A stretch of 64,000 bases of DNA, from the NCBI GenBank assembly GCA_019058445.1, contig JAHPZA010000004.1, positions 290,084 to 354,083 of the forward strand. The letters run 5' to 3'. The notes under the pieces were generated by a model that was not told the origin of the DNA, made no database searches, and worked only from the letters and a program-made list of their open reading frames with translations. Below are positions 1 to 64,000 of this stretch, one piece after another. Source of the DNA: Promethearchaeota archaeon (GTDB taxonomy: Archaea > Asgardarchaeota > Lokiarchaeia > Sigyniarchaeales > SOKP01). Within the stretch, counting starts at the first letter, position 1. Each line of letters opens with the position of its first letter. The translations under genes were made by a program, and so were the position numbers.

Positions 1-95
1 TTACTATTCCAATATAGATTACATATAACATAAGACTTATAAAACCAATTTTTATAATCCCTATTTTAATTAGGTCCTTATGTTGATATGATAAA

Positions 96-800
96 TTATA
101 TCTCATTTTTGAGTTTATCTCGATCATCTCGTTTTTCAATAATGATTTTTATACCATAATTATGACAGTATTTTTCTAAAAAATGTAAAAAATCACTCAC
201 CTCAGAAGTTAAAGAGTTATATTTTAGTGTTATATTTCTAAGATCCTTTAGTTCAATTCTAATGAGGATTTTCTCTCCCGAATATACATTATAAGAATAA
301 TTATATAAAATTTTTATAATTTGATTTGTACTAAACACCGAATTTTTAATTTTATTTTTGTATATATTCATGGTAGTATTATCAAATTCAAAATTGATAA
401 TATTCTTCTTTTCTGCAATATAAGAAATAGAAATATATATTATCCAAAGCTCTGTTCCTGTAATAATTAGAAATTCAATTAAAACATATATCCATGAATA
501 TGATAAGGAGGGATTATAGAATACAATTAAACTAATAATGAGTATCAAACCTAAAAAGATTAGTAAAATATAAGAAAAGTAATTTTTAGAGAGATCTTGA
601 TAAGCAATATAAATGAAATTACAATAAATTGGAAGATAAAACACTAATATTACAATTAAAATGTGTATGTATATTGTTTGTAAGCAATAATTTATTATGA
701 AATTAAATATACTTAAATATATGAGATGAAATAAACCCATTTCTACCAAATAATCCCTTTCGTAAGCAAACAAATAATACATTTCATGATTCTTATCCAT
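96..800 (-). CDS. hypothetical membrane protein (about 4 TM helices plus soluble C-terminal domain)
   Basis: 234-aa ORF with several hydrophobic segments. It overlaps the upstream ORF by 8 nt and is the last gene of a 4-gene minus-strand run. Confidence 0.6.
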   Translation of the reverse strand: MDKNHEMYYLFAYERDYLVEMGLFHLIYLSIFNFIINYCLQTIYIHILIVILVFYLPIYCNFIYIAYQDLSKNYFSYILLIFLGLILIISLIVFYNPSLSYSWIYVLIEFLIITGTELWIIYISISYIAEKKNIINFEFDNTTMNIYKNKIKNSVFSTNQIIKILYNYSYNVYSGEKILIRIELKDLRNITLKYNSLTSEVSDFLHFLEKYCHNYGIKIIIEKRDDRDKLKNEI

Positions 801-1368
801 ATATCTTTTCCCTCCAATTGCCTTCCTTGTAATATAGAGGTTTTTCGGTAAATTTCGATATAATTATACCGAGTTCTCTACAAGTATTTTTTCCATCTTC
901 ATAAATCTTAACTATGTTTATATCTCTAATCGCAAATTTTAAAGAGTAATCGTTAAAACCTTCACATTGAAAATAAAAATAATTAACATGTTTAAAAGAA
1001 ATGATTTTTAATTCTTTAAAACTCGGAGAAACCTTAGCTTCTTTGATAGTTTCTGCTGTTTTATCAAATCTCCATTCTATGATTTTATCTTTATAGTAAA
1101 AATAGAGTACAATAAAAGGGGAAGCAGGAATTAAATAGCTAAGAGAGAGAAAGATAATCCCAATGATTACATCTTCGAGAAAAAATGTTATAAATAAAAA
1201 AAATACCATAATTAAAGGCAATAATATGAAATATAAATATATCTTTGCATATTCCCCTAAGTCCACCCTAATTACAAGGTTTTTTTCATTCAGCGCAATT
1301 TTACAATTTGAGATTTGAAATTTGTGATTAATCATAATTTTATTAACTATTTTATTAAAAAAATTCAT
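793..1368 (-). CDS. hypothetical membrane protein (2 TM plus soluble C-terminal domain)
   Basis: 191-aa ORF with two adjacent hydrophobic helices (residues ~44-92). Confidence 0.6.
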   Translation of the reverse strand: MNFFNKIVNKIMINHKFQISNCKIALNEKNLVIRVDLGEYAKIYLYFILLPLIMVFFLFITFFLEDVIIGIIFLSLSYLIPASPFIVLYFYYKDKIIEWRFDKTAETIKEAKVSPSFKELKIISFKHVNYFYFQCEGFNDYSLKFAIRDINIVKIYEDGKNTCRELGIIISKFTEKPLYYKEGNWREKIYG

Positions 1369-1438
1369 ATTGACAATATTTACAAAATTTTTTTAATTAG
1401 ATATTCAAGATCTTTTTTCTTTACAATTTTTTTATTGA

Positions 1439-2479
1439 TTATCTCCCACCTTTATTTTGAAATCTAATTCTTAAAAAACATTGAGGATCTTCTCCATACT
1501 CAGAACCACAAATAGCTTTTGCAATAGCTCGACAACCACCACATTTTTTCAAAAATTTGCAATTTTTACACTTTCCCTCATAATTATCTCTAGTACGGAA
1601 ATGCTTAAGACAAGAAGAATTCCATATTTCCAAAAAGGAATTATTTCTAATATTACCAATACTCATGTCTAATCTTCTACAGGGCATAATATCACCATTT
1701 TCGATAATACATATTCCTCGAATCCCAGCACTGCATCCGTAACTATTCTTATGTCCTTTATAGGTTAGCCAAAGTGGATCATGTATAGAGATATGAATAG
1801 AATTTCTGAATTTTTTTTTAAAATGTTGAATCTTTTTAAAAATTTTTAAAAGCTCATTTTTGGTTAAAACCTGTTCGAATAATTCTATTCCATTCCCAAT
1901 TGGAACTAACCTTCCTAGTGAAAAACGGGGAATGTTATGTTTGATACAAAGCCGAATAATACCTTCTAGTTCATTCATATTCTTCCGATTTAAAGTGGTC
2001 ATTACAATGGTGTTTATTCCCGCATTTTGACAACAATCCAAACCTTTTAAAGCTTTTCTGAAAGATCCTTTACCCCTGATAAAATCATGAGTTTCTTCCA
2101 ATCCATCTATACTTATTTGGACTATTCTTGTTCCCGCTTTAGATAATTCCGACGCTCTGAATTGGTCGATTAAGGTACCATTAGAAAGTACCATCGTACA
2201 TAAATTTAAACTAGATGCTTTAGAAATATATCTATATAACATCGGATTTAAGATGGGTTCCCCACCTGTAAAATATACCTTTCCTTTCATGTGAAGTATA
2301 TTGATAAAATTGCGAAATTGTTCTAATATATTAAGAATTTCAGCGGATCTGAGTAAATTCTCAGCACTGTCTCGATTAGTTTCCTCATAACAATGTCTAC
2401 ATTTTAAATTACATTTATCTGTGATGTGTAGCTGTAAATAAAATGGGTCTTCCCATGTTTTTTGTTTTTTACACAACAT
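1439..2479 (-). CDS. radical SAM/SPASM domain protein (putative peptide/protein maturase)
   Basis: CNLKCRHC motif, FTGGEP, QISIDG, and SPASM motif CSAG...GDIMPC...CKNC...CGGCRA...DPQC. Confidence 0.93.
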   Translation of the reverse strand: MLCKKQKTWEDPFYLQLHITDKCNLKCRHCYEETNRDSAENLLRSAEILNILEQFRNFINILHMKGKVYFTGGEPILNPMLYRYISKASSLNLCTMVLSNGTLIDQFRASELSKAGTRIVQISIDGLEETHDFIRGKGSFRKALKGLDCCQNAGINTIVMTTLNRKNMNELEGIIRLCIKHNIPRFSLGRLVPIGNGIELFEQVLTKNELLKIFKKIQHFKKKFRNSIHISIHDPLWLTYKGHKNSYGCSAGIRGICIIENGDIMPCRRLDMSIGNIRNNSFLEIWNSSCLKHFRTRDNYEGKCKNCKFLKKCGGCRAIAKAICGSEYGEDPQCFLRIRFQNKGGR

Positions 2480-2533
2480 TTCTTTACTCTTACTCCTATT
2501 ATTTGACTAATTTTAAATTAAAAAAAATTAAAT

Positions 2534-3409
2534 TTAACCTCCACAGCCTCCACAGCCTCCACCGCAACCTCCGCTGCTTCTTCTGCGAGAAGCTCGCTTT
2601 TCACGTATTGCTATTTTTTCTTCGATACTTAATCGGCTCCACCAGATACCGTATGCAGTAATAGGTATAAAAATAATACTTAGAATTATACATAACGGGA
2701 TAAGCATGTTAAGACTCCCTGTAGGATCAGTATCCGTGAGATTAGGTTTACATCTAATGATGATATCACTAGAAATCGAATCTTTCTGCTTAAAAGTATA
2801 GATAAATCTGTCGTGATGTTCGTCAATCTTCTCTTTTCCAGATTCAGAATTATCAATATCTTCTAATTTATAATCTCTAGGAAATATAATACGGTATATC
2901 GCTTTTTTTACATCAATTTTAAATGTTCCAATATTTCTAAGTTCGATTTGTGAATAGGAAAAATATTCTACTATCCATTTTTTCATTAAGAATTTCATTG
3001 TTATAGTCTTGGTTCCCGTAAATCCAGGATGTTCAAATGAGATCTCTTTAAATTTTTTCCCTTTTTTTCCCTCAACTACCTTGTAATCCCATTCTAGCTC
3101 AAGATTTTCATCATCACACACTTCAATTGTATCTCTATCAATTGTACCATCAGATGGTGTTAAAAACCTTTTAAATCCTTCAGTTTTAATTCCTTCTTTA
3201 ACATTATACGTAATATTGATTGTAGCATGGAGATTTAGACCATCAACTTCTAAAACTACTAAATACCTCGATACATAATAGTCTAAGTCATCTTGACTTT
3301 CTGTCTCTGTAGTAGATACCTCCTTTGTTGAGGCTGTTCCAAAACTTAAATTTGTTAAAAATAAACTTAATACAATTGGAACTATTATAAAATACAATTT
3401 TTTTTTCAT
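2534..3409 (-). CDS. single-pass membrane protein with signal peptide, beta-rich ectodomain (DUF2207-like) and Cys/Gly-rich cytoplasmic tail
   Basis: N-terminal KKK plus hydrophobic signal, a TM helix near residues 235-257, and C-terminus RRRSSGGCGGGCGGCGG. A GAGGT SD-like motif lies upstream. Confidence 0.8.
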   Translation of the reverse strand: MKKKLYFIIVPIVLSLFLTNLSFGTASTKEVSTTETESQDDLDYYVSRYLVVLEVDGLNLHATINITYNVKEGIKTEGFKRFLTPSDGTIDRDTIEVCDDENLELEWDYKVVEGKKGKKFKEISFEHPGFTGTKTITMKFLMKKWIVEYFSYSQIELRNIGTFKIDVKKAIYRIIFPRDYKLEDIDNSESGKEKIDEHHDRFIYTFKQKDSISSDIIIRCKPNLTDTDPTGSLNMLIPLCIILSIIFIPITAYGIWWSRLSIEEKIAIREKRASRRRSSGGCGGGCGGCGG

Positions 3410-3487
3410 TACCTCACCCTTTTATTTGTAAATAATTCTATTCTGACACTCAATACTATAATATATAACATAACTATTTAAATGTTA

Positions 3488-3513
3488 TGACATGGATCCA
3501 TACTTCCATGTCA
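3488..3513. promoter_or_regulatory. perfect 9-bp inverted repeat, putative operator between divergent genes
   Basis: TGACATGGA (3488-3496), 8-nt spacer, TCCATGTCA (3505-3513), inside the 141-bp divergent intergenic region. Confidence 0.6.
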
Positions 3514-3550
3514 CTAAAGCTTAAATTAAATATGAAGTATTTATAATATA

Positions 3551-4120
3551 ATGTCAGATCTAAAAAGAAGTCAAAAAAAATCAGTACATGCTACAATCTC
3601 AAATGAATCATATGACATTGTCGAACAATACGAAGATGAATATGGTTCAAAATCTGCCGTAGTCGATGAGGCTATAAAATCATTAAAAAGATTTAAAGAG
3701 CCAAAAATGGGAGATATTAGAGAAATTTGGTGTAGAGCTAGAGATGAATTAAACATGGTGCTGGTAGGAAAAACAACGTTTCTCACCTATATTAAAGGTA
3801 AAATAGATAAAGTTTTTACAAAAAATATTGCTGTTGAAGTTATTGAGTGGTTTCTTGGGAAAAGAATAGATGAGATGGATCTCGAAGAATTTTTATATGG
3901 ACTAAAGGGAATGTGGGAAGTAGCTAATTATTTTTACAAAATTGAATTAGATAAAAATGAAAAGGGGGTCTTTCAGATGAAGTTCAATCATGATTTGACA
4001 AAATCTTATAGTAACTATTGGGCAAAATACTTTGAAACTTTAATAAAAAATCACTGGAAATGTACTGTTGACCCCTTTATTCGGAATGAGTCGTTTTATT
4101 TAATAATTAAAGAAATCTAA
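3551..4120 (+). CDS. putative transcriptional regulator, N-terminal ribbon-helix-helix plus C-terminal ligand-binding (V4R/HNOX-like) domain
   Basis: KSVHATISNESYDIVEQY...SKSAVVDEAI fits the RHH beta-alpha-alpha pattern. Divergent from the radical SAM operon. Confidence 0.6.
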   Translation: MSDLKRSQKKSVHATISNESYDIVEQYEDEYGSKSAVVDEAIKSLKRFKEPKMGDIREIWCRARDELNMVLVGKTTFLTYIKGKIDKVFTKNIAVEVIEWFLGKRIDEMDLEEFLYGLKGMWEVANYFYKIELDKNEKGVFQMKFNHDLTKSYSNYWAKYFETLIKNHWKCTVDPFIRNESFYLIIKEI

Positions 4121-4312
4121 ATTCTAAAAATCACATAAGAATGCGACTATTGAGATATTTTAGTTCAAATATTTAATTTCAATACTGATTTTTAATAGTG
4201 TAGAACCTTTAAATAGTATAAGAACACACTGTTCTGATAATCTAATATACTTTTTTAGTAGATATTTTAAGAAATTTGAATAATCTACTCATTCATGATA
4301 TCCATTCATTTT

Positions 4313-5206
4313 TTATTGAATCGTTTTTTCACTATTCTTTTGTATCTCATTCATAAGTCTTTCAGCTTTCTCAAATTTAGGATTGATCTTTAAACATAGT
4401 TTAATCATATCAATTGCGTCTTCATATCTTTTCATTTTTGAATATACTTTAGCTAAGTTATATGCGGCTTGTTCGTAATTAGGGTCAAGTTCTAAAGCAA
4501 CTTTTAAAGCTTTGATAGCTTCATCATATTCATGCGTGTGGTAATAGGCCAATCCTAGATGATTCCTTACATAAGGATCTTCTTCCTCTTCTTCAAGAAT
4601 GGATCTTTTACATGCATCTATTGCTTGAGGATAATCTTTTTTTTTATTATAGGCAGCCCCCAAATCACACCAAATAGCACTATTCTTTGGATCAACACTT
4701 AACGCTTCTTTAAATAGGTTTATCGCTTGATCATATTGTCCTTTTCTATAATGTTCTATACCGCGTACTTTTAATTCTTGAGGATTTTTTTTAAGAGCAT
4801 CATTTTCTTCATCTACAAAATAATAACTTAAATAATAATGAAAAGATACAATACCAATACCAATTATTGATATACTGCAGATCAATTGATTGATAAGCCA
4901 AATAATCGAAAATAATATAAAATCTGTAATTAAAAAATAGGATATTAAAAATAACACTAAACCAAAAATGAAATAAGTAAGTCCAACGCCAAGAAGAGAA
5001 AGACCAAATTGGTTGCGTGAATCTTTTGATTTTTTCATTTCATCTAGATTTTTAGGACTTCCATGAGCAAGCATACATGCTAATATCATAATAAATATTA
5101 GATTTAATCTAATGTCTATATGTGCCAATATTCCTATTAAAAAACCTGCCATTAACAAAATAATCGCAATTAGATGTAGTAATAAATAATTTCTTCTATG
5201 ATCCAA
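4313..5206 (-). CDS. membrane-anchored tetratricopeptide repeat protein
   Basis: About four N-terminal TM helices followed by about four TPR units (A..L..DP.N...W..LG.AY). Confidence 0.88.
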   Translation of the reverse strand: MDHRRNYLLLHLIAIILLMAGFLIGILAHIDIRLNLIFIMILACMLAHGSPKNLDEMKKSKDSRNQFGLSLLGVGLTYFIFGLVLFLISYFLITDFILFSIIWLINQLICSISIIGIGIVSFHYYLSYYFVDEENDALKKNPQELKVRGIEHYRKGQYDQAINLFKEALSVDPKNSAIWCDLGAAYNKKKDYPQAIDACKRSILEEEEEDPYVRNHLGLAYYHTHEYDEAIKALKVALELDPNYEQAAYNLAKVYSKMKRYEDAIDMIKLCLKINPKFEKAERLMNEIQKNSEKTIQ

Positions 5207-5487
5207 TTTTTTCCCTTTATTTTACATTTCAATTGGTTTATATAACACATTTAAAAAATAATATAAATATTTTTATTTGAATATTAAAAAAATCTAACTT
5301 CTCATCTTTCCAAAAACACTTCTCTCTAATATAAACGATTTAATTGTATTTATTCCACTATAAAGATTTAAAATCTTATACAATTATTATAACAAGTATC
5401 AATAAAATAAAGAATAAAATTTTATATGTTAAAACTATAAAATATCTATAAACTAATTGTCCAAAAAAAAAACATTAGAGTGATGTA

Positions 5488-6027
5488 ATGAGCGATACGG
5501 AAAGTGCCTTCGTTTTTAAAATAACTGTTATAGGAGATGGAGCAGTGGGGAAAACTTCATTAATTAAGAAATACACACAAGGAAGTTTTCAAAAAGATTA
5601 TATCAAGACTTTAGGAGCCCAATTCTCAAAATACGATGAAGAAATAGATGGAAATAATGTAAAATTATTTTTCTGGGATATAGCAGGACAAGCTGAATTC
5701 ATGTTTATGCGCCCCACCTTTTATAAGGGTTCAAAAGCAGCTATTATCGTCTTCTCGCACGGACCAGAAGAAAATGTTAGTTTTGATCACATTACTGATT
5801 GGCACGACGATATTATAAAATACTGTGGAGAATTACCCATAGTGTTGTTTGGAAATAAGATTGATTTAGTAAAAAAAGGCGAAACGGACGATGCAAAAGT
5901 AGAGAATTTAGTAAAAAAACGTAATTTTCTTGGATATTACAAAACAAGTGCCAAAACCGGAAGTGGCGTGTATGAGGCATTTCAAGCAATTATAAAAGAA
6001 TTATATAATAAGTATAAAGACGCATAA
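5488..6027 (+). CDS. Rab-like small GTPase (Ras superfamily)
   Basis: GDGAVGKT, WDIAGQ, NKID and TSAK motifs; no C-terminal Cys prenylation motif. Confidence 0.95.
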   Translation: MSDTESAFVFKITVIGDGAVGKTSLIKKYTQGSFQKDYIKTLGAQFSKYDEEIDGNNVKLFFWDIAGQAEFMFMRPTFYKGSKAAIIVFSHGPEENVSFDHITDWHDDIIKYCGELPIVLFGNKIDLVKKGETDDAKVENLVKKRNFLGYYKTSAKTGSGVYEAFQAIIKELYNKYKDA

Positions 6028-6038
6028 AACGAAATGAC

Positions 6039-6326
6039 ATGTATGATAATCAAGAATATCCGAAAATTCTGTTTTTTTCATCCAATCACTGTGCACCGTG
6101 TAAGCCTGTAGAGGAAATGTTAAAAAGAATAAATATATCTATGTTTGGAAAAAGATTAAATATTGAGAAAATTGATATTGAACAGAGTCATAAAATCACT
6201 AAAGATCACAATATCACGTCCGTACCCACAATTATTATTGCTGATAAAAGATTGGCCGTAGATATTCAAGAAGAAGAAATTATTGATGCGATCTTATATG
6301 GATTTATATCTTCAGTTAAAATTTAA
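6039..6326 (+). CDS. thioredoxin-fold protein (CAPC)
   Basis: CxxC motif (CAPC) and cis-Pro motif SVPT in a 95-aa protein. Confidence 0.85.
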   Translation: MYDNQEYPKILFFSSNHCAPCKPVEEMLKRINISMFGKRLNIEKIDIEQSHKITKDHNITSVPTIIIADKRLAVDIQEEEIIDAILYGFISSVKI

Positions 6327-6373
6327 TAAATGAAAATAATTTAAATGTAAATAGGAAAAAGAAGTGAATAGTT

Positions 6374-6853
6374 ATGGATAGAAATTTACTGTCAAAAATT
6401 TTAACCTTGATGAAACAATATTTAAAAGAGGGAAAATCAATTGGAGATTTAAAATTGGGAAGTCTTTTAGCTTTGGGTCATCAACTTGAAGCCATCTTTT
6501 ATTATCTTGGGCATGAATTAGGGACCACTTTAGAAGCGAAAAAATGTGAAGATGTGGTAAAAATCCCTGAAGAATTAAAAAACCTTGTCTTAGAATACAA
6601 TATTGGAGAGATTTTAATTAAGGAGGCTACTGATGAAATTATTACTTTAAATTTGAAGAACCACAGTTCTACTCGAGATCTAATTGGGAAAGGTATAAAG
6701 AGTGGTGGCAATTTTTGCTCTTTTGAAGCGGGAATGCTTGCTGGAATTGTTGAGCGAATGACCAATATCCACTGTTTCGCTCAAGAATTAAATTGTAGCA
6801 TGCAAACTGGGGAAGATAGCTGCGAATTTATGATAGTATTTCAAAAGGACTAA
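6374..6853 (+). CDS. V4R domain protein
   Basis: C-terminal FCSFEAGMLAGIVE...QELNCSMQTGEDSCEF matches the V4R Cys/Glu pattern. Confidence 0.85.
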   Translation: MDRNLLSKILTLMKQYLKEGKSIGDLKLGSLLALGHQLEAIFYYLGHELGTTLEAKKCEDVVKIPEELKNLVLEYNIGEILIKEATDEIITLNLKNHSSTRDLIGKGIKSGGNFCSFEAGMLAGIVERMTNIHCFAQELNCSMQTGEDSCEFMIVFQKD

Positions 6854-6954
6854 CTTCTTTAGCCTCTAAAATGAATTAATTTTTACTTACAAATTTAAAC
6901 TTAAAATTTATCTATTTTACCTAAAATCAATTTAATGAATGAAGGGGTTTTTTC

Positions 6955-7353
6955 ATTTCGTCATCATACGAGCCACAAGAATTCAAAAAATATATTAGCA
7001 GATGTCCTATTTGTAAAAGAGAATATTATAAGCAGGATATGGTAAAATGTGATCAATGTGGTTTAATTATTTGTTTAAGATGTACCATTATTTCGGGTAA
7101 GTACGGAAACTATTGTAAAAATTGCTTTACAAAATTATCCCATGAGAAAAAGAATCAAATTAGTAAAGCAGCAAAAAAGATGCAATTTTGGGCGAATTAT
7201 GGCTATTATTTGTTTATAATATTACTGGGATGCACCATTTTTTCGTTTAGTCTGTTTTTTCTAAGCTATGTATTTTTTATTACTGGCCTCATTTTTGGGA
7301 TATCCACAGCAATTTATGGCTATGTTCTCCTTCGATTTTTATCTCGATCATAA
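6955..7353 (+). CDS. Cys-rich zinc-finger protein with two C-terminal TM helices (start probably upstream of the listed ATG)
   Basis: The frame is open upstream of ATG 7039 back to a stop at 6940 and adds CPIC, giving CPIC..CDQC..CLRC..CKNC. ATT at 6955 is a candidate start. Confidence 0.6.
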   Translation: MSSSYEPQEFKKYISRCPICKREYYKQDMVKCDQCGLIICLRCTIISGKYGNYCKNCFTKLSHEKKNQISKAAKKMQFWANYGYYLFIILLGCTIFSFSLFFLSYVFFITGLIFGISTAIYGYVLLRFLSRS

Positions 7354-7521
7354 TAATTAACCATGAAAAGACCAGGAGGCCTAAGAATATAATATATTAT
7401 TGGTTAAATTCAGAAAAAAAAATTATCTAAAAATAGGTAATTGCCAGTTAAGAAGAAAATTATTAAAAAGAATGAATTTTATTATTATGAAAAAGAAAAT
7501 AATACTTTTGATTGATTTACA

Positions 7522-8052
7522 ATGACTGATCAGATTGATTATATTGTAAAAATCTGTTTACTTGGAGAGGCTGCTGTGGGAAAGACTTCATTAGTGTACA
7601 GGTTTATCGAGAATAAATTCAGAGATAACTATAAAAGCACTCTTGGAGTAAATTTACTTAAAAAAGACATGGTCATAGATGGGTACGGAGGAGTTAGTGC
7701 CCAGATTTGGGATTTAGGTGGTCAAGAGTCCTTTAAAAGTTTAAGGAAACTTTATCTAGAGGGTGCGAACGGTGCGTTTGTAATTTTTGATACCACTAAA
7801 AGAAATACCTATGATAAGCTTGATGATTGGATCCTAAGTTTCAAGGAATCACGCGGAGAGAGACCTTTATTACTCATTGGTAATAAAATTGACTTGAGTG
7901 ATAAAATAAAAGTAGAAGAATCAGAAGCAAAAGAGTATGCAGAAAAAAATGCAATGCAATTTATTTATACTTCTGCGAAAACTGGCGAAAATGTAGAAAA
8001 AGCTTTTAAGGAACTAGTTAAAACGATTTTAGATGAGGTTTCTAAAGAATAA
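7522..8052 (+). CDS. Rab-like small GTPase
   Basis: GEAAVGKT, WDLGGQ, NKID, TSAK. Confidence 0.95.
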   Translation: MTDQIDYIVKICLLGEAAVGKTSLVYRFIENKFRDNYKSTLGVNLLKKDMVIDGYGGVSAQIWDLGGQESFKSLRKLYLEGANGAFVIFDTTKRNTYDKLDDWILSFKESRGERPLLLIGNKIDLSDKIKVEESEAKEYAEKNAMQFIYTSAKTGENVEKAFKELVKTILDEVSKE

Positions 8053-8324
8053 AATAAGTTAAAACCATATTTTTCTATATTATTCACTTTCTTTTGAGAA
8101 TTTTTAAACTAAAAATGTGCATTCCCTAAAATCTTTGGATCACTCTAAAAATTTGGGGTTTTAAGGTACATTTATTTTTAAATATTACATACGAAAATAA
8201 TATATTTATAAAACCTTTATAAATGAAGAGGTATTTAAATAAAGTACAAAAAAATTGATCATTTAAAATTACCCTTATTTTAAATTTTAATTTAAAATCA
8301 TAATAATCACCTTTAGATGTTAAA

Positions 8325-8987
8325 ATGTCAGAAGAAGAAGAATTTGATGAAGAAGATTTAGACGAGGAAGAAGAAGAGGGAGAATACGATTACGAAACTG
8401 AATTAGATTATAAGATCGAGAATGTAGTCGCAACGGTAAGCGTGGAAATAACAGAGAAGATTGATCTTAATCAAATTGCTCGAAAACACGCTGAAGTTGA
8501 GTATAATCCTGAGCGTTTTCCCGGTCTTGTAATGAGAATTGAAAAACCTCGAGCAACAATATTAATTTTTTCTACGGGTAAAATGGTAGTCACTGGCTTA
8601 AGAAAAGCCGCTGAGGCACCTCGAGTAGTTGAAAAAGTGGTAAAAAACATAAGAAAAGCGGGTATTAAATTATCTAATCCAGAAATTACTATTCAAAATA
8701 TTGTAGCTTCTGGAGATCTCCATACGAATATCGATCTGAATATGGCAGCAATCGTAATGGAATATGCGATGTACGAACCTGAAGTCTTTCCGGGCTTAAT
8801 TTATCGTATGCAGGATCCAAAAACGGTGTTTTTAATTTTCTCTACTGGAAGGATAGTTTGTACCGGTGCTAAACAAAAAGAAATTGTTCGAGATGCCGTG
8901 TTGAAATTAAATCAACAAGTAAGAGAACTAGGCGTCGCAAAAAAGGATATTGGAGACACTGAATATCAAGATATAACTTTTATTTAA
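8325..8987 (+). CDS. tbp: TATA-box-binding protein
   Basis: Two TBP repeats (IENVVA...YNPERFPGL...LIFSTGK and IQNIVAS...YEPEVFPGL...LIFSTGR), with an acidic N-terminal extension. Confidence 0.98.
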   Translation: MSEEEEFDEEDLDEEEEEGEYDYETELDYKIENVVATVSVEITEKIDLNQIARKHAEVEYNPERFPGLVMRIEKPRATILIFSTGKMVVTGLRKAAEAPRVVEKVVKNIRKAGIKLSNPEITIQNIVASGDLHTNIDLNMAAIVMEYAMYEPEVFPGLIYRMQDPKTVFLIFSTGRIVCTGAKQKEIVRDAVLKLNQQVRELGVAKKDIGDTEYQDITFI

Positions 8988-9093
8988 TTTTTTTTTAATT
9001 TTCTTTCATACTTTTTTCCAGATCTAAGCTAGGCTAATCTTTAGTATTAATTCAATTTTGTTCTAAATATTCCTATAAAAAAAAATTCAGGAA

Positions 9094-9453
9094 TTAAATT
9101 TGAATATGCGGTTCATTAAATTCTTTTTTCTCGCTAATAGCTTTTATTGAATTTAAGTATTCATCGTATAAAGCCTTCAACAAATTATATTCTCTTGCCT
9201 TATTGAATGCTAAAAGAAATAACTGTGTTAGAGTTTTCTCATTGTTTTTAATATAGATGTTTTCATGTTCTTGTAGCAGATCACTATATTTATCCAGAAA
9301 ATTACAGAGAATATATCGATTTTCATTTCTTAAGTTCAATTTATTGAGAGCTCCATACATCTTTAGGATTAAAGGCCCTTGGAATTTTATTGAATTATGA
9401 TGTATCGCTTGAAAAGCTTGAAGATATTTGTTTCTTTTAATAACAACAGTCAT
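9094..9453 (-). CDS. hypothetical protein
   Basis: 119-aa ORF filling the space between tbp and the thiolase; no motif recognised. Confidence 0.6.
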   Translation of the reverse strand: MTVVIKRNKYLQAFQAIHHNSIKFQGPLILKMYGALNKLNLRNENRYILCNFLDKYSDLLQEHENIYIKNNEKTLTQLFLLAFNKAREYNLLKALYDEYLNSIKAISEKKEFNEPHIQI

Positions 9454-9605
9454 GTGGGAATAATTTTTCGAATCATTATAATATGATAGTAATACCCAGA
9501 TATTACTGAACTTGTATTTATTACAGTTCTCGTAGTTTTAAAAATTAGCAAACTAGATTATTTGATAAAATAAAATTATATAAAAAAAAACAGTGGAAAA
9601 AAAAA

Positions 9606-10952
9606 CTATTTTGGATGTTCATTCTTGATAATTGCGCCGGCTCCCATTCCAAGGCCTACACACATAGACGAGACGGCATATTTTTTGCCCGATTGCTCTA
9701 ATTGTTGTAGATTTGTACCTATTAATCTACAGCCTGTTGCACCTGTTGGATGTCCTAAGGCAATGGCTCCGCCCCAAGGATTAAATCGCTCGTCTCTCCA
9801 ATCTAAGCCTAATTCGTAACAACTTGCATAAACCACAGGACTAAAAGCTTCATTAATTTCTATGAAATCCATATCATCTAAAGTCATATTTGCTCGTTTT
9901 AATGCTTCCGGAATTGCTTCTATAGGTCCTGTAAGCATGAGTACAGGATCTGTTCCCACAACTGAGAAATTTAATAGTGTTGCTCGAATTCTAAATCCAT
10001 ACTCTTCTGCTAACTCACGGGTCATCCATAATTGTGCGGCAGCACCATCACTTGTCGGACAGCTATTTCCTGCAGTTAGAAATGCCGTACTTTTTCTTCC
10101 TGTAATCGTTCTAAGAGTAGATAACTTTTCCATGGTTGATCCAGGACGTGGAGTTTCATCCCGCTCGGTTAAAACTGAAAGACTAGAATCTTTAGCCACT
10201 TCATTATTATCATCCAACATTACTTTTCCATTCTCATCTAATTTTGGACACCAAATTGGTTCAATTTCTTTCCCTCTCTGGTCCCAAGTTTTATCGGCTT
10301 TTTGATGGGAATATAATGATAAACTATCCATTTCAGTTCTAAATTCTTGAAGGCTTAATCCTGCTTTTTTCATCCAAAATACGCCCATGGCATGAGCGGA
10401 AGGGATTTGCCCTGCAAAGGGTGCTTTATATTCTTTCATTTTTTGAGCAACTTCGGGATGAGTCACGATTTTTCCATTTGGGTTTACCATGATTCGCTTA
10501 TTCTGCTCACTATCCCAAATATAAGCATCTTCCATAATTGGATATCGATTTTGGACTTCGACCCCCCCACAAATGACACAATCATGTAATCCTGAAGCAA
10601 TTGCCTGCCAAGCGCTAAAGACCACCTGTGAACCGCTGGCGCACTGACGATTTATGGACATTCCAGGTATAGAAACGGGTAAATGAGCTGCTAATGCCGC
10701 AGTTCTCCCTATATCCAATGCACAATCTCCAATTTGACTATTGCAAGACACGATTGAATCTCCAATTATTTTGGGATCAATTTTTATGCGATTTAAGATG
10801 GTTTTATAGCAATGAACAACTAAATCATCTCCTCTATGTAGCCCTACCGTCCCTCTTTTTTTTCCGACGGGTGTTCTTACATAATCAACTAGTACTGGTT
10901 CTCTTTTAGGGTCCTTAAAATATTTATCATATAAACTAACGGGTTCTGGCAT
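9606..10952 (-). CDS. thiolase (acetyl-CoA C-acyltransferase)
   Basis: INRQCASG, INEAF, GHPTGATG and MCVGLGMG catalytic motifs. Confidence 0.95.
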   Translation of the reverse strand: MPEPVSLYDKYFKDPKREPVLVDYVRTPVGKKRGTVGLHRGDDLVVHCYKTILNRIKIDPKIIGDSIVSCNSQIGDCALDIGRTAALAAHLPVSIPGMSINRQCASGSQVVFSAWQAIASGLHDCVICGGVEVQNRYPIMEDAYIWDSEQNKRIMVNPNGKIVTHPEVAQKMKEYKAPFAGQIPSAHAMGVFWMKKAGLSLQEFRTEMDSLSLYSHQKADKTWDQRGKEIEPIWCPKLDENGKVMLDDNNEVAKDSSLSVLTERDETPRPGSTMEKLSTLRTITGRKSTAFLTAGNSCPTSDGAAAQLWMTRELAEEYGFRIRATLLNFSVVGTDPVLMLTGPIEAIPEALKRANMTLDDMDFIEINEAFSPVVYASCYELGLDWRDERFNPWGGAIALGHPTGATGCRLIGTNLQQLEQSGKKYAVSSMCVGLGMGAGAIIKNEHPK

Positions 10953-11097
10953 ACCTTTTCACATCTTTTTTGTTTAATAAAATTTATTTTTTTTTGAATA
11001 ATTATTACTTTTCAGCATGATGATGCTTAATCTTAATTAAACTAGTGGAAATTTAGTAGAATTCTCTGAGATCTTACATTAATAAACTCGATTCAGT

Positions 11098-11370
11098 TTA
11101 AAAATCGTAATCAAATCCCTTATATTTATGTTCGGGCTCTTTAAACTCGTACGAAACATTTTCAACTGTTGCATATTTGGGCCCTTTTTTAGAGAACGTT
11201 AACAACTCATCTAATTTTTCTTCAGGACCCTCCGCCTCAATAAAAACGCTCCCATCAGGCATATTTTTAACAATACCAGTTAAACCTAACTTTCTACCTA
11301 CTTTTCTGGTAGTATAGCGAAAAAATACGCCTTGAACATGCCCATAAACATGAATTATAATTCTTTTCAT
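11098..11370 (-). CDS. acyP: acylphosphatase
   Basis: VYGHVQGVFFR and GIVKNMPDGSV signatures. Confidence 0.95.
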   Translation of the reverse strand: MKRIIIHVYGHVQGVFFRYTTRKVGRKLGLTGIVKNMPDGSVFIEAEGPEEKLDELLTFSKKGPKYATVENVSYEFKEPEHKYKGFDYDF

Positions 11371-11394
11371 AAGGAAATTAAGATAGTTTGTGTT

Positions 11395-12528
11395 TTATTT
11401 ACTTGCGAGATTTTTCATAATGCGGATATTATCATCCAATTCCTCTTTAGAAATTCCGGGAAAGATATCTAAAGCAAAAATTTCTTTGGTAACTTTTTCC
11501 ACAACGGGAAGTTTTATTTTTGAGTAGTCAATATCCTTTCCATAAAAAGGGCAGGACCAAGGACAACCTCTAGGATATCCAATCTTTTTCTGAAATAATT
11601 TAGTCTCATATAGAGGTTTCGGATATAAAATTTTACTATTGGGAAATTTGGAGATAAACTGATCTTTGTCTAATCCAATAATATCAGGATGAATCCTCCC
11701 AATCCAATAATTATACGCTGGTTCGCAATACTCTGGGATGTAGGGTGGATCGATTCCTACAATACCGTTTAAAGCATCAGTCATGTATTGAGCATTTTCA
11801 TTTCTTACGCCAATATATTTATCTAATTTTTTTAGCTGTATCCGGCCTATGGCTCCTTGAATTTCGGTCATTCGATAATTCCATCCTAAACGATTATAAG
11901 CATACCAGTAAGGTTCACCATGGTGTCTTAGTAATCGACATTGTCTTGCCAGTTTAGTACTATTTGTTGTTACAATTCCTCCTTCTCCGGTTGTCATATT
12001 CTTGGAAGGGTAAAAACTAAAAGTCCCTAAATCTCCAATTGAACCGACCCGTTTACCATTAAATTTTGCTCCATGAGATTGACAAGCATCTTCAATTAAA
12101 TATAGGTTGTGTTCTTTTGCAATATCTAAAAGAGGACCCATATTTGCAGTTACTCCTGCTAAATGTACAGGCATTATAGCTTTTGTTTTTCTAGTGATTT
12201 TTTTCTTTACTGATTCAGGATCTAAAGTATAAGATCGGTTATCTATATCTGCAAATATCGGAATTGCATTGTTATGCAAAAGAGAGCTTGCCGTAGCAAT
12301 AAAAGTGAATGGAGGAATAATTACCTCATCTCCAGGCCCTATATCTAACGAAGCTATAGAAATATGTAAAGCAGCAGTCCCGGAATTCACTGCAATCGCA
12401 TACTTAACACCTATATATTCAGCGAATTCTTTTTCAAAATTTTCAACTTCCTTTCCCGCTAAAGATGAGAGGAGTTGAGACTCCATTACTTTCATAACGG
12501 CTGCTTTCTCTTCCTCTGAAATATCCAT
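11395..12528 (-). CDS. DegT/DnrJ/EryC1/StrS family PLP-dependent aminotransferase
   Basis: NSGTAALH, EDACQSHG and SFYPSKNMTTGEGG (PLP lysine). Confidence 0.93.
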   Translation of the reverse strand: MDISEEEKAAVMKVMESQLLSSLAGKEVENFEKEFAEYIGVKYAIAVNSGTAALHISIASLDIGPGDEVIIPPFTFIATASSLLHNNAIPIFADIDNRSYTLDPESVKKKITRKTKAIMPVHLAGVTANMGPLLDIAKEHNLYLIEDACQSHGAKFNGKRVGSIGDLGTFSFYPSKNMTTGEGGIVTTNSTKLARQCRLLRHHGEPYWYAYNRLGWNYRMTEIQGAIGRIQLKKLDKYIGVRNENAQYMTDALNGIVGIDPPYIPEYCEPAYNYWIGRIHPDIIGLDKDQFISKFPNSKILYPKPLYETKLFQKKIGYPRGCPWSCPFYGKDIDYSKIKLPVVEKVTKEIFALDIFPGISKEELDDNIRIMKNLASK

Positions 12529-12633
12529 GGTTAACTCAAGAATTTATATTTATTGAATTTAAAAATTTATAATATAACACTAGATTGTAAATCTTAAGAA
12601 GATGATGATTGCAAAAAATTAATATTAAACTAT

Positions 12634-13269
12634 TTAAAAATTGAGAAAATAAGTATTATTAGTACTGTCGTATTCCACAATTTTATTTTTCACAAGATTT
12701 TCAAGAACGCCTTCTAGCCAACGTTTACTTGTTTTGACCTGCTTTTTTATCTCATTAAAAGTCAAGTCATCATGCATCGCGAGTAAAAATAGAATTCTAC
12801 TTTTTACTTTTAGATGATCTGAATTAATAGCTCTTTCAAACTTTTTCTCTAAATCATATACTTTCATTTTCAAATGGGCTACTTCGTTGCTTAATTTCGC
12901 AATAACTTCATCTCTCGTCCTAAAGACGTTTAAACTGAATTGGAAAATCCGCTCTAATTGAACTTTCAAGTCTTCTTCATTTGGATATTTATATAGTTCT
13001 CTATTGAATTCTGCGAGGACGATTAAATAATCATTACCCTCATCATATTTATCTAACACTAATACAATGACTATTTCTTTCTCAGCATTATAAAATGACA
13101 CAGAATTCCAATCTTTTTCTTCTGTTATGATGTAAGATTCAGAGAAATTATGAGAAATTTGAATTTGTTGAATAATATTTTCTGGAATTTCTAAATCTTC
13201 GGGATACTTAAGGTAAACTGTACCACCGATCACTTGATCCCATTTAATTAAGAATATACCCGTAGGAAT
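12634..13269 (-). CDS. longin/uDENN-like N-terminal domain, coiled coil and C-terminal winged helix; probable ATT start
   Basis: The frame extends 12 codons above the listed start to ATT at 13269, preceded by the SD GGTGA, giving (M)PTGIFLIKWDQVIGG. The C-terminus has a wHTH-like pattern. Confidence 0.6.
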   Translation of the reverse strand: MPTGIFLIKWDQVIGGTVYLKYPEDLEIPENIIQQIQISHNFSESYIITEEKDWNSVSFYNAEKEIVIVLVLDKYDEGNDYLIVLAEFNRELYKYPNEEDLKVQLERIFQFSLNVFRTRDEVIAKLSNEVAHLKMKVYDLEKKFERAINSDHLKVKSRILFLLAMHDDLTFNEIKKQVKTSKRWLEGVLENLVKNKIVEYDSTNNTYFLNF

Positions 13270-13472
13270 CTTACTTCACCGAAAATCTAATCGTACTGAA
13301 TTAAAATAAAATTTCATACTAATAATAAATTCAGTTTATATATACTTAATTAAGCCATCGTATTATCATATATTTTTTTTAATGAATTTTAACTACGATG
13401 AAATTTCTAATTAGAAAGATCTTCTAAAAAAATAAATATAATAAAGATGATTTTTTAAATAGTGGATAATGT

Positions 13473-13736
13473 ATGTCTATTTTTTACGTTTATATTTTAG
13501 AAGTGAGTAGTAAGAGAGGAAAAAAAAGCTATTATACGGGATATACTAATAATCTTCATAGGAGATTGAGCGAACATAGAAATGGGACAGGTGCAAAATT
13601 CTGTCGCAGTAAAAAAATCGAATTAAAATATTATGAAACCTTTACAGATCGAAAATCTGCTATGAGAAGAGAAATAGAAATAAAATCATTCACAAAACAG
13701 AAAAAAAAAGAATTAATTACCGCATCGGCTGAATAA
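13473..13736 (+). CDS. GIY-YIG nuclease family protein (UPF0213-like)
   Basis: YVYIL...YYTGYT...RRLSEH...AMRRE. Confidence 0.9.
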   Translation: MSIFYVYILEVSSKRGKKSYYTGYTNNLHRRLSEHRNGTGAKFCRSKKIELKYYETFTDRKSAMRREIEIKSFTKQKKKELITASAE

Positions 13737-13740
13737 ATAG

Positions 13741-14541
13741 TTGCTGAAACCAAACTTTTTAATTTGTTTAGTAGGATTACCAGCATCAGGCAAAACCACT
13801 TTTGCTAAAAAGCTTAAAAAATTTCTTGAGCAAAATCGGGAGTATCCTAAAGTAAAAATCATTGACCCGGACATAATTCGAAATGCTCTAACTCCAGATC
13901 AATTTGATTACCAACAAGAGCAATTGGTCAGAAAATATAATTTAGACGAAGTGAAGAAAGGTCTAAAAGAGGGGTATATCGTAATTTCTGATGATTTAAA
14001 CTATTATTCTAGCATGAGACATGATTTAAAGCTTATATCTGAAGAATATGATCTCAGTTTTTTTATAATCCACATCTCAACCCCCCTTGAAATTTGCTTA
14101 AAATGGAATGAAAAAAGAGGTGGTTTATTGCCAGAAAGTGTAATTAAAAGTATTGCTCGTAAATTTGATATTTTTGATAAATACAAATGGGATTATCCCA
14201 TGGCATCAATTAACTTATCTGAAGTAAAAAGCCTTACTGAAGTCTTTGAGGAGTTAATGAGCCAGATCATATATAAAATAGAGGATAGCTATAAACGGGA
14301 AAATGAGGGGGATAAATTACACCCTTCTTCAGAACTGTATAATGAGATGTTAGATAAACAAACAAGAACTATAGTAGGGGAAATATTGAAGAATTCTGAA
14401 TTCAATCTCTTAAAAAACCAAATTCTCAAATACAGAAAGTTGTATATAAAATTAAATCGTAACAAATCTTTAGAGGGGTCATTCATCTCAAAGGATTTCA
14501 AGGACTATTTAGCGAAGAATTTACATATACAACTATCATAA
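13741..14541 (+). CDS. pstK: L-seryl-tRNA(Sec) kinase (PSTK/Kti12 family)
   Basis: P-loop GLPASGKTT, DDLNYYSSMR, CLKWNEKR, KWDYP and a helical C-terminal domain; TTG start. Confidence 0.8.
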   Translation: MLKPNFLICLVGLPASGKTTFAKKLKKFLEQNREYPKVKIIDPDIIRNALTPDQFDYQQEQLVRKYNLDEVKKGLKEGYIVISDDLNYYSSMRHDLKLISEEYDLSFFIIHISTPLEICLKWNEKRGGLLPESVIKSIARKFDIFDKYKWDYPMASINLSEVKSLTEVFEELMSQIIYKIEDSYKRENEGDKLHPSSELYNEMLDKQTRTIVGEILKNSEFNLLKNQILKYRKLYIKLNRNKSLEGSFISKDFKDYLAKNLHIQLS

Positions 14542-14613
14542 ACATTCTTGGAAACATTAATAATAAAAAATAAAGAAAAAGAAAATAAACCAGTATTTAC
14601 TTATTTATTTTGA

Positions 14614-16947
<2,334 letters not shown>

Positions 16948-17036
16948 TTAAATGAAACAATTATTTTCCACTTTTTTAGCTAATCTAATTATTTTAATAA
17001 TTTCTTATTGCCATACATCGATAATATATCACAGTG

Positions 17037-18080
17037 TTATTGCTTTAAAGCAATAATGATATCAATCCCTTCAAACGTAGTTCGTTGAATATCCTTAAAA
17101 CCTGCGTTAGCGAGCATTTCATTTTGTTCTTGTGCGTTAAGGTGTTTAATACCTAAACAAGTTTCAACGAATTGATCTTTTATTCCGAGTTCATAATTTG
17201 GGTTTCTGAAATCTTCTAATTTTTCTGGAAATGAAAGATCAAAAATCAGAAGTCGACCATTACTTTTTAATGCTTGATAAGCTTTTTCTAAGATATTAAA
17301 TCGAACATCAGGAAGGATTTCATGTAAAGTCACAACCATACTAATTATATAAAACTCATCATTATATGGGATTTCTTCACCCCTTAAACATTTCACAGAA
17401 ACCCGTCCCTCTAATTCCAATTCTAAAATTTTTTTTTTAGCCATTTCTATTCCATGATTAACAATATCTATTCCTGCAAATCTGCTATTCTGAAAAATTT
17501 GCGCTAACTGAATGATAAAACGTCCTGTTCCACATCCAATATCTAAGAATTTAATACCCTGCTCTAGCATTTGCTTTATGGGATCATCATTTCGAAGGTG
17601 TGTAAAATAATTTTTTAAGAAGATAAACATAGGCTTTGTTGCTTCTGCTACGAGTTCAGAACGTTTAGGTGAATAACCATCTATAATTCCTCCTATCTTA
17701 TAATACTCAGGAGAAATCCTCAACCTTTCTCCTATAACATTAACATTTATATTAAAAGATGCTAAGACATTTCTAAAGTTTGATTTATCACCCAAGATCT
17801 TATCCAAGAAAGGTTGAAATTTAAATCGACCTTCACTATCACAATCTAAGATTTCAAAAAAGTAGGCTGTTTGACACCAAATTTCCAAATATGGTTCATA
17901 AAGTCCTAATTTCGCAGCAATATCTGGAATAGTTAATCCCTTTTTGCTATTTTTTAAGGTTTCAAAGATCCCGATTTCGTTTCCAATATTAATCAGGTGA
18001 GTTGCAATATATCCTTTATTAAATTCATTTATCCTTGCCACTTGGCTTTTTATGTTTATTTTTTTCATAGTTTTTAGCAA
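17037..18080 (-). CDS. class I SAM-dependent methyltransferase with N-terminal HTH/dimerisation domain
   Basis: LDIGCGTG, GID, VTLHE and LKSNGRLLI. Confidence 0.88.
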   Translation of the reverse strand: MLKTMKKINIKSQVARINEFNKGYIATHLINIGNEIGIFETLKNSKKGLTIPDIAAKLGLYEPYLEIWCQTAYFFEILDCDSEGRFKFQPFLDKILGDKSNFRNVLASFNINVNVIGERLRISPEYYKIGGIIDGYSPKRSELVAEATKPMFIFLKNYFTHLRNDDPIKQMLEQGIKFLDIGCGTGRFIIQLAQIFQNSRFAGIDIVNHGIEMAKKKILELELEGRVSVKCLRGEEIPYNDEFYIISMVVTLHEILPDVRFNILEKAYQALKSNGRLLIFDLSFPEKLEDFRNPNYELGIKDQFVETCLGIKHLNAQEQNEMLANAGFKDIQRTTFEGIDIIIALKQ

Positions 18081-18237
18081 GATGGAATTTCATGTATAAT
18101 GATACTTATACAAAAAAAAAAGGATATATTCTTTTTTTTAATTTCTATTTATTAAAGAATAGGAAAGGCTTTATTTAGAAAACCTCTTATAAAATTCATA
18201 ATAAATTGAAATTATCAACCGAAAAGAGTAATTTTAA

Positions 18238-19443
18238 ATGAGTGATATTAAAATAAATTGGGATGGGCATATTGAAAAATATCAAAACGCGATGGAAGAA
18301 CTCAACCTTGATTTTTGCGTTCTTACCCGTGTGAAATCAATTACATACCTCACTGGCTGTTTCGTACCTTGGAAAAGTTATATTTTGCTTCCGAAAAAAG
18401 GGATGGGAAATCCAACTTTATTTACTGTACTCTTAGATGTAGAGCGGATTAGAGCCGAAGCTCAGTCTAGTATTGATGTACAAGGATGGGGGCCTATGAA
18501 AGGGTTTTTTTGGGAGAAAAAAACGCAATCCGCAGCGAAAAAGGCAGGAGTATATAATCCAAAAGGCAGGCCGCCGAGAATAGGAGTCGAATTAGGAATT
18601 GATATTTGCGTCACTGGGCAAATGCTTTCTTATACGGAAGCAGAATATTTGAAAAGAATATTTCCAGGGTGTGAGCTAGTAGATTTTAACGAGAAGACAG
18701 AACGAATACAATTCATTAAAGAGCCAGAAGAGATTTCTATGCTGCGTAAGGCAAGTGAAATCACAGATATTGGTCAAATTGCAGTTAAAAAAGAGCTAAT
18801 TGAGCGCCCACCGGGAAAAATTTTTACAGAAAATGAAATTGCAGGGATAGGAACCCTTGCCATGAGAAAAGCAGGGAGTAACTATGAATGGACGTTTACT
18901 GGAAATGAAGAAATTGGATCGGGATATCGTGCAAGTTGGACATTTAACGGGTGCACTCCTGCGACAAATAAAGAAGTACAGGAAGGAGAATCACTTTTAG
19001 TCGATTTACATAGTGAAGTAGGATGTTATTTAGGCGATCTTAGTCATAATTATGTGCTAGGAACATGCCCTCCTGAATTAAAGAAATTTAATGATGTCTA
19101 TGAACAACTCTGCTATACCCTTATCGATCATATGAAACCAGGTATCACGTTCGATGAATGTTACGAGGCAGTTCATAAAGTTGCGGAGAAAGAAGGGTAT
19201 GGAAATGATTTATTTTTCGGAATAGGGCATGGGATTGGACTTATTGGGAATGAATCCTGGCCCGTAATAGTTCCAGGGAAAGAATGGGGGCCAATGGTGT
19301 TTGAAGAAAATATGGTGGAAATTGCCGCAATTGTCTTTAATAGACCAGGGCTTGGAGGGTTACGATTGGAATCTCCTACGTTAGTAACCAGTAAAGGTGC
19401 AGAAGTTCTTCCCAAAACCCGGTTTGAAGTAGATTATGTCTAA
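18238..19443 (+). CDS. M24 (Xaa-Pro peptidase/creatinase) family protein
   Basis: Creatinase-like N-domain, IKEPEEI, DLH...GDLSH, GHGIGL and GLRLE. Confidence 0.85.
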   Translation: MSDIKINWDGHIEKYQNAMEELNLDFCVLTRVKSITYLTGCFVPWKSYILLPKKGMGNPTLFTVLLDVERIRAEAQSSIDVQGWGPMKGFFWEKKTQSAAKKAGVYNPKGRPPRIGVELGIDICVTGQMLSYTEAEYLKRIFPGCELVDFNEKTERIQFIKEPEEISMLRKASEITDIGQIAVKKELIERPPGKIFTENEIAGIGTLAMRKAGSNYEWTFTGNEEIGSGYRASWTFNGCTPATNKEVQEGESLLVDLHSEVGCYLGDLSHNYVLGTCPPELKKFNDVYEQLCYTLIDHMKPGITFDECYEAVHKVAEKEGYGNDLFFGIGHGIGLIGNESWPVIVPGKEWGPMVFEENMVEIAAIVFNRPGLGGLRLESPTLVTSKGAEVLPKTRFEVDYV

Positions 19444-19512
19444 ATTTTTTAGACTCTTTTTTTTACTTTTACAAAAAATAAAGGTTAAGGATTGAACATT
19501 GATTAGAGTACT

Positions 19513-20664
19513 TCAAATCGTTTTGACAAAATCTTCGATTCTATCCATGGCTTCCTTAAGTTTTCCAAATTCAGTTGCATAAGAGATCCTCAATTTATCA
19601 TTTGAGTAAGATCCGAAAATATCACCTGGTACAATTGCCACTCCCTTGCTTTTTATAATTTCTCTGGAAAATTCTGTGCCCGTCATATTAAAGTTTTTAG
19701 CGGAGGGCATGATGTAAAATGAGCCTTTAGGTTTTACGACATCAAAACCCATTCCCTTTAATCGGTTGTAGACAAGCAATCTTCTCTCATCAAATTGCCT
19801 CAAAATATCAATAAAAAAACGGGTATCCATCTTTAGCGCTTCTATAAATCCGTATTGAGCTGCATGGTTGGTGCCTGCAACCGTGTAAGTGGTATAAACA
19901 GACATTAAATCAATAATTTCCTTACTCGCAACAACGTAACCTAATCTGAATCCTGTAGCCGAAAAAAGCTTTGACATAGCATTTAATGTTATAGTACGCT
20001 CAAACATTCCGTTTAAAGAGGCGGGACTAACTTGCTTTAAGCCATCATACACATAATTCTCGTAGACCTCGTCACTTATCAAATATAAATCATTTTCTAT
20101 TACAATGTCCACTAATTCTTCTAATTCTTTCCTTTCTAATGCGTAACCAGTGGGATTATTTGGAGAATTTATGAGGATTGCTTTAGTTTTATCGGTTACT
20201 GCGTTTTTTATTTTTTCGATATTTGGGCTAAAGTCGTTATTTCTCTCAATTTCAATTACTTTCACTCCAAAAAATATGCCACAATAATAATAGGACACAA
20301 AATTTGGGGAAGAAATGATTAATTCATCACCAGGATTGAATATTGAAGCATATGCAAGAGTTATTGCTCCTGATCCGCCATTGGTAAGGATAATATTATC
20401 TTCCCAGCTCGCTTGAATCTCATTAACCTTAGTTAATTTGCTTTCTAGCAATTGTAATAATTCGGGAACACCTCTAGTTGGGGCATATGTTGTAATATTT
20501 TTGTTTAAGGCCTCAATATTTCCTTGTATCGCCGGTTGAGGTGTTAGGAAATCGGGTTGTCCTATCCCAAGGCTAATAACGTCAGATCTCCCCGAAGCTA
20601 GATCAAATAGCTCTCGAATTTTTGACTTAGGGGCTTGAGTCACTTTCTGAGATAATTCTTTCAT
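19513..20664 (-). CDS. class I/II PLP-dependent aminotransferase (AspC-like)
   Basis: NSPNNPTG, SDEVY and SKLFSATGFRLGY. Confidence 0.95.
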   Translation of the reverse strand: MKELSQKVTQAPKSKIRELFDLASGRSDVISLGIGQPDFLTPQPAIQGNIEALNKNITTYAPTRGVPELLQLLESKLTKVNEIQASWEDNIILTNGGSGAITLAYASIFNPGDELIISSPNFVSYYYCGIFFGVKVIEIERNNDFSPNIEKIKNAVTDKTKAILINSPNNPTGYALERKELEELVDIVIENDLYLISDEVYENYVYDGLKQVSPASLNGMFERTITLNAMSKLFSATGFRLGYVVASKEIIDLMSVYTTYTVAGTNHAAQYGFIEALKMDTRFFIDILRQFDERRLLVYNRLKGMGFDVVKPKGSFYIMPSAKNFNMTGTEFSREIIKSKGVAIVPGDIFGSYSNDKLRISYATEFGKLKEAMDRIEDFVKTI

Positions 20665-20753
20665 AATTAAGTTAACATTAACTTACCTATATTTAAAAAA
20701 CTTTTTCATTATAGTGGTAAAAAATGAGAGATCTTGAATATTATAATGAACTT

Positions 20754-21302
20754 TTACTTAATTTCGCCTAATTTTCTTAAAATTTGATTTACTAAATTAC
20801 TAAATGCTTGTTCTACATTCTCACCGTATTTTGCACTGGTTTCTATAAAATCGCTGGCATCAATCTCTTTAGCATATTTCTCGCCATCTTCAGTAGATAC
20901 AACGCGATCATCTTTTAAATCAATTTTATTGCCTATAAGTATATATGTACCCTCTTTTTTAACATATTTCTTAAAATCTTTCAACCATTTTGAATCTATT
21001 GTCTCAAATGTATTATGCCGTGTAACATCATAAACTAAAAGAGCACCAACACATCCTTGAAAATACATGGATCGTATGACATTATATTTTTCTTGGCCAG
21101 CTAGGTCCCACATAATTAGTCGAACGCTTGCATTGATCTCATCTACGTGGACGTCCTTCCGTATTATATTTGCGCCAAGCGTGGGCTTATAATCTTCTGA
21201 AAAACTTTGCTCAATGTACATATTTATCAAACTAGTCTTACCTACTGCGGCATCTCCAAGGACAACAATTTTAAAGACAAACTCTTTTACATCTTCCGAC
21301 AT
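20754..21302 (-). CDS. Rab-like small GTPase
   Basis: GDAAVGKT, WDLAGQ, NKID, ETSAK. Confidence 0.95.
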   Translation of the reverse strand: MSEDVKEFVFKIVVLGDAAVGKTSLINMYIEQSFSEDYKPTLGANIIRKDVHVDEINASVRLIMWDLAGQEKYNVIRSMYFQGCVGALLVYDVTRHNTFETIDSKWLKDFKKYVKKEGTYILIGNKIDLKDDRVVSTEDGEKYAKEIDASDFIETSAKYGENVEQAFSNLVNQILRKLGEIK

Positions 21303-21358
21303 TTTTCAAATTCCTAAGCTTGTGATTTATAATATTGTTTTATGCTATATTTAATTTT

Positions 21359-21937
21359 TTACTTTTTTTTTGATATTAATTTTAAGATAAAACTACTATG
21401 AGTGGGATCATGAGGATCCCTTAATCCTGAGTAAGTGATTTCTCTATTGGATGGCAATGACTTTTCCAAACTGTGAACTAAGAATCCAACGATAAAATTG
21501 CACGGAACTCCAACTTCGGAGCAAAATATGCAATTTTTAATTTCAAGAGTTATAGATTCTAGTTCATTAGTCATATAATTTTCGTGTTTTTCTAAAATTT
21601 TAATATGCCAGGTAGTTCTTATTAAAGTATTTAATTCCTTGATAACCTCTTCAAAGTTTTTTCCGTAGGGAAATAAATAAAAGGAAAACTTTTTACCAAT
21701 CTCAAATAATAAATTATAACATCCAAATAGCAAACAATTTTGGGCAGAAATAATTTTCTTAAAGGAGAAAAAATCTATGAACTTAGAAGAATCAATATCT
21801 CTTATATCCTTCAATTCTAACAGTTCTGCTTCTCTCAATATAGATTTAAGCCCATCATAGTCTAAAACATCAAGATAAGCTTGCATTAATGCTGTAAGAA
21901 CCTTATTATTTACTTCTCCTTTATAATCTCCAATCAT
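21359..21937 (-). CDS. V4R-like domain protein
   Basis: Helical N-terminus, EIGKKF, and NCIFC...PCNFIVGFL. It lies between two GTPase genes. Confidence 0.65.
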   Translation of the reverse strand: MIGDYKGEVNNKVLTALMQAYLDVLDYDGLKSILREAELLELKDIRDIDSSKFIDFFSFKKIISAQNCLLFGCYNLLFEIGKKFSFYLFPYGKNFEEVIKELNTLIRTTWHIKILEKHENYMTNELESITLEIKNCIFCSEVGVPCNFIVGFLVHSLEKSLPSNREITYSGLRDPHDPTHSSFILKLISKKK

Positions 21938-21984
21938 ATCCGCTCTAAATTCTTAAATTTTGATTGTTCAGTTATTATCCTCAA

Positions 21985-22545
21985 TTACTCAATTTTAAAA
22001 TCTACTCCATATTGGCTTAAGATACGTTGGATAAGTCTTAAAAAAGCTTTATCCACATTTTCGCCATTTAAAGCACTTGTCTCTAAAAAATCAATTGCAT
22101 TGATTTTATTTGCCAATCTTTCACCTTCTTCATATTTTACTACTCTATTTTCTTTTAAATCTATTTTATTTCCTAATAAGAGGAAATCACATTTTTTTTT
22201 GATATTATTTAGAAGATCCTTAAGCCATTTTGATTCAATATTTATAAACGTATCGTGTCTTGTAATATCATATACAAATAACACTCCAGAACACCCCTCA
22301 TAATATGCTTGTCGACAATTTTCATACTTTTCTTGTCCCGCGATATCCCAAAAGATCAAACGAATTAAAGATCCAATCTGTTCAATTTCAATATCTTTCG
22401 ATATAATATTTACTCCAAGCGTTGGTCGATAGTCTTCTAAAAAGGTATGTTCAATATATTGATTAATTAATGAAGTTTTTCCTACTGCCATGTCCCCTAA
22501 AACTAATATCTTAAATGTCCATTGCTTTATTTGACCGTTCGCCAT
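21985..22545 (-). CDS. Rab-like small GTPase
   Basis: GDMAVGKT, WDIAGQ, NKID, ETSAL. Confidence 0.95.
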   Translation of the reverse strand: MANGQIKQWTFKILVLGDMAVGKTSLINQYIEHTFLEDYRPTLGVNIISKDIEIEQIGSLIRLIFWDIAGQEKYENCRQAYYEGCSGVLFVYDITRHDTFINIESKWLKDLLNNIKKKCDFLLLGNKIDLKENRVVKYEEGERLANKINAIDFLETSALNGENVDKAFLRLIQRILSQYGVDFKIE

Positions 22546-22560
22546 AATTGTTTCTCCATT

Positions 22561-22989
22561 TTATAAATCTAATAAAGATAGATCAAACTGTGGATCATTC
22601 GCTCGAGTAATAGTTTGAGTTATTTCATAGACGTAAACTTCGGCAGTAACAGAAACTATACTTGGCTGACTTAAATGTCCTCCAATAATGCTATAATCTT
22701 CCTTACCGACTGATACATGTAAATGAATTATTGGTTCATTATCTTTAAATGCAATATTGCCCATACAAGATATTAATTCTATATCTTCATCAAAAGTTTT
22801 AAAATTGTACTCTTTTGTTTCAATATCAAAATATCCAATTGTAAATTGTTTTAAAGCACCGATAACATTTAGGAGTCCTGATTTTATATTATGTTTCTTA
22901 ATAAGTTCTTTAATGGCATCAACAATATCTTCATTTGGTTCTATTTTTGCAACAATTACGCGCCCAACTGTTGTTTCTTTGCTTTTCAA
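22561..22989 (-). CDS. PPC/DUF296 domain protein
   Basis: IGAL, ELISCMGNI, HLHVSVG, GGHL and TAEV. Confidence 0.9.
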   Translation of the reverse strand: MKSKETTVGRVIVAKIEPNEDIVDAIKELIKKHNIKSGLLNVIGALKQFTIGYFDIETKEYNFKTFDEDIELISCMGNIAFKDNEPIIHLHVSVGKEDYSIIGGHLSQPSIVSVTAEVYVYEITQTITRANDPQFDLSLLDL

Positions 22990-23192
22990 TGTTTTCCTCT
23001 TCTTATTTTTTCAAACAATCTTATGGATTTAAAAATTAATAGAATATGTTAAATTGTTATATTCTTATACTTTTAAAATTATAGAATTTTTAAACCTTTT
23101 TATTCTTTTTTTTAGCTATGATAATTAGTAAGGATGACTTACTTAATTGAGAAGTAATTATTCTCTTAAAAATTGAATCCTATTCAACATTT

Positions 23193-23732
23193 TTAATCAT
23201 TTAATATAATTTGGTTAATTAATTTTTGAAAAGCAAATTCAACATTTTCTCCATATTTAGCACTAGTTTCAATAAACTCAATTGCGTTCATCTTATCGGC
23301 TAATTGTTTTCCTCTATCTTTATCAACATATCTCAAATCTTTCAAATCTTTCTTGTTTCCAATTAAAATGACTTCAGATTCTCTTTTTCCAAATTTTTGA
23401 AAGTCATGCACCCATTTATTGTAGATATGGTCAAAAGTTGATTCTCGCGTAATATCGTAGACAAATAAGGCTCCAGAACATCCCTGAAAAAACATTTTTC
23501 GTGATAAATCATAAATTTTTTGGCCTGCTATATCCCAAATAATTAATTTGGCAGAAGTATTTGGATTATCCATCTTTATTTCTTTAGCTATGATATTTGC
23601 TCCTAATGTTGGTCGATAATCTGTTTCAAACGTATGATCGACATATTGATTAATTAAAGATGTTTTTCCAACTGCTGGGTCTCCCAATAAAACAAGCTTT
23701 AAAATGTATTCATGTACATTTTCATCTGACAT
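23193..23732 (-). CDS. Rab-like small GTPase
   Basis: GDPAVGKT, WDIAGQ, NKKD, ETSAK. Confidence 0.95.
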   Translation of the reverse strand: MSDENVHEYILKLVLLGDPAVGKTSLINQYVDHTFETDYRPTLGANIIAKEIKMDNPNTSAKLIIWDIAGQKIYDLSRKMFFQGCSGALFVYDITRESTFDHIYNKWVHDFQKFGKRESEVILIGNKKDLKDLRYVDKDRGKQLADKMNAIEFIETSAKYGENVEFAFQKLINQIILND

Positions 23733-23926
23733 TTTTGTAATATCTATCTTTATTAACTCTTATACTATTTTAGTTGCTCAAATTTTTATATTTAAGTTAA
23801 ACAAAGAATGTCTATGTTAATATTACACACAATTAATTTTACATTTATATGGAAAAGAAAACTATATTATAACGATTTTTCATTATTTGAATATAAACTA
23901 ATGAAGAACAAATCCTCACTGATTTT

Positions 23927-24817
23927 ATGACCAAAAAAATAATGATTTCTGATGTTGAATTAATACTTTCAGAACCTGCCGATGTTGATATGCTATGGGT
24001 TGGTAATGAAGATATTATCAATGAATTAAAAGCAGCTTGGATGATTGTAGATAAAAATGATCTTCCTTTAAATCCCAGGATTTTAGGTAAGCCTGGTGTT
24101 GGAAAAACGACTTTAGCTTATGCGACCGGTAAAATGTTAAAAAAGCCCGTATATATCTTTCAATGTACTATGGATACCCGCCCTGAAGATTTATTAATAA
24201 GTCCTGTAATTTCTTCTGATAACAAAATAGCTTATGTTGCTAGCTCTTTAGTATCGGCGATGATAGAAGGAGGGGTTTGTTTATTAGATGAGGGAAATCG
24301 AATGTCTGAGAAGAGTTGGGCATCTTTAGCACCATTAATGGATAAAAGACGATATGTTGATTCAATAATAGCCGGTATAAGAATCTATGCTCATAAAGAT
24401 TTTCGCTTATGTGTAACAATGAACAGCGATAGCAGTACTTATGAAATACCGGAGTATATTTCTTCTCGTTTACAACCTAAGATTTATGTCGAATTTCCCA
24501 ATAGAGCTGATGAAATGAATATTTTGTCATATAACGTTCCTTTTTCATCAGAAGAGATATTGGAATATTGTGCGGATTTTTTGCAAAATGCTCACGTTCA
24601 TGATGAATATACTGTAAGAGATGGCATCAATATCATTAGATATTACATGAAATCAAGAGCCTTGAATGGAAAAGATATCCATAGATTAAATAAAAAAGAA
24701 TTTAAAAACGCGATTAAACATGTTTTAGAAAACTATGCTGTTAAGTACTGTCCTGATGAATATGAAAAATTTATGGACGAAAAAGAAGGCAGAAACCAAG
24801 GAGAGAGCTTATTTTAA
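23927..24817 (+). CDS. MoxR/CbbQ-type AAA+ ATPase
   Basis: GKPGVGKT, LLDEGNR, HKDFRLCVTMN and SRL. Confidence 0.88.
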   Translation: MTKKIMISDVELILSEPADVDMLWVGNEDIINELKAAWMIVDKNDLPLNPRILGKPGVGKTTLAYATGKMLKKPVYIFQCTMDTRPEDLLISPVISSDNKIAYVASSLVSAMIEGGVCLLDEGNRMSEKSWASLAPLMDKRRYVDSIIAGIRIYAHKDFRLCVTMNSDSSTYEIPEYISSRLQPKIYVEFPNRADEMNILSYNVPFSSEEILEYCADFLQNAHVHDEYTVRDGINIIRYYMKSRALNGKDIHRLNKKEFKNAIKHVLENYAVKYCPDEYEKFMDEKEGRNQGESLF

Positions 24818-24921
24818 TCTTTTTTAATACATTTTCATAAATATTAGATCACTCATTTTCGTTTACTTTAATGGATTAGAGGTGAGGTGTATTTATAAAG
24901 AAGGAACGTCATTATCTACTC

Positions 24922-26811
24922 ATGGCAAATTTATCCACTAAATCTGTAGCCAAGGTAAAGAGAGTTAGCAAAAAAGAGATACAAAAATTAAAAAAAGAAG
25001 GATATATCATTTTTTCTTCTCATAATCACACTAATTTTTCTGACGGCGTTGATTATCGTGAGGTTATTGATACTCTTGTTAAAATTGGAGTAAATCTAAT
25101 TGCACTCACTGATCATAACAATATGCGAGTAGCGGAATATGCAAAAACCTATATCGAAGATAAATACCCCGACTGTGGTTATTTATGCGCTGAAGAAGTT
25201 GATAGTCATTATGGTTGTGTTCTCGGTTATGGTTTACAAACAGAGATTCTTTTTGAAGGTGAGGAAAAACCCCCTATTAAATCAATTATTGAAGATATCC
25301 ATGAACAAGGTGGTTTAGCTGTTGTTGCTCATCCATTCCATCCTTTAGAAGGGATCTTTAGACCTTTTGGGGGATTAAGAATATCAGAAATCACTAAATT
25401 GAACTTTGATGGAATCGAATTTTTTCATGCAGATCTTCCCCCATTCCTCAATAATATGTGTTCTACTCTTGTGAAATTGCGACCACAAATGTTTCTTTTA
25501 GGAGGGGATGATGCCCATACAATTCATCATATAGGAAGATATTTGAATTTAGTTGGACCAGATATTGATGATGTAAATAATCTTGATGACATTTTAAAGG
25601 CTCTAAATAAGCGAAAAACAACTGTTCTCGAATTAAGAGGATGGGTTACTCGACCTTTTCAGACGTTGCCAGGGTTTAAAGATATTTTTATTAACAAGGG
25701 ATTAAAACGAATTAATGCTTTTGCGGGAATTTATGGTCTTTTTAAAGGTATACATTTTCAGCATGAATCAATGGGGTGGATTCCAAGAACAGTTCAGGAA
25801 TTCAAAGCGGAACTTCTGCAAGTTATCCAGACTATGAACATTAACACTATCCGGCTTGATGCTATGCGAACCGAGAGTAGAGCATATGAATTTGCATCAT
25901 TGGGAAAGGAACTGGGATTAAATGTAATACTTTCTCCTAAATATGTTTATCCTAGGGGGCTATCCAAACCTCAGTTAGATGAATCTTTGACTTATGATGA
26001 ATTTGAAGATTTTTGCTTGGAACATGCTCAAAGAGCACAAAAAGCGGGGGTGGATATTTTTTGTGTGGGAAATGAACTCACTCTAGAGCTAAGTGATGAT
26101 AAATCAGGTCATTTAGAAAGGCTGCATGATGACTTTTTCTCACAATTTGCCCCTTCTAGTTTAGAGATGATCCCGGGTCTGGGTGCTACTTCCATTGCCA
26201 AGCTGGGGAAGCTTAGAAAAAAGAAGTTTAGACTCACTACATATTTGGAAAATTTATCTAAAAAAGTGAGGAATTATTATAATGGGATGGTTTCCTATGC
26301 TGCTGGCTCATGGGAAATAAGAGACGTCCCTTGGAAGCATTTTGATCTTATATGTTGCAATCTATTTTACAGCGATTTATTTTTAAAGTACGTTGAGGTT
26401 TTACCAGGTCTGAAGATTATAATTCCAAAAGGTAGCCCGTCCGTACGAGCCTCTCACTTATTTCGTCAAAACATACAATATCTCAAAACCTTTAAAAAAC
26501 CAGTCATTATTTCGGAATTGGGTTTTCAGACAGTCACTGATGCGATACAAGTTGGTCCAATACCCATTCACCATCATAAGAATTTCGAACAATTCAAATA
26601 CGATGAAAATGCACAATCAAAAGCTTTTTCAGAAGTCTTTAATTTGTTGGAAAAGGATATCTTTGTTAATGGAGTGATCATTCATAAATGGAGAGATCTA
26701 AAAGAAGAGGGTTTCGGTTTAATACACGCTAATGGTATCTATAAACCAGCATGCAAAAATATATCAGATTTTTTTAAAACGTGGACTATCTCATATTCCA
26801 ATAATAAATAA
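24922..26811 (+). CDS. PHP-family phosphoesterase fused to a clan GH-A-like glycoside hydrolase TIM barrel
   Basis: N-terminal HNHT..SDG, TDHN, AHP and GGDDAH; C-terminal VGNEL (acid/base) and ISELG (nucleophile). Confidence 0.75.
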   Translation: MANLSTKSVAKVKRVSKKEIQKLKKEGYIIFSSHNHTNFSDGVDYREVIDTLVKIGVNLIALTDHNNMRVAEYAKTYIEDKYPDCGYLCAEEVDSHYGCVLGYGLQTEILFEGEEKPPIKSIIEDIHEQGGLAVVAHPFHPLEGIFRPFGGLRISEITKLNFDGIEFFHADLPPFLNNMCSTLVKLRPQMFLLGGDDAHTIHHIGRYLNLVGPDIDDVNNLDDILKALNKRKTTVLELRGWVTRPFQTLPGFKDIFINKGLKRINAFAGIYGLFKGIHFQHESMGWIPRTVQEFKAELLQVIQTMNINTIRLDAMRTESRAYEFASLGKELGLNVILSPKYVYPRGLSKPQLDESLTYDEFEDFCLEHAQRAQKAGVDIFCVGNELTLELSDDKSGHLERLHDDFFSQFAPSSLEMIPGLGATSIAKLGKLRKKKFRLTTYLENLSKKVRNYYNGMVSYAAGSWEIRDVPWKHFDLICCNLFYSDLFLKYVEVLPGLKIIIPKGSPSVRASHLFRQNIQYLKTFKKPVIISELGFQTVTDAIQVGPIPIHHHKNFEQFKYDENAQSKAFSEVFNLLEKDIFVNGVIIHKWRDLKEEGFGLIHANGIYKPACKNISDFFKTWTISYSNNK

Positions 26812-26836
26812 AAAATTAAAAATTAAAAAAAAACGT

Positions 26837-28255
26837 TTATTTGTCCAAAAGTCCAAATTTTTTGAGTCCTTGCCTCATATCGGGTTGAAACGGTCCTGGA
26901 GTCCCCTCTATAAACGCTTCAATAATATCTTGATTATTGACTTCGTGTGACTCTCTTTTTTTCGCTTTTTCTTCCGCGAGTGATGTTATTGCCATTCTTG
27001 CCATTGATTGAAATTGAGGGGGAGATAATTTGATTAATTCATTGAAGATTTTTTCAGTTTCAGGATCCCATATCAGCTCTGATTTTCTCTCTTTCTTGGT
27101 TTTCGTTGAATCTACTCCAAATTCACGGCTTGTCACAATATCATTTAGATAATCCTTTAAAGATTCAACATATCGGGTAGATTCTTCTTCATCAAGGAAT
27201 ACTGCCTTTTTTGCCCAATCCTCGCAATAGGTACATTCACCGCACATAGCCACACAATTTTGTTTTTTAAAGAAATCTATAAATCCGTCAAGTTTCGTAT
27301 TGTCTATAATTAGTTTAGATTTAGATTCTTTTCCTAGGGTTTCACTTATTTTTGCATTAGGATCCTTTTGTTCCAGACCTCCGAATGACATCGAAAATCC
27401 TTGAATAATATCCACAAGATTTCCATGATATTCACGGGAAGCAAATGCTTTTACTGCTCTGACAATCCATTCAGTTGACATGCGTCGCCCTGCGATTTTA
27501 AAATCATCAATTCCAATCGCTTCATAGTGGGAAAGGTCTTCAGGTCGAATCCATCGTGCTTTTATAACTTCCGTTGGATCAGAAAATTTAATAATACTAC
27601 AATTTAAAATGCATGTATCGATATAATTACGCTCGAATTGTTGATGGGTCTGAGAGGCATGTCCAAGTATATTATAATGATAATATCTAAATGGACATTG
27701 ATAAAGACACCCATCAGTTAAAAGTAACACGATTTTGCAATTAGTTGCTTCCTTGATTTTTTCTAAAGTCTGGAAATCTCGGTTTATCATTACATCAGGA
27801 GTTATCTCATCCGCGCCTAGCATTTCATATAATTTTGCCCGATTCACACTATTAATATGGGCAATAGTAGATACACGAATTTTTAGTTTAGGAAATTGTT
27901 CCTTAATAAGCTGTATTAGAAAAGGAATAGTAACAATTACATTATCAGTTCCTATATCACTAATCCATTGAATGTATTTAAGCAGTTCTTTATGATATTG
28001 CGAATTATATTCCATATTATTCATGCAAGGGGCATTCAATAAATAAGAAAATTCCATTTTATTCTCATGAACCTTTTTGATGTACTCAGCAATTTGCTCT
28101 TCTTGTATTGTTTTTAATAAGAATGAGGGACGACCTCCTCCGACAAGTGTGTGATCAGCAACCCCATACAAACTAGCAACCGGATATTTTGCCAGTTCTT
28201 CTATAAGGTTAAAATCCCAATTCGTTGCTACATGAAATTGAATTTTTTTCACCAT
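26837..28255 (-). CDS. U32 family protein (Fe-S hydroxylase-like, UbiU/UbiV/RlhA/TrhP superfamily) with C-terminal PCP_red/DUF2621-like domain
   Basis: GGGR, LNAPC, GCLYQCPF, CILNC, WIRPEDL and FKIAGR. The last ~78 aa (LIWDPETEKIF...TPGPFQ) match the shared domain. Confidence 0.85.
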   Translation of the reverse strand: MVKKIQFHVATNWDFNLIEELAKYPVASLYGVADHTLVGGGRPSFLLKTIQEEQIAEYIKKVHENKMEFSYLLNAPCMNNMEYNSQYHKELLKYIQWISDIGTDNVIVTIPFLIQLIKEQFPKLKIRVSTIAHINSVNRAKLYEMLGADEITPDVMINRDFQTLEKIKEATNCKIVLLLTDGCLYQCPFRYYHYNILGHASQTHQQFERNYIDTCILNCSIIKFSDPTEVIKARWIRPEDLSHYEAIGIDDFKIAGRRMSTEWIVRAVKAFASREYHGNLVDIIQGFSMSFGGLEQKDPNAKISETLGKESKSKLIIDNTKLDGFIDFFKKQNCVAMCGECTYCEDWAKKAVFLDEEESTRYVESLKDYLNDIVTSREFGVDSTKTKKERKSELIWDPETEKIFNELIKLSPPQFQSMARMAITSLAEEKAKKRESHEVNNQDIIEAFIEGTPGPFQPDMRQGLKKFGLLDK

Positions 28256-28288
28256 TTTATATGTTTAAAATATTTCTCAATTTTATTA

Positions 28289-28675
28289 CTACTTAACTGC
28301 TTTAGCATGGGCTTTTGCATTAAGTGGTAATAACGGAGCGCATGCCATGAGTTTAGTGACGTCCCCTTCTACAACATATGTTCCGGACATTGTTGCTTGA
28401 ATTGGATCAGACTCACCTGAATTTACTTTTTTAATTGTCTCAAAATCCGTTTTGTGGATTACCTTTGGAGCATCTGGTCCTTTATATTCACCCATTCCCC
28501 AATTCATCTTGTCATTTTCAATATATTGCCAATAATTCATCTCTGGCTTGTCAGTTATGATATATTGAAAAATTAACGGAGCTATCGGCTCTAATAACTG
28601 CGTTAAATCAGGTAACTCATTATAAGCTTTCATGAAGCGTGTTAAATACGCTTTCCATTCTTCATTTTCATCCAT
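28289..28675 (-). CDS. SCP2 sterol/lipid-carrier domain protein
   Basis: 128 aa; GESDPIQATMSGTYVVEGDVTKLM matches the SCP2 C-terminal signature. Confidence 0.85.
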   Translation of the reverse strand: MDENEEWKAYLTRFMKAYNELPDLTQLLEPIAPLIFQYIITDKPEMNYWQYIENDKMNWGMGEYKGPDAPKVIHKTDFETIKKVNSGESDPIQATMSGTYVVEGDVTKLMACAPLLPLNAKAHAKAVK

Positions 28676-28775
28676 TTTTATTCAATCTTTTTAGTTTTTT
28701 AATTTTTTCGAATTTTTTTTAAAATTTAATCAAATTTGATATTTCTTTAACCTTCAGGGATAAAATTCCTTACTA

Positions 28776-29948
28776 TCATTTATAAGAATCAATTCCCGCT
28801 TTAGCACCCATAAACAAGAAATCTACCATAGTCCCATTATAGTCATTTTCGATTTTATAATAGAGACCGTTGGGCGTGAAAGTAATGCCATAGATAAACT
28901 TTCTCATTTCACTCTGGAATGGGGATTCTTCAACATATTTTTTTATGAGGGGATGAAAGTGCGTCGGAACTTGTTTTGAATCATGACATGCTATACCAAA
29001 ACATAGGCGCTCAATTCTAGACGAATCCCAGCTAAAAGTATAATTAAGATGGGCAGCTTGACAACATCTTTCCATTATTTCTTCAGATGCAATCTCAAAA
29101 CCTATGTCTTTCACGAGCGCTTTGCATTTCTCAGGTGTCGCTGTGGAAGGATCTCTTAGCATAAAATAGATATTTGTTGTCTCATGTAAAAAATCAAAGG
29201 CAAAAACAGCAAAAACAAATAATTTATGTTTTTTGAAGTATTCTTCATAGGTTTTCATGCTTTGTGGAATATATTTCATTGAAAAAATGGAATCAATAGG
29301 ACCGGGGACGATAAACGGCCAGATCTTTGATAATCCATTCCTTGCATCCAAATCAACACCATAACCCAAAATATCAAACGTATCAAATACTTCTAATATC
29401 ATTTTGTGAATAGCGTGCCCATTTTTTTCGATTAACCCTTCATTTATAGCAACTGTATATGGATCTGGATCATGGACTATCATCATTTCCACATATCTGA
29501 CAGAGACATCCCTATTTTCAACTGGCTTAGTAGTAGTTCTAATTGATACTGGAGAACCTGAGAAAAATTTCTTATAGGCATTGAGTCCCTTCCAAATAGC
29601 ATCTTCATTACATTTTACTCCTGTAAGTACCCCAAGCTTTAAAATATCTTTTACCATTTGATTTAGATCATTATTACATTTAAAATCAGATTTGATTTTG
29701 GGTAAATATAGTTCATATTCGACACCTAAAGCTAATAAATCTTCTATCATAGTTGGTTGAAAAGCGGGGGGTGTCACTTCAAACAAAGCGATTATAAGAT
29801 CTATTTCTGCGACATTTTTCCCATTTCTTTCTATACATTTCTTTTCTGCGTTCTCAAAGAGCATAGGTTTTATGACAGGTCTTACCATTTCTGGAATTTT
29901 TAAAACTAAGTTATTATATAATTTTTTGACTTCTGGTTGCCATTCCAT
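28776..29948 (-). CDS. soluble ABBA-family aromatic prenyltransferase (NphB/CloQ-like) with N-terminal PCP_red/DUF2621-like domain
   Basis: YGVDLDARNGLSKIWPF, FAFDFLHETTNIYF, YTFSWDSSRIERLCF and YYKIENDY match PT-barrel strands of NphB/CloQ-type enzymes. Confidence 0.8.
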   Translation of the reverse strand: MEWQPEVKKLYNNLVLKIPEMVRPVIKPMLFENAEKKCIERNGKNVAEIDLIIALFEVTPPAFQPTMIEDLLALGVEYELYLPKIKSDFKCNNDLNQMVKDILKLGVLTGVKCNEDAIWKGLNAYKKFFSGSPVSIRTTTKPVENRDVSVRYVEMMIVHDPDPYTVAINEGLIEKNGHAIHKMILEVFDTFDILGYGVDLDARNGLSKIWPFIVPGPIDSIFSMKYIPQSMKTYEEYFKKHKLFVFAVFAFDFLHETTNIYFMLRDPSTATPEKCKALVKDIGFEIASEEIMERCCQAAHLNYTFSWDSSRIERLCFGIACHDSKQVPTHFHPLIKKYVEESPFQSEMRKFIYGITFTPNGLYYKIENDYNGTMVDFLFMGAKAGIDSYK

Positions 29949-30011
29949 TTATTTTATTACCTCATTTTTTATTTTTAATTGACTTTTTTTGATTTCTATT
30001 TTTACTTGTAT

Positions 30012-31436
30012 TTATATTAGATATTTTGCGAATTGAATTTGGCTCAATTCAGCAAATCCTTCTGGATTATTAAAGCCAAGTCCTGGCATCATCCATCTAG
30101 GATTATTTATACCATACTCCCTAACCACTTGAAAGAGGTCAACCTCTTTGATTTTTGGAGAGATATAGAATTTTGGTTTTAGTAAATTTTCATTCTTTTG
30201 AATTACACCCTCTTGTTCAGCAATGAGTTGAAGAGGTGTATGAGGGTAGATTCTCATACCGATAAATACTATTACATCACCATCTCCTTGCCATAGGTTC
30301 CCTCTATAACTCTTTATTGTTTCTAACTGATTAAATGAAGCTCGAACCGTATCAAGAGTTTCTCCAGGTCCCCCAACTATAATATGAATTAATTGTTCAA
30401 TATCTAGCTCAAAGCATTTTTGTGAAGTGAGAATAGCTTCATCGGGGGAACGACTTTTTTTCATATTTCTTAACATCTCCTCTGAAAATGATTCTATTCC
30501 CGTTGCAAAATGTGAGGCACCGCTTTTTTTCATAAGGGGTATTAAATCAATAAACATTTTATTCGGCACATAATTCGCTCCCCAATTAATATCAACTTTA
30601 TGTTTTATAATTTCTTGACACGTTTCCTTTAAATGATTATAGTCTAAATTAAAAACACTATCTACAATAAACACATTTTGTATTTCATAATTGTTTACCA
30701 TTATATCAAGCTCCTCAGCAATTTTTTTTGGAGATCTATAACGAACAGTAGAGCCTTCAATGTACTTATAACTGCAGTAAATGCAATTCATTGGACATCC
30801 TCGTTTTGTTTGAATATTTCCCCAAGTAGGACCTGTTTTTTTCAATGGATCTATGAGATACGCTTCATTTTCAATCAACTCTCGTGTAGGAAATGGGAGC
30901 TTATCTAAATTTTCTATTCGCCATGGAGGTCTCTGATAATAGTGCCCCTTTTTATCGATAAAGCATATACCCATCTGAATTTTCTTTAAATCATTATGAA
31001 CTTTAAGCCGCTTCAGAATCTCGGCAAATACATATTCACCCTCACCTACTACTCCGATATCGTGTTTTAAATCTCTAAGGATTTCTTCTGAAAAAATTGA
31101 AAACCCAGCACCACCTAGAACTACTGGAATTTCTGGTTCTGCGATTTGCTTAATATATTGAATAATTCTTTTAACGGGTAGATAAAAAAATAAGTTTCCA
31201 GGGTAAGTTGTAGAATCAACATTCCGAATGGAAATACCGATTAAGTGAGGATTGAACTTCTCAATAGCGTTAGAAATGTCTCGTTTAACATCGTTACTGA
31301 GGGTTAAATCAAGTATTTTTACATCATGTCCTTGACTAATAAGATAAGCTGCAAGATATGCTTCTCCTAAAGGTGGGACCATTACATGGACTATTTCCCG
31401 ACTGCCAGAAAAGATTAATACACGCAAATTATCCAT
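30012..31436 (-). CDS. cobalamin-binding radical SAM protein (class B methyltransferase-like)
   Basis: PPLGEAYLAAYL, GISIRNVD, GEGE, RGCPMNCIYC and GPGET. ATG at 31436 is preferred over TTG at 31442. Confidence 0.92.
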   Translation of the reverse strand: MDNLRVLIFSGSREIVHVMVPPLGEAYLAAYLISQGHDVKILDLTLSNDVKRDISNAIEKFNPHLIGISIRNVDSTTYPGNLFFYLPVKRIIQYIKQIAEPEIPVVLGGAGFSIFSEEILRDLKHDIGVVGEGEYVFAEILKRLKVHNDLKKIQMGICFIDKKGHYYQRPPWRIENLDKLPFPTRELIENEAYLIDPLKKTGPTWGNIQTKRGCPMNCIYCSYKYIEGSTVRYRSPKKIAEELDIMVNNYEIQNVFIVDSVFNLDYNHLKETCQEIIKHKVDINWGANYVPNKMFIDLIPLMKKSGASHFATGIESFSEEMLRNMKKSRSPDEAILTSQKCFELDIEQLIHIIVGGPGETLDTVRASFNQLETIKSYRGNLWQGDGDVIVFIGMRIYPHTPLQLIAEQEGVIQKNENLLKPKFYISPKIKEVDLFQVVREYGINNPRWMMPGLGFNNPEGFAELSQIQFAKYLI

Positions 31437-31454
31437 CCTCAATTTTATTGTAAA

Positions 31455-32873
31455 TTATAACTTCGTTCTCTTTTCAATTAATTCGATTTCTTCTTCATGA
31501 GAAGCATTTATTTCGTTTCCATGATTATTTTCATGCCAACAGAAAGGGAATGACCCAAAAAAGTCACCTGTTATGTATTCTGCGGTCACACGACATCCTC
31601 CACCGCAATATTTAAGATGATGACATTTTGCGCATTTGCCTTTAATTTTTTTCCTGTCGCGTATATTCTTATAGAGCTGAGAATTTAAGATATCTTCAAA
31701 GTTATCCTTTAATCCATGACCAAGGGTTAATTTGGTAGGATATCCCGTTGGATATAATGTCCCTTCTACACCAACACCCATCATTGTTCTGCAAGCTAAG
31801 CACCCTACTCCCCATTCAAGTGCTGTGACTTCCTTATCATTCCTAAAACATTCCATAAAAGGCATCATCTCATAAATTTCATAAGCCGGTAAGGTTCCTG
31901 CTTCCCCTTCCCTAATCTTCTCAATCGCATGTTTATATTTATAATCATATAATCTCTTGTATTCCTCTTTATTCAGACCAATTTCATCCCAATGGATCGC
32001 AGCGCGATTTACTTTTACAATAGGCCTAAAAAAGGGTTGAGCCCCCCATTGTAATGATAAATCGTTGAGCTCCTGCAATTCATCAATATTTTGTTTCATA
32101 ACAGTTATAGATGCACACGCAAATAATCCGTATTTCAAACAATTTTTAATTGCTCTTTCAGCATATTCTAAGGAATTAGGAAAACCACGTATTTCATCAT
32201 TTTTCTTTGGATCAGTACTGTCAAAACTGACAAAGACATGACTTAATTCATTTTCTTTACACATTTTTGCAAATTCCTCATCAAATGCTACTCCATTGGT
32301 AATAATTGCATGATAGTATCCGTTTTCTTTACAATGTTTCATTAATTCACCAATGTCTTCTCTTAGAGTAGGTTCCCCGCCAAACCAAATGAAACAAGCA
32401 TGTCTACCTTGAGCTCTAAGTCCAGATTCTATATTATCCATTATTTGGCACCACTGTTCTTTTGTCAACTCCTCTCGAGGGGGCAGACCATCTGCAGCGG
32501 CACAATGCACGCATTTCATATTGCATCTATCTGTGACATACATCGCGAAATGAATATTTCCAGGATGAAAGGCTTTTTCCATTTTATCCCAGGATAATTT
32601 AAGTCGATCTCTTATTTCATTAATTTCAATATATCGCTCTACATCTATATCTAAGGATTTTAAATCTTCAACCATCATGGATTTAAAAGCTTCGGGGATA
32701 ATATCAAAAATTCCGGTAATTACATCTTCTTCATTCACATAAGATTCATTTCGTTCGATGCATCTTTTTTGAGCAGCTTCTATAATCATAGGTTTAACGG
32801 AAGGACGAAATCCTTCTGGCATTTTTTCTACGATTCTGGCAAATAATTTTTCTGTTTCTGGTTCCCATTCCAT
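31455..32873 (-). CDS. radical SAM/SPASM protein with N-terminal PCP_red/DUF2621-like domain
   Basis: CNMKCVHC, FGGEP and CAKCHHLKYCGGGCR. The real start is likely ATG 32873 (MEWEPE), matching paralogues and avoiding overlap. Confidence 0.92.
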   Translation of the reverse strand: MEWEPETEKLFARIVEKMPEGFRPSVKPMIIEAAQKRCIERNESYVNEEDVITGIFDIIPEAFKSMMVEDLKSLDIDVERYIEINEIRDRLKLSWDKMEKAFHPGNIHFAMYVTDRCNMKCVHCAAADGLPPREELTKEQWCQIMDNIESGLRAQGRHACFIWFGGEPTLREDIGELMKHCKENGYYHAIITNGVAFDEEFAKMCKENELSHVFVSFDSTDPKKNDEIRGFPNSLEYAERAIKNCLKYGLFACASITVMKQNIDELQELNDLSLQWGAQPFFRPIVKVNRAAIHWDEIGLNKEEYKRLYDYKYKHAIEKIREGEAGTLPAYEIYEMMPFMECFRNDKEVTALEWGVGCLACRTMMGVGVEGTLYPTGYPTKLTLGHGLKDNFEDILNSQLYKNIRDRKKIKGKCAKCHHLKYCGGGCRVTAEYITGDFFGSFPFCWHENNHGNEINASHEEEIELIEKRTKL

Positions 32874-32886
32874 TAAGACCCACCCA

Positions 32887-34254
32887 TTATTTACAATTTT
32901 CATGTTCATGATCATTTTTATGCCAACAAAACGGGAGAGCCGCTAAAAAATCACCAGTTACGTTTTCAGCATGGACCCTACAGCCCCCACCACATAAATC
33001 AAGATGATGACAAGTTGAACATTTCCCTTTTATTTTTCTATCTCTAATTTTTTTAAACATTTCGGTTTCCATAATCTCATCCCAACTTTGCTCAAGAATG
33101 TTGCCTAAGGTTAATTCAGAGGGATAATCGCAAGGGAATACATCTCCATTGGTATCAATCCCAGAAATTGAGCGGCAGGCTTGGCATCCTGTGCCCCATT
33201 CGATCGCAGTCCTTTCCTCATCATTTATAGGACACTCCATGAATGGCACCATATCCCATGTATAGAATTTATTAAGAGCCGATGCTTCTCCTTTTCTGAT
33301 GGCTTCTATAGCGTTTTTATATTTGAAATCATAGAATTGTCGATATTCATCCATACTTAAGCCGATTTCGTCCCAATTTAAATCCGCCGAACGTTGTTTG
33401 ATCAGGGGTCTGTAAAAGGGAATTACGCCCTTAGAATCAAAATATTTTTTTAAGTCTTCTAATTCATCGAAGTTCTCTTTTTGTGCAGTTACATTAGCAA
33501 TGGTAAAAAGCCCATATTTTGAAGCTAAATTTAGGGCTTTTTCCGCCGCCTCGTATGCTTTTGGATGCCCTCTAATTTTTGCAGCCCGTTTAGGATCTGT
33601 ACTATCATAACTAATAAAAACATGGCTCATCTTAACATCTGCGCATAATTTCGCCAGTTCTTCATTAAATAAAATTCCATTAGTTGCAAGTGCTTGATAA
33701 TAGCCCTTTTCACCGCAATATTTTATTAAATCTTTAAGATCTTTACGAATAGTAGGTTCTCCTCCAAACCATATATAACAACCTCGACGACCGCGTTTTC
33801 GTAAGCTGAGTTCAAGATCCTCAATAATTTCAATCCATGTTTCCGTGGGAAATTCTGGACGTTTCTCCATTACTGCGGCAGCACAATGAAGACAATTTTG
33901 GTTGCATCGATCTGTGAGATATAAAGTGAAATGATATACTCCTGGTAAAAATGCACCACTAATTTCTTCCCAAGTACGAGTATAATTTTTCCTAATTTCT
34001 GACAATTTGATATATCGTTTTGTATCAATTCCTAATTTTTTCAAATCTTGGACAACTGTTGGTTGAAACGCCTCGGGAGTTATTTCAAATAGCGCGGATA
34101 ATAGATCATCCTTGCTTACATAACCAGAATTCCTAAGTCGTGCTGTTTTCTCAGCTGCTTCACGCAACATAGGTTTTACAGCCGCACGAAATGCTTCAGG
34201 TACTTGTTCTGTGATGGTTCCATACATTTCTTCAATATCTTCTTTCCATTCCAT
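32887..34254 (-). CDS. radical SAM/SPASM protein with N-terminal PCP_red/DUF2621-like domain
   Basis: CNQNCLHC, FGGEP, CQAC...GDVFPC...CSTCHHLDLCGGGCR. ATG 34254 follows the SD GGTGA. Confidence 0.92.
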   Translation of the reverse strand: MEWKEDIEEMYGTITEQVPEAFRAAVKPMLREAAEKTARLRNSGYVSKDDLLSALFEITPEAFQPTVVQDLKKLGIDTKRYIKLSEIRKNYTRTWEEISGAFLPGVYHFTLYLTDRCNQNCLHCAAAVMEKRPEFPTETWIEIIEDLELSLRKRGRRGCYIWFGGEPTIRKDLKDLIKYCGEKGYYQALATNGILFNEELAKLCADVKMSHVFISYDSTDPKRAAKIRGHPKAYEAAEKALNLASKYGLFTIANVTAQKENFDELEDLKKYFDSKGVIPFYRPLIKQRSADLNWDEIGLSMDEYRQFYDFKYKNAIEAIRKGEASALNKFYTWDMVPFMECPINDEERTAIEWGTGCQACRSISGIDTNGDVFPCDYPSELTLGNILEQSWDEIMETEMFKKIRDRKIKGKCSTCHHLDLCGGGCRVHAENVTGDFLAALPFCWHKNDHEHENCK

Positions 34255-35310
34255 ACTTTTCACCTTAATTTTTCCTTTTTTTTGAACTTAATTATTTATT
34301 GAATTAAATAATAATACTATTTTATATTCAGAAGAATTACATTTTTTTTTCATTTTTGTATCCTCCCGTGTGATAGACTCATGAATATTAGGAGAAGTAT
34401 TAGTATTGGGAGGAAGACAACGTTTTTTTAAACCATAAATAAGGATTATTATAAAAACCAAACACAAATAAAATTTTTGTTGAAAATTAGAGATGTTGTG
34501 AAGTTTTAAATAGAATTTGTTATGCCGTGTAATGCGGATATAACTTTTGTTATTTCCATAATAGTTAGAGAGATTATTAATTCTTTTACTTAAAATCCAT
34601 TTTTTTCCTATTTTAATATTTAGAGATCTATTATTGCCTGTTGACAAATCCTCTAATTCAATTGCACTCTCAGGTTCGTTGGACTGACTTCGTAATTCTG
34701 CATTGTTTCTAAGATAGAGATCTAAAAAAGTAAACGTTCCTAAGTCATTCTTTAAGCACACATTTTTAACATAGTGATAAACACTAGAATCAATATGGAT
34801 AATTATGCTAATAATAATGAAGATATCAATTAACTGACCAATAGTTAGATGAATGAATTGATATTTTTCAGGTAAAAACCAGAAAAGGTTAATGTTAGGT
34901 ATAACTGGAAAAAAAAAAGAATTCCCTGATGTAAAATATTTCTCTAAAAAAGAAATTAAAACAGGAATATCCTTTAAAATCATGTAAATTATAGAAACTA
35001 AGAAAAAGGATGTAATAAAGATTAAAATCAAAATAACTTTTAATTTTTCAAGTTTATGATAATTTTTCATGTCTTTAACGCTCTACTTTCAACGAAATTT
35101 TAGATGAGTTTTACTTTTAAAGAATAATGTTTCAATATCTTGGTTAAATAAATTTGCAATTAATTAACTATTTATTATTATTGCTTTTTGAATTTTTTCA
35201 TCTATAATTGTCATTTTTGTAAGAAATAGTCCAATATAATTAAATTATGGTTAAAAAAGTGTAAGAATAAAAAAAATTAAAGGCTATATTATGTATAAAA
35301 TTTAATTATT
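34143..35310 (-). repeat. copy A of a ~1.17-kb diverged inverted duplication
   Basis: The reverse complement aligns by eye with 39780-40949, covering the upstream region, the 260-aa ORF and the first ~37 codons of the radical SAM gene. Confidence 0.9.
34288..35070 (-). CDS. uncharacterised 260-aa membrane protein, first gene of the operon (copy 1)
   Basis: Three hydrophobic segments; a full-length paralogue of identical length lies at 40021-40803. Confidence 0.6.
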   Translation of the reverse strand: MKNYHKLEKLKVILILIFITSFFLVSIIYMILKDIPVLISFLEKYFTSGNSFFFPVIPNINLFWFLPEKYQFIHLTIGQLIDIFIIISIIIHIDSSVYHYVKNVCLKNDLGTFTFLDLYLRNNAELRSQSNEPESAIELEDLSTGNNRSLNIKIGKKWILSKRINNLSNYYGNNKSYIRITRHNKFYLKLHNISNFQQKFYLCLVFIIILIYGLKKRCLPPNTNTSPNIHESITREDTKMKKKCNSSEYKIVLLFNSINN

Positions 35311-35343
35311 TTTTATTTTGTCTATGAGCTTAATCTTATAAAA

Positions 35344-36765
35344 TTGGAGGAGTCATGTTTGCGAATATTACTTATTAATCCAAATTATCCTAATGTTTTC
35401 ACATATGGGCCACAAGCAAGCATTCTCTTTCCCCCTTTAGGATTAGAATATATAGCAGCGTATATCGAAGATATTGCTGAAGTTCGTTTGCTCGACAATC
35501 GATTAAAAACAGGAAACTTAAGAATCATTGAAAAAACGCTGGAACAATTCCAACCAGATTATACAGGGATTAGTTGTAATTATTCATCTCAGATTAATAT
35601 TGCTTTGGGGATTGCAAATATTGCTAAAAAATGGGGTTCCCGAACTATTCTTGGAGGATGGCATCCTACACTAGTACCTGATGAAACTCTCGAACATTCC
35701 TCAGTGGATATAGTTATTAGAGGGGAAGGCGAATTGACTTTTCGGGAACTCATCCAAAAAAATAGCCCTATTGGAATCCAAGGTTTATCCTACAAGCAAA
35801 ATGGAAAGCAAATGCACAATCCTGATCGTGATTTAATGGATTTAAAACAGATTCGATGCCCTGACCGAGGCATTCGATTGTGTAGCGCAAATAAAACATA
35901 TAATTTCTTCGGATTTCCTGTAGAATGCATTGAGACTACCCGAGGCTGCCCTTACTCTTGTACATTTTGCTGCATCCACCATTTCTATAGGAATACATAT
36001 CGAAAACGCAAAGTTGAACACGTTATAACGGAATTAAATTCTAACGAGATACGAAATCGTGCTAGTCATATCTTCATTGTGGATGATAATTTTGTGGTAG
36101 ATCAAAAATTTGTCGCAGAGTTATGCGACGGTATAATCCAAACTGGCATCAATAAGTATTTTATGGCACAGGCACGCGTTGATATGATTGTTCATCATCC
36201 CGAAATTTTCAAGAAGATGGCTGATGCAGGATTTATTTATCTTTTTTTAGGTCTGGAAAGTTTTTCAGATCGCATCTTAAAGAAATTAAATAAACGTATT
36301 AAGTTTCAAGAAATTAAGTCAGCTTTGAGGATAGCTCATGATTATGGTTATGTTGTCCAAGGAAATATAATATTGGGTGCCGATCTCGAAGATACAAACA
36401 GAGATCTCCAATCTGTAATTGATATTACTAAAATTTTAGATATAGATTTCCCTACCTTCTCTATGCTGACACCTCTTCCTGGAACGAGCTTGATGGAAGA
36501 AGTAATGGAAAGAAACCTCTTACTCACTAATGAGTGGCATAACTTCAACTGGTCAGTTCCCGTTATTAAATATCCTAATCTATCAGCAAAAGAAATGAGT
36601 GATTATTTAGCCATGGCCTATGAAAAAACCTTTACCTTTAAAAGAGCTCAATTAGGATTAAAAAGGTTGGTTTTTGATCGAGGCGTAAAATTTCACATGT
36701 CTCGAATGAAACTCAATGATCTTATAAAAATAAGCGCTCACATGCTTAAAAATCTATGCAGATAA
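35344..36765 (+). CDS. cobalamin-binding radical SAM protein
   Basis: PPLGLEYIAAY, GGWHPT, RGEGE, RGCPYSCTFC, VDDNF and LGLES. Confidence 0.93.
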   Translation: MEESCLRILLINPNYPNVFTYGPQASILFPPLGLEYIAAYIEDIAEVRLLDNRLKTGNLRIIEKTLEQFQPDYTGISCNYSSQINIALGIANIAKKWGSRTILGGWHPTLVPDETLEHSSVDIVIRGEGELTFRELIQKNSPIGIQGLSYKQNGKQMHNPDRDLMDLKQIRCPDRGIRLCSANKTYNFFGFPVECIETTRGCPYSCTFCCIHHFYRNTYRKRKVEHVITELNSNEIRNRASHIFIVDDNFVVDQKFVAELCDGIIQTGINKYFMAQARVDMIVHHPEIFKKMADAGFIYLFLGLESFSDRILKKLNKRIKFQEIKSALRIAHDYGYVVQGNIILGADLEDTNRDLQSVIDITKILDIDFPTFSMLTPLPGTSLMEEVMERNLLLTNEWHNFNWSVPVIKYPNLSAKEMSDYLAMAYEKTFTFKRAQLGLKRLVFDRGVKFHMSRMKLNDLIKISAHMLKNLCR

Positions 36766-36841
36766 CTTTCCAATTTTAATTTCTTATGCATTGGGCAATT
36801 GTTATCAGTTTATCCTTTTAAATAACTCAATCATTAAACTT

Positions 36842-38329
36842 TTACTTTTCTTTCATTTTGGAATCTTTTGAGCCTGTAGTTAAAAACATGGGAGCAGTAG
36901 TTAAAAACAATAACATATTTGCATTTTTGATAGAAACTTTAGAAAAATTCTCAGTGTCATAATTTATTACATTATAGAAAAAGGATATTTTTGCTCTTTT
37001 AAAAATTTCGACGATCTCGAGAAAAGACTTATAGTTTAGTTTAATACCGAATGTTTCAGGAGATTCGTGTGCTGGAGAACCAGGAAAAATATGATAGGGT
37101 TCACTCATAATGGTTATTGGTTTGAAATTTGATGGGCCATATTTTAAAAGACATTTAGCTCCAAAATTAAAATCTTTAAGAACATCTATCCGTTTTTGAA
37201 ATGGAAATCCTATAGTTAGCCAAATTCGTAGGGGGATTTGATATAAATTTGCATGTTTTATTAAAGTATTAATTTGACTTTTAGGAAAGCGAAATGTTGG
37301 GTCACACACTTTAGCTATTTTTTGGTGAACACGCGAGGATAATGTGCGAGGAGAAATGCTGATTGAGGAATATTTACGAGTAAATGTTTTGTGAAATATT
37401 TTCCACATCTCTTTAGGAAACGGTAACCTCCATATCTCTAAATCTCCGCTAATCTCAAATTTTTCTTTTTGAATTAAACCAAATAATCTTTTCCAATATT
37501 TTAAACTCGCTGGATATGTACCATGCCCGAAAAATAGGCTTTCGATTTTATACTTGCTAAGAAGATAACTAATATCTTCTACTACATTATTTGGATTTCT
37601 AAGTAAGACCTTATTTCGTCCAGAATTCCTCTGCTGAGCTCTTTGACCTCCTCCACAATACGGGCAATTATAAGGACATCCTCTTCCAATAGGGAGATTG
37701 TAAGAGATTCCCATAATTTTTCTGCTGTATTCGACATATTTTTTCGCATTCAGAAGTGATGATAAGTTTGAAAAATTTAATGTATCCAGAGACTTCGCAA
37801 TATATGAAAGAGAATTTACTTTAATGTGTTTAGATGAATCCCGATAAGTTAAATTGGGAACAGAATCTAAAGGTAGGTTTTGATTAACCTTTTTTATAAA
37901 TTTTAGAAGAGGAACTTCACCTTCTCCTCTAATAATTCCATCAATTACGCTATAATATTTTAAGATTTGATCATGATAGTATGAAGCACTAAAACCCCCA
38001 AGAATCACTTTTACATGAGGTTTTATCTTTTTTACAATTTTAGCAATTTCGATGGCGCCATGTGCATTATGAATCCAATGTAAATCGATTGCACATGCAT
38101 TAAAATCAATATTTTTAAGATAATCAGACAAATTCCAATTACGATTTAAATATTTTTCAAAGGGATAATTTACTATTTTAACCCCAAAGCCTTCCCTCTC
38201 AAGGAAATCGGAAATAGCAAAAATACCCATTGGAATAAAAATATATTCCCCACGTTTAAATCTGGCATGTTTATTATGGGGATTTAACACTCTAGGAGGG
38301 TGTATGAACAGGATATCGAAGTTTTTCAA
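36842..38329 (-). CDS. cobalamin-binding radical SAM protein (paralogue of 42437)
   Basis: DILFIHPP, AIDLHW, RGEGE and RGCPYNCPYCGG. Confidence 0.9.
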   Translation of the reverse strand: MKNFDILFIHPPRVLNPHNKHARFKRGEYIFIPMGIFAISDFLEREGFGVKIVNYPFEKYLNRNWNLSDYLKNIDFNACAIDLHWIHNAHGAIEIAKIVKKIKPHVKVILGGFSASYYHDQILKYYSVIDGIIRGEGEVPLLKFIKKVNQNLPLDSVPNLTYRDSSKHIKVNSLSYIAKSLDTLNFSNLSSLLNAKKYVEYSRKIMGISYNLPIGRGCPYNCPYCGGGQRAQQRNSGRNKVLLRNPNNVVEDISYLLSKYKIESLFFGHGTYPASLKYWKRLFGLIQKEKFEISGDLEIWRLPFPKEMWKIFHKTFTRKYSSISISPRTLSSRVHQKIAKVCDPTFRFPKSQINTLIKHANLYQIPLRIWLTIGFPFQKRIDVLKDFNFGAKCLLKYGPSNFKPITIMSEPYHIFPGSPAHESPETFGIKLNYKSFLEIVEIFKRAKISFFYNVINYDTENFSKVSIKNANMLLFLTTAPMFLTTGSKDSKMKEK

Positions 38330-38542
38330 AATTAGTATTAGAATTTTTGTTTAACACAGAATATTATTAAATTATGTGTTTAAAATATATAAATTTTAAT
38401 CTCTACATATCTATTTAAGTTTTTCACTATATAATATAACAAAAAACGCTATGTGCAAAAAATTTAAATAGGTCTAAAACAAAACTTTAAAACATCAATC
38501 CCTAATGAAAAATTAAAATATATATTATAATGATAATTTTAG

Positions 38543-39484
38543 ATGGACTATATGATAGAATTAATCTTTAGAATTGTATTTCCGTTAGTGTTAGTAGGAT
38601 TTATTGTAATTATCTTCATTAGTAGTCTTTCCAATAAAAATCCACATCATACGTTTATGGATTTTGATACTTTCCTAAAAGATTGGATCAAAGATCACGG
38701 AGTAGCTCATAAGGAGGAGGAATATTTTGCACAAATGAAAAAAGATCCTTCTGGAGCACTTTATATGCCTTTGACCTACAAAGGTGCAAAAATATTCATA
38801 AAATGGGGTTTTACTCCTAACAAAGTATCTTACTTAAATCTGATTTTCTCATTTTTCATATTTTATGGTGTGATAATGGCAGGTGAAGGCCATGCCCTTG
38901 ATTTACGTTCTCAACAACCATATTATGGCATTTGGTTTTTTGCTCTTGGATTTTTGGTACTTTTTACGGGAGTTATCGATGGAATTGACGGTGCAATTGC
39001 CAGGTTATTGGATATAAAGTCAAAAAGTGGCGCTTGGCTAGATAATGTGATTGATAGGATGAGTGATATATTATTATTAGTCTGTTTAATTCCAGGCAAT
39101 TTCCTAGTATTTTTAAATTACGGACTTGATTTTACATGGATGATTTGGACTAATATTTTCTTAATATTTCTTTATGAATATATGAGAGCAAGACATGAGG
39201 GTTTAGGGTTGCTTGAAACAAAACCCTTTGCTGGTGAAAGAGTGACGCGTATATTAATAATTGGCACATGTTTTTTGATTTATGGTATTTCGAGTTTCAT
39301 GATTGTAGTAACTGATTGGATTTACCCCTCTGCTACAGTAATCTGGCTTAATTCACATTATGCTGCAACAATTTGGTGTATGCTAATTTTCCAAGTTATA
39401 TTACTAGGTATAATGGCTATATCATCCCTACAATTAGCAAGATATAGTTTTAAACAACTAAAGAAAATGGATACTACTAACTAA
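38543..39484 (+). CDS. CDP-alcohol phosphatidyltransferase family protein
   Basis: TPN and DGIDGAIAR...SKSGAWLDNVIDRMSD signature; multiple TM helices. Confidence 0.93.
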   Translation: MDYMIELIFRIVFPLVLVGFIVIIFISSLSNKNPHHTFMDFDTFLKDWIKDHGVAHKEEEYFAQMKKDPSGALYMPLTYKGAKIFIKWGFTPNKVSYLNLIFSFFIFYGVIMAGEGHALDLRSQQPYYGIWFFALGFLVLFTGVIDGIDGAIARLLDIKSKSGAWLDNVIDRMSDILLLVCLIPGNFLVFLNYGLDFTWMIWTNIFLIFLYEYMRARHEGLGLLETKPFAGERVTRILIIGTCFLIYGISSFMIVVTDWIYPSATVIWLNSHYAATIWCMLIFQVILLGIMAISSLQLARYSFKQLKKMDTTN

Positions 39485-39520
39485 ATTCTTTATTTTACAT
39501 AATTAATGAAATAAAAATCT

Positions 39521-39748
39521 TTGGAATGGGAAAAAGAGACAGAAGAACTATTTGAAGGAATAATAAATAAAATGCCTGAGGGATTTCGTCCTTCTGTAAA
39601 ACCAATAATAATTGAGGCGGCTAAAAGTAGATGTATCGAGCAAAATGGTGGTGCTCATATTAATGATACTGATGTTATTACAGGGATTTTTGATATTATT
39701 CCTGAAGCATTTAAGAGGTTAAAAAAAAATATTTTTAATTACCAATAA
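39521..39748 (+). CDS. stand-alone PCP_red/DUF2621-like domain (free copy or remnant of the N-terminus of the 31455 radical SAM)
   Basis: KMPEGFRPSVKP and DVITGIFDIIPEAFK are identical to the 31455 protein, followed by an unrelated tail; TTG start. Confidence 0.6.
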   Translation: MEWEKETEELFEGIINKMPEGFRPSVKPIIIEAAKSRCIEQNGGAHINDTDVITGIFDIIPEAFKRLKKNIFNYQ

Positions 39749-39779
39749 AATGAAAAAAAACTTCTTAACGAAGTAAAGC

Positions 39780-40949
39780 AATAATTAAATTTTATACTTA
39801 TTATAGCTTTTAGTTTCTATTATTCTTACACTTTTTTTAACAAAAATTATACTATTATTATCTCTCTTACAAAAATGACAATTAAAAGCATGAAAAAATT
39901 CAAAAAGTAATAATACTAAATAGTTAATTAATCACTAAATTTATATAACCTAAATATTAAGATATTATTCTCGAAGATAAAACTCATTTAAAACTTCATT
40001 AACATTGGAGTGTTAAAGATATGAAAAATCATAATAAACTTGAAAAATTACAAGTTATTTTGATTTTAGTCTTTATTACTTCTTTTTTCCTTGTTTCTGT
40101 CATTTACATGTTTTTAACAGATATACCCATTTTGATTTCTTTATTCGATAGATATTTTACGTCAGGAAATTCTTTTTTTTTCCCATTTATACCTAATATT
40201 AGCCTTTTATGGTTTTTGCCAGAAAAATATCAAATAATAAATCTTACTTTTGGGCAATTGGTTGATATCTTCATTATTATTAATATAATTATCCATATTG
40301 ATTCTAGCGTTTATCATTATGTTAAAAATGTGTGCCTAAATAATGATACACGTTCATTCACTTTTTTAGATCTCTATATTAGAAATAATGCTGAATTACA
40401 TAGAAAGTCCCAAAAAACCGGTAGTTCAATCGAATCAGAGGATTGGTCAATGGGCGATATTGAATATATATATATCAATACAAAAAAAAATGGATTTTTG
40501 CGTAAAAGAATCAGTAATCTCTCTAACAATCATGGAAAAAAGGAAAGTTGCGTCAACATCAAGTGGCGCAACGAATTCTGTTTAAAAACGCACAATCTTT
40601 CTAATTTTCAACAAAAATTTTACTATTACTCTGCTTTTATAATATCCTCTTTTTATGGTTTAAAATATCATTGTCTTCCTCCCAATACTAATACTTCTCC
40701 TAATCTTTATGAATCTAAAACACAGGAGGATACTGAAATGAAAAAAAAATGTAATTTTTCTGAATATAAAAAAGTATTTTTAATCAATTCAATTAATAAT
40801 TAAGTTCAAAAAAAATGGAAAAATTAAGGTGAAAAGTATGGAATGGAAAAAAAATATTGAAGAAATGTATGGAACCAACACAGAACAAGTTCCTGAAGCA
40901 TTTCGTGCGGCTGTAAAACCCATGTTGCGTGAAGCAGCTGATAAAACAG
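39780..40949 (+). repeat. copy B of the ~1.17-kb inverted duplication
   Basis: Homologous to the reverse complement of 34143-35310. Confidence 0.9.
40021..40803 (+). CDS. uncharacterised 260-aa membrane protein (copy 2)
   Basis: Paralogue of 34288-35070, sharing YFTSGNSFFFP, IHIDSSVYHYVKNVCL and CLPPNTNTSPN. Confidence 0.6.
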   Translation: MKNHNKLEKLQVILILVFITSFFLVSVIYMFLTDIPILISLFDRYFTSGNSFFFPFIPNISLLWFLPEKYQIINLTFGQLVDIFIIINIIIHIDSSVYHYVKNVCLNNDTRSFTFLDLYIRNNAELHRKSQKTGSSIESEDWSMGDIEYIYINTKKNGFLRKRISNLSNNHGKKESCVNIKWRNEFCLKTHNLSNFQQKFYYYSAFIISSFYGLKYHCLPPNTNTSPNLYESKTQEDTEMKKKCNFSEYKKVFLINSINN

Positions 40950-40981
40950 AAAAAAAGATAAAAGAGGTTTTGAGAGATTAG
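40838..40981 (+). pseudogene. 47-aa truncated copy of the radical SAM N-terminal shared domain
   Basis: MEWKKNIEEMYGTNTEQVPEAFRAAVKPMLREAADKTEKKIKEVLRD*, near-identical to the start of the 34254 gene up to the duplication breakpoint. Not in the ORF track. Confidence 0.75.
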
Positions 40982-41012
40982 TATCAAGGGAATTTTTTAT
41001 GGGTTTGTATGG

Positions 41013-42326
41013 GTGGTATTTTTCATTATTTTACACTTAAATTTTCCACCCTCTTGGTCGTCCGGAACAAAAACGGCAATTGACACTTTCTTTGCTGATC
41101 CTTTAACTTATTGGTGGTTTATATTTCCGTTTATTGGACTAATGATTCTATTGGGATTTATTATTTACTATGGAATATATTTTCTAGCATCGTTTGGTGG
41201 TGGTTATCGAGTTAAAATTCCATATTATGCAAATATAAGTATCTTAATTGCTTCTAAAAATGAAAAAATATTATTAGAGAGAACCTTAAATTCCATTATA
41301 AAATCAAATTATCCTATGGAAAAAATACAATTAGTCATAATAACAAGCGGATCAACAGATGATACTACTGAATATTGTCAAAGATTCGCAAGAGAGCATA
41401 AATCATTAAGCATAGAGGTTTTATCAGAGAATCTTCCAAAAAAGGGAAAACCTCCAGCTCTAAATTATGGTTTAAAATATGTTGAGAATGATATTATTAT
41501 CCTTTATGACTCAGGCTGCATTTTAGAACCGGATACATTAAAGAATTTAATAGCACCATTTCGAGATGAAAAAATTAATGCGGTTATTGGCCCCGTATTA
41601 GTCAAAAATTGGAAAGATAACAAGTTAACCAGAGGTATTTATTTTGATTATGCCTATATGTCCGGTGGTGGACAACTCTTCGAAACTAAAAATAGATTAG
41701 GAGCATCAGCTTATTCATTTGGAAGAAATTTTGCAGTTTCTACAAGATATATTCGTAAATATGGAGGTTTTAATGAAGATTCAATGACCGAGGATCTTTA
41801 TCTCTCAGTGCTTTTAAATTTAGATGGAGTTAAGATTCATTTTTCACCTAAAGCAAGAGTTTATGAATATGTGCCAAATAAATGGGAAATTTTGGTTAAA
41901 CAGCGCACACGATGGATTGCAGGATATACTTATGATATGCCGCAATTAATGGCAATGGAAGGCAAAGACAAGAATGGGAAATCAATAATTATTTCAAGAA
42001 ATATGACTATGACTGTAATTGGAAATATGGATACATGGATTCCTATTATAATCGGATTTGCAATATTTTATTTTATAATCGGTGAATATTATTTACTAAG
42101 TTGGACAATATTATGTTTATTCTTTCAATTTGGCTTTTTATTTAATGCTTTGCGTAAATATGCTGATAGTCATTATAGTCTATTATTCTTTTTTCCAATA
42201 AGTGCTTATATTCATCTATTTATGTTTACATGTCAGTTTAAACTTCCTAAAGAATTAAGCTGGGAAAAAACCCCCATGATTTTAGAAAGACAAGAAGCAG
42301 AAATTAAAGCATTGTCCAGTCAATAG
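41013..42326 (+). CDS. GT2 family membrane glycosyltransferase (QxxRW type)
   Basis: KGKPPALN, YDSG, TEDL and QRTRW, with flanking TM helices. The frame is open upstream to ATT 40977. Confidence 0.9.
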   Translation: MVFFIILHLNFPPSWSSGTKTAIDTFFADPLTYWWFIFPFIGLMILLGFIIYYGIYFLASFGGGYRVKIPYYANISILIASKNEKILLERTLNSIIKSNYPMEKIQLVIITSGSTDDTTEYCQRFAREHKSLSIEVLSENLPKKGKPPALNYGLKYVENDIIILYDSGCILEPDTLKNLIAPFRDEKINAVIGPVLVKNWKDNKLTRGIYFDYAYMSGGGQLFETKNRLGASAYSFGRNFAVSTRYIRKYGGFNEDSMTEDLYLSVLLNLDGVKIHFSPKARVYEYVPNKWEILVKQRTRWIAGYTYDMPQLMAMEGKDKNGKSIIISRNMTMTVIGNMDTWIPIIIGFAIFYFIIGEYYLLSWTILCLFFQFGFLFNALRKYADSHYSLLFFFPISAYIHLFMFTCQFKLPKELSWEKTPMILERQEAEIKALSSQ

Positions 42327-42436
42327 CTACTGTAAATAATTAATTCAGATAATATAATTAATTTTTTATTCCTTAGTTTTTAATTAATATTAAAAATATA
42401 CGTATTCAAATGATCTAAAAAAGAACAGGTAGTTTT

Positions 42437-43942
42437 TTGAAATCTATTGATATTTTGTTTTTGCATCCTCCAAGAATTTTTGCAAAAGATTATCTTGAAG
42501 TGAGAAGTGCCTTTGCTATGTTGCCTGTAGGGCTTGTAGCTCTGGCAGATTATTTAGAACAAAACGGCTATTCTACCCGTATTTTGAACATTCCGATGGA
42601 AATTCATTTTAACAAAAATTTTCGTCTCTCAGAGTATTTAAAATCAGTTGACGTTAAAATTTGTGCTATTGATTTACATTGGATTTTGAATGCGTTTGGT
42701 GCCATTCAAACCGCAGAAATCGTTAAGAAATTTAATTCCAACATAAAGACGATTGTTGGTGGATTTAGTGCTACTCACTTCCATGAAGATGTGATTAATT
42801 ATCCTTCAATAGATGTTGTTGTACGAGGAGAGGGGGAGTATCCACTTCTACAACTGGTAAATCATTTTCTAAAAGGAAGTCCTCAAATGAAAGAGATCCC
42901 AAATATCACTTTTAAACAGAATGGGAAAATATATCAAAACCCAGTGAAATATATCGCAGAAAGTCTTGACTTCCTGAATTTTAGTCGTATGGAATTGATG
43001 GAAAATTGGAAAAATTATACAAAAATGATTCCATCCATCAGTATTATGATGGGACGTTCTTGCCCGTTTAAATGTGGATATTGTGGAGGTGGAAACGATG
43101 CGTATTATAAGCTGCATAAAAGAAGAAATGTGATTTTGAGAGATCCAAAACTTATTGTTGAGGATATTGTTCATTTGAAAAATCTCTATCCTAAATTAAA
43201 ACTCATCGATTTAACTCATGGATATTATCCCGGGATACATCAATTTTGGATGGATCTATTACATTTTATTAAAAACGAAAAGGTTGATCTAGGAGCAATA
43301 TTCGAAGCTTGGGATTTACCAGTAAAAGATTCCTTTTTAAAAGAAGCAGTTAAAACTTTCAATGCTAAAATGTCATTCTTAAATTTTTCCGTGCATTCAT
43401 TTTCAGAACGAGTACGGAAATCCTTTGTAAAGCTTGGAGACCCTAAGTTCAGTTTTTTAAATACTGAAGTGTACAATTTAATTACAAAATGTGGTAAGTA
43501 TTACCTGCCTTTAGTTCTTTGGTTAACTGTAGGCAACCCATATGAGACAGTCCAAGATGTATTGATAAATCTCAAACACCTTTTAAAAATTACCAAAGAT
43601 TATATTCTTAGGAATAAGCAAGCGATTTTATTTATCAATACCGCAATTTTAATAAGTCCAAGCAGTCCAGCATTTTTAAACGAAAAGAAATTTGGAATAG
43701 ATATTAAAGTCAAGAATTTCCGGGATTTTTACAGTCTATTTAGAGATCTTCGCTATTCCATGGGTTTTTTAGATGATCCTGTTAATTATGATACTATCTA
43801 TTTATCTAGAAGAAAAATTAAAATTTTAAATAATGTTTTTCAAGGAATTAGTATCCTTCCCATAATCCTTTCCCTCATTAACCTTAAAACTCATATAAAT
43901 ACACAAATAAGAAAATTAAAAATTCAAAATAGAAAACAATGA
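42437..43942 (+). CDS. cobalamin-binding radical SAM protein (paralogue of 36842)
   Basis: DILFLHPP, AIDLHW, RGEGE and RSCPFKCGYCGG. Confidence 0.9.
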   Translation: MKSIDILFLHPPRIFAKDYLEVRSAFAMLPVGLVALADYLEQNGYSTRILNIPMEIHFNKNFRLSEYLKSVDVKICAIDLHWILNAFGAIQTAEIVKKFNSNIKTIVGGFSATHFHEDVINYPSIDVVVRGEGEYPLLQLVNHFLKGSPQMKEIPNITFKQNGKIYQNPVKYIAESLDFLNFSRMELMENWKNYTKMIPSISIMMGRSCPFKCGYCGGGNDAYYKLHKRRNVILRDPKLIVEDIVHLKNLYPKLKLIDLTHGYYPGIHQFWMDLLHFIKNEKVDLGAIFEAWDLPVKDSFLKEAVKTFNAKMSFLNFSVHSFSERVRKSFVKLGDPKFSFLNTEVYNLITKCGKYYLPLVLWLTVGNPYETVQDVLINLKHLLKITKDYILRNKQAILFINTAILISPSSPAFLNEKKFGIDIKVKNFRDFYSLFRDLRYSMGFLDDPVNYDTIYLSRRKIKILNNVFQGISILPIILSLINLKTHINTQIRKLKIQNRKQ

Positions 43943-43989
43943 GTAATAAACCTTGTTAGATTTAAAAATTAGATTATTCTTTAATCGAT

Positions 43990-44775
43990 TTATTCCTTAT
44001 CTTTTTTAGTAAGAACATGACCATATTTCCATCGAGCAAGTGCTTCAATTGGATAATTATTTAAATTTAATCTACGAAGAACAAAATTAAATAAGCTAAT
44101 GAGAAATACTGCGAAAATCAGGCTTACTATAAGTCCTAGAATACTAATATTAAGGATGTAAATGTATGAATAAATAAACAAAATTCCAAGTATTCCATTG
44201 ACAATTAGCATATAATGAATAAAATCAGTCATTTTGTTTGAATTGATAATATGTCGCTTCATAATACCCTCAATCCCGAACTCGAAGTTGATAAAAATAC
44301 TGAAAAAAGCAATTATTAATATAATTTCTGAAATCTGAGAAATTAGATTTGGAATCATAAAATAAACTGACAATGGAAAAGACGTAATAAAATAAGTGGA
44401 ATAATGTTCCCTATAAAGTGAATGTTGATAAAAAAAGAAGTTTATCAATGCAAAATCAATCGCTATAGCACAAACTGGAGCAGTTTTTGCAGGATTTGTA
44501 TCAAGAACGTGGAGTATAAAAATAAAGGCATATATGGAAAAAATTGCCATACTTAGGTTTAATATTACAAATGACACAAATAGAATTGAAAGAAAAATTT
44601 GTAAGCGTGATGGTATTTTAGTGTTAGTTGGAGGAACTGGGAAGGGGAATTTTAATGGGTAAAAAAACACTTCATATAGCCATACAAATTCAAGGAAGAT
44701 AATAACAAATGTTAAAGTACTGAAAAATTGAAGCTGTAAACAAAACACAATCCAGTTTTTTGATTTTACATTCAT
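43990..44775 (-). CDS. multi-pass membrane protein
   Basis: 261 aa with about seven hydrophobic segments. Confidence 0.65.
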   Translation of the reverse strand: MNVKSKNWIVFCLQLQFFSTLTFVIIFLEFVWLYEVFFYPLKFPFPVPPTNTKIPSRLQIFLSILFVSFVILNLSMAIFSIYAFIFILHVLDTNPAKTAPVCAIAIDFALINFFFYQHSLYREHYSTYFITSFPLSVYFMIPNLISQISEIILIIAFFSIFINFEFGIEGIMKRHIINSNKMTDFIHYMLIVNGILGILFIYSYIYILNISILGLIVSLIFAVFLISLFNFVLRRLNLNNYPIEALARWKYGHVLTKKDKE

Positions 44776-44801
44776 TTTTTCAGTTCTTATTATTTGTATT
44801 G

Positions 44802-45272
44802 TTATATGCTTAAAACGATCAAAAATATGATTGTAAAAATAATATCAACCACTAATAATATTGTATTGATAACAATTCCGAAAATGACAAAAACACTCCC
44901 AGTTTTTTCAACAGGATTTGATGGTTCAAGATCCGCAGCTTTCTTACAATGTTTCTTAGCAGAAAGTCCTAAATTTAATCCTACTATATGAATTATCAAG
45001 AGTATAATCGAACCTATAATCCTAAGTATGATGATCACAATTAATCCAATTACAGCTGTAGCTATTGCCATAATTAAGGATGCTAATGCAAAGCCTAAAC
45101 ATTTATTTGAATGAGGGTTAGGTCTTCCAACATTCTTTTCAATTGTTTGGACTGGAGGAATTATATCAATTTTTGATTGAGTTTCAACAATATTTGAAAT
45201 TTGACTTCCGCAATTTGGGCAAAAATTTAGGGCATTATCGTCTAAATTAGTACCACAGTGTGGACAATACAT
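44802..45272 (-). CDS. zinc-ribbon plus DUF4190-like membrane protein
   Basis: YCPHCG...FCPNCG followed by about three TM helices. Confidence 0.8.
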   Translation of the reverse strand: MYCPHCGTNLDDNALNFCPNCGSQISNIVETQSKIDIIPPVQTIEKNVGRPNPHSNKCLGFALASLIMAIATAVIGLIVIIILRIIGSIILLIIHIVGLNLGLSAKKHCKKAADLEPSNPVEKTGSVFVIFGIVINTILLVVDIIFTIIFLIVLSI

Positions 45273-45424
45273 GATTTTTTCTTCCGTAAGTTTCTTTCAA
45301 CTAGACTCGCTTATTAAAAAGTAATTATATTCATATTTAAATTTTTATTTCCTATTAAGATACGATTAAAAGAAAGTTAATAACGATGGATACTTATAAA
45401 ATTCTTGTTATTAATTTTGCCAGT

Positions 45425-46510
45425 TTAATACTTTTTATTTATCTCTCTTTTTTCGGATTCAGTAAATTGGCGCACAACTTTAGCAGGGGCACCATAAGCT
45501 ACTGAATATTCCGGGATATCGTCTGATACGATTGATCCTGCTCCGATTATGGATCCCTTACCAATTGTGACCCCCGGTAATATAATGGAATATGCTCCTA
45601 TTCTCGCATTCTCACAAACTTTAATAGGTCCAAAACTGAAGCTGCCATGCTTTACATTCATTACGTTGTGGGTTAATAATTGAACTCCAATGCCACAGCC
45701 ACTTCCATCTTCAAATTCAATCAATTCTGGCAAAAGGGGATCGGGTATCGATCGTGATGAGATATGGCAATTTCTTCCGATTTTCATTCCAATAAATCGA
45801 AATAACGCAATCCTGGCTCGTGGCCATCCGATCAAATACGTAATGATCATAGAAAATAAATGATTAAATGCACCTTTCACAAACCAGGATATGGAAAAAC
45901 CTTTATTCCGTAGATATTTAGCAATAATAAGAATTGGTATGGGAGTGAAGATATGCTCGTCAGTATCAATATCAATGTAAGTAATTTTTCCTTTAGTTTT
46001 AATTTCAAATTCCGGTCGACTTTGGTGCCACATTTTTCTAGCTTTAACTAAATCCTTCAGAAACATATAGAAATCTACATTTACTAACAATAGGATTAAA
46101 CTAAATATAAAAATAAAGGGTAAGAAGAGAAAAAATAGCATTAATCTAGTATTAAGTGTAAGATCTTGATTAAATAATATGCTAAAATACGCATACAATA
46201 GTCCTATTAAAATAATTATCGTGAATCCTAGAAAACTAGAGACATATATTATTGAACCGCTTAATTGTCTATTTTTTGCTAAATTATAACCTAAGATAAA
46301 CAAAAACAACAAAATAACAAAAGCAATAAAAATTCCGCCATAGATAAAGATACCTAACTCATGGAAAATTAGTACCAACCAATGCATAAGATAATTATAA
46401 AGTGCATCTATCCATGGATTTGAATAAAATATTCGAGTGAATATAAATAAGATGATAAATAACGAATTGAAAACAAATAGAATAGATAATAATATAAATC
46501 TTTTTTTCAT
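45425..46510 (-). CDS. membrane-anchored hexapeptide-repeat O-acyltransferase
   Basis: About four N-terminal TM helices; IGAYSIILPGVTIGKGSIIGAGSIV...GAPAK left-handed beta-helix. Confidence 0.88.
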   Translation of the reverse strand: MKKRFILLSILFVFNSLFIILFIFTRIFYSNPWIDALYNYLMHWLVLIFHELGIFIYGGIFIAFVILLFLFILGYNLAKNRQLSGSIIYVSSFLGFTIIILIGLLYAYFSILFNQDLTLNTRLMLFFLFLPFIFIFSLILLLVNVDFYMFLKDLVKARKMWHQSRPEFEIKTKGKITYIDIDTDEHIFTPIPILIIAKYLRNKGFSISWFVKGAFNHLFSMIITYLIGWPRARIALFRFIGMKIGRNCHISSRSIPDPLLPELIEFEDGSGCGIGVQLLTHNVMNVKHGSFSFGPIKVCENARIGAYSIILPGVTIGKGSIIGAGSIVSDDIPEYSVAYGAPAKVVRQFTESEKREINKKY

Positions 46511-46634
46511 TTTAACAATTCAAATTTAAAACTTTTATAGAATAATAAAAAATCATCTTTTAATAATAAATACATTTTTGATAATTAAAAGAATCATTTA
46601 TAAGCTCAATAACCAATCTACTTAAAAAATTAAA

Positions 46635-47402
46635 ATGAATTCAATTAATCAGAAAAGTTCGCCTAAAATTTCAGTAGTCATCCCGACTTATAATGAGGAA
46701 AAGTTCATAAAGGATACTTTAATGGCAATTAAAAAGCAGAATTGCGATATCCCTTATGAAATTATTGTAGTTGACGGTCAAAGTTCTGATAATACTGTTG
46801 CTATAGCTAGGGATTTTGCTAAAGTGTACATTTCTCCTCAAAAGAGCAGGGTATTTCAATTAAATTACGGCGCGTTAAAAGCAACTGGAGAATTAATTCT
46901 TTTTTTGGATGCAGATACCCTAGTTAAACCATATTTTCTTCAGAAGCTCTATAAGAAGTTCCAAAAAGATAAAAATCTTTTTGCGTGTGCTGCAAGATTT
47001 AAATATTATGATGGAATTGCTATTTCATTTAATATTGGTTTTCTGTCAATAATAATAACTCGGTATTTTTTTCTTAACGTATGCATGCATATATGGTATT
47101 TCTTTAAAAATTTATTAGGTTATCCAGAGCTTTGTGGATGTAATACAATTGTTAGAAGAGATATATTTTTTAAGATTGATGGTTTTAAGGAACCACCTGA
47201 AGGTTTAGGAGCCGATAAGGTTTTCTCCGATTCTTTATTATATCTTATTAGAAAAATGAAAAGAGGCAAGATTAAAACATTAACATTTATTTCTGTGTTA
47301 ACAAGCGAAAGAAATTTAACCATAAAAAGAAGTTATAAGCGTTTGAGACAATATTCTTCGATGAAAGATACGTATTACGAATTAGCAAGAAAAATTCAGT
47401 AA
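46635..47402 (+). CDS. GT2 family glycosyltransferase
   Basis: ISVVIPTYNEE, VVDGQSSDNT and FLDADT. Confidence 0.93.
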   Translation: MNSINQKSSPKISVVIPTYNEEKFIKDTLMAIKKQNCDIPYEIIVVDGQSSDNTVAIARDFAKVYISPQKSRVFQLNYGALKATGELILFLDADTLVKPYFLQKLYKKFQKDKNLFACAARFKYYDGIAISFNIGFLSIIITRYFFLNVCMHIWYFFKNLLGYPELCGCNTIVRRDIFFKIDGFKEPPEGLGADKVFSDSLLYLIRKMKRGKIKTLTFISVLTSERNLTIKRSYKRLRQYSSMKDTYYELARKIQ

Positions 47403-47448
47403 AAAAGTAAGAATTTTTTACTAACCTAAATTTTTAGCCATTTTTACA

Positions 47449-48639
47449 TTATAATTTATATGCGTCCAAGCTAAAGAGTGAACTGCATCCTTTTCCAACA
47501 GAGGGGGTTAGTCGCCCTATAACCCGGAAAATAGCTCCCTTCCTTCCACATTCAGGACACTCTTTCCAATTTTCGACTTGAACAATGTCATCTAGCAATA
47601 CTGCAACCCCTGCATAGCTATCCACACCATAGGGGGTTATAAATTCTAATACGCCGGGCATTCCTGTTTTTTTTATCGGTTCTAGTGTATCGATATTACG
47701 GAGTGCTAGTCGACCTTTATAATTGTCAACATGAAATAGAAAATCATTATATTTTTTTGACCAGTGCCCTCCGCAAGCTAAGGGGCTTTCAGTTGCAGCA
47801 AAATTATCACAGAATTTATCTATGGTAATGTTAAACATATCACACATCTGTTCAATGAATTCGGGTTTTTCCACTTTATATCCTAATTTAACCCGTCCTT
47901 TTGTTCCCTCCCAGCCACCCCCGCCAGTAATTATATTAAAATTTTCGCTTAAGTCAAGGGTTTTTTTCTTAGCTTTATAAAAGTCTAATAATACTTTGTG
48001 CATCCATAAGGGGGAGTTAGCCATAATAGTCGGAATTTTATTTCTTTCAACCCGATCCAGTTCAGAATCCAGAAGTTTTCCATTTATACCAATTACCGCC
48101 CTTGGTTTAAATGTGGTCATTAATTTCCAAATTGTTCTCCAAGCAAAGAACTGCAATAAATAGTGAACTTTTTTTCCCTCCCAAATATCCACTATGCTCT
48201 TATATAAAAGATATGCGTTCTTATCATAGAAATTATGCCTTATTTTGTTTATAAATCTTATATTAGGGGCAAAAAGGATTAAATTATTTACCTGGTCTTT
48301 AACTGAAAAAGTATTAAACACATCATTATAGTTTGCTTTTAGCACTTGAATATCATTTTCAAGCCTTCCAACGATACTAGGATCGCCTGTTGTTGATGAT
48401 GATTCCATCCAATAATCTAATTTATTGAAAGTATCTCCTCGCAACAATTCTTTGAATTTATTGGAGGATTGTTTGAAAAAACTCCATGGAATATATGGAA
48501 TTTCTCCTAAATTCGTGTCGTTTAATGAAACGTCAAGATCGTATTCAACTTCATCACAACGATTTTTATAGATTTTACAATCTTGTGCGGTTTCTTTTAC
48601 CGTTTTAGCTAAATCATCATAAAATTTATTAGAACTCAT
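47449..48639 (-). CDS. LuxE-like acyl-protein synthetase (adenylate-forming)
   Basis: SSSTTGDPS, TGGGGW, ATE, LLDD and GRL...GKGCS with the C-terminal acyl-accepting Cys. Confidence 0.75.
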   Translation of the reverse strand: MSSNKFYDDLAKTVKETAQDCKIYKNRCDEVEYDLDVSLNDTNLGEIPYIPWSFFKQSSNKFKELLRGDTFNKLDYWMESSSTTGDPSIVGRLENDIQVLKANYNDVFNTFSVKDQVNNLILFAPNIRFINKIRHNFYDKNAYLLYKSIVDIWEGKKVHYLLQFFAWRTIWKLMTTFKPRAVIGINGKLLDSELDRVERNKIPTIMANSPLWMHKVLLDFYKAKKKTLDLSENFNIITGGGGWEGTKGRVKLGYKVEKPEFIEQMCDMFNITIDKFCDNFAATESPLACGGHWSKKYNDFLFHVDNYKGRLALRNIDTLEPIKKTGMPGVLEFITPYGVDSYAGVAVLLDDIVQVENWKECPECGRKGAIFRVIGRLTPSVGKGCSSLFSLDAYKL

Positions 48640-48973
48640 AAAAAATGATGATATAATTATTTAATTTTTATTTCTATTGTGCATTAAGCTAATTAGTTAT
48701 TACTATTATTCATTAAGATTGTTAAATATTTTAAATTTTGTATTATACTCAATATCATTTATTGTTAAATGAACGTTTTAGTAAAATTCGTTCACTTTTA
48801 ACATTTTAAAGTTATTTTCAATTCATATATAAAGAATAGATTTTAATTCAGTAGACAAACTCAACGTGAAATAGAGAAAAAGCTATTTAATACATCTATA
48901 ATTCTTTAATATTTAAAATAAAGTAGGATATAAGCCAGCGGTCGAAAATTTTAAAAATTCTTTAGGCTTTAAA

Positions 48974-49729
48974 TTAGAGTTTACTAATAATCCACTTAAG
49001 AACGTTTTCTTCATGATTCTCAAAGCCATGTCCAGCATCAATTAAAATATATCTCTCTTTACTAAGATTATATTTATCTATGATTAATTTTCCACTCTTT
49101 TCAAAAGGTATGTACTCATCTTTAGTTCCGTGGATGATATAAGCTTTCTTAATCAACTCTTCTGTAAGATAATATTTTGGCATGAAAAGGGTCTTTCCCC
49201 CCGAAACAAAGTTTATAAATTGCTTAAACCACCATGGTGGGCTAAGTGATGCTTTAAATGTTTTTAGCATTTTTTTTCCGATTGACACCAAGGATCGATT
49301 TTTTTCCTCCTTCGCATCTGCAACCATAAAATCTTCAATAGAATACAGAGTAGATAAGGCAAAAACTATATCAACTCTAGGATCTTGTATGCCAATTGTT
49401 AAGGCAGCCACTGCGCCCAGGCTGTGGCCAATTAAAATCACACGATCAGGGCCTTTATCTCTTTCTTCCATTTTATGGATTGCGGCATCAATTGCATATT
49501 GAATATCTTGAATTTGATTCTCAAAGTCAAATAAAAAACCACCGCTTTTCCCTTGGCCCCTCAAATCATATGCGAAAGTTGAAAATCCATAATTATCTTC
49601 AAGTGGTTCGCACCATTTTTCCGCACCGATTGTATTTCCCCCTGCTCCTGGTGACCATATAACCAAATTTCTTCCACAACCGGCCATACGACCGTGTAAT
49701 GTTGTACCATCCCTTGTTGTAAAAAACAT
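48974..49729 (-). CDS. alpha/beta hydrolase (lipase/thioesterase-like)
   Basis: DLRGQGKS, GHSLG, HGTKD and AGH catalytic triad motifs. Confidence 0.9.
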   Translation of the reverse strand: MFFTTRDGTTLHGRMAGCGRNLVIWSPGAGGNTIGAEKWCEPLEDNYGFSTFAYDLRGQGKSGGFLFDFENQIQDIQYAIDAAIHKMEERDKGPDRVILIGHSLGAVAALTIGIQDPRVDIVFALSTLYSIEDFMVADAKEEKNRSLVSIGKKMLKTFKASLSPPWWFKQFINFVSGGKTLFMPKYYLTEELIKKAYIIHGTKDEYIPFEKSGKLIIDKYNLSKERYILIDAGHGFENHEENVLKWIISKL

Positions 49730-49963
49730 ATCTCATTCACTTTTTTAATTTTAATCTTTAATAATTAATAATTTAAGTTTATTAAAGGGTTTCAGATCTT
49801 ATTTAATGAATCTTTGCATAATAATGTCAGCATAATTTTGGTTATTATATTTATTCTAAAATTGTTTAGAATCAAATTAAAAGAGGATTTAAATGAATCT
49901 TTTAATAAAATTTAATATAAATGAAATTTGTGTATTTTATATCGTAAATCACTTACTTAAATA

Positions 49964-50725
49964 ATGAAAATAGCGTTAACCTTTGATATTGAAAGGGATA
50001 ATCCTAATTTTTTAGATTCTTACTTCGGAGTAAAAGTTGGACTTCAGAAAATTAGAAGAATTTTAGAGAATTATAATATTAAAGGGACATTTTTCTGTAC
50101 GGGGAATGTTGTTGAGCATCTACCAGAAGATATAAGAGTTCTTGAGAAAGAGGGTCATGAAATCGCTTGCCATGGTTTAAATCATGAACGTTTAGTCCAG
50201 TTAACTTTTAATAAGTGTCAAGAAATAATTTCTCAAAATAAGAAACTATTGGAAGATACCTGCCAAAATTCAAAAATTGTTGGATTTAGAGCTCCATATT
50301 TAAGGGCTCCAAGATACTTATTTAAGATACTAGAGAATCTAGGATTTGAATATGATTCTTCGATTAAATCTTCAAAAAGTCTGAAAGCTTATCAAACAAG
50401 GCAAAATAAAATTCAAGAATTTCATCCATCAGAATTTAGCGCATTTTTTAGATTGCCTTTAAGTTACTCCCTTTTGCGAAAAAAAATTTTTAAAAAAGAA
50501 TTAGTAATCTTATATTTTCATCCATGGGAAGCAATAAATATGAAAAATTTAGCTTTTACTCAAAGTAATTTGTTTAATTTTGTTAAATATTTTCAATTTA
50601 GACCTGATCGTTGGATTAATACTGGTAATTGTTTTACTGCTAGGTTTATTAGTTTTATAAAAGAATCAATTTCTAAAAAAGCTAAATTCATGACCTTAAA
50701 CCAATTATATTGTGAAAAATATTAA
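49964..50725 (+). CDS. polysaccharide deacetylase (CE4) family protein
   Basis: LTFDIE, HEIACHGLNH, GFRAP and YFHPWE. Confidence 0.92.
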   Translation: MKIALTFDIERDNPNFLDSYFGVKVGLQKIRRILENYNIKGTFFCTGNVVEHLPEDIRVLEKEGHEIACHGLNHERLVQLTFNKCQEIISQNKKLLEDTCQNSKIVGFRAPYLRAPRYLFKILENLGFEYDSSIKSSKSLKAYQTRQNKIQEFHPSEFSAFFRLPLSYSLLRKKIFKKELVILYFHPWEAINMKNLAFTQSNLFNFVKYFQFRPDRWINTGNCFTARFISFIKESISKKAKFMTLNQLYCEKY

Positions 50726-50809
50726 TTAAGTGAGAGTATCCATATTTTTATGGGTAATTGTATCAAAAGTAATCGTTTTTTAAAATTTTTTAGAAAGAAA
50801 GGGACTATT

Positions 50810-51964
50810 TCATTCAAAATTCGTCGGAATTTTTAGATCGAACCGAGCAACTGTTTTTTTAGTAATATCCGAAATATCTGTAAGTTCTTGGGAGGAGAAA
50901 TTATACGTATAATACGTTGGTTTATGTAAATGCTTAATATAATATTGTTTAACATGATCAAAAACTTCATACTCAAGCTTAGTATGCTCAAGGATTTGTT
51001 CAATAATTTTCTTAGGATTTTCGCATAAATCCTCAAACTTGACTACGAGTGTTGCATTTTGAATTTGTTTATTGACATCCAGAAGTTTAGCAACAAATTC
51101 ATAGATAGAATTCCAATAGTATGCCCAACCCTTTACATATGTGGTATCATTACTCCATAATGTACGAATTCTACTTATCAAATCTGTATTCCCAACGTTA
51201 ATGCACACTTGATTATGTCCAAATTCATGATGTCCGATAATTCTTAACCAATCTTTTAAAAAAGGATTTTGATGTTCCAATTTTATGATTAATTCGGATT
51301 GTTTAATTAAAGATGCAATCTGATCAACTGGATTGCGAATAATAACTAAAAATTTAGACTTCGGGAATAATCTAAGCAAATATTCCAGTCTTGTGATATT
51401 ATAATTATTTTTAGCTAAGTAGCGGGAAGCTTTTTGACATAAAATAAGCTTTCGAATGTGAGTAAGATAAAATTTCTCAAAATTAGGATAGTTTTCATTT
51501 GCCGAAATGATATTCGAAATATTTTCATTATGGCATCCTTTAAAGAAGTCTTGCCAAAAAATTTCTTCTATCGCCTCAGGACTATCGTATGTGACAAATA
51601 TTCCATCCTTATGGATCCGCTGAATAGGTGGTGCGAATTTAAAATTCTTTCTTAGAACCTTCCCAATCCAATAAGGAGTATACGGTATAAGAAAGTGCTT
51701 ATATTGGTGTGATGCTAAATCCGGATGTTGATGTAACATTTCTAAAACGATTGTTGTACCTGCACGCGCAAGTCCAGTTATGTAGATTGGACTCTTGATG
51801 CCCATTTTAACTGTATCATTATTTAACATCCTTGTTTCAAATCTATCAAGAAAATATGAGAATGGTTTAAACGCGTCAAAAAATTTAGATATAACATATC
51901 CTCCCGCATATCCGAGGATGGGAAACTCTGGTGAGTCCTGGTTTTTCGATTTATTTATTATCAT
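50810..51964 (-). CDS. PAPS-dependent sulfotransferase
   Basis: GLARAGTT (5'-PSB), RNPVDQIAS (3'-PB) and FEDL. Confidence 0.9.
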   Translation of the reverse strand: MIINKSKNQDSPEFPILGYAGGYVISKFFDAFKPFSYFLDRFETRMLNNDTVKMGIKSPIYITGLARAGTTIVLEMLHQHPDLASHQYKHFLIPYTPYWIGKVLRKNFKFAPPIQRIHKDGIFVTYDSPEAIEEIFWQDFFKGCHNENISNIISANENYPNFEKFYLTHIRKLILCQKASRYLAKNNYNITRLEYLLRLFPKSKFLVIIRNPVDQIASLIKQSELIIKLEHQNPFLKDWLRIIGHHEFGHNQVCINVGNTDLISRIRTLWSNDTTYVKGWAYYWNSIYEFVAKLLDVNKQIQNATLVVKFEDLCENPKKIIEQILEHTKLEYEVFDHVKQYYIKHLHKPTYYTYNFSSQELTDISDITKKTVARFDLKIPTNFE

Positions 51965-52287
51965 TACTTATGCTTTTGAATGGAATAAAAAATATCCAGT
52001 TTATTTTTAGAATACTTATGAGATTTACTCTCAATATTTAAATAATCTTATAAAAAATAAGAGTATTTGTTAATCGTAAGATAACACTATTTTAAAAGAT
52101 TTTACTTCGAAATTATAAAGTTTGGAAAATATCTTAGCAAAATTTATTGATCTTGTAAAAGTGATAAAAACCTAGGAGACCAATGGAATCAAAACATGAA
52201 TACTGAATAACTGGAATAATGACGTTTTAGCTCTAAAGATAATTTTAAATTGTTTTATTAGCTAATATTTTTAACACAAGATTTAAT

Positions 52288-53757
52288 GTGAGCTATTTGA
52301 AAATATCTTTAATTTTCCCCCGACCTCCAGAAAAAGGGACTTTTTGTGGTACAGTTAAAGGAGCTGAGAGATATAACAAAGATAAAATTGAATTTTATGG
52401 CTTTCCTCCTATAGGACTTCTTTATCTTGCAACATACTTAGAAAACCATTTTGATGTATCTATACTTGATCAATTTGCGAGGGGTTATTCTATTGAAAAA
52501 ACAGTAAATTGGATAAAGCAGGAAGATCCTGATATTTTGGGTTTTTCGACTATTACCACAGCTGGAACAGGAGTTACTTCTGCGCTAATAGCAAAAAAAG
52601 TAAAGGAAGAGGTAAATCCAAATGTTAAAATCTTATTTGGAAATTATCATGCAACTTTTAATGATACTCGAATCTTAAACAAATACCCTTTTATTGATGC
52701 ATGCGTGAGGGGAGAGGGGGAAAAAACTCTTTTAGAAATTGCCGAAAAAATTGAAAAAGGAAAAGGGTTTGAAGATATTAGAGGATTAACTTATCGAAAT
52801 AATGGTAAAATTATTAGAAATGATGAAAGACCCCTAATAGAAAATATAGATGAGTTACCATTCCCAAATAGAAAATTATTAGGGAATATTGAATATAAAA
52901 GTAAAGTTGAAGGATTAGATATTGCACTAGGAAAATTTACTTCTGCGGCTTCTTCAAGGGGTTGTGCATTTAAATGCTCATTTTGTTCGAGTTCTAGATT
53001 TTGGAATAAATGGCGACCAAGATCTCCAGAAAATATCGTTCAAGAGTTATCAATCCTTGAAGAAAATGGCTATAAAAGTTTACTTTGGGTTGATGATAAC
53101 TTTACGTTGAACAAAAAAAGATTACTTAAATTGTCCAATTTAATAAGAAAAGAGAAAATAGATTTGAAATGGATGGCTGATGGTCGAGTAACGCAGAGTT
53201 CAAGAGAATTATTAACTGCGATGAAACTAATGGGTTGTAAAGTTCTAAGTTATGGTATTGAAAGTGGCTCCCAAAGAATTTTAGACTGGTATAACAAAAA
53301 AATCACTTTAAATCAAGTTTATGAGGCAATAAAGAATACTAAGAAAGTTGGAATTGATTTTATAATAGGAAATTTCATTTTAGGAGCACCTATTGAGACA
53401 CGTGAGGAGATAATCGAAACTTTAAATTTATCACTCAAATTGAACATAGATTTTCCACAATTTCATATTCTGGGCGTAATACCCGGAAATTGGATTTGGG
53501 ATCAAATGGTTAAGGAAAGAAGAATTAACCCAGATGAAAGTTGGGAAGTAGGTACTGCTGTACTCCCCGTTCCTTTAAGTGAACTAATGACACGAATAAG
53601 AGCAACACATATTAAATTCATGCAACGCCCTAGTTATATCTCTCGGCAAATACTTAAGACTTTAAAGAGCGGATATAGAATAAGAGGATTCCTTCATAAC
53701 TTAAAAAATGTTAAACAATGGGATGTGTGGAATAACTGGAAGCCTTTTTGGGGATGA
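52288..53757 (+). CDS. cobalamin-binding radical SAM protein
   Basis: PPIGLLYLA, GNYHAT, RGEGE, RGCAFKCSFC and GIESGS; GTG start. Confidence 0.93.
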   Translation: MSYLKISLIFPRPPEKGTFCGTVKGAERYNKDKIEFYGFPPIGLLYLATYLENHFDVSILDQFARGYSIEKTVNWIKQEDPDILGFSTITTAGTGVTSALIAKKVKEEVNPNVKILFGNYHATFNDTRILNKYPFIDACVRGEGEKTLLEIAEKIEKGKGFEDIRGLTYRNNGKIIRNDERPLIENIDELPFPNRKLLGNIEYKSKVEGLDIALGKFTSAASSRGCAFKCSFCSSSRFWNKWRPRSPENIVQELSILEENGYKSLLWVDDNFTLNKKRLLKLSNLIRKEKIDLKWMADGRVTQSSRELLTAMKLMGCKVLSYGIESGSQRILDWYNKKITLNQVYEAIKNTKKVGIDFIIGNFILGAPIETREEIIETLNLSLKLNIDFPQFHILGVIPGNWIWDQMVKERRINPDESWEVGTAVLPVPLSELMTRIRATHIKFMQRPSYISRQILKTLKSGYRIRGFLHNLKNVKQWDVWNNWKPFWG

Positions 53758-53819
53758 TGGTTCTATGAAGATTGGTATTATAATTAATGAATAGAGATTA
53801 AATAAATATCCAATTAGGA

Positions 53820-55286
53820 GTGAAAATTATTAAGATCGCCTTAATCAATCCTGGACCCGGAGAGATTCTAGAGAAAGGCAGAATTGTTGCAGGTGCGGAT
53901 CATTTTTATCCTCCTTTAGGAATTTGCTATTTAAGCTCCGTATTAAAAAGAGAGAATTACAACGTCGAATTAATTGACCAAGCCGCGGTAGGTTTTAGTT
54001 TAGAACAGATTGTAAAATGGGTAAAAAAAAGAGATCCAGACATTTTAGGATTTTCTACTTTAACAGCTTCCGGATCAGGGATAAGTGCTGCGAAGACTGC
54101 GATAAAAGCTAAAGAATGGAATCCTAACATTAAAATAGTATTTGGAAACCGCCATGCAACCGTTAATGATTTTAGAATTTTAAACAAATATTCTCAAATA
54201 GATGTATGTGTAAGAGATGAGGGAGAATACACTTTTTTGGAGCTAGTCAAGTCATTCGAAAATGAACGCTCATTAAAAGATATTAGAGGAATTACTTACA
54301 GAGATAATGGAAAAATACATAGAAATGAAAAATCTGGATTAATAAAGAATCTTGATGCATTACCATTTCCCGATCGAAAAGCACTTAAGATCGAGTATCC
54401 AGCAAGCTTTGGCAGTTTGGAACTAGTTCCAGAGGGCTTTACTTCGATGGTTTCATCTCGGGGTTGCCCTTATCATTGCACATTTTGTTACGGAAAAAGA
54501 TCTGTCGGATTTAGGACTCGCTCAGTAGAAAATATCTTGGAGGAAATTCTCTATTTAGAAAGTGAGGGGTATAAATTCATCAATTTTGTAGATGATAATT
54601 TTACTGTTTCACAAAAAAGAGTAATAAAACTTTGTCAATTATTACGGAAACATAATGTTGATATGGATTGGATGTGTGAAGGAAGAGTTAACCAAATATC
54701 TGATGAGATGTTAAGGGAAATGCACAGGACAAACTGTAGGTTTCTTTGTTTTGGTGTTGAAAGTGCAAATCAGAGAATTCTTGATTATTACAAAAAAGAT
54801 ATTACCCCTACTCAATCAATTCTCGCGATCAAAAAAGCTAGAAAAGCAAAAATCCCCTTTATTACTGGTTCATTCGTGGTTGGTGCTCCAGGTGAATCTT
54901 TTGAGGAAATTTATAACACGTTGAAATTTGCTCAAAAATTAGATATTGATGTTCCAATATATAATCTTCTTGGCACAATGCCAGGAACCGATATTTGGGA
55001 TGAAATGGTGGAAAAGAACATCCTGGATGAGGATAAATATTGGGAACAAGGAGTCCATATATCGGATATAGATCCTAATGGAGTTCCAACTAAGCAAATT
55101 TCAAACTTAATTTCAGATATGCTATATCAGTTTTTTACAAATCCTAAATATATTATAAAGGAGTCTTTTAGAAATATTACTAGTTTTTATCGATTGCAGT
55201 CAATAAGTAGATTTTTAACTCACAATATTAAGAATTTCAAGGATTTCCATGGAATTAAATCTATATGGAATCCTGAAAATGTTTGA
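53820..55286 (+). CDS. cobalamin-binding radical SAM protein (tandem paralogue of 52288)
   Basis: PPLGICYL, GNRHAT, EGE, RGCPYHCTFC and GVESA. Confidence 0.93.
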   Translation: MKIIKIALINPGPGEILEKGRIVAGADHFYPPLGICYLSSVLKRENYNVELIDQAAVGFSLEQIVKWVKKRDPDILGFSTLTASGSGISAAKTAIKAKEWNPNIKIVFGNRHATVNDFRILNKYSQIDVCVRDEGEYTFLELVKSFENERSLKDIRGITYRDNGKIHRNEKSGLIKNLDALPFPDRKALKIEYPASFGSLELVPEGFTSMVSSRGCPYHCTFCYGKRSVGFRTRSVENILEEILYLESEGYKFINFVDDNFTVSQKRVIKLCQLLRKHNVDMDWMCEGRVNQISDEMLREMHRTNCRFLCFGVESANQRILDYYKKDITPTQSILAIKKARKAKIPFITGSFVVGAPGESFEEIYNTLKFAQKLDIDVPIYNLLGTMPGTDIWDEMVEKNILDEDKYWEQGVHISDIDPNGVPTKQISNLISDMLYQFFTNPKYIIKESFRNITSFYRLQSISRFLTHNIKNFKDFHGIKSIWNPENV

Positions 55287-55377
55287 GAATATTAGTAAGC
55301 TTGTTGAACATGATTAAGATTAGGGCGATGTGTTTAAACTGGATTAGTTTATTAAGTAATAAAAATATACTATTAAT

Positions 55378-55773
55378 ATGGCTAACTTTTGCTCTAACTG
55401 TGGAACAAAGGTAGAACAAACTTGGAATGCATGTCCTAAATGCGGTACAGCGTTAGGAGGAGGAGTCAATTCACAATCTACACCTCAATATTACACAGCG
55501 TCATATACTCAAACTGTCCAAAAGTCTTCTAGTTGGAAAAAACATAAACACAGTGCGTTAGCATTAATATTTGCTAATATTGGGTTATTTGGTATTTTGT
55601 TTACTGGTGTTGGTCTTATTTTTGGGATATTAGCAATTACTTTCGGTATTAAAGGAATTAGAAGAGATGAGGATCGTGTTATGGCGATTTTAGGTATAAT
55701 AGTAGGGGGCATTGATTTAATTTTAGGAATTATTGTATTAATCATCGTTATCAATATCATATCTAACTATTAA
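55378..55773 (+). CDS. zinc-ribbon plus DUF4190-like membrane protein
   Basis: FCSNCG...CPKCG followed by two to three TM helices. Confidence 0.8.
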   Translation: MANFCSNCGTKVEQTWNACPKCGTALGGGVNSQSTPQYYTASYTQTVQKSSSWKKHKHSALALIFANIGLFGILFTGVGLIFGILAITFGIKGIRRDEDRVMAILGIIVGGIDLILGIIVLIIVINIISNY

Positions 55774-55960
55774 TCACAACGGGAATTGGATTAAAATTTT
55801 GTGAAATCCGCGATTTTTTTTATTCTGATATTATTTAATCAATTTCTTTTAAACGATTTTATTTTAATTTAAGTGTTTTTATTATAATCATAATATGATA
55901 ATTATGGTTTAGTCTATTCTCAAACCATTAGTTCAAACTTAAATTTTTCGGAAAAAGTAG

Positions 55961-57955
55961 ATGGATAAAACACCATACATAAAATATAAAAACATATTCA
56001 TAATTCCAACATTTCATTCGAGGCTCGAATTTACAAAGTTAGTTCGAAAGGCATTTTTCATGGTATTTCCAGATGTAATCTGTGTTGAATTACCTGATAA
56101 CATTAGAAATGAAGTAATTGAGGGAATTAATCGACTTCCTTTCTTATCATTAATTGCTTATGCAGATACTTTAAATCCAACAAAATTAAATTTCGTTCCT
56201 ATAGATCCAGGTGATTCAATTATAGAAGCAATAAGAATAGGATTGGAGTATGACTTTCCAATTGAATTTATTGATTTCTCTGTTAAAGATTACGCTCCTC
56301 CAAATTTTAAACTGCCGGATGACTATTCTATTAATGATTTGGGATTAGAATTATTTTACAATAAAATTTCTGACCATTTTAATGAAGAATATAGAGAAGA
56401 AAAAAATCTTCTTCGAGATGAGATAAACTTAGAAGATTATTTAGCCAATCAAACTCAAGAAAGTCTTGATAAAGAATACAACTTTATCGAAAAGGATATA
56501 TTACGAGAAAAATATATGGCATCGCATCTATTAAAGATGATATCATTATATAATAGAATTTTATTTATCGTGGGAATGGCACATTGGGAAAATATAAGAT
56601 ATTATCTAGAACATCCAGAAAAAATTGAAGACGTAGAGTTCAATCTTATTCCCCATGAATTTGTAAAACTTTATAATATAAAAAGTTCAGACGCTCGATT
56701 TCTTTTAAAAGAATTGCCTTATGATACTTATAAGTGGATAAAATTTAGGAAAAAATACTCAAAGACACAACTCGAAAGGATAGAAACACCTGAAGAGCTT
56801 TATAGTATTTTAAATACTTATCAAAAAATAGATAATATTAGAAAAATCTTATTGAAGTCAAAATACTTGTATGAAGAGGAGTTTAAAGAATTTGTAGATA
56901 TGCATAAACTAAAAACTTTATTTCAATATTCAAGAAATCTTTCATTAACAAAGAGAAGACTGCTACCTAATTTGACTCATTTATTAATTTCATCTAAAAA
57001 TGTAGTTGATGATGATTACGCATGGAAAGTTTTAGAAAAAGCCATTAAATATCCGTTTAACGATGAGAGTGGAAAATATGAAACAATGAAACTTAGTATG
57101 GAGGGAGGATATGATCCAAATGGAAGATATATCAGATTAAGAAGACATCATCCATACTATTATGGAAAAGAAAGAGAAGTTCCATTGAATAAAAAATATA
57201 AGGAAGATTATGAGGGGCAATGGAGAGATGAATGGGAAAAAGGCAAATACATCACTGTTTCTTGGCCTCCGGAGGATATTATTGAAGAAGATTATTTTGC
57301 ATATTTAAGAAAAAAGGCCATTAAGAATTTGAAAAATCTTAGAGTAAAAATAGAGGAATTTAAATCTACTCTGATGGATGGGATTGCTATAAAGGAAACC
57401 ATAAGGAATTGGGCTTTGAAAAAAAAAATTTATGTACGTAATGAACAACAAATTCAGGGTAAAATTGACTCTTTAGTAGTCATATTTGATGAAGATAATG
57501 GCGAAGTTGAAAAATATCCGAATAAAATAACGTGGTGGGCAGAACATGACAAAGAAAGCGATATGGCTTTTTACTCGACTAATCCAGGTGATTATTTAAT
57601 TGGTCCTGGAATTTCACATGTAGAAATTGGAGGTGTACTTTCAATATTTCCTCCACGTCAAATTGATGATGTGTTTAAAAGTTATTCAGATTATAATTTT
57701 CGAGATGTAAAAGGAAAAGCTGAGAGATTATTAAAAGCGGCAATATTATACTCAAAGGAACGTTATATACTTTTTATAGCAGAAAAACCTCCTCGTAAAT
57801 ATTTTTACTCATTGGCAGAAGTTAAACATAGAGAAATAGTGTATATACCACTTGATCAATTTAGTCCGGATTCATTCAAAACGATTAAACACATCCATAT
57901 GCTTGCTGGGAGAGACAAACGAAAAATTGCTCATCATTACATTTTCTTAAAGTAA
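55961..57955 (+). CDS. conserved hypothetical protein with TraB/GumN-like N-terminus (probable MoxR ATPase partner)
   Basis: PTFH, PDVICVELP, REKYMA and VGMAHW; 664 aa. Confidence 0.6.
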   Translation: MDKTPYIKYKNIFIIPTFHSRLEFTKLVRKAFFMVFPDVICVELPDNIRNEVIEGINRLPFLSLIAYADTLNPTKLNFVPIDPGDSIIEAIRIGLEYDFPIEFIDFSVKDYAPPNFKLPDDYSINDLGLELFYNKISDHFNEEYREEKNLLRDEINLEDYLANQTQESLDKEYNFIEKDILREKYMASHLLKMISLYNRILFIVGMAHWENIRYYLEHPEKIEDVEFNLIPHEFVKLYNIKSSDARFLLKELPYDTYKWIKFRKKYSKTQLERIETPEELYSILNTYQKIDNIRKILLKSKYLYEEEFKEFVDMHKLKTLFQYSRNLSLTKRRLLPNLTHLLISSKNVVDDDYAWKVLEKAIKYPFNDESGKYETMKLSMEGGYDPNGRYIRLRRHHPYYYGKEREVPLNKKYKEDYEGQWRDEWEKGKYITVSWPPEDIIEEDYFAYLRKKAIKNLKNLRVKIEEFKSTLMDGIAIKETIRNWALKKKIYVRNEQQIQGKIDSLVVIFDEDNGEVEKYPNKITWWAEHDKESDMAFYSTNPGDYLIGPGISHVEIGGVLSIFPPRQIDDVFKSYSDYNFRDVKGKAERLLKAAILYSKERYILFIAEKPPRKYFYSLAEVKHREIVYIPLDQFSPDSFKTIKHIHMLAGRDKRKIAHHYIFLK

Positions 57956-58076
57956 TAATGAAAATTTTTTTTAGAAATATTGGTCTACTAGAATTTTATA
58001 TTAACCAACAATATATTAAGTAAAGATTTAAATGAATTTATCTTAAATACTTAACAAAATAAAAATGTGAAAAAAA

Positions 58077-58838
58077 ATGTCAACTGGTAACGTAAATAAG
58101 GAATTTTCTGATTTTGGGAGAAGAATGACTATAATTGCGGTCTTTACGCTTCTGAGCATGATATTCGGATTTCTTGGTGGTATCTTTCTCATCTTTGCGA
58201 TAATATCTTATGTATTTGCTTTTATTATCATAATTCTTTTCCTATTAGTGCTCGGTAATACAAATAGAGCTGGCAAGGAACTTAATAATAAAGAACTATT
58301 AGCTTTTAGACCAAAGTTTTTCTGGGGTACCGTTATAAGATTCATTGGACAAATATTATGGAGCATCGGCTTGTGGGCAATAGCAGATATTGTTTCTCGG
58401 GGTGGATCCGGACCAATAGGTGGCTTCGTACTTCTAATGGTAATTGGCGCGATTATAATAATTGTGGGATCAATATTAAGATACATGGCATGGGGCGGAT
58501 TGGCAACCTTTTTTGAAGAAGATAGGCAAATCTTCACTCATGATATGAGTGGTAGAGCAAATACAGGAGCTAAACTCTGCAAAATTGCATGTATCCTTGA
58601 TATGACTATAATTCTTTCGGGTATTGGAGATCTTCTGAGGGTAATTGGCTATTTTATGCTATCAATAATAAAAAAGATCGGCGGAGCTCCAGCTCAACCA
58701 GTATATCAACCTGCTGCTCCTCAAGCTGCTCCATTACCAGCCCCTTCGGCAGTAGGACCTAATTTTTGCCCAAATTGCGGAAGTTCTGTGACCTCAGGAG
58801 CAAGATTTTGTCCTAATTGTGGTTCTGATATCAACTAA
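58077..58838 (+). CDS. membrane protein with Pro/Ala linker and C-terminal zinc ribbon
   Basis: Several TM helices and FCPNCG...FCPNCG. Confidence 0.8.
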   Translation: MSTGNVNKEFSDFGRRMTIIAVFTLLSMIFGFLGGIFLIFAIISYVFAFIIIILFLLVLGNTNRAGKELNNKELLAFRPKFFWGTVIRFIGQILWSIGLWAIADIVSRGGSGPIGGFVLLMVIGAIIIIVGSILRYMAWGGLATFFEEDRQIFTHDMSGRANTGAKLCKIACILDMTIILSGIGDLLRVIGYFMLSIIKKIGGAPAQPVYQPAAPQAAPLPAPSAVGPNFCPNCGSSVTSGARFCPNCGSDIN

Positions 58839-59008
58839 AATCAATAATAAGCAATTTGTAATTTTTATTACTTTCTTTTTTTTAAAATTTTTTTTATTTT
58901 AATTTAGTTATTAAGAACCATTACTCCTACTTCTAAAAAAGAACTTTATAAGCTTAACAAATTAATCGAAAAGAGATATAATTCAAAAAAAAGGTAAAAA
59001 AAAACTAT

Positions 59009-60709
59009 TTATTCATCAATCGAGTCGATATAGCTGGAGATTCGTTGCGTTATCACTTCAGGTTTTTCTGTATGTTCACCGTCTAAAGCAAGGGCTTGCT
59101 CTATATTTTCTCTGTGCACAGTGTTCATGGCGCAAAAGGGTATTTCTCTAACTTTACTTGGATTATCTGGATCGATGACCCCATAATGCACTAAACAGTT
59201 CTTAACCCTATTTAAATCGAAGTTATATGCGTCTTGGAAGTGCATAGCGGAGATCATTAAGTTTCGAGTGTGTAAGAAGTTCGCAGCTGTAGCTAAATTA
59301 GGAGCAAATACGAGTTTGGCAAATGATTGATATGTTTTACTGGATAAAATTTTTCCCGGATTTTTTATATACTTTAATATTCCAGCAAAAAAGTATGCTT
59401 TCATCATTTGTTTATAACCTAAACTAGTTATATCATCCACAAACTTTCCAATTGTACTAGCAAGGCCTCCATATTCCTCTAAATTGATACTTCCTAATAG
59501 CCCAGTGGGTTTTGGTACCTTTTTATCGTGCACCATATCATACACATTATTTGCCCACTTAATGAGCCCTTCAGCATCAAAAAAATTCTCTATAGGTTCC
59601 CATTCCCCTTTATCATTAACGACGATGATGGTTGCAAATCCACAGTCTTGGTGACTCGTCATACCAAACTCAGGCATATCATCAAACCACGCTAGCAATT
59701 TAGTGAACTTAGCTGTTGTAGCTATTGGATAAAATCGCTTAATTCCTCCATTCGTATGTTCATTAATCGCATGTTTCAAGTCTGATGTAGTATATCTTAA
59801 GTCCATGAGTTCTTCAAAACTAATACGACCGCATAATGAGACAGGTTGGAATACGACTCCTGATACGACATCCGCATTCTCTTTAGCATAATCCAATATA
59901 TTGCCAATTTGATGATCATTTACCCCTTTCGCAACGGTCGGAACGAGCATAAGACCATAAAATCCAGCCTTACGACAATTTTCAATGACTTTTTTCTTTA
60001 ATGGCCAAAGATTGACACCCCGTACCTTTTTCCAAACTTCAGGATCATCAGTTGCATCAAATTGTAAATAGACTGCATCCATTCCAGCATCCACTAAAGA
60101 TTTCGTGTATTCAAATGATTTTCCCATTCTTACTCCATTTGTAGATACCATTGTTTCAGTAAATCCTAATTCCTTGCCAGTACGGATAATTTCAGGGAGA
60201 TCATCTCTAATCGTTGGCTCTCCCCCGGCTAACTGAAGCATAACAGCAGGATAGGGCTCCATTGATCTAAAATGTTTCATAATTTGAACAATTTGATCGA
60301 ATGTAGGTTCGACAACGTATCCTTTCGCACTAGCATTAGCAAAGCATATGGGGCATGCTAAATTACATTTATTCGTAACATCTATTAAACAAATACAAGG
60401 GGCACTCTCATGATTCTCGCAAATTCCACAATCATATGGACACCCATTCAATATTGGTTTGATACCTGAAGAAACACACACTGGTTTAGTGGAATTATTG
60501 ATGGTAGAGCCTACTTCATCAGTGAAACTTTGGGCCCATTTATATTCTTCTGGATCAATTGAAATTTTATCTTTAAAATCACCGTGATCTTTACAGTTTT
60601 TTCGCATCATAACCCAATTTGTTTTTGGATCCACGTATATTTCAGCGGGAATTTGAGTTAAACATTCTGGACATAATGATGTAGTTCTTCTGATAACTTC
60701 CTCAGTCAT
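59009..60709 (-). CDS. tes: tetraether lipid synthase-like radical SAM enzyme (Tes/GDGT-MAS, MJ0619 family)
   Basis: N-terminal SLCPEC...C..HG, GCPYDCGICENH, CNLACPICFANA, FQPVSLCGR, HQDCG, HFQDAYNFD...CLVHY and IPFCAMN. Confidence 0.8.
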   Translation of the reverse strand: MTEEVIRRTTSLCPECLTQIPAEIYVDPKTNWVMMRKNCKDHGDFKDKISIDPEEYKWAQSFTDEVGSTINNSTKPVCVSSGIKPILNGCPYDCGICENHESAPCICLIDVTNKCNLACPICFANASAKGYVVEPTFDQIVQIMKHFRSMEPYPAVMLQLAGGEPTIRDDLPEIIRTGKELGFTETMVSTNGVRMGKSFEYTKSLVDAGMDAVYLQFDATDDPEVWKKVRGVNLWPLKKKVIENCRKAGFYGLMLVPTVAKGVNDHQIGNILDYAKENADVVSGVVFQPVSLCGRISFEELMDLRYTTSDLKHAINEHTNGGIKRFYPIATTAKFTKLLAWFDDMPEFGMTSHQDCGFATIIVVNDKGEWEPIENFFDAEGLIKWANNVYDMVHDKKVPKPTGLLGSINLEEYGGLASTIGKFVDDITSLGYKQMMKAYFFAGILKYIKNPGKILSSKTYQSFAKLVFAPNLATAANFLHTRNLMISAMHFQDAYNFDLNRVKNCLVHYGVIDPDNPSKVREIPFCAMNTVHRENIEQALALDGEHTEKPEVITQRISSYIDSIDE

Positions 60710-60984
60710 GAGTTTTCACTTTTTGCTTATAAAGAATTGATTATTATTTAGTTAAATAATTATTTTATCAAATAAAATACCTTCAAATATAAAATATATC
60801 AAATAATCAATACGATTAGTAATATTATTGAAAGTGCGAATTTATAAGTAAGCTGTTTTTTAAATTGATCAAAAGGTTTTCGAAATCGAACTAATTTTGC
60901 TTTAAGTTGAGGGTTATGAGAAAATTTAGAGTTTAAAATTTTTAAATTTTAAATTTTAAAATTATTTTTTAAAAATTAAAAGGA

Positions 60985-61103
60985 GACTCCTACGCGCAAG
61001 ACCTAAATACAAGGTCAAAAATTAAATAGGGGGAGGAGGGCAAAATCAGAGTGTATAAAGATACACTAACCAAAAGACAAAAATCCAGGGTGCGCGAGGA
61101 GTC
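60985..61103. ncRNA. candidate structured non-coding RNA (119 nt, strand uncertain)
   Basis: GC-rich island in a ~700-bp AT-rich gap, with a 13-bp terminal stem with one bulge (GACTCCT-A-CGCGCA / TGCGCG-AGGAGTC) and two internal hairpins (GACCT/AGGTC and AGTGTAT/ATACACT). Confidence 0.65.
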
Positions 61104-61414
61104 ATGGTTTTGATTTTTCTATTTTAATTTTTGAATTTTAGATGTAAAATTTGTTATTAATTATGAAATTTAAATTTTCATCTTAAGATTAAAATATATT
61201 TTCCAATATTTAAATTGAATGGATAAAATAATTAAAAAATATATTTAAAACCATCAATACTTTAAAATAAGTTCAATTGGAATAATCATTCAATTGTATT
61301 TTTGAAATATTTGTAAAAATTAATGAAGAAACATAAAAAAGATTGTCAATTGAAGTATTAATTTTATAAGGAATAAATTTATAATTTAGAATATAAAACA
61401 GATTCATTTATTAT

Positions 61415-61837
61415 ATGCTGAATATGCTTATAGAAGATAAACAAAAAATTAATCCATTGGGTAAAGAAGATCCCGAATTTAAAATAGATGTTGGTACAAT
61501 AATTTTTACAATAATTGGAGCAATTGTTTCTTGGATAAACATGTTAATGATTCTCGTCTACCAATTGGGAAGTTATGAATCGATCGTAAAGATTTTGGCT
61601 TATTTATCAATAATCTTTACCATAATAATTCCTGGTGTAATTATTGGTATAAAAAATAGATTTTGGGGTTATGGTTACTTACTTGGATTTGCTTTAGCAG
61701 GCATTCCATTCATATTCATTGTTGATTTATTTATAGGAGGCTATACGTTTGTAACCGCATTATTTATCTTTATAATTATGTGGTTGATATTCTGGAAAGT
61801 GTGGAGGTCTCTTGCGATGATAAAGCGCAAAACTTAA
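61415..61837 (+). CDS. small multi-pass membrane protein
   Basis: 140 aa with four hydrophobic helices. Confidence 0.7.
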   Translation: MLNMLIEDKQKINPLGKEDPEFKIDVGTIIFTIIGAIVSWINMLMILVYQLGSYESIVKILAYLSIIFTIIIPGVIIGIKNRFWGYGYLLGFALAGIPFIFIVDLFIGGYTFVTALFIFIIMWLIFWKVWRSLAMIKRKT

Positions 61838-61863
61838 GATTTCGATTAAAAAAGAGAGGGATA

Positions 61864-62073
61864 TTAGAGAAAAATCATTTGTTTACATTTCACACATTTT
61901 TTTCCTTCATTCTTCGCGTTTATGGCACATTCCAAGCAATATTTCGATTTACAGGAGGGACATGTATAAATTTCTCCTTTTATTTCACCTTTATGGAAAA
62001 GACAAAAATTTTGTTTCATTTTAAATTCGCTTGGAGGTAAAACTGGAGGAGGAGGTATTTTTTTATCACTCAT
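61864..62073 (-). CDS. small RING-like zinc-finger protein with N-terminal polyproline
   Basis: CLFH..CPSC..CLEC..CVKC (eight potential ligands) and IPPPPVLPP. Confidence 0.7.
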   Translation of the reverse strand: MSDKKIPPPPVLPPSEFKMKQNFCLFHKGEIKGEIYTCPSCKSKYCLECAINAKNEGKKCVKCKQMIFL

Positions 62074-62110
62074 AATTAATCAATGCACCTATTGCAAACC
62101 TATTTTAAAT

Positions 62111-62587
62111 TTAATTTTTAAAGATAGGAATATTTTCAACTGATACATCTATAACTTTAGCAATATTCATAAATTTTCCTTTAATAGAGTCTATTGAAAT
62201 CACATTGGATTCTAAATTATCACCTACTAAATATGTTTCATAAAAGCAATTTTCCATCTCATAGCATAAGCCCGTAGTATGTAATATATGTTTGCTTAAG
62301 TTCATTTCTTTTAACACAGAAGATATGCCCTTTACTAATTCAGGGGAAAATTCTGTTAAATGAATCAATACTTTTTTGATATTATCAGTTTTGGTGGGAA
62401 AGCAGCTTATTTTTATTACATCTTCACGTGAAATGAAAATTAATAAATAAAAGGGACTTTCTAATATTTCTTTTATTACTTCTCCCGGAAAAATCGAGTT
62501 TTTTTGAAAATCCTCATTTGAGATTATCAAACCAATCGATATTTTGTTTTTGGTTTCCTCATTGTTTTCTTCCATAATACTCAACAA
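62111..62587 (-). CDS. hypothetical protein with C-terminal ACT-like domain
   Basis: LVKGISSVL...ILHTTGLC...CFYETY beta-alpha-beta pattern. The start may be ATG 62575. Confidence 0.55.
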   Translation of the reverse strand: MLSIMEENNEETKNKISIGLIISNEDFQKNSIFPGEVIKEILESPFYLLIFISREDVIKISCFPTKTDNIKKVLIHLTEFSPELVKGISSVLKEMNLSKHILHTTGLCYEMENCFYETYLVGDNLESNVISIDSIKGKFMNIAKVIDVSVENIPIFKN

Positions 62588-62800
62588 GATTAAAGTGATA
62601 CAGATAATTTTGGAATAAAATATATTAGTTCTTTTTATTTTATATTATTTTTTCTTTTTTCTAAATTAAGAATTTATATGATATTATTTGAATATTACAA
62701 CGATAATGTTCACATTTTTTATCAAAACTAGAGTTTGTAATCTTATAAAGCAAAGTAAAATATTGTGTTGTTAACTGATTCATTCTAAAAATGGATTTCT

Positions 62801-63307
62801 ATGTCGTTTAAATGGAAAAATGATTCAATAAAGAGGAACTTTGGATTCTACATAGAGCAATTAAATTTCAAAGAGAATCGATTTCATGCAATTTATTTTG
62901 TAGATAGTCTTACAGGTGCTTTGTTAGTGAGCAAAAGATACTCTGGAAAAAATAATGGCCTAACTGAAACTGACGATGATTTGATTAGCAATTTCTTAAG
63001 TGCAATCAATTTGTTTATCAGAGAAATTCGTACCAACAAAGAGGAGGAAATTCAAGAAATTAACTTTAAAGATACACGAATATTATATGAGAAAAAGGGT
63101 CGATTACTATGTATAGGGATCACAAAAAAAACAAATGTAAATGTTGAAAGAGCGATTCTTCACGAACTTCTAAAAGATTTTTATTATAGATTTGAGCATG
63201 TAATTAAATACTTCAAGGGGTATGTTCCTCCTGAGATTTTAAATTATAAGAATAGACTTGACAATTTAGATTTAAATTCATTATTTAAATTCAACATAAC
63301 CCTATAG
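62801..63307 (+). CDS. longin-like domain protein
   Basis: AIYFVDSLTGALLVSKRY...DDDLISNFLSAINLFIREI...IQEINF, the pattern typical of Asgard longin-like proteins. Confidence 0.7.
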   Translation: MSFKWKNDSIKRNFGFYIEQLNFKENRFHAIYFVDSLTGALLVSKRYSGKNNGLTETDDDLISNFLSAINLFIREIRTNKEEEIQEINFKDTRILYEKKGRLLCIGITKKTNVNVERAILHELLKDFYYRFEHVIKYFKGYVPPEILNYKNRLDNLDLNSLFKFNITL

Positions 63308-63377
63308 AAAAAAAGTGAAGTATTAACTCTTAACTTTAAGAGTTTAAAAAATGACTTGTATTTGCTTAGAAGAATTA

Positions 63378-64000
63378 TTACTTATTTTCATCAATTTTCT
63401 TTTTTTCAATTTTTTCAATTTCGGATTCTAATTTTTCGCCAATTCCTTTTATATCTGCTTTAATTTGACGCCGTTGAGCGTCAGTTTCTTTTAGTTTTTG
63501 TTGTGCAAAGGCTTTTTCAGAAATTGACTTCTCTATTGCAACTCCCATTCCCTCCATATCTGGCCTCAATGCTTTACGCTCTGCGTCTTTTTCTTTTTTC
63601 TTCTCTATCATATACGCCTTTTCTTCAATAGTTTTACTAATTGCTTGTCCAGTTTTTTCCATGTCAGGTTTTATTTCTTTCCGTAAGGCATCTCGTTCCT
63701 TTTGTTTTTCAATCATATATGCTTTTCCTGAAACTGATTTTTCTATGGCTTTTCCTGTTTTCTCGATATCCGGCTTTATTTCTTTCCGTAGCGCATCTCG
63801 TTCTTTTTGTTTTTCAATCAAAAACGCTTTTTCTGATATTGATTTCTCTATTTCGATAGCTGTACTCCCAATCCTCGGTTTTAAGCTTTTTAGTTCTGCA
63901 TCTTTTTCTTTTCTTTTCTCTATCATATATGCCTTTTCTTCAATTGTTTTACTAATTGCTTGTCCAGTTTTTTCCATGTCAGGTTTTATTTCTTTCCGTA
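63378..64000 (-). CDS. C-terminal part of a 35-aa tandem-repeat helical protein (5' end outside the window)
   Basis: The frame is open to the window edge. At least five 105-nt units are present, and 63961-64000 is identical to 63646-63685 (315-nt offset). Confidence 0.85.
   Translation of the reverse strand, partial: RKEIKPDMEKTGQAISKTIEEKAYMIEKRKEKDAELKSLKPRIGSTAIEIEKSISEKAFLIEKQKERDALRKEIKPDIEKTGKAIEKSVSGKAYMIEKQKERDALRKEIKPDMEKTGQAISKTIEEKAYMIEKKKEKDAERKALRPDMEGMGVAIEKSISEKAFAQQKLKETDAQRRQIKADIKGIGEKLESEIEKIEKKKIDENK

Follow-up and report, generated by a model that had tools for sequence, protein, structure and literature searches.

Seven adjacent genes on the minus strand (26837-35070) of the window, the whole analysed stretch of 64,000 nucleotides from a Promethearchaeota genome, constitute a conserved and previously undescribed operon. 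The probability that they act as one operon, whose oxygen-independent pathway makes and modifies a small lipophilic aromatic compound bearing a prenyl group, is put at a little under 60%. Its output would be an aromatic lipid, prenylated, hydroxylated and methylated without oxygen. The observed basis comprises family and fold assignments, conserved synteny, genome co-occurrence, domain fusions and bacterial neighbour genes, from which we infer all chemical steps and their order, as well as the identity of donor, acceptor and product.

Gene order, distribution and a shared domain

The seven open reading frames were confirmed in the order given below, where DOM denotes an 85-residue DUF2621/PCP_red-like domain carried by four of the enzymes.

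34288..35070, minus strand: TM260a, a 260-aa membrane protein and the operon's first gene
32887..34263, minus strand: SPASM radical SAM enzyme 2 (SPASM2); PF04055 80 bits, PF13186 42.5 bits; N-terminal DOM at 33994-34254
31455..32915, minus strand: SPASM radical SAM enzyme 1 (SPASM1); PF04055 85.5 bits, PF13186 26.5 bits; N-terminal DOM at 32616-32873
30012..31442, minus strand: class B (B12-binding) radical SAM enzyme that lacks DOM; PF02310 68.9 bits, PF04055 77.3 bits
28776..29948, minus strand: soluble ABBA (PT-barrel) aromatic prenyltransferase (PT); PF11468; DOM at the N-terminus, 29694-29948
28289..28675, minus strand: free-standing SCP2 lipid-binding protein; PF02036 23.0 bits (cut-off 21.3)
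26837..28255, minus strand: divergent U32 Fe-S protein (U32c); PF01136 partial; C-terminal DOM at 26840-27088

The tight packing and the enzyme families had been called in an earlier note on this DNA; the genes lie where it placed them, and Pfam and NCBIfam profiles bear out the calls (two SPASM enzymes, B12 radical SAM, ABBA prenyltransferase, SCP2 and U32). The note knew of no described pathway of such composition, and a literature search found no paper on the cluster. Intergenic gaps measure 12 to 100 nt. The single overlap, 29 nt between SPASM2 and SPASM1, vanishes if translation of SPASM1 begins at codon 15 (32873), the onset of DOM, which is likely its true start.

The grouping is no accident. 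The order SPASM-SPASM-B12-PT-(U32a-U32b::SCP2 or SCP2)-U32c is found again in 10 of 41 relatives, and in all at about 40 loci; in the majority of loci the B12 enzyme has SPASM on one side and PT on the other. The distribution is patchy, at about one fifth of the genomes in the host's family. Looser versions occur in one genome of Thermoplasmata and in others that carry the labels Bacillota, Thermoanaerobaculia and Deferrimicrobium, so that the earlier description of an archaeal operon is too narrow.

The best evidence for joint action of the cluster enzymes, absent from the earlier note, is provided by DOM and the domain fusions. DOM is predicted as an all-helical five-helix bundle of the DUF2621/PCP_red type, and a profile search of the whole genome returned six matches, every one inside the window. 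Among 400 Asgard genomes it was found in 47, including all 32 that carry PF11468, which belong to a single class. Its placement on PT varies (N-terminal, C-terminal, or a free 90-aa gene alongside), and the enzymes are also fused to one another as U32::DOM::SCP2 (683 aa), U32::DOM::SPASM (857 aa), PT::DOM::SPASM (762 aa) and rSAM-SPASM::SCP2. Co-occurrence of the genes across genomes is likewise strong.

A small non-catalytic domain on several unrelated pathway enzymes, present also as a free protein, is analogous to the RRE (PqqD-like) domains. It raises the possibility, considered very unlikely, of RiPP-like peptide or protein modification, in which DOM would recognise a precursor peptide that is then cross-linked by the SPASM enzymes, methylated by the B12 enzyme and prenylated by PT on a Trp or Tyr side chain. 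SPASM and B12 radical SAM enzymes are often peptide maturases, the weaker NCBIfam matches include MftC, PqqE and sactipeptide/ranthipeptide maturases, and the closest solved relatives of PT act on indoles. However, the short gaps leave no space for a precursor gene, and a conserved small ORF was looked for and not found. The Pfam search yielded no PqqD/RRE domain, and the DOM bundle differs from the winged helix of RRE domains; nothing in the cluster points to a peptide as substrate. Fusions of SCP2 lipid-binding domains to U32 and radical SAM enzymes point away from a peptide as well, as do the bacterial versions, which are accompanied by an IPP isomerase and an MFS exporter, not by peptidases.

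The prenyltransferase and the proposed chemistry

By sequence comparison the window PT is a genuine PT-barrel relative. It matches PTase_Orf2 (PF11468) at E 9.6e-50 over profile positions 3-283 of 287, and among solved structures AmbP3, FamD1 and AmbP1 at E about 1e-41, the AmbP3/AmbP1 alignment spanning PT residues 96-379. Further matches are a phenazine-type prenyltransferase (4ee6, 2e-33), NphB (3e-23) and CloQ (2e-8). Nine residues (R146, R151, Y152, K208, N259, Y261, R314, K365 and Y370) are invariant in the family and identical in the AmbP3/FamD1 alignment. These solved proteins are soluble ABBA enzymes of bacterial secondary metabolism, AmbP1, AmbP3 and FamD1 belonging to the cyanobacterial hapalindole/ambiguine pathways, and with them the window PT shares fold and family over the whole barrel, together with conserved basic and tyrosine residues. 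AmbP1, AmbP3, NphB and CloQ all take small aromatic acceptors. In contrast to these relatives, the cluster PT is fused to or paired with DOM, occurs in archaea, and has radical SAM and U32 enzymes around it where theirs are tailoring enzymes that depend on O2.

The bacterial versions carry further genes. Three loci have a type 1 IPP isomerase immediately behind PT (scores of 169, 157 and 165 bits, with a cut-off at 127), and one locus includes a DAHP synthase/chorismate mutase of the bifunctional kind, which scores 430 bits (cut-off 279); both are same-strand neighbours and putative operon members. An MFS exporter adjoins PT in two loci. Secondary-metabolite clusters often include an IPP isomerase and an exporter, a further likeness to the ABBA systems. 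One Thermoanaerobaculia locus lacks a U32 gene and has two P450 genes after PT-SPASM, in the place that U32 genes take elsewhere. None of the Asgard copies of the cluster contains an aromatic-precursor gene, which counts against the prenyl-aromatic reading; in its favour, the host genome encodes chorismate synthase and chorismate mutase.

In the proposed pathway, PT would transfer a short prenyl group, with DMAPP as the likeliest donor or starter, to an aromatic acceptor from primary metabolism, probably shikimate-derived. The two AhbD/NirJ-like SPASM enzymes may then perform radical C-C or C-H chemistry on what PT has prenylated, such as closing a ring or removing a carboxyl group oxidatively, and the B12 enzyme would methylate an unactivated carbon. 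By analogy with UbiU/UbiV, U32c could hydroxylate the ring, with prephenate as a possible oxygen donor, while SCP2 would shield the greasy intermediate. DOM may serve on its four enzymes as a pathway-specific adaptor or lid, holding them to one substrate or assembly, and the small membrane protein may tether the system to the membrane. A mechanistic analogy, and only that, is offered by CloQ and CloR, which make the prenylated 4-hydroxybenzoate moiety of clorobiocin/novobiocin by ABBA prenylation of a shikimate-derived acceptor followed by two oxidative decarboxylations. CloR requires O2, whereas the corresponding steps of PT and the two AhbD-like enzymes would be radical SAM chemistry; CloQ is also the most distant solved relative of the window PT.

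The best NCBIfam models are AhbD/AhbC/NirJ for SPASM2 (124-138 bits, well under cut-offs of 500-650) and NirJ2/AhbD for SPASM1 (about 139 bits, also under cut-off); SPASM1 lacks one SPASM-region cysteine present in SPASM2. With AhbC/AhbD/NirJ (alternative haem and haem d1 pathways) and MftC/PqqE the two share a radical SAM core and a SPASM auxiliary-cluster domain (E 1e-40 to 1e-27), but they score 96-139 bits against cut-offs of 265-650 and carry the additional N-terminal DOM; a tetrapyrrole pathway was not found in the genome, nor a precursor peptide in the operon. That the best-scoring named relatives are tetrapyrrole or peptide enzymes, all far below cut-off, counts against the prenyl-aromatic reading. 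Tetrapyrrole or planar-cofactor tailoring, with AhbD/NirJ-like and HemN-like enzymes remodelling side chains, DOM binding the macrocycle as in BchB/BchZ and PT adding an isoprenoid tail, is nevertheless highly improbable. NirJ2, AhbD, AhbC, NirJ1 and NirJ are the top matches for both SPASM enzymes, a HemN/HemW-like radical SAM gene accompanies the bacterial versions, and DOM resembles PCP_red of BchZ (TM 0.65, with a weak PF08369 match). Yet all these tetrapyrrole-enzyme matches fall 3- to 5-fold under curated cut-offs, and porphobilinogen synthase (PF00490), detected in 11 of 14 control genomes, was not found in the 92.6%-complete host genome. Prenylation of tetrapyrroles is moreover, to our knowledge, carried out by UbiA-type enzymes and not by PT barrels.

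U32c, SCP2 and the quinone question

U32c matches Peptidase_U32 (PF01136) with 49.7 bits over profile positions 2-65 of 233 only, but its predicted structure is a U32 TIM barrel (pLDDT 86), best matched by the U32 protein Mk0906 (5d88; E 4.8e-12, TM 0.73 by target). Eight cysteines are invariant across 23 homologues: C77, C183, C187 and C219, and C334, C338, C341 and C344, the second motif being CX3CX2CX2C. The SCP2 assignment is marginal by score, which counts against the prenyl-aromatic reading; in a search with a profile of 20 homologues, three SCP2 structures rank first (E 0.005-0.011), and the window protein shares 85% identity with the C-terminal domain found in the U32::DOM::SCP2 fusion from a same-genus genome.

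In Proteobacteria, a prenyl-phenol is hydroxylated independently of O2 by UbiU/UbiV together with UbiT, an SCP2 protein, at the expense of prephenate (PMC6747719, PMC10990095), although direct in vitro hydroxylase activity is unproven even for known U32 proteins (PMC10990095). Both systems pair a U32 Fe-S protein with SCP2 near prenylation and methylation functions in anaerobes, both show U32-SCP2 fusions (ubiT-ubiU in Zymomonas, U32b::DOM::SCP2 in the window's relatives), and adjacent U32 paralogues in those relatives recall ubiU-ubiV. They differ in that U32c has the extra cysteine motif and DOM, the prenyltransferase is a soluble barrel rather than membrane-bound UbiA, methylation would run through radical SAM enzymes, a quinone-using complex was not found in the window's genome, and the cluster's lineages are Asgard archaea, Thermoplasmata and Bacillota. 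The window holds a single U32 and no UbiU/UbiV-like pair. On sequence grounds U32c is extremely distant from both proteins, which counts against the prenyl-aromatic reading: NCBIfam gives no UbiU/UbiV match at E <= 0.01, BLAST against UbiU of E. coli gives E 0.13, and for UbiV no alignment is reported at E <= 10. Two canonical U32 genes elsewhere in the genome fit an RNA-hydroxylase role better than U32c does.

A quinone-like redox carrier, one of the products first suggested, finds no direct support: neither NuoH nor MqnA turned up in the genome, the cluster varies and has a patchy distribution, and the window's one U32 is distant. Within the prenyl-aromatic reading, a specialised metabolite (for instance an antimicrobial, a signal or an additive to the membrane) is somewhat favoured, and a redox-active quinol/quinone-like lipid is given somewhat less than an even chance.

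Flanking genes and the membrane protein

The surroundings of the operon contain additional features.

35344-36765, plus strand: divergent B12 radical SAM gene, between TM260a and the next gene
36842..38329, minus strand: Ta0216-type B12 radical SAM enzyme; TIGR04190 255 bits, cut-off 500
39521..39748, plus strand: free 75-aa ORF, a truncated DOM copy closest to that of SPASM1, found in the whole-genome DOM profile search
40021..40981, plus strand: second TM260 copy (40021-40803) and relic of a SPASM2-type DOM (40829-40981)

The Ta0216-type gene probably extends the cluster; its orthologues (60-74% identity) adjoin it, in most related loci directly upstream of TM260 on the same strand. The neighbouring CDP-alcohol phosphatidyltransferase, GT2 and extra B12 radical SAM genes are lipid-gene-like and count against the prenyl-aromatic reading, as does the label of the B12 enzyme's nearest model, TIGR04072 'lipid biosynthesis B12/rSAM' (279 bits, cut-off 360; next BzaD, 202 bits). 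They suit a membrane-lipid tailoring island, in which the radical SAM, U32 and SCP2 proteins would methylate, hydroxylate or join through C-C bonds the isoprenoid lipids of the membrane or precursors of these, the CDP-alcohol phosphatidyltransferase and the glycosyltransferase would add head groups and PT would prenylate a lipid-linked acceptor. A 14-kb stretch holds four B12 radical SAM genes, whose best models are HpnR/BchE-like, Ta0216-like and TIGR04072; the CDP-OH phosphatidyltransferase (archaetidylinositol-phosphate-synthase-like, 67 bits) and GT2 adjoin the operon and are found again at 10 and 8, respectively, of 42 loci; SCP2 binds lipids; and the second TM260 copy runs into GT2 and B12 radical SAM genes. 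Such an island is still judged unlikely. The head-group genes stand at only about one quarter of loci, mainly in close relatives, and are missing from all PT-SPASM-U32 core loci labelled Bacillota, Thermoanaerobaculia and Deferrimicrobium. We know of no synthesis of archaeal isoprenoid membrane lipids in bacteria, yet the core occurs there, and the small aromatic acceptors used by AmbP1, AmbP3, NphB and CloQ also argue against it.

TM260a matches nothing in Pfam or NCBIfam, and homologues occupy the equivalent position in 24 of 42 loci. Conservation is confined to the N-terminal ~120 residues, with about three TM helices and the motifs SGxSxFxP and GxLxD; the remainder is hypervariable. The second copy (68% amino-acid identity) and the 50-aa DOM relic belong to an inverted duplication that now leads into GT2 and another B12 radical SAM gene. 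Between the two copies, codons 1-120 differ by 22 synonymous and 25 non-synonymous changes, and the remainder by 12 and 58.

Gene content and enzymes of the operon

Seven consecutive open reading frames occupy positions 26837-35070 of the minus strand. They are separated by intergenic gaps of 12-100 nt, with one overlap of 29 nt that vanishes if SPASM1 begins at codon 15, the start of an ~85-residue domain (DOM) present on four of the seven proteins. The open reading frame listing, Pfam and NCBIfam agree with the gene content described in the earlier note:

26837-28255, minus strand: divergent U32 protein (U32c)
28289-28675, minus strand: SCP2 protein
28776-29948, minus strand: ABBA prenyltransferase (PT)
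30012-31442, minus strand: B12-binding radical SAM enzyme
31455-32915, minus strand: radical SAM enzyme with SPASM domain (SPASM1)
32887-34263, minus strand: radical SAM enzyme with SPASM domain (SPASM2)
34288-35070, minus strand: membrane protein of 260 aa without family assignment in Pfam and NCBIfam (TM260)

PT matches PF11468 (PTase_Orf2) at E 9.6e-50 and 170 bits against a cut-off of 22, with residues 95-378 aligned to positions 3-283 of the 287 in the profile. Residues 96-379 match the solved PT barrels of AmbP3 (6e-41), FamD1-type enzymes (5e-41) and AmbP1 (1.5e-40), and more weakly the phenazine-type 4ee6 (2e-33), NphB (3e-23) and CloQ (2e-8). The earlier note had let its proposal depend on 28776-29948 encoding a PT barrel, and the sequence matches to solved barrels answer this with yes. 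Nine residues, R146, R151, Y152, K208, N259, Y261, R314, K365 and Y370, are invariant across 12 PT homologues and identical in the AmbP3/FamD1 alignment; the conserved basic and tyrosine residues of the barrel presumably bind diphosphate, as in NphB and CloQ. Membership of this family points to a probable aromatic acceptor, the recognised relatives with known function all taking one. To our knowledge, characterised soluble ABBA prenyltransferases come from bacteria and fungi only. The literature search found no paper placing such an enzyme in archaea, and an Asgard study from the Tibetan plateau that applied antiSMASH leaves prenyltransferases unmentioned. The presence of one within a conserved archaeal operon has a bearing on archaeal biochemistry.

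Both SPASM proteins exceed the Pfam cut-offs for PF04055 and PF13186, and the CX3CX2C radical SAM core and the SPASM motifs are readable in their translations. Their nearest named families in NCBIfam are AhbD, AhbC and NirJ, at 108-139 bits against curated cut-offs of 500-650, which places them outside these equivalogs. A tetrapyrrole substrate would fit these nearest relatives and the likeness of DOM to PCP_red, but no porphobilinogen synthase is found in the genome. De novo corrin synthesis looks unlikely, and cobalamin would then need to come from uptake or salvage. Within the window pair, the paralogues differ by one auxiliary-cluster cysteine (FPCDYP in SPASM2, YPTGYP in SPASM1). The B12-binding enzyme has the class B layout, with an N-terminal B12-binding domain (PF02310, 68.9 bits) and PF04055 (77.3 bits). 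Its nearest NCBIfam equivalog, TIGR04072 'lipid biosynthesis', is matched at 279 bits, below the cut-off of 360, with BzaD next. The 14 kb from 30012 to 43942 of the window contain four B12-binding radical SAM genes.

U32c is the weakest assignment. Its match to PF01136 (49.7 bits, cut-off 22.4) covers only the first 65 of 233 profile positions, yet a model built from 23 homologues (pLDDT 86) has its best fold match in the U32 protein Mk0906 (5d88; E 4.8e-12, TM 0.73 by target), with other, generic TIM barrels at E >= 3e-6, six orders of magnitude behind. The assignment of 26837-28255 to U32 is thus borne out by the TIM-barrel model and the PF01136 match. Two sets of cysteines are invariant across the 23 homologues, C77/C183/C187/C219 and C334, C338, C341 and C344, the latter forming a CX3CX2CX2C motif; their alignment with the ligand cysteines of UbiU and UbiV is too poor for the two to be equated. 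The NCBIfam models of UbiU and UbiV give no match to U32c at E <= 0.01, BLAST against E. coli UbiU gives E 0.13, and no alignment with UbiV is reported at E <= 10. Two further, ordinary U32 genes elsewhere in the genome score 193-215 bits with TrhP and 146-157 bits with UbiU, and because of these scores they are the better candidates for RNA hydroxylation, a role judged unlikely for U32c.

SCP2 passes PF02036 by a small margin (23.0 bits, cut-off 21.3). A profile of 20 homologues searched against the PDB returns SCP2 structures as the top three matches, at E 0.005-0.011 and over the full length. The protein shares 85% identity with the C-terminal domain of a 683-aa gene fusion, U32b::DOM::SCP2, from another genome of the genus. 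The arrangement resembles UbiT/UbiU/UbiV in that SCP2 is encoded together with U32, here between PT and U32c, and fused to it in such relatives. It differs in that the window operon holds one U32 protein instead of the UbiU/UbiV heterodimer pair, U32a adjoining U32b in relatives with a longer form of the cluster, and in that U32c lies outside the UbiU/UbiV equivalog families. Pelosi et al. did not find UbiTUV outside Proteobacteria (PMC6747719). The oxygen donor of UbiU/UbiV is prephenate, and in vitro hydroxylation has been shown for no U32 protein yet (PMC10990095).

The domain shared by four operon proteins

DOM is N-terminal on PT, SPASM1 and SPASM2 and C-terminal on U32c. Scanned singly against DUF2621 (PF11084, cut-off 27.7), two copies pass (30.3 and 28.1 bits) and two remain below (22.3 and 17.4 bits); one copy has a weak PCP_red match. 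The model from 21 copies is a confidently predicted five-helix bundle (pLDDT 85) that resembles a free DUF2621 protein cluster at TM 0.91 and, more distantly, PCP_red/BchZ at TM 0.65. In the ESM Atlas the same fold (TM 0.81-0.94) occurs in SPASM enzymes, PTase_Orf2 proteins and VOC enzymes, in a mostly bacterial U32 cluster of 321 members and in free DUF2621 proteins of 85-96 aa, and an FMN-reductase cluster matches at TM 0.73. Foldseek of the model against the PDB returns nothing at E <= 0.001, and the profile finds no relative among PDB sequences. The AAA+ lid domains (Z up to 8.9) and Nostoc asr4154 (Z 6.8) matched via VIA-align fall within the helical-bundle background and are rejected. 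We know of no function for DUF2621, and the literature search found no paper describing DOM.

At E <= 0.001 the family comprises 287 clusters among 1.84 billion representative proteins, many of them free-standing proteins of 80-105 aa. Four proteins of ~950-1600 aa from the family search (P0321, P0312, P0362 and P0324) carry five to nine tandem copies, a hint that the domain may act as a scaffold or in multivalent binding. All six DOM matches of the genome fall in the window, including two outside the operon:

39521-39748, plus strand: free, shortened 75-aa open reading frame, most like the SPASM1 copy
40829-40981: DOM relic of 50 aa

The former may function as a free-standing adaptor, as in loci L026 and L064, or be a rearrangement scar. 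Complex prediction of SCP2 with DOM scores 0.10 against a mark of 0.32, an answer neither for nor against. Present on PT, SPASM and U32 proteins and serving as a fusion linker, DOM is a testable candidate for a non-peptide counterpart of the RRE adaptor. A RiPP-like cluster would fit this RRE-like logic and the enzyme classes; however, no precursor gene is found in the operon, which has no small conserved open reading frame and no PqqD-type domain in Pfam, although a precursor may be encoded elsewhere, and the SCP2 fusions conflict with it.

Recurrence and variation of the cluster

PF11468 occurs in 10 of 41 close relatives, every one of the window's own family, and has no match in the three single-contig genomes of the same order. 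Across the phylum 32 of 400 genomes have it: 28 of the 134 in that family and three others of the class, with no match in the remaining classes searched. It is present in 13 of the 90 high-quality genomes, and DOM in 47 of the 400, including all 32 with PT, counts that are not independent because the genomes are related. Proteins were compared across ~20 kb fetched around each match. The usual order is a Ta0216-type B12 radical SAM gene, TM260, two SPASM genes, a B12 radical SAM gene and PT. In the long form PT is followed by U32a, U32b::DOM::SCP2 and U32c, and in the short form, to which the window belongs, by SCP2 and U32c. That the window holds a decayed cluster without U32a and U32b is rejected, because the short form recurs in at least ten loci and most of its PTs stand nearest to that of the window (identity 66-74%, reaching 70% or more in seven of nine; long form 63-69%).

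In 24 of 42 loci TM260 is the first gene of the operon, and only its first ~120 residues are conserved across them. A feature proposed for the protein is rejected, being shared by the two window copies only; the conserved N-terminus has no usable match in the protein atlas. Between the two window copies synonymous and non-synonymous changes are about equal over the first ~120 codons, and non-synonymous changes are five times more numerous over the rest. TM260 is a real gene. The second copy belongs to an inverted duplication (34143-35310 and 39780-40949) that holds TM260 (81% nucleotide and 68% amino-acid identity, both 260 codons), the region upstream of it and ~50 codons from the start of a SPASM2-type gene; this copy is now followed by a GT2 gene and a Ta0216-type B12 radical SAM gene.

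A wider scan, at one genome per species, finds relatives of 34-44% identity. Among archaea they lie on a Thermoplasmata chromosome and in an unclassified archaeon; the other genomes bear the labels Pseudobacteroides, Deferrimicrobium, Thermoanaerobaculia and Bacillota. A Polyangiaceae-labelled contig has a DOM-SPASM gene and no full-length PT. The loci compare as follows:

Thermoplasmata locus: PT with C-terminal DOM; DOM-SPASM enzyme; radical SAM-SPASM::SCP2 fusion
Pseudobacteroides locus: HemN-like radical SAM enzyme, three U32-DOM proteins, TIGR04072-like radical SAM enzyme, three DOM-SPASM proteins and a bare 298-aa PT; then, on the same strand, type 1 IPP isomerase (169 bits, cut-off 127) and bifunctional DAHP synthase/chorismate mutase (430 bits, cut-off 279)
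Two Bacillota loci: only DOM, free or fused, with PT and IPP isomerase; one with an MFS exporter
Thermoanaerobaculia locus: PT, DOM-SPASM and two cytochrome P450 genes, without U32
Metagenome contig with bacterial-type neighbours: U32-DOM, U32::DOM::SPASM (857 aa) and PT::DOM::SPASM (762 aa), with DOM as linker

The synteny that the earlier note had proposed to check is present, as an order that recurs in Asgard loci and as looser variants elsewhere. The neighbours of the operon, three more B12 radical SAM genes, a CDP-alcohol phosphatidyltransferase gene and a GT2 gene, suggest a lipid-tailoring island, but no more than a quarter of the loci have them, and the core is also found in loci from genomes labelled as bacteria.

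Beside the operon, 20754-26811 holds three paralogous small-GTPase genes and a pair made up of an AAA_5 ATPase gene and a PHP/GH113-like gene, an order kept next to the cluster in two same-genus genomes (loci L017/L032 and L023/L055). A LuxE/PaaK-like adenylate-forming enzyme of ~435 aa is encoded in eight Asgard loci (L028, L029, L033, L044, L045, L051, L054 and L061), directly adjoining the GT2 and CDP-alcohol phosphatidyltransferase genes in five of them; the window has no LuxE-like gene. Sulfotransferase genes occur in four loci and tandem zinc-ribbon proteins of ~185 aa in nine, with the window member at 44802-45272. The sequencing runs that match the stretch are sediment and soil metagenome DNA only, with no RNA run listed.

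Proposed pathway and its product

That PT, the SPASM enzymes, U32 and SCP2 work on a common target, or within a common assembly, is shown by their fusions and their co-occurrence. This target would be a greasy small molecule and not a peptide, as indicated by the SCP2 fusions, the IPP isomerase and the exporters. The P450 genes of the one U32-less locus fit a role of U32 as the hydroxylase in anaerobic versions of the cluster. Chorismate synthase and chorismate mutase are present in the window's own genome, and together with the chorismate mutase neighbour they fit an acceptor of shikimate origin or else the use of prephenate as oxygen donor. From the fusions, the lipid-type partners, the PT family, the P450 swap and the shikimate link, the reading chosen is an O2-independent pathway to a prenylated, radically tailored aromatic lipid, held at a probability of just under 0.6. 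PT would prenylate the aromatic acceptor, after which decarboxylation or cyclisation, methylation and hydroxylation would follow, with SCP2 as the putative carrier and DOM as a putative adaptor or lid; this order of steps and all substrates are tentative. No paper on the cluster was found in the literature search, in keeping with the earlier note, which knew of no described pathway of this composition.

The "quinone-like" product of the earlier note is not established, since U32c is far from UbiU/UbiV, no NuoH or MqnA is found and the cluster is patchy. The quinone pathway and quinone-using respiration that characterise UbiTUV-type systems are not detected by the searches for MqnA (PF02621) and NuoH (PF00146), neither of which is found in the 92.6%-complete genome, while the controls give matches. 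The cluster is present in only about a fifth of family genomes, copy number and content vary, and the bacterial versions travel with exporters; a respiratory carrier fits this pattern no better than a specialised metabolite. Should the pathway to a prenylated aromatic lipid be correct, a redox-active quinol/quinone-like product would have somewhat less than an even chance. Considerably less probable is the full version, in which Lokiarchaeia-type Asgard archaea and scattered anaerobic bacteria would produce, with no O2 at any stage and no step common to the Ubi or Men/Mqn pathways, a prenylated quinol/quinone-like redox lipid. Prenylation by a soluble PT-barrel enzyme would be combined with decarboxylation and methylation by radical SAM enzymes and with prephenate-dependent hydroxylation by U32, in one complex assembled by DOM as a new kind of pathway-specific adaptor. 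A redox-active product would change the view of Asgard archaea as purely fermentative or syntrophic.

The function of most U32 subfamilies is not known. If the proposed pathway is true, the cluster would be the third U32 context after ubiquinone and RNA, and the first of a specialised-metabolite-like kind, and would test the generality of prephenate-dependent hydroxylation. Other U32-DOM genes, without a nearby PT, accompany HemN-like, SPASM and B12 radical SAM genes. Two metagenome contigs (L066 and L071), with no PT within 10 kb, carry a different conserved cluster, in which two U32 genes of the same clade are joined by three B12 radical SAM genes, a NusG-like gene and genes for a methyltransferase, an ABC/CbiQ-type transporter, an RND adaptor, a beta-propeller protein and a 188-aa protein.

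Follow-up and report, generated by a model that had tools for sequence, protein, structure and literature searches.

When the enzymes of a cluster are unrelated but have a small domain in common, that domain is usually a sign of the physical organisation of the pathway, as is the case for RRE domains, docking domains and carrier proteins. The RiPP recognition elements (PqqD-like RRE) and the MbtH-like proteins are small non-catalytic domains which occur, fused or free-standing, on unrelated enzymes of a cluster. No common tag domain of the Ubi enzymes is known to us and, to our knowledge, no such shared domain has been described for pathways modifying prenylated aromatics without oxygen. The operon described here resembles the Ubi metabolon (UbiJ/UbiK) and the O2-independent UbiT-UbiU-UbiV system (PMC6747719) in combining an SCP2 carrier with U32 Fe-S enzymes acting on a prenylated aromatic, and it shares with the metabolon the idea of enzymes gathered around a lipid carrier. 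It differs from the Ubi systems in lacking UbiK, in using a soluble prenyltransferase of the ABBA type and in including radical SAM enzymes as well. With the RRE and MbtH systems it has in common a small non-catalytic domain on unrelated enzymes of one biosynthetic cluster, although their folds are unrelated to that of the domain found here, there is no sequence match and the pathway is apparently a small-molecule one rather than a peptide or NRPS pathway. Our literature search found no paper joining Asgard archaea, an aromatic prenyltransferase and radical SAM enzymes.

The window, i.e. the whole analysed stretch of 64,000 nucleotides from a Promethearchaeota archaeon, contains a six-gene operon (Table 1) in which a helical domain of ~80 aa, designated DOM, is present on four enzymes of three unrelated families. 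The catalytic parts of these enzymes belong to the unrelated Pfam families PTase_Orf2, Radical_SAM+SPASM and Peptidase_U32. A membrane protein of 260 aa is also encoded, at 34288-35070. The sequence-only reading had placed one and the same module N-terminally in the prenyltransferase (PTase) and in both SPASM enzymes and C-terminally in the U32 protein, which was confirmed by alignment and BLASTP (E 2e-31 to 3e-13). The SPASM-1, SPASM-2 and U32 copies are 32-43% identical to the PTase copy, and the four-copy alignment contains nine invariant columns. Pairwise BLASTP gave E-values of 8e-30 (PTase and SPASM-1), 5e-28 (PTase and SPASM-2) and 2e-31 (SPASM-1 and SPASM-2), and of 4e-14 to 3e-13 for the U32 copy against each of the other three. 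The similarity among the four homologous copies is well above chance.

Table 1 Features of the operon and DOM copies in the window
Feature	Coordinates	Strand	Evidence
Six-gene operon	26837-34263	-	
U32-family protein, 472 aa, DOM at C-terminus	26837..28255	-	Peptidase_U32 E 3.8e-13
SCP2 lipid-carrier-like protein, 128 aa, without DOM here	28289..28675	-	SCP2 23 bits (cut-off 21.3)
ABBA (Orf2/NphB-type) aromatic prenyltransferase, 390 aa, N-terminal DOM	28776..29948	-	PTase_Orf2 E 9.6e-50, residues 95-378
B12-binding radical SAM enzyme, 476 aa, without DOM	30012..31442	-	B12-binding + Radical_SAM
Radical SAM/SPASM enzyme 1 (AhbD/NirJ-like), N-terminal DOM	31455..32873	-	Pfam/NCBIfam matches
Radical SAM/SPASM enzyme 2 (AhbD/NirJ-like), N-terminal DOM	32887..34263	-	Pfam/NCBIfam matches
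U32 DOM, C-terminal, residues 391-472 of P0001, past Lys/Glu-rich linker	26840..27085	-	DUF2621 28.2 bits; profile E 5.5e-35
PTase DOM, N-terminal, residues 1-85 of P0003	29694..29948	-	Alignment; DUF2621 E 5e-3; own-genome profile E 1.9e-43
SPASM-1 DOM, N-terminal, residues 1-85 of P0005 (start = MEW)	32619..32873	-	DUF2621 30.1 bits; profile E 1.9e-45
SPASM-2 DOM, N-terminal, residues 1-85 of P0006	34000..34254	-	DUF2621 E 1.6e-4, PCP_red E 0.03; profile E 2.1e-43
Truncated DOM copy, 75-aa ORF, derived from SPASM-1 5' end (remnant or free-standing form)	39521..39748	+	Profile E 1.7e-22
Truncated SPASM-2-like gene start, first ~40 DOM residues	40838..40981	+	Profile E 3.8e-11

The search of the whole 4.6-Mb genome with the DOM profile gave six matches, all of them within the window. 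Two are truncated and lie beyond the operon: the 75-aa ORF is identical to the SPASM-1 DOM at 70% of the aa and 76% of the nt positions, and the partial copy with 85% aa identity to the SPASM-2 start lies within a 1.18-kb inverted duplication (34143-35310 versus 39780-40949, 83.5% nt identity). None of the six matches falls in the SCP2 gene or in the gene of the B12-binding radical SAM enzyme, whose top NCBIfam match, TIGR04072, is under its cut-off. The proposal that these two proteins are free of the module thus holds here; in sister Asgard genomes, however, one protein of 668-698 aa carries DOM between its U32 and SCP2 domains, so that the absence from SCP2 is true only for the present genome. 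The SCP2 protein of the operon is 77% identical to the SCP2 end of this fusion.

All four full copies matched PF11084 (DUF2621) at model positions 52-139. Scanned alone, the SPASM-1 DOM (30.1 bits) and the U32 DOM (28.2 bits) passed the gathering score of 27.7 bits, and the SPASM-2 DOM (22.1 bits) and the PTase DOM (17.2 bits), which are 32-48% identical to the passing copies, matched the same positions under the cut-off. The 139-position model was not covered over its full length, its N-terminal third having no counterpart in any copy, and DUF2621 is a small stand-alone protein, whereas DOM is fused here to enzymes. Many DOM relatives carry a precomputed DUF2621 annotation. The gathering score of PCP_red (PF08369, 32.5 bits) was not reached in the window, where the best match had 14.7 bits (E 0.03); scores in DOM relatives were 28 and 21 bits (E 2e-6 and 3e-4). 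The kinship to DUF2621 and PCP_red, proposed in the sequence-only reading, is supported by these matches. PCP_red forms the C-terminal part of BchB/ChlB, a DPOR subunit, whereas DOM has here neither a nitrogenase-like host nor a tetrapyrrole context. No paper in the literature searched names the DUF2621 or PCP_red Pfam domain.

The AF2 model of the PTase DOM (pLDDT 92.9) is a compact bundle of five helices with one beta-bridge. It could be placed on PCP_red (2kru) and on the stand-alone asr4154 (2l09) with an rmsd of 2.8-3.4 Å over 57-61 residues. The Foldseek comparison with 2kru gave an rmsd of 3.3 Å over 61 columns (TM 0.56 by target, E 0.49) and VIA-align gave Z 5.2 at 2.8 Å over 60 residues, which would be compatible with a common fold but is below the noise mark for helical models. 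The top structural matches were the lid domains of AAA+ proteins (BchI 1g8p, MCM, ORC1 and Rpt3 2dzn) with Z 6.8-7.9 and an rmsd of 1.6-2.9 Å over 57-71 residues, these being, like all structural matches of DOM (Z 5-8), below that noise mark. These C-terminal helical domains have a helix-strand-helix core in common with DOM, and the resemblance is one of fold only; Pfam scans of the four DOM proteins found no AAA family and thus no P-loop AAA+ core. The Rpt lids are docking sites of assembly chaperones, and 2dzn is Nas6p bound to the Rpt3 lid. A PDB sequence search with DOM had a histone-fold protein as its best match (1f1e, E 0.066), and the structural comparison gave TM ~0.45 at an rmsd of ~8 Å for H2B and Z 5.2, again below the mark, for 1f1e. 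The histone fold is an extended three-helix fold requiring a partner chain; the DOM model is a compact five-helix monomer. Across 68 diverse copies, W3, P19, D50 and P60 are conserved and no conserved Cys/His or catalytic set was found, so these four residues look structural.

When the profile built from the copies was used to list the fusion partners, DOM was found not only with PTase, SPASM, U32 and SCP2 but also with LuxC-SPASM, HpaB, methyltransferase, VOC, PNPOx-like and NuoE-like proteins. The position-independent reuse on which the sequence-only reading was built was strongly borne out. DOM is N-terminal (on PTase and SPASM), C-terminal (on U32 and on the PTases P0131 and P0136), internal (U32-DOM-SCP2, PTase-DOM-SPASM and LuxC-DOM-SPASM), tandem (on the U32 protein P0007) or free-standing, the last form having 80-100 aa. 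A word-based search for free-standing copies returned mostly fragments, several of the short matches being C-terminal pieces of U32-DOM genes. TPR/STAND proteins, in which a 4-sequence profile matched 5-11 stretches, were rejected as DOM carriers: each stretch scored 4-16 bits and most were gone with the 68-sequence profile, which marks them as false positives summed over repeats. The linkers between DOM and the enzymes are rich in Lys/Glu. In the model of the full-length DOM-PTase (pLDDT 90.8, pTM 0.85), the linker block 81-90 is the least confident internal block (pLDDT 67); the pTM is compatible with a DOM which may be packed on its own enzyme.

A match at E<=1e-5 was obtained in ten other Asgard genomes. 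Eight of these have 4-10 DOM copies each, which are confined to cluster contigs, as many as four contigs being involved where the assembly is fragmented. A metagenome cluster of non-Asgard origin (48% GC) has five copies, carried by enzymes of the types tagged here. The domain tree unites copies with a common partner enzyme, those of different genomes being orthologues, which indicates that every fusion arose early and was kept.

DOM is probably a shared binding module of a pathway that yields a greasy aromatic compound without using oxygen. Its most likely role, in our opinion, is that of a pathway-specific adaptor, and we hold with moderate confidence the joint view that such an adaptor would be an independently folding, non-catalytic domain of the DUF2621/PCP_red superfamily with an AAA+-lid-like fold. 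Through DOM, the prenyltransferase, the two AhbD-like SPASM enzymes and the U32 Fe-S enzyme would share one common binding surface, joined to each host by a flexible linker. DOM would hold the enzymes together or take each of them to a single common component, be it another DOM, the SCP2 carrier or a further protein of the cluster, and the hydrophobic prenylated aromatic intermediate could be handed from enzyme to enzyme without leaving the complex. The data show the homology of the copies, their class of fold, the mobility of DOM and the confinement of every copy to this cluster. We infer both the binding of protein by DOM and the partner bound. The adaptor role is supported by a domain that is predicted with high confidence to fold alone, by its free position, Lys/Glu-rich linkers and restriction to the pathway, by the age of the fusions and by repeated links to SCP2.

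DOM might instead be a cap or dimerisation element which closes the hydrophobic substrate pocket of its own host enzyme, possibly across a homodimer, as the C-terminal region of BchB does, and its many carriers would then simply use the same greasy substrate. We regard this as possible but rather unlikely. The C-terminal helix of BchB, which may or may not fall within PF08369, covers the hydrophobic protochlorophyllide cavity (PMC4071322); the nearest solved relative is a cavity cover and not a tag, which weakens the adaptor reading, and the kinship of DOM to PCP_red in sequence and structure favours a cap. Single copies are the rule in a deltaproteobacterial class, being found in 11 of the 12 DOM-positive genomes, and several of them are on a glyoxalase/VOC protein. 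Other relatives are on a NuoE-like [2Fe-2S] subunit, and both kinds of carrier stand outside any prenylated-aromatic pathway of the operon's kind. The single DOM of one deltaproteobacterial assembly (5.9 Mb, completeness uncertain) is on a prenyltransferase, and the search of this assembly detected no second DOM and no SCP2, either with our own profile or with PF02036. Neither SCP2 nor a set of tagged enzymes can therefore be a requirement for the basic function of the family. The original docking or metabolon proposal is partly supported: the clustered copies of Asgard genomes and the coupling to SCP2 agree with it, and these bacterial cases speak against it as a general rule. A cap is also suggested by the partners, most of which act on or bind small molecules that are aromatic or hydrophobic (VOC, HpaB, UbiE-like methyltransferase, PNPOx-like and SCP2) and by the tandem copies, which would suit a unit working in pairs. 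However, one fixed lid geometry is poorly reconciled with DOM occurring at either end of PTase and even free-standing, or with linkers that are charged and, in DOM-PTase, modelled at low confidence. Moreover, a matching docking surface would be needed on each of three unrelated folds, and the location of all DOM copies of an Asgard genome in a single operon would be left unexplained.

Specific docking on SCP2, in which each DOM would bind the SCP2 protein holding the prenylated intermediate just as the Ubi enzymes assemble at UbiJ or UbiT, is distinctly unlikely in our view. It is favoured by the architectures SCP2-DOM (P0168, P0225), SCP2-DOM-PTase (P0123), U32-DOM-SCP2 (P0230, P0260 and the sister genomes) and U32-DOM-SCP2x3-DOM (P0157) and by one SCP2-like gene overlapping a free DOM gene; to judge by these sequences, the DOM-SCP2 linkage arose several times independently. 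SCP2 was also present in all four Asgard clusters examined (the window and L009-L011) and, in an unrelated cluster of 66% GC, two genes from a DOM-methyltransferase. On the other hand, no SCP2 was detected within ~9 kb of DOM at the loci L008, L012 and L013 (the last at a contig end), and the whole assembly with the solitary DOM-PTase yielded none. The unannotated small ORFs beside DOM at L008, L012 and L014 had no similarity to the SCP2 profile. Since these U32 proteins usually end in a DOM, part of the adjacency may simply reflect the known partnership of U32 proteins with SCP2 (UbiU/V with UbiT, PMC6747719). The prediction of an SCP2-DOM complex with both partners supplied as alignments scored 0.00, which counts neither for nor against docking.

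It is very improbable that DOM recognizes a shared ligand, i.e. binds a substrate or precursor peptide and presents it to each enzyme like the PqqD-like RRE in RiPP clusters: RRE logic is indeed followed in that a single small domain accompanies otherwise unrelated enzymes of a cluster, either fused to them or on its own, and RiPP pathways often include SPASM and B12 radical SAM enzymes, but no PqqD or winged-helix RRE Pfam match appeared up to E 10 (the DOM model being all-helical with one beta-bridge), no conserved precursor-like small ORF was found, related clusters hold small-molecule enzymes (type II PKS, UbiE-like methyltransferase, HpaB and Amidohydro_2) and small-molecule binding is unlikely for a compact 80-aa helical bundle in which no pocket residues are conserved. 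Docking of an electron donor was set aside because electrons are of no use to partners such as the prenyltransferase, the methyltransferase and SCP2, though NuoE-like and Cys-rich fusions exist, and so was membrane binding by charge, the copies appearing net acidic when charged residues were counted by hand.

A more far-reaching form of the adaptor reading, which we consider rather doubtful, is that DOM represents a novel class of domains for pathway recognition, which would do for small-molecule pathways what the RRE does for RiPPs and would dock each tagged enzyme on ligand-loaded SCP2 or on another DOM. It would then organise a soluble metabolon whose pathway, as yet undescribed and independent of oxygen, would lead to a prenylated aromatic (quinone-like) lipid and be common to Asgard archaea and several anaerobic bacteria. 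Clusters of this type, among them type II PKS clusters with many B12-radical SAM genes, could then be searched for with DOM as the marker. If DOM is only a lid or dimerisation element, the result is of use for annotating a domain of unknown function and goes no further. If the adaptor reading is true, DOM would be a handle for isolating a whole enzyme complex from an uncultured Asgard lineage, a single profile search would find related clusters, and DUF2621 and the free-standing PCP_red-like proteins would gain a candidate function.

DOM, the ~80-aa helical domain common to four operon enzymes, is a real, ancient, mobile and non-catalytic module. The source assembly, from an Asgard archaeon (Promethearchaeota; 4.6 Mb, about 30% GC), carries a six-gene operon on the minus strand (26837-34263; see the table), in which DOM is N-terminal in the ABBA aromatic prenyltransferase (PTase) and in both radical SAM/SPASM enzymes and C-terminal in the U32 protein. 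This distribution, noticed before any database search, was confirmed by an alignment of the four copies (32-43% identity of the others to the PTase DOM, nine invariant columns), by pairwise BLASTP (E from about 1e-12 for U32 against the others to 2e-31 for SPASM-1 against SPASM-2) and by a whole-genome profile search. The profile search found exactly six copies, every one inside the window, and none in the B12 enzyme or the SCP2 protein of this genome. The fifth and sixth copies are truncated duplicates, a 75-aa ORF of the SPASM-1 start and a 40-residue stub of the SPASM-2 start, the latter contained in a 1.18-kb inverted duplication (83.5% nucleotide identity). Each arm of the duplication holds a 260-aa membrane ORF (68% amino acid identity between the arms) and a SPASM gene start; the second arm ends in the stub, followed by a provisional GT2 gene and a B12-radical SAM gene. 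The operon flanks contain three further B12-binding radical SAM genes, a 313-aa multi-pass membrane gene and a 437-aa provisional GT2 gene. Orthologues of the 36.8-kb B12-radical SAM, the 313-aa membrane and the GT2-like genes also adjoin the cluster in the Asgard loci L009 and L011.

Coordinates of the operon genes (in transcription order) and of other features in the window and in loci of other genomes or metagenomes (L-numbers)
Feature	Protein	Coordinates	Strand
Radical SAM/SPASM 2	P0006	32887-34263	-
Radical SAM/SPASM 1	P0005	31455-32873	-
B12-binding radical SAM	P0004	30012-31442	-
ABBA aromatic prenyltransferase (PTase)	P0003	28776-29948	-
SCP2 protein	P0002	28289-28675	-
U32-family protein	P0001	26837-28255	-
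Operon-head membrane protein		window 34288-35070; L009:3614-4303; L010:12201-12944; L011:6049-6810	
Operon-flanking genes		35344-36765, 36842-38329, 38543-39484, 41013-42326, 42437-43942	
Fifth DOM copy		39521-39748	
Sixth DOM copy		40838-40981	
Inverted duplication		34143-35310 vs 39780-40949	
U32 paralogues		L009:9892-14533	
Cluster with five DOMs		L017:1-11449	
NuoE-like subunit with two DOMs		L018:6001-6927	

The likeness to DUF2621 and PCP_red proposed from the sequence was borne out: all four copies matched the Pfam family DUF2621 (model positions 52-139), the SPASM-1 and U32 DOMs reaching its gathering score when each was scanned alone, and PCP_red was matched weakly by the window copies and at up to E 2e-6 by some relatives. 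In an alignment of 68 DOM sequences, W3 and P60 never vary, P19 and D50 vary only rarely, and no conserved Cys/His or catalytic constellation was found. The AlphaFold2 model from this alignment is compact and confident (pLDDT 92.9), with five helices and a short beta-bridge (residues 2-3 with 45-46). Foldseek gave no significant match to it among PDB structures; the best local superpositions (about 3.3 A over ~60 residues, not significant) were with the NMR structures 2kru (BchB PCP_red domain) and 2l09 (asr4154). Since an exhaustive aligner placed AAA+ lid domains (BchI, MCM, ORC1, Rpt3; Z 6.8-7.9) at the top and 2l09, 2kru and the M. kandleri histone at Z 5-6, all below the noise mark for helical models, the matches to the predicted structure are taken as fold class (helix-strand-helix bundle) and not as functional evidence. 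The full-length PTase model has a pLDDT of 90.8 and a pTM of 0.85; its weakest internal block is the DOM-barrel linker (pLDDT 67), and DOM is modelled there with lower confidence than when folded alone. Lys/Glu-rich linkers occur in U32-DOM, DOM-DOM and SCP2-DOM proteins. Together with the confidence scores of the PTase model, they favour a tether over a lid without proving one.

The sequence-only reading had proposed building a profile from the copies and listing the fusion partners. Run against 1.84 billion representative proteins, the profile gave 240 matches at E<=1e-3, which were sorted by Pfam scans and by BLAST against the catalytic domains of the window, and N-terminal, C-terminal, internal, tandem and free-standing forms were found. 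DOM-PTase, DOM-SPASM and U32-DOM are each represented by many examples. The other architectures are PTase-DOM with C-terminal DOM (P0131, P0136), U32-DOM-DOM (P0007), SCP2-DOM (P0168, P0225), SCP2-DOM-PTase (P0123), U32-DOM-SCP2 (P0230, P0260), U32-DOM-SCP2x3-DOM (P0157), LuxC-DOM-SPASM (P0171), HpaB-DOM (P0246), DOM-methyltransferase (UbiE-like; P0250), DOM-PNPOx-like (P0247), VOC-DOM (P0266), PNP_UDP_1-DOM (P0155), DOMx2-NuoE-like (P0189) and free-standing DOMs of 80-100 aa (P0152, P0286). Long TPR/STAND proteins were rejected as carriers, being false positives from repeat summing.

Among 150 Asgard genomes sampled besides the source, 25 of them from its own family, DOM was present in ten, nine of which belong to that family. 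Eight of the ten have 4-10 copies each, on cluster contigs only (up to four contigs in fragmented assemblies); the remaining two have two copies and a single copy, respectively. The cluster has a patchy distribution in close relatives (9/25 sampled genomes of the family, 5/12 of one genus), which suggests an accessory pathway that is frequently lost or transferred. The fuller operon of the sister genome (L009) encodes a membrane protein, SPASM-2 and SPASM-1 (both with DOM), the B12 enzyme, PTase with DOM and three U32 paralogues, namely a DOM-less U32, a 683-aa U32-DOM-SCP2 fusion and U32-DOM. The first two of these are missing from the window, and its pathway may therefore be reduced; the free SCP2 of the window is 77% identical to the SCP2 end of the fusion. 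In L011, from the same genus, all that is left is U32-DOM, the B12 enzyme and an SCP2 protein to which a DOM stub is fused. Because DOM-SCP2 fusions occur in sister genomes, the lack of DOM on SCP2 is peculiar to this genome, and the earlier statement that SCP2 and B12 enzymes lack the domain holds here but fails for SCP2 in those genomes. At the head of the operon, all Asgard clusters examined encode a membrane protein of 230-260 aa that is poorly conserved (BLAST E 1e-11 to 1e-31) and matched no Pfam family; it is a candidate for a membrane anchor or a binding partner of DOM. A tree built from 94 DOMs groups the copies by partner enzyme, with PTase and SPASM DOMs together (support 92) and U32, SCP2-linked and free-standing polyketide synthase (PKS)-cluster DOMs together (support 95). 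Since the copies are orthologues between genomes, the fusions are old and separately maintained rather than products of recent local copying.

Outside Asgard archaea, the same set of enzymes recurs on the 48%-GC metagenome contig L017, in a probably bacterial cluster with five DOMs. It encodes DOM-SPASM, three U32-DOM proteins and a PTase-DOM-SPASM fusion of 762 aa; the place of the B12 enzyme is taken by a HemN-like radical SAM enzyme together with UbiE-like methyltransferases. Free-standing DOMs were found in type II PKS clusters alongside cyclase, AMP-binding, PNP_UDP_1 and B12-radical SAM genes; an aldolase-SCP2 fusion is present in one such cluster. Conserved clusters of this type on the metagenome contigs L012 and L014 comprise KS-alpha/beta, ACP, two cyclases, ketoreductase, AMP-binding, PNP_UDP_1, ApbA-like, B12-radical SAM and free-standing DOM genes, and L012 has the isoprenoid genes IspH, polyprenyl synthase and SQS_PSY. 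Another free DOM gene overlaps the end of a B12-radical SAM gene, one more directly follows such a gene, and that of L015 is overlapped by an SCP2-like gene between two B12-radical SAM genes. A 66%-GC cluster combines HpaB, Amidohydro_2, DOM-methyltransferase, two HemN-like enzymes and an SCP2 gene. SCP2 proteins labelled Candidatus Deferrimicrobium, a bacterium (P0383, P0391), are 67-69% identical to that of the window, and this similarity hints that the gene or the cluster has passed between Asgard archaea and bacteria.

The best reading of DOM, to which we give about an even chance, is a cluster-wide adaptor that would gather the enzymes or carry each to one shared, putative partner. The docking or co-assembly proposed from the sequence is partly supported: clustering, mobility and SCP2 fusions speak for it, and single-copy and SCP2-less bacterial contexts against it. 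One deltaproteobacterial assembly has a DOM-PTase among unrelated neighbours, and neither a second DOM nor, by two different profiles, an SCP2 was found in it. In the same class, 12 of 121 sampled genomes are DOM-positive, 11 of them with a single copy, and several of these DOMs are fused to a VOC/glyoxalase protein. The L018 host is a NuoE-like thioredoxin-type [2Fe-2S] subunit with two N-terminal DOMs in a NuoE/NuoF/ferredoxin cluster. The single-copy genomes, the SCP2-less assembly and the NuoE-like host limit the docking model. The L018 context is unrelated to prenylated aromatics, as is that of P0242 (DOM with a Cys-rich tail). A BchB-like cap or dimerisation element for each host enzyme, the main rival, would explain the single-copy bacterial genomes better than a shared adaptor, but it accounts less well for the free-standing forms, the end-independence of DOM and its operon restriction, and we consider it rather unlikely. 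Specific docking onto the SCP2 carrier, in line with the recurrent DOM-SCP2 fusions, is less probable still, as SCP2 is missing from some DOM contexts. That DOM is an RRE-like element recognising a ligand or peptide seems very improbable.

In Asgard archaea, as in L017, DOM marks the enzymes of a single cluster and is specific to their pathway. This set of a soluble aromatic PTase, AhbD-like radical SAM enzymes, U32 Fe-S enzymes, SCP2 and methylases points to a pathway that would make a prenylated aromatic lipid independently of oxygen.

Follow-up and report, generated by a model that had tools for sequence, protein, structure and literature searches.

An ABBA-type aromatic prenyltransferase in a conserved lipid-carrier and radical SAM operon of a Lokiarchaeia-type archaeon

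Soluble ABBA prenyltransferases are described in the literature that we searched as bacterial and fungal natural-product enzymes. Prenylation of rings and of glycerol in archaea is attributed to membrane enzymes of the UbiA type. A 64,000-nucleotide stretch of the genome of a Promethearchaeota archaeon (the window) carries a gene that had been read from its motifs as an ABBA-type aromatic prenyltransferase (PT), which raises the questions of whether the product is a genuine member of that family, whether the gene belongs to an archaeon and what it might do there. A literature search for Asgard or Lokiarchaeota ABBA prenyltransferases, DUF2621 and PF11468 found no paper on such an archaeal enzyme or its operon, and the gene cluster is mentioned neither in a preprint on radical SAM (rSAM) enzymes of archaeal lipids nor in a paper on Asgard lipid transfer. 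Homologues are already labelled 'aromatic prenyltransferase' at NCBI.

Family, fold and ligand residues of the prenyltransferase

The gene is single copy in its genome and forms an intact open reading frame with an ATG start that exactly fills positions 28776..29948 of the minus strand. It divides into two parts:

28776..29948, minus strand: whole PT gene, 390 aa, DUF2621-like domain plus ABBA (PTase_Orf2) aromatic prenyltransferase
28779..29672, minus strand: PT-barrel catalytic domain, residues 93-390 (AF2 model, Foldseek, conserved diphosphate ligands)
29676..29948, minus strand: N-terminal four-helix domain, residues 1-91, DUF2621/PCP_red-like (sub-cut-off Pfam matches, alignment, AF2)

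Residues 95-378 matched Pfam PTase_Orf2 (PF11468) with an E-value of 9.6e-50 and a score of 170 bits, where the cut-off is 22; the match spans positions 3-283 of the 287 in the profile, and a whole-genome scan gave the same result. Among ABBA enzymes of solved structure, the best sequence matches were AmbP3/FamD1 (5e-41), AmbP1 (1.5e-40) and EpzP (2e-33), followed by weaker ones to NphB (3e-23) and CloQ (2e-8). More than 120 homologues share 56-84% identity with the PT, and nearly all of them are about 390 aa long. Neither a DDxxD or NDxxD motif nor a hydrophobic transmembrane stretch could be read in the 390-aa translation. The AF2 model (pLDDT 95.2, pTM 0.92) predicts ten beta-strands in five pairs with flanking helices, and the hallmark of the family is an antiparallel beta-barrel of ten strands that consists of repeated alpha-beta-beta-alpha units (PMC3485228). 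Comparison of this model with solved structures by Foldseek gave, each at a probability of 1.00, TM-scores (by target) of 0.92 for AmbP3, 0.90 for AmbP1 and 0.85 for EpzP, and of 0.80-0.83 for NphB and 0.78-0.83 for CloQ. The best structural matches are PT-barrels, and the overlay on NphB agrees with the PF11468 match and the solved-enzyme matches in upholding the NphB/CloQ-type identity first proposed from the motifs. Sequence and predicted structure together indicate that the product is a genuine soluble PT-barrel aromatic prenyltransferase of the ABBA (CloQ/NphB/Orf2) family, with predicted prenyl-transfer activity.

In EpzP, the diphosphate is bound by R49, K117, N172, Y174, R232 and K283, together with a water-mediated contact from R62 (PMC3485228). 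In a HMMER alignment these residues fall, in that order, on R137, K208, N259, Y261, R314, K365 and R151 of the PT, so that all four basic ligands as well as N172 and Y174 are kept; K119, N173, Y175, R228 and K284 of NphB align to the same K208, N259, Y261, R314 and K365. Across 44 clade members K208, N259, Y261, R314 and K365 are invariant (44/44), R137 is present in 41, and R151, in the column of EpzP R62, in 41-44. The column of EpzP Y220 holds Asn in 26 and Tyr in 17 clade members, and that of the Asp which binds Mg in NphB holds Ser in 28 and Ala in 15. The Arg residues at the EpzP R49 and R62 positions match the pattern of the Mg-independent CloQ/EpzP/PpzP subgroup, and the PT carries, as EpzP does, an Arg at the position that separates Mg-independent from Mg-dependent enzymes. 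Because of these EpzP-type arginines (R137, R151), and of Ser or Ala where NphB has Asp, the PT is probably Mg2+-independent. Four acidic residues of the lower barrel, D199, D252, E367 and D369, are also invariant.

The best solved relatives are the cyanobacterial hapalindole/ambiguine enzymes AmbP1 and AmbP3/FamD1 (PDB 5yk9, 5y4g, 5ynt; E ~1e-41, 28-30% identity), which have in common with the PT an R-Y pair on strand 2, G-x-x-K-I-W, N-x-Y-F and a K-x-[DE]-x-D-Y that ends the last strand. In contrast to the PT, the AmbP enzymes lack the N-terminal helical domain and have no SCP2, U32 or rSAM partners; their substrates are indole-isonitrile alkaloids, and they belong to a secondary-metabolite cluster of oxygenic phototrophs. 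Identity to the Mg2+-independent, actinobacterial EpzP/PpzP and CloQ (PDB 4ee6, 2xlq) is 19-25%, and the aromatic pocket differs, with the invariant E367 and D369 in the PT. NphB (Orf2) of Streptomyces sp. CL190 (PDB 1zb6), the founding member of the Pfam family, shares the PT-barrel at ~20% identity but is Mg2+-dependent through its Asp.

Archaeal host and narrow distribution

The PT gene lies on a 498-kb contig of a genome assembled in 10 contigs, with Ras GTPases, KTI12 and CDC48 among its neighbours in the window, and in independent MAGs the same operon is found beside genes for Ras/Arf GTPases, actin, Roadblock and AAR2. We conclude that the contig is no chimera and comes from an Asgard archaeon of the Promethearchaeota/Lokiarchaeia type. 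The presence of an ABBA-type enzyme in an archaeon, as claimed in the initial annotation, is therefore borne out by the PF11468 match, the fold and the contig, and its description of the gene as AT-rich like its surroundings is confirmed by a GC content of 0.339 against a genome long-ORF mean of 0.325 (z +0.36), a GC3 z-score of +0.89 and an RSCU correlation with the genome of 0.84. It might be argued that the gene reached a chimeric contig as bacterial contamination or by very recent transfer and lacks any stable archaeal role, given that the family is otherwise bacterial or fungal and that the nearest outgroups are bacterial. However, this explanation is contradicted by the size of the contig and the small number of contigs in the genome, by the Ras GTPase, KTI12 and CDC48 genes in the window, by the Asgard signature genes that flank the operon in independent MAGs and by a composition and codon usage that fit the genome, and we regard it as scarcely credible.

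Among GTDB genomes, the PT was found in 29 of the 135 that make up one family (13 of the 36 high-quality ones) and in a single member of a sister family; 28 other families of the phylum yielded none. The MAGs that bear the labels 'Thor' and 'Hermod' are of the same GTDB family, the coordinates of locus L028 matching genome G330 and those of L010 matching G331. A clade of archaeal PTs thus exists, but it is narrow and accessory rather than Asgard-wide, and even in its own family ~79% of genomes lack the operon. The long residence suggested earlier for this gene is consistent with its ameliorated composition; its patchy occurrence within genera, however, could also reflect repeated loss within the family or transfer between its members.

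The nearest relatives of the PT come from uncultured anaerobic bacteria and share partner genes or the fused domain; they are not the enzymes of actinobacterial and fungal secondary metabolism with which the initial annotation mainly associated this type of protein. Streptomyces clades (P0221; P0175, which is SCO7190) are distant in the tree, which was built without AmbP, EpzP, NphB or CloQ sequences and in which these clades were recognised from cluster names. Bacterial proteins with the same architecture, a DUF2621-like domain followed by PTase_Orf2, such as the 380-aa WP_014254177.1 of Acetivibrio clariflavus DSM 19732, belong together with the archaeal PT to one well-supported 43-row clade of anaerobe PTs. 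The A. clariflavus protein is ~41% identical to the PT domain and, unlike the archaeal PT, is encoded alone beside a NUDIX hydrolase, without rSAM, U32 or SCP2 neighbours.

The operon and its shared helical domain

The PT gene is embedded in an operon whose members and recurrent neighbours in the window are the following:

26837..28255, minus strand: Cys-rich protein of the U32 family, probably Fe-S, ending in a copy of the shared domain (Pfam Peptidase_U32, DUF2621)
28289..28675, minus strand: SCP2-type lipid-carrier protein, 128 aa, next downstream of the PT (Pfam SCP2, 23 bits against a cut-off of 21.3)
30012..31442, minus strand: B12-binding radical SAM protein, 476 aa, directly upstream of the PT (Pfam B12-binding and Radical_SAM)
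31455..32915, minus strand: radical SAM/SPASM enzyme with the shared domain at its N-terminus (Pfam, NCBIfam, domain alignment)
32887..34263, minus strand: second radical SAM/SPASM enzyme with the shared domain at its N-terminus (Pfam, NCBIfam, domain alignment, synteny)
34288..35070, minus strand: operon-leading membrane protein, two predicted TM helices, N-terminal ~125 aa conserved
36842..38329, minus strand: B12-binding radical SAM protein, 495 aa, TIGR04190/Ta0216-like, which opens the conserved block at other loci
38543..39484, plus strand: CDP-alcohol phosphatidyltransferase, which recurs beside the operon
39521..39748, plus strand: free-standing 75-aa copy of the shared domain (profile and alignment)
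41013-42326: GT2, which recurs beside the operon with the CDP-alcohol phosphatidyltransferase

In about 30 loci the gene order is B12-rSAM, membrane protein, SPASM, SPASM, B12-rSAM and PT, followed either by SCP2 and U32 or by three U32-like genes. Intergenic gaps in the operon measure 12-100 nt. The 476-aa B12-rSAM and the SCP2 gene are syntenic with the PT in most loci, and the CDP-alcohol phosphatidyltransferase and GT2 adjoin the operon in at least 10. PT and SPASM rSAM each occur in 29 of the 135 family genomes and occur together in 25; the cases that do not overlap are mostly at contig ends or involve divergent copies. Two loci (L006 and L038) hold in the same operon a 42%-identical PT of another clade, which bears the shared domain at its C-terminus instead. 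The operon contains no aromatic-precursor gene, and a search of the window for tRNA genes, which could mark an island boundary, found none.

The initial annotation had pointed to the fusion of the PT with a locally shared domain, and copies of this domain are indeed present at the N-terminus of both SPASM rSAMs, at the C-terminus of the U32 protein and in the 75-aa free-standing ORF; within its own genome the domain is confined to the PT locus. Its alignment has an invariant W3, P19 and P60. The PT copy scored 17.1 bits (E 0.006) against DUF2621 (PF11084), below the cut-off of 27.7, and the U32 copy 28.1 bits; the best match to PCP_red (PF08369) was weak (14.7 bits). AF2 modelled the isolated domain with a pLDDT of 91.6 and with helices at residues 5-16, 23-40, 48-58 and 61-73. 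Foldseek comparison of the domain with the PDB gave nothing below an E-value of 0.16 (histone-fold noise), and a profile search of PDB sequences nothing below 0.19. An assignment to the AAA+ lid domains of BchI, MCM or dynein was rejected, the best VIA-align Z-score of 7.9 being noise for helical bundles; the match to asr4154 (2l09; Z 5.8) is likewise within noise. Stand-alone bacterial DUF2621/PCP_red proteins are its look-alikes in the Atlas (score 0.8), which we take as a lead only. We infer that these ~85 residues with four helices form a module without catalytic function that is specific to the pathway and most likely docks its enzymes to the carrier or to one another. Alternatively, because the bacterial domain-PT fusions stand alone without rSAM, U32 or SCP2 neighbours, it may serve the PT itself, for instance as a lid or in substrate binding.

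The SPASM enzymes had their best NCBIfam matches in NirJ2, AhbD and AhbC at 1e-40, with ~139 bits against a cut-off of ~500, and the 476-aa B12-rSAM in TIGR04072, with 279 bits against a cut-off of 360. Naming the SPASM, B12-rSAM and U32 partners by homology was abandoned, since their matches to solved or curated proteins are weak and far below cut-offs. The affinities of the SPASM enzymes raise the possibility that what the PT and its partner enzymes tailor is a tetrapyrrole or some other cofactor, with the PCP_red-like domain binding the macrocycle and AhbC/AhbD/NirJ-like enzymes trimming its side chains. This explanation would also draw on a weak PCP_red match at 0.032 and the BchI-lid-like structural match, but the profile scores lie far below their cut-offs, the Z-values are at the noise level of helical bundles, the cluster has no tetrapyrrole genes and fusions of the SCP2 domain point to a lipid, all of which make it very improbable.

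SPASM rSAMs and B12-rSAM methylases are also typical maturases of RiPPs, and the partners gave weak NCBIfam matches to PqqE, MftC, RiPP methylases and ApyD. The cluster could accordingly be imagined to mature a peptide whose leader is bound by the shared domain, which is placed where the RRE sits on such enzymes, with cross-linking and methylation by the SPASM and B12 rSAMs and prenylation of Tyr or Trp by the PT, as cyanobactins are prenylated by ABBA-fold enzymes. However, no conserved small ORF was seen in the compared loci, and the intergenic gaps of the operon measure 12-100 nt; the shared domain is all-helical and not a winged-helix RRE; and SCP2 lipid-carrier domains are joined to three enzyme classes. 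Moreover, the cyanobactin prenyltransferase LimF (7vmy) is a remote structural match of rank 49 (E 1.2e-5, TM ~0.45-0.56, 11% identity), far behind the Orf2-family matches. A role as peptide precursor was weighed for the operon-leading membrane ORF and discarded, because conservation is limited to its two-TM N-terminal half (~125 aa, with the motif SG.S.F.P...GHLIDI). Peptide maturation is in our judgement improbable, if somewhat less so than a role in tetrapyrrole tailoring.

Carrier fusions and the proposed lipid pathway

In other genomes the SCP2 domain is fused to enzymes of the pathway: SCP2-domain-PT fusions of 536 aa (P0050, P0083), an SCP2-PT fusion (P0126), a rSAM/SPASM-SCP2 fusion (L002:7988-9505) and a U32-domain-SCP2 fusion (L002:12377-14425). 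The joining of SCP2 to PT, rSAM or U32 in different genomes points to a lipophilic substrate that would be bound to the carrier.

The U32 protein matched Peptidase_U32 at 3.8e-13, covering just profile positions 2-65 of 233, and the archaeal U32 protein of PDB 5d88 at 6e-8. Its cysteines are spaced CX3C-X27-CX3C with a C-terminal CX4CX2CX2C, and the published pattern of the four-Cys [4Fe-4S] motif of U32-family proteins is commonly CX6CX15CX3/4C. In ubiquinone synthesis, the SCP2 protein UbiT and the U32 [4Fe-4S] proteins UbiU and UbiV hydroxylate prenylated precursors without O2, with prephenate as the oxygen donor (PMC6747719, PMC10990095). As with UbiT-UbiU-UbiV of Proteobacteria, genes for an SCP2 carrier and for a U32 protein rich in Cys lie together here beside that of a ring prenyltransferase, and other loci of the operon have three U32 genes, one of them joined to SCP2. 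The differences are that the prenyltransferase is an ABBA enzyme here and the membrane enzyme UbiA in ubiquinone synthesis, that the window has one U32 gene instead of a UbiU and UbiV heterodimer, and that the operon U32 protein is ~18% identical to UbiU/V and departs from the published Cys spacing. Direct BLASTP of the operon SCP2 protein against E. coli UbiT found no significant similarity (E 0.22); at these values a direct relationship with UbiT, UbiU and UbiV is unsupported.

This parallel suggests that the operon might make a respiratory quinone, as an all-anaerobic archaeal analogue of ubiquinone or menaquinone synthesis in which the PT replaces the UbiA/MenA-type ring prenyltransferase. 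PT, SCP2 and U32 would mirror UbiA, UbiT and UbiU/V, the B12-rSAMs could provide C-methylations and the AhbD-like SPASM enzymes decarboxylation. The UbiT/U/V module, however, occurs in genomes that also have the other ubiquinone genes and quinone-dependent respiration (PMC6747719), and a search of the 92.6%-complete genome of the host for the quinone-using modules NrfD, NarI/HdrE-type cytochrome b, NuoH, cytochrome b and cytochrome bd gave no match, unlike the control genomes. A respiratory quinone is therefore unsupported, and absence of the operon from most genomes of the family would be unusual for a core electron carrier; we consider this possibility quite unlikely.

We favour, with a probability of about 0.6, the reading that a catalytically competent ABBA PT transfers the prenyl group in an accessory pathway which needs no O2 and leads to a prenylated, ring-modified aromatic lipid in one Lokiarchaeia-type family. 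By comparison with EpzP, the prenyl diphosphate would be held at the top of the ten-stranded barrel by the basic tetrad R137, K208, R314 and K365 together with N259 and Y261, and then ionised; an aromatic acceptor lower in the barrel would be alkylated near D199, D252, E367 and D369. The greasy intermediate would stay on the SCP2 carrier and be tailored by the two SPASM radical SAM enzymes, by the B12-radical SAM enzymes, probably through C-methylation, and by the U32 Fe-S protein, probably through an O2-independent hydroxylation analogous to that of UbiU/V. The fused four-helix domain would dock these enzymes to the carrier or to one another. Given the constant neighbours CDP-alcohol phosphatidyltransferase, GT2 and Ta0216-like B12-rSAMs, the real target could be a lipid of the membrane instead of a free aromatic.

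In a bolder version, the PT would open a route by which Asgard archaea make a redox lipid resembling a quinone or quinol, wholly in the cytosol, chaperoned by the carrier and without O2. All steps of bacterial quinone synthesis that use O2 or take place in the membrane would be replaced, with the ABBA PT standing in for UbiA, U32 for flavin hydroxylases and the B12 and SPASM rSAMs for methylation and decarboxylation, and the four-helix tag would be a new type of docking domain for a metabolon, bringing enzymes to SCP2. We put this forward as a speculation that is unlikely to hold.

An ABBA enzyme with a new fused domain is thus stably embedded in an Asgard operon, and gene fusions tie it to a lipid carrier and to candidate oxygen-independent tailoring enzymes. 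Identification of the product would add a new lipid or cofactor to those of archaea, perhaps one that can serve as a biomarker for some of the Lokiarchaeia, and would give U32/SCP2-type anaerobic chemistry a second biological context outside ubiquinone and RNA modification. Since the cultured A. clariflavus has the same domain-PT fusion, it offers an experimental entry point.

The prenyltransferase gene and its predicted fold

The minus-strand gene at 28776..29948 is an uninterrupted ORF with an ATG start that encodes 390 aa. The initial annotation had placed its product among the NphB/CloQ-type soluble prenyltransferases, and our searches bore this out: residues 95-378 matched nearly the full Pfam PTase_Orf2 profile (E 9.6e-50, 170 bits; profile cut-off, 22 bits), and ABBA aromatic prenyltransferases were the sole matches of the protein when phmmer was run against all PDB sequences (E-values of 5e-41 for AmbP3/FamD1, 1.5e-40 for AmbP1, 2e-33 for EpzP, 3e-23 for NphB and 2e-8 for CloQ). 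The protein, present as a single copy in the host genome (4.6 Mb, 10 contigs, 92.6% complete), is real and belongs to a known enzyme family, of which it represents a new variant in domain architecture; its host is unexpected and its pathway context undescribed.

An AlphaFold2 model built with 44 homologues as input (mean pLDDT 95.2, pTM 0.92) showed a separate helical domain, then five strand pairs (ten strands) with helices alongside. The possibility that the closest structures would not be PT-barrels was checked by overlay and did not hold: the best matches were AmbP3, AmbP1, EpzP, NphB and CloQ, and DMATS-type (fungal) and cyanobactin-type enzymes ranked far lower.

Overlay of solved enzymes with the prenyltransferase model (TM-score by target)
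AmbP3: 0.92
AmbP1: 0.90
EpzP: 0.85
NphB: 0.80-0.83
CloQ: 0.78-0.83

In EpzP, the diphosphate is bound by R49, K117, R232 and K283, together with N172, Y174 and Y220, and by R62 via water; R49 and R62 are positions where Mg-dependent enzymes differ (PMC3485228). HMMER alignments placed the first four residues at R137, K208, R314 and K365 of our protein, and N172, Y174, Y220 and R62 at N259, Y261, N302 and R151. In the clade alignment, R137 was present in 41 of 44 sequences, and none of the 44 lacked any of the remaining basic and polar ligands. The column that holds the metal-binding Asp in NphB was occupied by Ser or Ala. Because the diphosphate ligands are kept and the Asp column is Ser/Ala, the enzyme appears to be catalytically competent and to belong to the Mg2+-independent type. 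D199, D252, E367 and D369 are invariant in the clade, which suggests an acceptor pocket different from those of EpzP and NphB.

The shared helical domain and the operon

The domain preceding the barrel comprises ∼85 aa and four helices (pLDDT 91.6 when modelled alone), with W3, P19 and P60 invariant in its alignment. It resembles DUF2621/PCP_red weakly, and structure searches with it gave no significant match. The proposal that the prenyltransferase is fused to a locally shared domain proved correct, since further copies were found on both SPASM radical SAM (rSAM) enzymes, the U32 protein, a free 75-aa ORF and a fragment; in the host genome the domain is confined to this locus. Bacterial genes encoding the domain plus the prenyltransferase stand alone, and therefore the role of the domain may be intrinsic to the prenyltransferase itself. 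The same DUF2621-like domain-PTase_Orf2 fusion (380 aa, WP_014254177.1; L045:10001-11143) is found in Acetivibrio clariflavus DSM 19732 (CP003065.1), a cultured thermophilic clostridium that could serve as an experimental model for it. A NUDIX hydrolase gene comes next to it downstream, and it lacks rSAM, U32 and SCP2 neighbours.

About 30 loci share a common order of B12-rSAM, small membrane protein, two SPASM rSAMs, B12-rSAM and prenyltransferase, followed by SCP2 and U32 or by three U32-like genes. Within the host family, the prenyltransferase and the SPASM rSAM each occur in 29 genomes and both in 25, the mismatches being largely contig-end fragments or divergent copies. Bacterial outgroups retain parts of the arrangement (U32-prenyltransferase in Deferrimicrobium; SPASM-prenyltransferase-SPASM on an Aminicenantes-labelled contig). 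Operon parts are also linked by fusions, namely SCP2-domain-prenyltransferase (536 aa), SCP2-prenyltransferase, rSAM/SPASM-SCP2 and U32-domain-SCP2. The 683-aa protein of L002:12377-14425, for example, has three parts: a U32-like domain, a copy of the shared helical domain, and an SCP2 domain closely resembling the free SCP2 sequence of the window. Loci with a U32-domain-SCP2 fusion gene often miss the separate SCP2 beside the prenyltransferase. In two archaeal loci (L006:3724-4941 and L038:9980-11200), the prenyltransferase (∼406 aa, 42% identical) comes from another clade and bears the shared domain C-terminally, not N-terminally; the partners retained at 65-74% identity are SPASM, B12-rSAM and SCP2 in L006, and L038 retains one SPASM. 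This looks like non-orthologous displacement. Together, synteny, co-occurrence, the outgroup pieces, the fusions and this swap say that a prenyltransferase forms an integral part of the pathway and that the substrate is a lipophilic, carrier-bound one; they also say that the small domain is required but free in its position. The extended operon of L002 ends in FAD_binding_4 and CCG/Fer4_8 genes (17792-20355).

By analogy with UbiT/UbiU/UbiV (PMC6747719, PMC10990095), we read the operon as a putative O2-independent path that would lead to an aromatic lipid carrying prenyl, hydroxyl and methyl groups. That this product is a respiratory quinone is not supported, because the operon is accessory and a search of the host genome for NrfD, NarI, NuoH, cytochrome b and cytochrome bd found none. 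A link to membrane lipids is hinted at by the constant neighbours listed below, which accompany the operon in at least 10 loci and may form a membrane-lipid head-group or tail-tailoring module. Both B12-rSAMs score 243-255 bits, short of the TIGR04190 cut-off of 500 bits.

Genes of the possible membrane-lipid module beside the operon
36842-38329 (-), Ta0216-like B12-radical SAM gene, TIGR04190 type
38543-39484 (+), CDP-alcohol phosphatidyltransferase
41013-42326 (+), GT2
42437-43942 (+), Ta0216-like B12-radical SAM gene, TIGR04190 type

A 4.9-kb block separates two paralogous 260-aa membrane ORFs, 34288-35070 (-) and 40021-40803 (+), which face each other. The second is followed by a shared-domain fragment (40784-40978), GT2 and a Ta0216-like B12-rSAM; the paired ORFs and the fragment fit a duplication of the operon head in inverted orientation. 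A 347-aa SAM methyltransferase with weak O-methyltransferase (PF00891), dimerisation-domain and UbiE/COQ5 matches, 17037-18080 (-), sits 9 kb from the operon.

Distribution, phylogeny and host

Homologues sharing 56-84% identity numbered more than 120 in a large-database search; almost all were of ∼390 aa, the named ones being from Promethearchaeota/Lokiarchaeota MAGs. An Asgard clade, for which the initial annotation suggested looking, exists as an archaeal clade, but in GTDB genomes it is confined to one family and one sister-family genome. Among species-representative genomes of the phylum the family has a narrow, patchy occurrence, with 19 of 301 carrying the gene (the window's own genome, 17/68 others of its family and 1/1 of the sister family), and it was not found in the 28 other families. 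Across the whole host family, it is present in 29/135 genomes, 13/36 high-quality genomes and 7/13 genera. The operon also occurs on two contigs labelled at NCBI 'Candidatus Thorarchaeota' (L028, JBHLRJ010000002.1) and 'Candidatus Hermodarchaeota' (L010, JBHLLI010000002.1). Contig coordinates identified these loci with GTDB genomes G330 and G331, both of the window genome's family; the labels therefore add no range, and look unreliable.

Only 207 clusters (built at 50% identity) among 1.84 billion proteins matched the prenyltransferase domain at E<=1e-3. In the IQ-TREE phylogeny, the window protein falls in a 9-row clade (support 100/100) nested within one of 25 rows (100/100), all of which except P0164 have the N-terminal domain. 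The larger clade holds, in no implied order, three groups: the orthologues from Lokiarchaeia, the 389-aa paralogues of these, and bacterial sequences, of which the named ones come from 'Deltaproteobacteria' MAGs. The next relatives are MAGs of Omnitrophota, Deferrimicrobium, Aminicenantes, Clostridia and Anaerolineae, plus Acetivibrio clariflavus, and Streptomyces clades (e.g. SCO7190) lie far away. A remote family member, P0156 (611 aa), carries a C-terminally fused FAD_binding_4 oxidase domain.

Contamination or a chimeric contig, the latter raised as a concern in the initial annotation, is very unlikely: genes for three Ras-family GTPases, KTI12 and CDC48 lie elsewhere in the window, the operon adjoins Ras/Arf GTPase, actin, Roadblock and AAR2 genes in independent MAGs, and the composition of the gene fits the genome (GC 0.339, z +0.36; GC3 z +0.89; codon usage r 0.84). 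At 20754-23732 (-), a PCC-domain gene and a 192-aa ORF that lacks annotation are interspersed among the three GTPase genes, making up a typical Asgard signature cluster. Convergent with the end of the operon lies a gene at 24922-26811 (+), whose 629-aa product has a PHP-domain phosphoesterase at its N-terminus and a GH113-like glycoside hydrolase region at its C-terminus.
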